From a bacterium (GTDB lineage: Bacteria > Sysuimicrobiota > Sysuimicrobiia > Sysuimicrobiales > Humicultoraceae): 19,516 bases of DNA. The position numbers and the translations under genes are program-made. The stretch is taken from positions 1 through 19,516 of the forward strand of contig JBGQGY010000069.1 in assembly GCA_041497675.1 (NCBI GenBank), written 5' to 3'. The notes beneath the pieces are model-generated. The model searched no databases. It was not told the origin of the DNA and saw only the letters and a program-made list of their open reading frames with translations. This document shows positions 1 through 19,516 of the stretch, in pieces. Within the stretch, counting starts at the first letter, position 1; each line of letters starts with the position of its first letter.

Positions 1-229
1 CGCCCAGCAGGGGCGAGCGGCGATCCTTGCTGCGCAGCCGTCGATCCGCCCGCCGCGCCTGCGCCAGGGCAAGATCGGGTGTCAGTTCCGCGAGCGCATT
101 GTACGTCGGCCCCATACGGTTGAGCCGATCCAGGAAGATCTTGGTGAGCTCCACCGACGAGATCTTCCGCGCCCGCAGTTCACGGCCCAGTTCCGTTGCG
201 GTTTTGAAGAACGGGTCGTTGTCAGCCAC
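1..229 (-). CDS. Amidase signature family protein (GatA/AtzE-like), N-terminal part; runs off the window's left edge
   Basis: Not in the ORF track. Manual translation from GTG at 229 gives MADNDPFFKTATELGRELRARKISSVELTKIFLDRLNRMGPTYNALAELTPDLALAQARRADRRLRSKDRRSPLLG. This matches the typical amidase N-terminus (S-S-V-E-L...A..AD...PL.G). A GGGGGA RBS-like sequence lies upstream. Confidence 0.85.
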   Translation of the reverse strand, partial: MADNDPFFKTATELGRELRARKISSVELTKIFLDRLNRMGPTYNALAELTPDLALAQARRADRRLRSKDRRSPLLG

Positions 230-263
230 GCGTGCATCCCCCAGATGTGTCATCACGCTGCAG

Positions 264-316
264 AAGCCTCCCCGCGGGACGGGGCCGCAGCGCCGAGCGC
301 CCCGACAGGGAGGCTT
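264..316. other. GC-rich stem-loop between rbsB and the amidase gene (possible mRNA stabiliser or terminator)
   Basis: AAGCCTCCC (264-272) pairs with GGGAGGCTT (308-316), and the inner CGGGGC (280-285) pairs with GCCCCG (299-304). It starts 4 nt after the rbsB stop and has no clear U-tract. Confidence 0.5.
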
Positions 317-320
317 GAGC

Positions 321-1220
321 CTACTTCGTCACGAGCTTCAGCGGGACGGGCGTGAACTTCGGCAGCTTCTGCCCGCCGAGCGCCTTGGCCGCCGCTTCCA
401 CCGCCAGCCGCCCCATCTCCCTGGGCTGCTGCGCGATAGTGGCGGCCAGCTTGCCTTCCTGAACCGCCTTCAGCGCGTCGGCGATAGCGTCGAACCCGAC
501 CACGAAGGTCCCTTTGTCGCGCTTCGCCGCGCCGATCGCCTGGACCGCACCCAGAGCCATCTCATCATTCTGGGCGAACACCGCGTCAATCTTCTTTTGC
601 GCCTGCAGGATATTTTCCATCACCTGGAGGCCCTTGGCCCGATCGAAATCCGCGGTCTGCGATGCCACAAGCGTGATGCCCGGATACTTCTTGAGCCCGT
701 CGCGGAAGCCCTTGCCGCGGTCACGCGCGGCCGAGGTGCCCGCGATACCTTCCAGCATGACGACGGTCCCTTTGCCGTTGAGCCGCTTGCCCACGTACTC
801 CGCCGCCATCACGCCTCCGGCAACGTTGTCACTGGCAATATGCGCGACGATGTCGCCGCCGTTCGCCCCGCGGTCAACGGTGATGACCGGGATCTTCGCG
901 GCATTGAGTTTCTTGACGGTCGGGACGATTGCGTCGCTGTCGGTCGGGTTGATGACCACCAGGTTGACCTTCTTGGCGATCAGATCCTCGATACTGCTGG
1001 CCTGTTTGGCCGGGTCGTTCTGCGCGTCAAGAATCACGAGCATGACACCGGCCTTGGCGGCCGCCGCCTGAGCCCCGTCGCGCAGGTCGACGAAGAACGG
1101 ATTGTTGAGGGTCGAGATCGACAGACCAACAGTGAACTTGGGAGCGGCCAGCGCTCCGGAGAACCCCAGCGTGAGGGCCAGGGCCGCCACGATGGTACTC
1201 GCCACTACCTGCCTGTACAT
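321..1220 (-). CDS. rbsB: D-ribose ABC transporter substrate-binding protein
   Basis: Motifs STLNNPFFV, INPTDSDA, IPVITVDR, HIASDN, ARDRGKGF, FAQNDEMALGA, VGFD and ATIAQQP are characteristic of RbsB. The N-terminus is a Sec-type signal peptide (…SGALA|APK). ATG 1220 is preferred over 1226 because it sits 8 nt from GGAGG. Confidence 0.93.
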   Translation of the reverse strand: MYRQVVASTIVAALALTLGFSGALAAPKFTVGLSISTLNNPFFVDLRDGAQAAAAKAGVMLVILDAQNDPAKQASSIEDLIAKKVNLVVINPTDSDAIVPTVKKLNAAKIPVITVDRGANGGDIVAHIASDNVAGGVMAAEYVGKRLNGKGTVVMLEGIAGTSAARDRGKGFRDGLKKYPGITLVASQTADFDRAKGLQVMENILQAQKKIDAVFAQNDEMALGAVQAIGAAKRDKGTFVVGFDAIADALKAVQEGKLAATIAQQPREMGRLAVEAAAKALGGQKLPKFTPVPLKLVTK

Positions 1221-1280
1221 CTGCATATCCTCCCTTCGGAAACTGTGTCGATCCGTCCACGATCCGGTCCGGATGCGCTA

Positions 1281-2267
1281 TCACCTCCTCCCGCGGAGTT
1301 TCTGATCGAGCAGTACGGCCAGCAGGATCACCACGCCCTTCACGACCTGCTGGTAGAACGAGGAGACGTTCAACAGATTGAGCCCGTTGTTCAGAATGCC
1401 GATCAGAAACGCCCCCAACAGCGTGCCGGCCATGGTGCCCTCGCCCCCGGCGAGCGTGGTCCCGCCCAGCACGACGGCCGCGATCGCGTCCAATTCGTAT
1501 CCCAGCCCGGCCGTGGGCTGCGCGGAATCTAGCCGCGACGTTAGGATGACGGCCGCGACCGCCGATAGAAAGCCGCTGATCGCATAAACGAGTATCTTGT
1601 ACCGGCGCACGCCGACGCCCGAGAGCCGCGTGGCCTCCTCGTTGCCGCCGATCGCATAGATGTACCGTCCGACGACCATCTGGGTCAGCATGATCGTCGC
1701 GGCCGCGAACACGAGCAGCGTGATGATCGCGGGCACCGGAATCCCGGCGGCATCACCCGTGCCCAGCCACGAGAACGCCGCGCCGAGGTCACTGATCGGG
1801 CGGCCGTCCGTGTACACGAGCGTTAGCCCGCGGGCGATCGTCAGGGTCGCCAGCGTCGCGATGAACGGCGCGACGTTGCCGTACGCGACCGCGATGCCGT
1901 TGACCGCGCCAAACCCCGTGCCGACGGCGAGCCCGGCCAGCAACGCGACGACCAGCGGCGTACCGCCCTTCAACACGCCGGCCAGCACGGCGCCGGCGAT
2001 GGCGAGGACGGAACCCACGGACAGATCGATCCCGCCGGTCAGGATCACAAACGTCATGCCGGCGGCCATGATCGCGTTGATCGAGACCTGGCGCGTGACG
2101 TTGAGCAGGTTGCCGACCGTAAGAAACGACGGCGACAGCACGGTCAGCGCCGCCATCAACAACACCATGGCCGCCGGCAGTCCAAACCGCTGCACGCGCA
2201 TCCGCAGCTCGACGCTCGAAGCGCCGCGGCCGGCTGGACGCGGCGCGGCGTCAGTGGCCGGTTGCAC
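1281..2267 (-). CDS. rbsC: Ribose ABC transporter permease
   Basis: Hydrophobic 328-aa protein with GMTFVILTGGIDLSVGS, PFIATL, GRYIYAIGGNEEATRLSG, GYELDAIAAVVLGGT and GILNNGLNLLNV. It sits within the rbs operon. Confidence 0.92.
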   Translation of the reverse strand: MQPATDAAPRPAGRGASSVELRMRVQRFGLPAAMVLLMAALTVLSPSFLTVGNLLNVTRQVSINAIMAAGMTFVILTGGIDLSVGSVLAIAGAVLAGVLKGGTPLVVALLAGLAVGTGFGAVNGIAVAYGNVAPFIATLATLTIARGLTLVYTDGRPISDLGAAFSWLGTGDAAGIPVPAIITLLVFAAATIMLTQMVVGRYIYAIGGNEEATRLSGVGVRRYKILVYAISGFLSAVAAVILTSRLDSAQPTAGLGYELDAIAAVVLGGTTLAGGEGTMAGTLLGAFLIGILNNGLNLLNVSSFYQQVVKGVVILLAVLLDQKLRGRR

Positions 2268-3774
2268 GTCGATACGTCCTCCCTGTGGCGCTCGCCATGA
2301 TCGCCTCTTGCGTGGCGTCGGCCCGCGAGAACTCGCCTGTGACCTCGCCTTCGTGCATCACTAGGATTCGATCCGACATGCCGAGGACTTCGGGGAGTTC
2401 AGACGAGATCAAGACCTGCGCCACGCCGGCGCGCGCCAGATCCACCATGAGCCGGTACAGTTCCACCTTGGCCCCAACGTCGATACCGCGCGTCGGCTCG
2501 CACAGCAGCAGCACCTTTCCGCCGCCTTCCAGCCACTTCGCTACGACGACTTTCTGCTGGTTGCCTCCCGACAGCGTCCGCGCCGTCTGTTCTGGGCCGG
2601 TCGCCTGGATATGCAGGCGATGGATCCGCTGCTCGACGACGCGCCGCTCTTCGTCGCGGCGGACGAATCCGCCGACCTGGAGCCGCTCAAGCGACGGCAG
2701 GCTGACATTGGCCCGGAGGCTCATCCCGAGCACCAACCCCTGCGTCTTGCGGTCTTCGGGCACCAGACCGATCCCATGGGCGATGGCGTCGGCGGGAGAC
2801 TCGATCTCGACCTTCCGGCCCTCGACGACGATGTCGCCCGCCTCGAGGGGAAGGGCGCCGAAGATGGCGTGGGCCACCTCGATCTTCCCGGACCCGACCA
2901 GACCCGCGATGCCCACGATCTCGCCGGCGTTCACGGTGAACGACACATTCCGGAACAGACCCGGAACCGACAGGCCCCGCACCTCCAGCACCGGCCGGCC
3001 GGCCGGCACGGGTTCCTTCGGAAACTTCTCCGTGAGTTTGCGGCCCACCATCGCCTGGATCAGCCCGTCCATGTCGATGGCGTCGCGCCGGAACGTGCCG
3101 ACGTGATGCCCGTCCCGCAGGACCGTGACGCGGTCGGCAATGCGGAAAATCTCCTCCAAACGGTGCGAGATGTAGACCACCGCCACGCCGCGGGCGGTGA
3201 GATCGCGGATGATACCAAACAACCGGTTCGTCTCCTCGATCGTGAGCGCCGCTGTAGGCTCGTCCATCACCAGGATGTCGGCATTCTGACTGAGCGCCCT
3301 GGCGATCTCGAGGGCCTGGCGTTCGGCAACGCTGAGCAGGTCCACGCGCGAGCGAGGATCCACATCGACACCAAGGTCGGCCATCGCGCGTTGCGCCTGG
3401 TTCCGCGCGGCCTTCCAATCGACGAACCAACGCCAGCGCCGCGGCTCGCGCCCCAGCAGCAGATTCTCCGCTACCGACAGCGGGCCGACTTGACTGAGCT
3501 CCTGGTGAATGATGGCGATACCGAGTTCACGCGCCTGCCGCGGGCTGGTGATCTCGACCTGCCGGCCGCGCAGCCGGATCTCGCCGCTGTCGCGGCGATG
3601 AATACCGCCAAGGATGCGAATCAGGGTCGACTTCCCCGCGCCGTTCTCGCCGAGAAGCGCGTGTACTTCGCCGGGCAGCACGTCAAGGTCGACCCGCTCG
3701 AGGGCGCGCACGCCCGGAAACTCTTTGCTGATCTCGAGCATCTGCAGCACCGGCGCCGGCGCGGGTACTCCCAT
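2251..3774 (-). CDS. rbsA: Ribose ABC transporter ATP-binding protein (tandem NBD, CUT2 family)
   Basis: Walker A GENGAGKSTL, MDEPTA, YISHRLEE and a second NBD with LSGGNQQKV and EPTRGIDVGAK. The start is placed at ATG 3774, which overlaps the rbsD stop (TGATG coupling). Confidence 0.92.
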   Translation of the reverse strand: MGVPAPAPVLQMLEISKEFPGVRALERVDLDVLPGEVHALLGENGAGKSTLIRILGGIHRRDSGEIRLRGRQVEITSPRQARELGIAIIHQELSQVGPLSVAENLLLGREPRRWRWFVDWKAARNQAQRAMADLGVDVDPRSRVDLLSVAERQALEIARALSQNADILVMDEPTAALTIEETNRLFGIIRDLTARGVAVVYISHRLEEIFRIADRVTVLRDGHHVGTFRRDAIDMDGLIQAMVGRKLTEKFPKEPVPAGRPVLEVRGLSVPGLFRNVSFTVNAGEIVGIAGLVGSGKIEVAHAIFGALPLEAGDIVVEGRKVEIESPADAIAHGIGLVPEDRKTQGLVLGMSLRANVSLPSLERLQVGGFVRRDEERRVVEQRIHRLHIQATGPEQTARTLSGGNQQKVVVAKWLEGGGKVLLLCEPTRGIDVGAKVELYRLMVDLARAGVAQVLISSELPEVLGMSDRILVMHEGEVTGEFSRADATQEAIMASATGRTYRRATGH

Positions 3775-4169
3775 CAGAAGGCGACCCCGCACCGGAGCAA
3801 CACGTTGGCAAACGGCGTGCACTCCCCGGTCCGGATGACCGCGCGCGCGTCTCGGACGCGGGCCTTCAGCGCCTGATGGCTGATCTCGACTACGGGTGTC
3901 TTCCCGAGGAGTTTCTTCAGCGCTCGGTACGCGCCTGGATTCCTCCGCGCCATCTCCTTGGCGATCACGGCACGCTCGACCACCACCTCGCCGAGCAGCG
4001 CCTCCACGGTCTGGACGAACCCGGGTACGCCGCGCGTCAGTGCCAGATCAATACGCCAGACACCGTCCGGAATCGGCAGCCCGGCGTCGGCGACGCCCAC
4101 GAGGTCCGTGTGGCCGAGGGTGGCAATGAGGTACGACAGATCGCTGTTGAGAATGCCGGCACGCTTCAC
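3774..4169 (-). CDS. rbsD: D-ribose pyranase
   Basis: This is the C-terminal part of ORF 3774..4901, starting at GTG 4169 (GTGA overlap with the rbsK stop): MKRAGILNSDLS…LGHTD…DAGLPIP…RIDLAL…IRTGECTPFANVLL.GVAF, 131 aa, classic RbsD motifs. Confidence 0.93.
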   Translation of the reverse strand: MKRAGILNSDLSYLIATLGHTDLVGVADAGLPIPDGVWRIDLALTRGVPGFVQTVEALLGEVVVERAVIAKEMARRNPGAYRALKKLLGKTPVVEISHQALKARVRDARAVIRTGECTPFANVLLRCGVAF

Positions 4170-5077
4170 CGCGCCATCGCCTCCTCCACCTCCGCGCGCG
4201 TGGGCATGGATTGTGCGCCCATGCGCGTCACCTTGAGCGCCGCGGCGTGCGTCGCAAACCGGACGGCATCGGGCAACGCCTGCCCTTCGCCGAGCGCGAC
4301 ACCCAGGGCCGCGGCGAACGCGTCGCCGGCGGCGGTAGTGTCCAGCGCCTTGACCGGAATCGCCGGCACGTGCGCGCGACCAGTGGTGGACACATAGACC
4401 GAGCCTCGCTCGCCGAGCTTGATGACCGCGGCGCTCGCCCCCTTCTGCAAAAGCGCCTCGGCGGCCCGTTCGGCCTCTGAAATGCTGGTGACGGGCAGGC
4501 CGGTCAGCACGCGCGCCTCGGTCTCGTTGGGGTTGATGACGTCGATCAGGGGCCAGAGGTCGTCGGGCAGCAGGGCCGCGGGCGCCGGGTCCAGGCAAAC
4601 GATCGCGCCGGCCTCCCGACCGAGGCGCGCAGCCCGCACCACGGCGTCCATGGGGACTTCCAACTGCAGGAGCACCACACGGGCCGCGGCGATGACGCGG
4701 GCGGCGGCGACGACGTCCTCGGGCCGGAGACGCATGTTGGCGCCCGGGGCCACGACGATCATGTTCTGGCCCGCGGCATCTACCGTGATGAAGGCGACGC
4801 CCGTCGCGGCGCCGGGTTCCGTGCGGACCCGCGCGACGTCGATACCCTCGCGTCGGAGGCCGGAGAGTTGCTGCACACCGAACGCGTCGGCGCCCACGCA
4901 CCCGATCATCGTCACGGCAGCGCCCAGCCGCGCGGCGGCCACGGCCTGGTTTGCCCCCTTGCCGCCGGGGAAGGTGCCGAACTCGGCGCCCGTCAACGTC
5001 TCGCCGACCTGGGGCAGGCGGGGCGTCTTCACCACCAGGTCCATGTTGAGACTACCGACCACGCACACCTGAACCAT
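4166..5077 (-). CDS. rbsK: Ribokinase (PfkB family)
   Basis: VVGSLNMDLV, PGGKGANQAVAAARLG, G.VG.D.FG, LLQLEVP, PNETEA and DTTAAGDAF (anion hole with catalytic Asp). First gene of the rbs operon. Confidence 0.95.
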   Translation of the reverse strand: MVQVCVVGSLNMDLVVKTPRLPQVGETLTGAEFGTFPGGKGANQAVAAARLGAAVTMIGCVGADAFGVQQLSGLRREGIDVARVRTEPGAATGVAFITVDAAGQNMIVVAPGANMRLRPEDVVAAARVIAAARVVLLQLEVPMDAVVRAARLGREAGAIVCLDPAPAALLPDDLWPLIDVINPNETEARVLTGLPVTSISEAERAAEALLQKGASAAVIKLGERGSVYVSTTGRAHVPAIPVKALDTTAAGDAFAAALGVALGEGQALPDAVRFATHAAALKVTRMGAQSMPTRAEVEEAMAR

Positions 5078-5223
5078 CTGCCCACCGTCTGTCAGGCTCT
5101 CACACGGCCTGGGTTCAGCCCCATCGTACGCCGCCTGGCCCTGGGACCACCATCAGGTCGCGGATGTAGGTGCAGGATCGAAGAGGAAGCCCCCGGCCTG
5201 CCGCGCAACACAGCATAGTGAAT

Positions 5224-7947
<2,724 letters not shown>

Positions 7948-7954
7948 CGCCCAC

Positions 7955-7974
7955 CATCGGGTTAATGACCGATG
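7955..7974 (+). promoter_or_regulatory. Candidate transcription-factor binding palindrome CATCGGGTTAATGACCGATG upstream of the HhH/site-2 protease genes
   Basis: Perfect inverted repeat CCATCGG-N8-CCGATGG (7954-7975) in a 75-bp intergenic gap, 16/20 identical to the site at 18995-19014. A -10-like TAGCGT at 7996-8001 would put its centre near -43. Confidence 0.6.
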
Positions 7975-8022
7975 GCGTCCGAGCCCGCCGCCCGGTAGCG
8001 TGGAACTGGGGAGGCGGTGGCT

Positions 8023-8904
8023 ATGCGCGACGAGCACAATGTGGCAATTGCCAGCCGCCTGGACGAAGTGGCGAGCCTGCTCGAAGAGCAAGGCGCCAAT
8101 CCGTACCGGGTGGCTGCCTATCGTCGGGCCGCGGAGCGTATTCGGGTGCTCGATGAGCCTGTGGCGGAAATCCTGCGTACTGAAGGGCTCCAGGGCCTGA
8201 CGCGTCTGCGCGGCATCGGAGAGAGCATCGCGAGATCCATCCACCTTCTGGTCGTGCTGGGCAGACTGCCAATGCTGGAACGCCTTCGCGGCGAGAGCGA
8301 CCCCGAGGCGCTGTTGCGGTCTGTACCCGGCATTGGACGGAAGCTCGCGGAGCGGTTCCACGACGAACTGGGCATCGCCTCGCTGCCTGAACTGGAGGCG
8401 GCTGCGCACAACGGCCGGCTCCACGACATTGCCGGCATGGGTGAGAAGCGGCTGGCAGGGATCCGGGATGTTCTTGCCAACCGGCTGGGTCGGTTGCGAG
8501 AACACGCTGTATCGGCGGCGGTCGAAGAGCCTGTCGTCGCAGAGCTCTTGGACGTCGACCGAGAATATCGCGAGAAGGCGGCGGCAGGTGTCCTGCACAG
8601 GATTACGCCGCGGCGCTTCAATCCGACCGGCAAAGCGTGGCTCTCCGTATTGCATACTCGGCGCGGGACCCGGGAGTACACCGCGTTGTTCTCCAACTCC
8701 GCGCGGGCACACCGAAAAGGCAGGACTCGCGACTGGGTTGTACTCTACTACGACGACGGCGACCGTCAGTCCACCGTGATCACCGCGACGCGCGGTCTGC
8801 TGCGGGGCCGGCGAATCGTCGTCGGCCGGCTTGCCGAGTGTGAGCAGTACTACGAGACCGTGAAGCCCGAAGCACAAACCCTGGCCATCGCCAGCGTGGC
8901 CTAA
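8023..8904 (+). CDS. Helix-hairpin-helix DNA-binding protein: PolX-type N-terminal (8-kDa/fingers-like) domains plus an uncharacterised C-terminal domain; no polymerase or PHP domain
   Basis: N..IA..L.E.A.LLE.QGANPYRVAAYRRAA matches the PolX N-terminus. Three HhH motifs are present (LRGIGESIA, VPGIGRKLA, IAGMGEKRL). No GSxRR/DxD palm motif. ATG 8023 lies 8 nt after GGAGG. Confidence 0.8.
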   Translation: MRDEHNVAIASRLDEVASLLEEQGANPYRVAAYRRAAERIRVLDEPVAEILRTEGLQGLTRLRGIGESIARSIHLLVVLGRLPMLERLRGESDPEALLRSVPGIGRKLAERFHDELGIASLPELEAAAHNGRLHDIAGMGEKRLAGIRDVLANRLGRLREHAVSAAVEEPVVAELLDVDREYREKAAAGVLHRITPRRFNPTGKAWLSVLHTRRGTREYTALFSNSARAHRKGRTRDWVVLYYDDGDRQSTVITATRGLLRGRRIVVGRLAECEQYYETVKPEAQTLAIASVA

Positions 8905-8928
8905 CTCCCCGCCCGGGGGCACCGAGAG

Positions 8929-10044
8929 ATGCAGAGGGGATCTCTCACCTTCGCAAGAGCCTTCGGCATCCCACTTGCCATCCACTACAGCTGGCCCCTG
9001 ATCGCGGCGCTCGTTGCCTTCTCGCTGGCCAGGGGGTACTTTCCAGCCGAGTATCCCGGATGGGCGCCTGAACTCTACTGGATAACTGCGGTTGTCACGA
9101 CCATCTTTTTCTTTGCTTCGGTCGTCACCCACGAACTGGGGCACTCAATTGTCGCGCTGCGGGAGGGACTGCCGGTTCGCAGCATCACGCTGTTCATCTT
9201 CGGCGGCCTGGCGCAGATCGGGCGCGAGCCACGGACGGCCGCCGCAGAGCTTCGCATCGCAGCTGCGGGACCGGTGGTGAGCCTGGGCCTTGCGGGCCTC
9301 TTCCGGGCGCTGAGCTTTCTACCCGCAGCGCCGATGCTGGCGGCCTCGGGTACCTACCTCAGCCGTATCAACCTCCTGCTGGCCCTGTTCAACCTGCTCC
9401 CCGGGTTCCCGCTGGACGGCGGGCGGATCCTGCGGGCCATCCTGTGGGCGACAACGGGCAACTTGCGAACGGCGACGCGCCAGGCGGCCACGGTGGGTCA
9501 GGTCCTGGCGTTCGGGTTGATCTTCCTGGGCGTCTGGCAGATATTCCTCGGCAACCCGCTGAACGGGCTGTGGATCGCCTTCATCGGCTGGTTTCTCAAC
9601 AGCGCCGCCGAATCCAGCCTGCACCAGGCCGCCCTCGGCCAATTGCTGGAAGGTGTCAAGGTACGAGATCTCATGACGGGAGAGTGCCCGGTCGTGGACG
9701 GCAGCACGTCGATCGAGCAGTTCGTGGACGAGCACGTGCTCCGCGCCGGACGCCGCTGCGTCCTCGTGGCCGAGGATCAGTCATTGCGCGGCATGATGAC
9801 CCTGCACAACATCCGAACTGTCCCGCGTGAACACTGGAGTCGGCGTACGGTGGCAGAGGTCATGACCCCTGTTGAGCAATTGCAGCGTGCGCGGCTCGAC
9901 GAAGACGTGTGGTCTCTGCTGCAGCGGATGGATGAGGCCGACGTGCATCAGATGCCGGTGACGGACGACGGGCGCCTGGTGGGCCTCATCACCCGCGAGC
10001 ATCTGATCCGGTACATCCGCACCCGTCTGGAGCTGGGCATCTAG
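8929..10044 (+). CDS. Site-2 protease (peptidase M50) with C-terminal tandem CBS domains
   Basis: Zinc motif HELGH, ITLFIFGG, IAAAGP, FNLLPGFPLDGGRILRA and several TM segments. The C-terminal CBS pair reads VRDLMT…, VAEVMTP…MPVTDDGRLVGLITRE. Confidence 0.93.
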   Translation: MQRGSLTFARAFGIPLAIHYSWPLIAALVAFSLARGYFPAEYPGWAPELYWITAVVTTIFFFASVVTHELGHSIVALREGLPVRSITLFIFGGLAQIGREPRTAAAELRIAAAGPVVSLGLAGLFRALSFLPAAPMLAASGTYLSRINLLLALFNLLPGFPLDGGRILRAILWATTGNLRTATRQAATVGQVLAFGLIFLGVWQIFLGNPLNGLWIAFIGWFLNSAAESSLHQAALGQLLEGVKVRDLMTGECPVVDGSTSIEQFVDEHVLRAGRRCVLVAEDQSLRGMMTLHNIRTVPREHWSRRTVAEVMTPVEQLQRARLDEDVWSLLQRMDEADVHQMPVTDDGRLVGLITREHLIRYIRTRLELGI

Positions 10045-10057
10045 GCCCCGTGCCAGG

Positions 10058-11308
10058 CTACTTCGTTTCGATCGCCACCGAGGCGGTCATGTTCCAGCGA
10101 AGACGCGGATCCTGTTTGTCCAACGCGATGACCACCGTGTAGACGATGTCGCCAAATCGATTCTCGCCGAACGGCTTGATCTCGGTGACGCGACCCGCTA
10201 GCTCCAGCCCGGGAATGGCGTCAAGGGTAATCTTTACCGCGTTGCCCGTTTTAACGCTGACGATGTTCAGTTCGGTCAGATCGGTCGTCTCGATGCGCCA
10301 GATGGAGAGATCACCCACACGCACCACCGGGGCGCCCGGCGCCACAAACTCGCCCATTTTCGGACCGACCCACGCCACAGTGCCGGCCAGGGGCGACCGG
10401 ATCTCGGACTGATCCAGGGCCGCCGACGCCTGTTTGACTGCTGCTGCCGCCGAGGCCACGTCGGCTTCCGCCGCGGCGACCTCTTCGCGCCGCGCGCCCG
10501 CCATCACGAGGTCGAGTTGGGCCTTCGCCCGTCTCACGTCGGCCCGCGCCGCGTCGATCTCTTCTTTACGGGCGCCGGTTTGCACCAGGCTCAACTGCTG
10601 GCGGGCCGAGGTGACCTGCGCCATCGCGCCGGCGTGTTCGGCGCGCACAGCCTCCAGATCCGCCTGGGCCGTGGCCATACGCGTGCGCGCCTGGTCGACG
10701 GATTGCTGCGGCACCGCCCGCTGCGCGACCAGCTGCTCCATCCGCTGGAGATCGTCTTGCGCCATCTTGAGCGCCAATTCGGCCTGAACGACGCGCTGGC
10801 GCGCAGAATCCGCCCGCTTCACTGCCTGGTCCACCTGCGCCTGCGCCTGCGCCCGCTCTTGCTCGCGCGCGCCCGCGATCACCTGGTTGTACCGCGCCTC
10901 GGCGGCCTGGAGCGCCGCCCGCGCCACTTCGACATCCTGAGCACGCGCACCGGCGCGCAGTTGTGCGAGTCTGGCCTGGGCGCGTTGCCTCGCCGCTTCG
11001 GCCTGTGCGACCGAGGCCGCGGCCTGCCGCGCGGCGTCCGACCGCACGAGCGCCTGGTTCTCACGGACGCGATCGCCGACGTTCACCAGGATCTCCGCGA
11101 TCGCCCCACCGGTGGTGAGGCTCAGTGTCACGCCCTTGACCGGGACGACGCGCGCTTCGGCGACGACCTGGTCACCGGCCTTGACCGGCGGGAGTTTCTG
11201 ACCCGGATCCTGGGACGACGACGGCGCACCGCGCAGACGGCCGGACACGACGTACCCGACCGCCAGGACGACGGCGAGCACCGCCGCACCGATCACGATC
11301 CTTCTCAT
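10058..11308 (-). CDS. HlyD/MacA-family periplasmic adaptor (membrane fusion protein)
   Basis: N-terminal TM anchor, lipoyl half-motifs (GAIAEILVNVGDRV and IRSPLAGTV…GEFVAPGAPVV), a long Ala/Gln coiled coil and a C-terminal beta-barrel (LRWNMTASV). AGGAGG RBS. Confidence 0.9.
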   Translation of the reverse strand: MRRIVIGAAVLAVVLAVGYVVSGRLRGAPSSSQDPGQKLPPVKAGDQVVAEARVVPVKGVTLSLTTGGAIAEILVNVGDRVRENQALVRSDAARQAAASVAQAEAARQRAQARLAQLRAGARAQDVEVARAALQAAEARYNQVIAGAREQERAQAQAQVDQAVKRADSARQRVVQAELALKMAQDDLQRMEQLVAQRAVPQQSVDQARTRMATAQADLEAVRAEHAGAMAQVTSARQQLSLVQTGARKEEIDAARADVRRAKAQLDLVMAGARREEVAAAEADVASAAAAVKQASAALDQSEIRSPLAGTVAWVGPKMGEFVAPGAPVVRVGDLSIWRIETTDLTELNIVSVKTGNAVKITLDAIPGLELAGRVTEIKPFGENRFGDIVYTVVIALDKQDPRLRWNMTASVAIETK

Positions 11309-11332
11309 CTCCGGATCCTCCTGCCCCGATTC

Positions 11333-13717
11333 CTACTCGTACGCCAGCACGTCGCGGACGGTGAGCCGCGACGCGTTCCAAGCCGGCAGGAAACTGGCGA
11401 TGGCGGCCAACACGATCACGATACCGAACCAAAGTCCCACACCGACAATCGAGAACCGGTAGGCGGGGACCGACCGCAGGAACGCCTGCCCGACCACCGC
11501 GCTCAACACATACCCGAGCGGGAACGCCAACAGCATGCCGATGAGCCAGCTCAGGAAGCCGATCAGCATCCCCTCGACCATCACGATCTGCAGCACGGAT
11601 CGGTCGGAGGCGCCGATCGCCCGCATCACACCGATCTCTCTCGTCCGCTCGATCACGTTGATGCTCATCGTCCCCATCAGACCCAGCCCGCCGACGACGG
11701 CAAGCAACACCGCCATGATCATCAAAAAGACGATGATGACATTGAACTGCGCCGTGATCTGCTTGCGGATCTCGACAATCGTCTGGTTCGAACTGATCCG
11801 CAGACCCAGACGGCGGAAGTGGGTCTCCAACGCCCGGGACACCTGTGCCGTGTAGGCGCCGTCGTGCCGGTCCGTCACCAACTGTACCCGATCGGCGCGG
11901 CCGTACGTGCGGATCACGCGCGACACGTAGGGATAGTTGGCGTAGGCGAACGGTCCGGACAGGACACCCTGCACCAGGCCGACGACGCGCCAGGTGGACT
12001 TGAGCGTGCCGATCTTCACCACAATCTCATCGCCAACGTTGATATCGGGTTCTTCCTTGGTCAGGTCGGTGTTGACGACGAGGGCGTTTTCATCCTCGGG
12101 AAGCAACCACCGGCCCTTGAGAAGCACCGGGTCGAGCATCTCGGTTGCCGCCGGCAGCGAGATGACAAAGATGCTGACGCTCTCAGTGTTGTTGGCTCTG
12201 ATCCTCCGCGCGGAACGAAATCCCCAGCTCTCGGCCTTGACCACCCCAGGGATGCGAAGGGCCTCGCGCCCGAGCTGATCGATGCGATACGATCGGCTGA
12301 ACTCGAGCTGTACGTCGTAGTTCCAGTACTTGAACAGCCGGTCGAGCGCGCCCACGAGCGAGCTCTGGACGCTGAGGATACCGACAAAGATCGCACCGGC
12401 GAGTGTCAATGTCCCGAGCGTGAGTGCCAGCCGCCCTTTGCGGCGAAACGTATTCCGCAGCGACAACAACATCGGTCGGGACACACCTTGGACCCGTTCG
12501 ACCAGCCCATCAATGCGCCCGCGCCCCGCGGTCTCGCCCAAGCCATAGTCGCCGATCGCCTTTCGCACGGTGACTCGGGTCCCGCCGAGAATCGGAAAGA
12601 GCGCGGCCACCAGCGGGACTACGAGTCCCGCGGCGACCTCCAGCGCGAAAATTCTCGGCGGAAGACTGTACCCGCCGATTTCGAAGTTCAGCAGCGACGC
12701 GGTGAACCCGGCGAAGGCGCGGGCGCCCACGACCCCAAGCGGCACCGACACGATCAACGCCAGGAGTCCGTACCCCGCGACCGTGGCCAGGTACATGCCG
12801 ACGATCTGGTCCGTCCGGGCGCCCACCGCCTTCATGATGCCCACCTGGCGAACCTGCGACGTCAACAGCGAGGAGACCGTGTTGACGACCAGCAGGCCGC
12901 TGAGCACGAGGGACAGCGCGCCCAGGACCCCGAGGATAAACGTCATCGCCTCGAGCTGACTGTCGGCCCAGTGCTTCCCCGGCTGGAACACGAGCGTGAA
13001 GAACACCTCGCGCCCGCTGTTCTCGATCTTGTTGCGGACTTCGGCGGCGACCTTCTCGACGTGGGTCTTGTCGAGCCGGTTCTCGGCGACGACAAAGTTT
13101 AACTGGTTGAAATCGCGCGTCTCCCCGAGCCACTCCAGGCTGTCCATGCTGATGTAGCCGTAGGCGACGCCGCGGAAGAACGACGCGATCTGGCTGAGGT
13201 CGTGGACCGTGCCGGCGACCCGCATGGATCGCTCCTTGCCGTCGGGCGTCTCGATGAGCAGATGGTCGCCCACCCGCGCGCCCACCATGGCGATCGACGA
13301 TCGCTCGATGAGCACCTCGCGCTGTGGGGGCGGCCAGGCGCCGGTTTTATGCGTGACCTTGTTGACGCGGATCTCCTTGTAGTCGCGTAGGGCGACGAGC
13401 AGCATCTCGCGCCACTGTCCCGGCCCGACGCTGTACCGCACGGTTACGAACCGCCGGCCGTCGGCGTCACCCACCGACCGCATGTGGCGGATCGTCTCCA
13501 CCAGGTCTTCGTCGAAGGAATCCTTCGTAAAGATCTGCGCGCTCGCCGGGCTCGTCGCGGCGTAGGCCGCCCGCAGGTCGCGGGTCATGATGACCCCCGA
13601 TCCCGCGATCATGCCGACGGCAAAGACGCCGACCGCGATCGAGAGCACCACCAGGATGGTCCGGGTCCTGTTGCCCCACAGGTCGGCGGAGACTTTGCGC
13701 CATCGTGGACTAGCCAC
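11333..13717 (-). CDS. ABC transporter permease with two MacB_PCD/FtsX repeats (type VII ABC)
   Basis: Start at GTG 13717 (GGAGG 6 nt upstream, overlapping the ATPase stop). There are two FtsX halves: [15 protein letters not shown]…[11 protein letters not shown] and [12 protein letters not shown]…[14 protein letters not shown]…PAWNASRL. About 794 aa. Confidence 0.9.
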
Positions 13718-14831
13718 TCGCGTCCTCCCGGCGCTGCGCCGAGACGTTCTCGGCCTCGCGCTGCTCCGCGACCTGGCTGACGGCGTTGCGAAGCGCCTCG
13801 GATTGAGCGACCAGCGCCAGAAATGCCTGCCGGTCGAGCGCGATCGCCTCGGCGCCCGTCTCGGGCGCGGCGCAGACCGTCGCGACGGCGTTCCCACCGT
13901 GCAGCAGCTCGATCTCGCCAAAGAACTGCCCCCGGCCCATCGTGCTGACGACGAACTCGCGCCCCTCGCCCCGCTGGACGCGCACATCCACCTCACCCTT
14001 CGTGATGAGGTAGAAGTGCTCGACCGGGTCTCCCCGGCGGATGATCACCGCACCCGGCGGAAACTTCAGCGGCTCGAGGCGATGCGTGACGCCGACCAGT
14101 TGCTCTTCGGTCAGCGATGGGAAGACGCGGCCCAAGTATTCTTCGATCACCGCGCCGTCGGACAAGACGATCGTGCGCGATACCGCCCGCGCCAGGTCGT
14201 TGTCGTGCGTGACCATCAGGATGGTTTTGCCTTCTTTGACCAACCGCTCGAACAGTCGAAAGACCGACTGCGCCGTCTTCGAGTCGAGGTTGCCGGTCGG
14301 TTCGTCGGCGACGAGAATCGGCGGGTCGTTGGCCAGGGCGCGGGCGATGGCCGCCCGCTGTTGCTGACCCCCGGAGACCGATGATGGCAGCTTGTGGGCC
14401 TGGTCGGCCAGTTCGACCAGCTCCAGCAGCCGCATGGCGCGGTCGACGCGCTCGCGGGGCGCATATAGCCCTGCGAAGTCCATAGGGAGGATGACGTTTT
14501 CCAGTACCGTCAGCGTCGGCAGCAACTGGAAGAACTGAAAGATGATGCCGAGCGCGCGGCCCCGCCAGACGGCCATCTGCCCCTCGCTCAGCGTGTGGAC
14601 CGGCGTACCGGCCACGAAGACCTGGCCGGACGTCGGCCGGTCGATCCCGGTGATCATGTTAATGAGCGTCGACTTCCCGCTGCCGGACTTTCCGATGACC
14701 GCCACAAACTCGCCGGCGTCGACCTTAAGGTCGACGCCTTTGAGAGCGACAAACACGCCTGCCGCGCTTTCATAGGATTTGACGACGTTACGCAGATCGA
14801 TCAGATAGCCGTTGTGACCGGAGCCGGTCAC
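13710..14831 (-). CDS. ABC transporter ATP-binding protein (LolD/MacB-type) fused to a C-terminal cyclic-nucleotide-binding-like (CAP_ED) domain
   Basis: Walker [18 protein letters not shown], signature VSGGQQQR, Walker [13 protein letters not shown] and VTHD. These are followed by FPSLTEEQL…[27 protein letters not shown]…[10 protein letters not shown]…ATV.A…LDRQAFLAL, the cNMP-binding fold pattern. Confidence 0.9.
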
Positions 14832-16171
14832 GGTGCTCCTCCGACGGCGAGGATGACCTGGACGCGCGCGAGGTGATGATTGAAGCGGGCCGACGCGAGG
14901 CTGAACTCGGCCTGCGCCAGTGAGGCTTGCGCGGACGTCATTTCGAGCAACGTCCCGACGCCGGCCTGGTAGCGGACGCCGGCGATCCTGGTCGCTTCGC
15001 GGGCCTGATCGACGCCCCTGCCGGTGGCGGCCAGTTCGCCGTTGGCCTGCTCGAGCGCGAGCCAGGCCTGCAGGACGTCGAGTTCGATCCGCTGGCGGGT
15101 TTGCGCCTCGACGACCTTGAGTTGTTCCACTCTAAGTTCGGCCTCGCGGATGCGCTCGCGCGTGATGCCGCCGTCGTACAGCGACAGCGTGACCGCGAGC
15201 GTCGCCGACCAGGCGCCGACAATGCTGCCCGTCGGCCCGCTGAATTCGTACCCCGAGCTGAGCGAGAGGTTGGGACGGCCGCCGCTGGCCGCCAGCTCGA
15301 TGCTGGCGCGCGCGGCCTCGGCGCGGGCACGCACCTCGACCAGTTCCGGGCGGGTGCGGAGCGCCTGCTCGATCGCCCCCTCCATCGTGCCTGCAACCGC
15401 CCGCGGTTCGAGCGTATCGCTGAACGCCAGCGGTGTTCCCAGCGGCTGGTTCAGCAGGGCATTGAGCGACGCGTCGGAGTTGCGGACACCCACCTGCGCG
15501 CGTACCAACCCCTGTTGCGCGCCGGCGACTGAGACATCGGCCTGCAGCGCGTCGAACTCCGCCGCAACACCGGCGGCCACGCGGGCGCGAGCGACCTGGA
15601 GACTCTCGTTGGCCTGATCCAGCGTGCGCTGCGCCGCGGCGAGATTCTCACGCGCCAGCAGCGCGCTGAGATAGGCCTGCTGCGCCTGAAACACGACCTG
15701 CTGAATGGTGCGCGCGAAGACCGCCTGCGCGCCGCGCAGGTTGGCTTCGGCCAGTGCGATTTGCGACTCGATCCGTCCACCGGTGTACAGCGGGAACTGC
15801 AGCCCCACCCGCACGGCCACCTGGTTCGTATCCGAGGCCGGAAACGCGAACGTGATCGTCGGCGGCGCCGGCCCAAACGGATTGGGGATCGTGACGGTTT
15901 GGCCGGGAATCGACTGCATCTGTGTGTACGAGCCCGAGACGGCGACGGACGGCTGGCGGGCGCCACGCGCCTGCGCAAGCTGCGCCTGAGCCACCGCGAC
16001 GTCAAAGGACGCAGCGCGAACCTGGAGGTTGCTCTGCGCAACGGTCGTGGCCACCTCGGCAAACGAAATGCGCCGAGGCGCCTGCGGAGTCTGCGCGCGG
16101 ACGCCGGCCGGCCGCACGCCGGCCAGCAGCGCAACCATCACGAGCACCCCGATCCAACGGCTCATGCGCAT
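14828..16171 (-). CDS. TolC-family outer membrane efflux protein
   Basis: Signal peptide (…GVRA|Q) and two OEP repeats ([10 protein letters not shown] and TLSLYDGG), [25 protein letters not shown]. The stop overlaps the ATPase start (GTGA). The start could also be ATG 16165. Confidence 0.9.
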
Positions 16172-16198
16172 CCCCCACAGACGGCCCGTACGACCCTG

Positions 16199-16218
16199 TA
16201 TCGACCCCTAACCCTAGG
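16199..16218 (-). promoter_or_regulatory. Weak copy of the shared palindromic motif and possible internal promoter region upstream of tolC
   Basis: The minus strand reads CCTAGGGTTAGGGGTCGATA, 13/20 identical to the 7955 site. It overlaps the palindrome ACCCTAGGGT (16211-16220) and a -10-like TAGGGT. Confidence 0.3.
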
Positions 16219-16263
16219 GTGCCGTGAACGCGCTCGTCGTCGCGCCGGGCACCTGGGGCCCGG

Positions 16264-16905
16264 TCAGGTGACCAAGTGTTGCTGCAGGGCCACGGCCACG
16301 GCCTCGGTGCGGCCTGCGACGCCGAGCTTCGAGAGGATGCTGCTCACGTGGAACCGGACCGTCGAGCGGCTCACCACCAGACGCTCGGCGATCGCTGGGT
16401 TCGACAGCCCCTGCACCATCAGGACCAGCACCTCACGTTCTCGCGGCGTGAGGTCGTGACCGATGGCCTCCGGCTGGGCGGCCGCGTGGATAAGCGCCTG
16501 CGTGGCCTCCGGGGCGAGCGTGCCACGACCGGCCCGGGCGGCGCGGATGGCGTTGGCCAGATCGTTGGCCCCGACATTCTTCAACAAGTAGCCGATGGCG
16601 CCGGCCTTCAGCACGGGCTGCACGAGGTTCTCCTCAGGGAAACTGGTCAGCGCGATCACCTGCACGTGGGGATAGGACTCCTTGATCCGCTGGGTCGTGA
16701 CCGCTCCATCCATCCCGGGCATCGCCAGGTCCATCAGGACGACGTGCGGCTGGAGTTGCCCGCATAGACGGACCGCATCCTCGCCGCTGCCGGCTTCGCC
16801 GACCAGTTCCAGATCGTCGTTGACCATAAGGAACGCCGCAAGCCCGCTGCGAACGACGGCATGGTCGTCGACGATCATCACGCGGATGCGCTCCGCTGCG
16901 CTCAC
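16264..16905 (-). CDS. NarL/FixJ-family two-component response regulator (REC + LuxR HTH)
   Basis: [12 protein letters not shown], phosphoacceptor LMDLAMP, ALTSF, GYLLK and [12 protein letters not shown]…[22 protein letters not shown]. Start at GTG 16905 overlaps the kinase stop (GTGA). Confidence 0.95.
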
Positions 16906-18518
16906 GCCCGCTCTTCCCCCGGCGCCAGCCAGATGCACGCCACCTCGGTGCCCTGCCCGGGCCGGCTGGTGATCCGCAACACGGCGTCGATCGACTCGGC
17001 CCGCTCGCGGATGATGCGCAATCCAAAATGGTCCGCGGGGACGTTCGCGGGATCGAACCCCGCTCCGTCGTCAGCAATCCGCAACTCCACGCCCTCCACG
17101 GCCTGACGGAGCGCTATGTCAACGCGCTTAGCCTTCGCGTGTTTCATGATATTATTCAGCGCCTCCTGCGCCACTCGGTACATCGCGATGTTCACATCAG
17201 GAGGCAGCGGGCGCTGGCCCTCCACCGCCAGCGTGATGGGCAGCAGCGTGCGGCCCGAGACCGCGTCCGCGAGCTGCCGAAGCAGATCGCTCAGGGGCAC
17301 GTCGATCAGCGCCGACGGCCGCAGTTCCAGAAGCAGCGTCCGCATCTCGGCCAGCGCCCCTTTAGTCAGGCGGCGCAGCTCGTCCAACCGCCGGCGGCCT
17401 TCGTCCGGGTTGCGCTCCCACAGCCGCGGGACCACCTCGGCGATCAGGCTGGCGGAGAATAGCGTCTGCGTCACGGCATCGTGGAGTTCGCGGGCCAGAC
17501 GGCTGCGTTCGGCGGCCGCGGCCGCTTCTTCGGCCTGGGCGCGCAGACGGGCGTTCTCGATGGCGAGCGCCGCATGGTCGCTAAGCGTGACGGCTAGGGC
17601 GACCTCCTCGCCGGAAAACTGCCTCGAGCTCGGATAGTAGAGCACCAGGCCGCCGTACACTTCATCCTTCACGATCAGCGGGACGGCGAGCAAGGCATGG
17701 TAGCGCGCAAAGGTGCGCTCGAGCAGCCGGCGCTGTCTTGGGTCATCGATCAAGAGATGGTCGTCAAGAATAGTGCCGACGGCGTCGCGCACGGCAACCG
17801 GCCGGCGTTCTTGTGCGGCGCGGCCCACTGCGCCGTGACCGATCGGAATCGTGACTCCGGCGACAAACTCCGCGTCGAGCCCCCGCGCGGCTTGAATGTT
17901 GAGGGCGGTCCCATCGGCGCGCAGCCGCCAGACCGCCACGCCTTCGGCGCCAAGCAACTGGCCGGCCTGGATGACCACGAAGTCCAGGATCTCCTCGAGT
18001 GGACGATTCGAGTTGAGGATCGCGAGCACGTCGCGCAAGGCCTCGGCTACCTTGCGGCGCCGCTCGAGTTCTTGCGTGCGCTCCTCAACCCGGTGCTCCA
18101 GCGTTTGATAGGCCACGACGCGCTCGGTCACGTCGCGCATGATGCCCTCGACGGCCACGACGGTGCCACGCGCGTCCCGCACCGGGTTGACGCTGTGCTC
18201 CGTCCAGACGGTGCGGCCATCCTTGTGGGTGAACCGGACCGTCACGGGATCTGATGCCGCGTTCGAAGGTTGCTGCAGCATGGCCTCAATCAACGGCCGG
18301 TCATCCGGATGCACGATCCTCCAGACGAGCTCCGGGTCCGCGTAATGTTCCTCCGGTGAAAACCCATCGAAGCGAATCACCGACGGACTGATGTACTCGA
18401 AACCGGGCCGGGGGCCAAGACGATAGCGATAGATAACATCCCAGGCGTTTTCGGCCAGGTGCCGGAATCGCCGGATGGTACGTTCAGAGAGCCCGGGTGC
18501 CGGCGGCGGATCGGTCAA
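16902..18518 (-). CDS. Cytoplasmic sensor histidine kinase, PAS/PAC-GAF-HisKA_3-HATPase
   Basis: PAS (YISPS…VHPDDR…KDGRTVW…RDVTER), GAF ([13 protein letters not shown]…[10 protein letters not shown]), H-box [16 protein letters not shown]-box [11 protein letters not shown], and [22 protein letters not shown]. No TM helix. The likely start is TTG 18518 after GGGAG, just past the upstream gene's stop. Confidence 0.92.
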
Positions 18519-18529
18519 GCCGGCTCCCG

Positions 18530-18901
18530 CTACGTCCGCTTCGCGGCGACACGCCGAATCGTATAGGTGATCCACAACACGTTCCACGCTGCCAGCAGCA
18601 TGCCGGCCAACGCCAGCCGCGTGACGTCCATCACCGGCTTGACTTTCGTCTCTTGACCGGTGATCTCCAGGACGGCTATCGGTCTGATGGACACGCCCGC
18701 GCCGCCGCCCCCACCCTCGCCGGACTCCTCTTCTTCCTTCTCCTTCTCCTTGCTGCGGCCCACGCCGAACCCAAAACCGTACTGGACCTTAGCGATTGGT
18801 ATGATAGTGCGCCCGTTGACCTGAAACGGCTCACCGAAGACTGTCTTGACCGACGCCCGATCGTGCACTTGCCCAATGCGGTTCAGCATCTCTTCCAACA
18901 T
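18530..18901 (-). CDS. YtfJ/GerW-family protein with a C-terminal hydrophobic helix
   Basis: VKTVFGEP…GRTIIPIAKV.YGFGFG.G…GGGGGAGVSIRPIAVLEI matches the Spore_YtfJ pattern. GGAGGG RBS upstream. Confidence 0.85.
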   Translation of the reverse strand: MLEEMLNRIGQVHDRASVKTVFGEPFQVNGRTIIPIAKVQYGFGFGVGRSKEKEKEEEESGEGGGGGAGVSIRPIAVLEITGQETKVKPVMDVTRLALAGMLLAAWNVLWITYTIRRVAAKRT

Positions 18902-18994
18902 TGCCGATCCCTCCCCGGGTTCCGCAGAATTCCCTCTTTCATTCTCTCATCTCATCGCCCAGAAAACAGGGTAGGCCTTCTCTAATTCTTCGAG

Positions 18995-19014
18995 CATCGG
19001 GCGGAAACCCGATG
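18995..19014 (-). promoter_or_regulatory. Candidate operator palindrome CATCGGG-N6-CCCGATG upstream of the YtfJ-kinase-regulator operon
   Basis: Perfect 7-6-7 inverted repeat in the intergenic region with no U-tract in either direction. It is near-identical to the 7955 site. A possible extended -10 (TGnGAGAAT) lies at 18949-18941. Confidence 0.6.
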
Positions 19015-19069
19015 TTGCCCAAAAGGGGAACCGCCTAGAGTAACACGCGGGGTAAGGAGTCTAGCACGC

Positions 19070-19516
19070 TCACGCGAGACCAAGCAGCGGGCACAGCACC
19101 CTGAGCCCCACCCAGATCAGGATGCCACCGGTGACGTCGAGCCAGATGCCCGACGTCATCATCTCTTTCAACGGGACCAACCCCGAGCCATAGACGATCG
19201 CGTTGGGTGGCGTCGACACCGGCAGCATGAAGCCAAAGCTCGCCCCCAGCGTCGCGCCGAGCACCGGGGGGATGGGATTCATGCCGCTGCCCGCGGCGAC
19301 GGCGATGATCGTCGGGACCAGCATGCTCGCCGACGCCGTGTTCGACGACGCTTCCGAAAGCACGATGCCCAACACGATCCCCACCGCCGTCAGCGCCCAC
19401 ACGCTGTCGGCGCCCGCGGCGCGCACCACTGCTGTCCCAACGGCTTCGGCGAGTTTCGTCTCAAACATCAGTTTGCCAAGCGACAGCCCCCCGCCGAAGA
19501 GCAGGATCGTGCCCCA
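19070..19516 (-). CDS. DASS/SLC13-family divalent anion:Na+ symporter, C-terminal part; 5' end lies outside the window
   Basis: The frame is open from the window edge: WGTILLFGGGLSLG…SEASSNTASA…ASFGFMLPVSTPPNAIVYGSG. This contains the second SNT motif and the PxxTPPNA motif of DASS transporters. Confidence 0.9.
   Translation of the reverse strand, partial: WGTILLFGGGLSLGKLMFETKLAEAVGTAVVRAAGADSVWALTAVGIVLGIVLSEASSNTASASMLVPTIIAVAAGSGMNPIPPVLGATLGASFGFMLPVSTPPNAIVYGSGLVPLKEMMTSGIWLDVTGGILIWVGLRVLCPLLGLA

Follow-up and report, generated by a model that had tools for sequence, protein, structure and literature searches.

The two palindromes and their surroundings

Do the two similar 20-bp palindromes at this locus mark a private circuit run by the response regulator encoded beside them, or are they part of something larger? 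The window (the whole 19,516-nt stretch of DNA that was analysed) contains CATCGGGTTAATGACCGATG at 7955-7974 on the + strand and CATCGGGTTTCCGCCCGATG, the reverse complement of 18995-19014. According to the original prediction, these 20-mers are 16/20 identical, share their orientation relative to the downstream genes and are bound by the regulator at 16264-16905. The positions and, so read, the identity of 16/20 were confirmed. On the same strand the two copies are 14/20 identical, and the common orientation carries little weight because the sites are palindromic. Copy 1 is found 8 nt past the ATPase stop codon and 48 nt ahead of the ATG of the helix-hairpin-helix (HhH) gene, which is the first gene after it, the M50-CBS protease gene being the second. 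Copy 2 is found 56 nt past the symporter stop codon and 94 nt ahead of the start of ytfJ, the first gene after it on the - strand (Table 1).

Table 1. Features of the window, with predicted operators and Pfam-based gene assignments.
Feature	Position	Strand	Remark
Type-II P-type cation ATPase	5170..7947	+	Pfam
Predicted operator, copy 1	7955..7974		Core ATCGGGT-TAAT-GACCGAT, 7956-7973
HhH protein, N-terminal half of PolX-like protein	8023..8904	+	Pfam HHH_8, HHH_5
M50 (site-2-type) metalloprotease with CBS domain	8929..10044	+	Pfam
Efflux genes, downstream in the ytfJ string	10058..16171	-	Pfam
HlyD-type adaptor	10058-11308	-	Pfam
FtsX-type permease	11333 to about 13700	-	Pfam
ABC ATPase fused to cNMP-binding domain	13710-14831	-	Pfam
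TolC-like OEP	14828-16171	-	Pfam
NarL/LuxR-type response regulator	16264..16905	-	Pfam
PAS-GAF-HisKA_3 histidine kinase	16902..18587	-	Pfam
YtfJ-family protein	18530..18901	-	Pfam
Segment of about 90 bp bearing copy 2	18968..19057		Boundaries approximate
Predicted operator, copy 2	18995..19014		Core ATCGGGC-GGAA-ACCCGAT, 18996-19013
Na/sulfate-type (DASS) symporter, 3' part	19070..19516	-	Pfam; contig end cuts gene

The motif was not found upstream of the P-type ATPase in the window scan with a position weight matrix (PWM). No full-length ortholog of the HhH protein was found in 40 relatives. The M50-CBS protease has orthologs with 47-48% identity in G035 and G027, with no site of PWM >=11 in their examined DNA. 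The segment bearing copy 2 is missing from an overlapping contig of the same assembly (C68, 94-95% identical) and from G001, a genome of the same genus. A second genomic copy of the intergenic DNA around copy 2 was sought by blastn-short and none was found. In G001 and on C68, the symporter gene is preceded by a universal stress protein (Usp) gene with its own copy of the motif. At the locus corresponding to the efflux string, the TolC gene is missing in both G001 and G002.

Distribution of the motif in the genome and the phylum

Taken as an isolated pair, the two copies make a mildly unusual match and no more: CATCGG-N8-CCGATG has 3 genomic copies, against about 1.6 expected from half-site counts, and the 3.97-Mb assembly has 10 same-contig pairs of non-genic hairpins with a common 6-mer arm and spacing no more than 20 kb apart. 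On the other hand, the shorter core ATCGG-N8-CCGAT is beyond chance, with 14 of its 24 genomic copies being non-genic (binomial P 2.6e-7, for a genome 13.2% non-genic) as judged by a home-made, crude codon-usage gene caller that overlooked the ABC ATPase gene and fused the frame of an Rrf2 gene with nosZ. At each of the spacings 0-7 and 9-15, there are 0-5 non-genic copies, against 14 at N8.

Both copies belong to the family ATCGGGY-N4-RCCCGAT, an 18-bp box with 9 exact cores in this genome (G000) and none of the reversed control. A PWM trained on 14 sites of G000 yields at least 22 non-genic matches, and at least 20 of the non-genic sites are outside the window. Copy 1 (PWM 23.8) ranks 10th and copy 2 (PWM 27.0) third in the genome, although these ranks are circular because both sites were in the training set.

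The exact core was found in 35 of 41 relatives and, at the level of the phylum, in 64 of 73 genomes, the reversed control being absent from each genome, but these tallies overstate the support because related genomes are not independent. The genomes G009, G017, G023, G004 and G020 contain 11-18 exact sites, and 14 of the 18 exact copies of G009 fall inside 704-807 kb. In G001, all 7 sites with PWM >=18 match a site at the orthologous place in G000, with conserved arms and different centres; 7 low-scoring matches, mostly genic, have no counterpart there. This is an operator-type motif conserved across genera, phylum-wide rather than private to the window. The palindromes are two copies of it and, therefore, do not represent a circuit that belongs to the neighbouring two-component regulator alone, and the proposed local regulon of two operons was not borne out.

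The idea that the box is bound by the regulator at 16264-16905, which would control its own expression, the two operons forming a local two-component regulon, draws on the place of copy 2 upstream of the operon encoding it, on the PAS and GAF domains of the window kinase, and on the fact that NarL-family dimers bind palindromes of about 18-20 bp. We consider it very improbable. Orthologs of the regulator are found in only 3 of 40 relatives (G002, 94%; G001, 83%; G027, 69%; the next best match has 51%) and those of the kinase in 4 of 40 (G002, G001, G035 and G027), far fewer than the genomes with the motif, and the five genomes with 11-18 exact sites have no ortholog of the regulator. Conservation upstream of orthologs fares no better, since copy 2 is absent from the C68 version and from the orthologous ytfJ-kinase-regulator string of G001, whose spacer of about 52 nt contains no palindrome. 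The many non-genic sites elsewhere in G000 also count against a local regulon. The nearest solved relatives of this regulator are VraR and then NarL, and it does not share the recognition helix of the better candidate presented below. Judged from sequence, it would be a target of the motif and is unlikely to be its binder.

Protein site or hairpin

The palindromes could instead be RNA or DNA hairpins (terminators of the ATPase and symporter genes lacking a U-tract, or REP-like elements) or a mere chance match. Each window copy does come after a stop codon on the same strand, one G000 copy (C23, 21890) is located between convergent genes and followed by TTTT, and the isolated-pair coincidence is about 1 in 20-30 per 20-kb stretch. 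We find this explanation barely credible. No terminator-like site was found, neither window copy is followed by a T-tract, as originally noted, and their RNA folds are not better than those of shuffled sequences (z of -0.9 for copy 1 and -0.2 for copy 2). Among the halves of 81 unique exact-core sites, 147 of 162 carry C or T at half-site position 7. The combinations CC, TT and CT occur 25, 12 and 32 times, with 23.4, 11.1 and 32.2 expected under independence, and positions 7 and 12 are complementary in 38 of the 81 sites, with 34.8 expected. The halves show no covariation, therefore suggesting a protein site rather than a hairpin. Moreover, copies are present in divergent promoter regions, their flanking DNA is not repeated, the non-genic excess is confined to spacing N8, and copies are kept across genera.

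Like REP elements and terminators, the sites are short, GC-rich intergenic palindromes, some of them after stop codons, but they have no U-tract, hairpin covariation or repeated flank, their copy number is low, and some occupy divergent promoters. An intrinsic terminator was rejected on the missing U-tract, the fold scores and the copies in divergent promoter regions, and a REP/MITE-like repeat on the unrepeated flanks, the independent halves and the presence of only 9 exact cores in G000. A repeat scattered genome-wide had been named beforehand as the finding that would speak against a regulon: the motif is indeed scattered, but as neither a REP nor a terminator.

All the traits examined as typical of transcription factor operators were observed: fixed spacing, non-genic enrichment, position upstream of start codons, conserved arms with a free centre, and independent half-sites. 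They support the claim that the palindromes act as operators of a dimeric DNA-binding protein, as predicted sites.

Genes near the sites

Sites are found 20-180 nt upstream of start codons, commonly paired at a distance of 36-63 bp, and also in divergent promoter regions such as those of Hsp20, kinase/adenosine kinase, and malic enzyme/Usp genes, the last with two copies in G000 and two in G009. The neighbours include Usp, CBS or CBS-BON and Hsp20 genes, nosZ with an Rrf2 gene, multicopper oxidase, cupredoxins, cytochrome bd, Mo-oxidoreductases, aconitase, PFOR/POR, NiFe hydrogenase with Hyp genes, V-type and P-type ATPases, a sigma-70 gene and several HisKA_3 systems. Pfam assignments of the genes adjoining sites in G000, G009, G018, G032, G034 and G038 recover a DosR-type target set: Usp, Hsp20, CBS proteins, a zinc protease, a P-type ATPase and a Usp-linked sensor system.

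We suggest, with a probability of roughly 80%, that the box ATCGGGY-N4-RCCCGAT is the predicted operator of one dimeric factor governing a large stress and anaerobic/low-energy regulon in this uncultured phylum. The factor would control both window promoters, that of the HhH and M50-CBS protease genes and that of the ytfJ-kinase-regulator-efflux string. The two operons would be ordinary, recent recruits to the regulon, and the local two-component system a target of the programme instead of its master. The motif family, the places it occupies, its conservation and the kinds of genes beside it are observed here, whereas the identity of the factor, its signal and its sense of action (activation or repression) are inferred.

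Candidate regulators

The most likely binder, at a little below even odds and on sequence evidence, is a conserved pair formed by a GAF-HisKA_3 kinase and a NarL-type regulator (G000:C72:12298-14130). A NarL-family binder with a DosR-like gene set was a reasonable guess, whereas the choice of the local regulator as that binder was not supported. Of 41 genomes, 32 have an ortholog of the C72-type regulator with at least 66% identity, among them 19 of the 20 with at least 4 exact sites, and all 30 of 30 orthologs share the recognition helix KTVQTHR. A site with PWM >=18 is found within about 1.5 kb of the regulator gene in 13 of 30 loci. The partner kinase (GAF-HisKA_3-HATPase) is soluble and the adjoining gene encodes a tandem Usp; in G032 and G038 a site and genes for Usp, CBS-BON and cytochrome bd are found around the regulator gene. 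Other observations count against this pair. In the six genomes nearest to G000 by regulator sequence (G000 itself, G001, G009, G017, G023 and G028), no site was found at 1.5 kb or less from the gene. Of the 6 genomes without an exact site, 4 have the regulator (G005, G021, G024 and G037), and a search of G012 (93% complete) did not find it despite 3 exact sites there, one of them very good and ahead of Hsp20. By sequence, the closest solved relative of the C72-type regulator is VraR (182 bits) and not DevR (3c3w, 124 bits). Its recognition helix has K-T-V-Q-T where DevR has K-T-V-K-N, with Q-T replacing K-N, and it departs from DevR at two of the three positions that we take to contact DNA.

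The nosZ-linked Rrf2-family iron-sulfur regulator (G000:C23:29267-29659), which would make the box an operator responsive to redox state or nitrogen oxides, comes second as a candidate and is improbable. The top site of G000 (PWM 29.9) is centred 74 nt upstream of its gene, 10 of the 14 orthologs with upstream DNA have a site of PWM >=13 at 72-128 nt (72-75 nt in six genomes), sites are also carried by more distant Rrf2 genes of G028, G033 and G036, and the protein has the Cys cluster motif. Nevertheless, only 15 of 41 genomes contain an ortholog with at least 47% identity, and among the 20 with at least 4 sites the number is 11. The sole Rrf2 gene of G027, G032 and G034 is IscR-like, with a different recognition helix and no upstream site, and these genomes nonetheless contain 4-6 exact sites. 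Across the genomes, box and gene do not co-occur as would be expected of an Rrf2 operator. The self-associated site of the Rrf2 gene is nonetheless just as striking and counts against the C72-type regulator.

Neither candidate matches the motif phyletically in full, which leaves room for another transcription factor, such as another paralog of NarL, a protein of CRP/FNR type or one without any Pfam match; we consider this somewhat unlikely. Read as 5-6-5 (TCGGG-N6-CCCGA), the motif fits the geometry of CRP/FNR boxes, and a CRP-type gene of G027 has upstream sites. For the CRP-type gene of the G009 island, however, close orthologs are limited to G017 and G040, and G004 has only a fragment of it in spite of its 11 sites. 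Rex was found in none of the 5 genomes searched. The regulator of the G009 malic operon and that of the dCache kinase on contig C26 have distributions that do not match the motif.

If the C72 pair is the binder, it would act like the mycobacterial DosS/DosR: a signal would be received at the GAF domain of the kinase, the regulator would be phosphorylated, and its dimer would bind the box and alter transcription. It is possible, and we propose it tentatively, that the whole is a DosR-like programme of hypoxia, energy limitation or dormancy with a soluble GAF kinase, a NarL regulator, a new 7-4-7 box, islands and ongoing recruitment. Under such a programme, regulon islands of up to about 100 kb may join stress proteins, nosZ, hydrogenase, Mo-enzymes, PFOR and V-ATPase, and the segment bearing copy 2, polymorphic in the sampled population, may represent operon recruitment that is still continuing.

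For a phylum that lacks cultures, the motif offers a way to test how genes are regulated. The 18-bp box alone predicts the co-switching of stress proteins, N2O reduction, hydrogen use, fermentation-type oxidoreductases, ion pumps and several sensor systems. The annotation of the window would also change, with the efflux operon and its two-component system, as well as the HhH/M50-CBS pair, being members of a global programme instead of a self-contained circuit.

Comparison with known systems

Dimers with GerE-type helix-turn-helix domains recognize inverted repeats of 16-20 bp, as in the NarL 7-2-7 sites, the ComA 6-4-6 box and the 18-bp tra box, and the 7-4-7 layout falls within the range of these examples. 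In a full-text search for both hexamers together with "binding site", no described box with ATCGGGY half-sites was found among the matches listed, which seemed unrelated. Known Rrf2-family boxes (NsrR, IscR, RsrR) are 23-29 bp long with other half-sites. The resemblance to these systems lies in a regulator gene adjoining denitrification genes, with a site ahead of it and an iron-sulfur Cys motif in the protein; the difference is that the distribution of the Rrf2 gene does not cover the motif.

The closest parallel is DosR/DevR of M. tuberculosis, whose 20-bp Dev box is a palindrome of T-S-G-G-G half-sites often paired upstream of targets, as here. The DosR regulon includes universal stress proteins, Hsp20/alpha-crystallin, CBS proteins, a P-type ATPase and GAF-domain HisKA_3 kinases, all of which overlap with the present set. 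A zinc protease is also shared, Rv2625c being described as a probable zinc protease of that regulon (PMC2442614), which consists of about 50 hypoxia-induced genes (PMC2275270). The Dev box consensus, TTSGGGACTWWAGTCCCSAA, a 20-bp palindrome (given in the original prediction; PMC2275270), has GGG and CCC 8 bp apart with A-C after GGG. Identity with it was rejected, since GGG and CCC are 6 bp apart in the 81 unique exact-core sites and C or T comes next in most halves. The candidate C72-type regulator is also nearer to VraR than to DevR by sequence. If the assignment to the GAF kinase and NarL-type regulator is true, a DosR-style dormancy circuit would extend beyond Actinobacteria and tolerate another box geometry, in a regulon that adds nosZ, hydrogenase, Mo-enzymes, PFOR, V-ATPase and TCA enzymes to the DosR set.

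Two palindromes and the motif family they belong to

Both palindromes of the original prediction were found where it had placed them, with 16/20 identity in the orientation it used and 14/20 on the same strand, and since each is a palindrome this difference of orientation means little. Site 1 begins 8 nt past the P-type ATPase stop codon, leaving 48 nt between its end and the HhH ATG, and site 2 lies 56 nt past the symporter stop and 94 nt ahead of the ytfJ start. As an isolated pair, they exceed chance only mildly. In the 3.97-Mb assembly of the genome carrying the window (G000), there are 3 copies of CATCGG-N8-CCGATG against about 1.6 expected from 2627 and 2462 half-sites, and the same arms at spacings of 2 to 14 gave 22 copies altogether. 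Allowing up to 4 mismatches adds 7 neighbors for site 1 and 25 for site 2. Non-genic hairpins sharing a 6-mer arm and spacing, no more than 20 kb apart on the same contig, form 10 pairs in G000; the window pair is one of them, and some of the others are true repeats.

The shorter pattern ATCGG-N8-CCGAT has 24 copies in G000, 14 of them non-genic (binomial P 2.6e-7 given 13.2% non-genic DNA, the remaining 86.8% being coding according to our own crude gene calls, from which all genic and non-genic assignments derive). Every other spacing of these arms from 0 to 15 gave 0-5 non-genic and 5-22 genic copies. The non-genic excess occurs at N8 alone, so the window copies belong to a spacing-specific intergenic family. 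The position matrix (PWM) built from these 14 G000 sites reads ATCGGGY-N4-RCCCGAT as its consensus, and the flanks are weakly A-rich. Its matches in G000 are non-genic in 12 of 13 cases at scores of at least 20 and in 22 of 33 at scores of at least 16; for the 14 sites used in training, rank is circular. In the window, the scan gave just the two sites, scoring 23.8 (site 1) and 27.0 (site 2), with the next best at 8.6.

The counts of the exact core ATCGGG-N6-CCCGAT support this family independently of the PWM. G000 contains 9 copies and none of the reversed pattern, used as control, which is also missing from all genomes of both sets investigated. The core is present in 35/41 genomes of the first set (G000 and 40 relatives) and in 64/73 of the phylum set (at least 85% complete); these tallies take in G019, and G010 with zero copies, and no other claim uses either. 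G009, G017 and G023 hold 18, 16 and 12 copies. Of the 18 exact cores in G009, 14 lie at 704-807 kb, where scanning 135 kb with the matrix gave 23 sites, almost all between genes. When one mismatch was allowed, five motif-poor genomes showed 10-20 matches against 1-2 for the control, most with G or A at position 7. Paired sites near the gene of the C72-type regulator (see below) were found in G037 by this search, and the remaining matches, unsorted into genic and non-genic, were used for no inference. A second non-genic palindrome family of about 7 copies, AACTCGGT-CCGG-ACCGAGTT, was also found in G000, where a different regulator may bind it.

Operator, hairpin or repeat

Copies are found in divergent promoter regions, between malic enzyme and universal stress protein (Usp) genes (two copies each in G000 and in G009), between an uncharacterized gene and Hsp20, and between a kinase and adenosine kinase. 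Start codons lie 20-180 nt downstream of the copies, which are often paired, 36-63 bp apart. We compared 15 of the 16 ATCGG-N8-CCGAT matches of G001, from the same genus as G000. Each of the 7 with PWM scores of at least 18 has an orthologously placed G000 site in which the arms are conserved and the center differs. The 7 weak ones, mostly genic, have no G000 counterpart.

A hairpin or repeat origin was rejected on several grounds. The 81 unique exact-core sites give 162 halves, of which 147 have C or T at half-site position 7, and the pairs CC, TT and CT occur 25, 12 and 32 times, against 23.4, 11.1 and 32.2 expected under independence. The halves thus combine independently and compensatory pairing is absent. 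No U-tracts or terminator-like sites were found at the palindromes, RNA folds of sites 1 and 2 are no better than those of shuffled sequences (z of -0.9 and -0.2), and neither the flanks nor the window intergenic DNA has dispersed copies in G000. A sigma-70 promoter scan, which says little for this phylum, revealed nothing near either site. Position, conservation and independent half-sites therefore favor the operator part of the original prediction, and the palindromes are probably protein-binding sites.

Candidate binding proteins

It had also been proposed that the NarL/LuxR-type regulator of the window binds the box, autoregulates and runs a local regulon of two operons. This is very improbable, since a motif of such wide occurrence (35/41 and 64/73 genomes) contrasts with regulator orthologs in only three relatives, G002 (94%), G001 (83%) and G027 (69%), the next best being 51%. 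The window kinase has orthologs in 4/40 relatives. The closest solved relatives of the regulator are VraR and NarL.

We tentatively favor, with a probability of roughly 40%, a pair formed by a soluble GAF-HisKA_3 kinase and a NarL regulator, adjoining a tandem Usp gene on contig C72 of G000. Orthologs of this regulator (at least 66% identity) occur in 32/41 genomes, including 19 of the 20 with at least 4 exact sites, its helix KTVQTHR is unchanged in 30/30 orthologs, and a site scoring at least 18 lies within about 1.5 kb of the gene at 13 of 30 loci. On the other hand, G000 and its five closest relatives have no site nearby, four genomes carry the regulator and no exact site, and G012 has good sites but yielded no ortholog of it.

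A nosZ-linked Rrf2 protein is the other remaining candidate, of low probability. The best-scoring G000 copy is centered 74 nt before the start of its gene, and 10 of the 14 orthologs with upstream DNA have a site 72-128 nt upstream. This small gene, directly 5' of nosZ and encoding a C-x5-C-x-C-x3-C motif, had been fused into the nosZ frame by the crude gene calls. Just 15/41 genomes contain it, and sites occur in its absence in G027, G032 and G034.

That some other factor binds the box is possible, if less probable than the C72-type pair. Those considered were set aside. The site-flanked NarL regulator of the G009 malic-enzyme operon has orthologs (78-90%) in six genomes, including the almost motif-free G005 and G015, and none in G000. 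The NarL regulator of the C26 dCache-HAMP-GAF kinase operon belongs to a system that G009 lacks and that is broken in G023, while a site lies upstream of operons of this type in G000, G016 and G020. As the kinase is fragmented in G023, absent from G009 and intact in G017, all of one genus, this system appears to be decaying there. A CRP-type gene in the G009 island was discarded on distribution, and the Rex family was not found in 5/5 genomes searched. Among the site-adjacent proteins that belong to no family, weak Pfam scans revealed a DNA-binding domain in a MarR-like protein of G009 and in no other. Two family-less proteins of 257 and 258 aa adjoining sites are mutually unrelated, and one looks membrane-bound.

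Gene content of the window and apparent strain variation

The gene map agrees with the original one for most of the window, the exception being the + strand ORFs of 1-5077. These have no Pfam match, and the real genes there form a ribose-type ABC transporter operon on the opposite strand (Table).

Coordinates of features in the window and in related loci
Feature	Location	Strand	Basis or remark
Amidase fragment (contig start), rbsB, rbsC, rbsA, rbsD, PfkB-type kinase	window 1-5077	-	Pfam
Site 1, CATCGGGTTAATGACCGATG	window 7955-7974	+	
ATPase, HhH, M50-CBS protease	window	+	Pfam
HhH protein	window 8023-8904	+	293 aa
HlyD, FtsX permease, ABC ATPase with cNMP-binding domain, TolC, NarL-type regulator	window	-	Pfam
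ABC transporter ATPase	window 13710-14831	-	
TolC-like gene	window 14828-16171	-	
NarL/LuxR-type regulator	window 16264-16905	-	
PAS-GAF-HisKA_3 kinase, YtfJ, symporter	window	-	Pfam
Site 2, CATCGGGTTTCCGCCCGATG as reverse complement	window 18995-19014	-	
Overlap of window and C68	window 18645-19516; C68 18802-19583	reverse orientation	94-95% identity
Kinase and NarL regulator pair	G000:C72:12298-14130		regulator at 13477-14130
Rrf2-family gene	G000:C23:29267-29742 (L047 10268-10743)		
Rrf2-family gene	G009:C1:794985-795508		
Regulon "island"	G009:C1:704000-830000		about 23 motif sites in about 125 kb; also nos, hydrogenase, Mo-enzyme, V-ATPase and TCA genes
dCache-HAMP-GAF kinase fragments	G023:C30:7258-8129		61-63% identity; in-frame stops
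Second palindrome family	C80 14203, 15059, 16145; C45 20376, 15479		G000 contigs

Another G000 contig, C68, carries 7 motif sites in 19.6 kb and the gene order Usp, symporter, ytfJ. An indel of roughly 90 bp (window 18968-19057) bearing copy 2 interrupts its overlap with the window, which is the whole of contig C69. It looks as though two strain variants of a single locus were co-assembled here, in which case C68 would directly continue the window. In G001, a single contig contains Usp (with a box upstream), symporter, ytfJ, kinase, regulator, ABC and HlyD genes with short intergenic gaps. Contrary to what a local regulon predicts, the motif is absent upstream of the orthologous ytfJ, the symporter-ytfJ spacer measuring 78 nt in C68 and about 52 nt in G001. 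The additional segment of the window, centered on copy 2, is missing from both, and the ATPase-HhH-M50-CBS block bearing copy 1 is missing at this locus in G001 and G002; copies 1 and 2 thus mark lineage-specific additions to the predicted regulon.

No full-length ortholog of the HhH protein was found in 40 relatives. It matches the first ~190 residues of their PolX-like frames of 570-800 aa with 30-40% identity, and may be a truncated paralog lacking the polymerase and PHP parts. No site was found upstream of the M50-CBS orthologs of G027 and G035 (about 55 nt searched in the latter). The TolC-like gene stands between the regulator and ABC ATPase genes in G000 alone, the ABC gene adjoining the regulator in G001 and G002. 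In the ABC ATPase, a cyclic-nucleotide-binding domain is fused at the C-terminus, which is uncommon in MacB/FtsX-type efflux systems.

Predicted regulon content and comparison with DosR

Across G000, G009 and a further fifteen genomes, the Pfam content of site-neighboring genes forms a coherent set. It includes stress genes (universal stress proteins, CBS, CBS-BON, Hsp20, OsmC) and genes for anaerobic respiration and electron transfer (nosZ together with nosD and nosL; multicopper oxidases; cupredoxins; molybdopterin oxidoreductases, accompanied by MoeA/MobB; NiFe hydrogenase, accompanied by HypA and HypB). Central and energy metabolism (PFOR, 2-oxoacid oxidoreductase, V-type ATPase, aconitase, citrate synthase, malic enzyme, cytochrome bd) and transport (P-type ATPases, solute-binding proteins) are also represented, and so is regulation, by a sigma-70 gene, by receiver-only proteins and by several two-component operons of the HisKA_3 type. 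Judged from sequence, the main finding is a phylum-wide putative operator motif with its predicted regulon, of a generally known kind, with a new box and a putative binder. No published description of the box was found in a full-text search for the hexamers, which is uninformative, and a passage search of a paper on the phylum CSP1-3/Sysuimicrobiota showed no mention of regulons, two-component systems, transcription factors, universal stress or palindromes.

In gene content, this set is like the mycobacterial DosR regulon, and it would work in the manner of a DosR-type regulon rather than as a proven member of it. The DosR regulon is described as about 50 hypoxia-induced genes (PMC2275270), and Rv2625c, a probable zinc protease, is placed within it (PMC2442614). 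The box is not the Dev box: the gap between GGG and CCC is 6 bp here against 8, and C or T follows GGG here. The proteins differ as well, with K-T-V-K-N in DevR and K-T-V-Q-T in the candidate C72 regulator.
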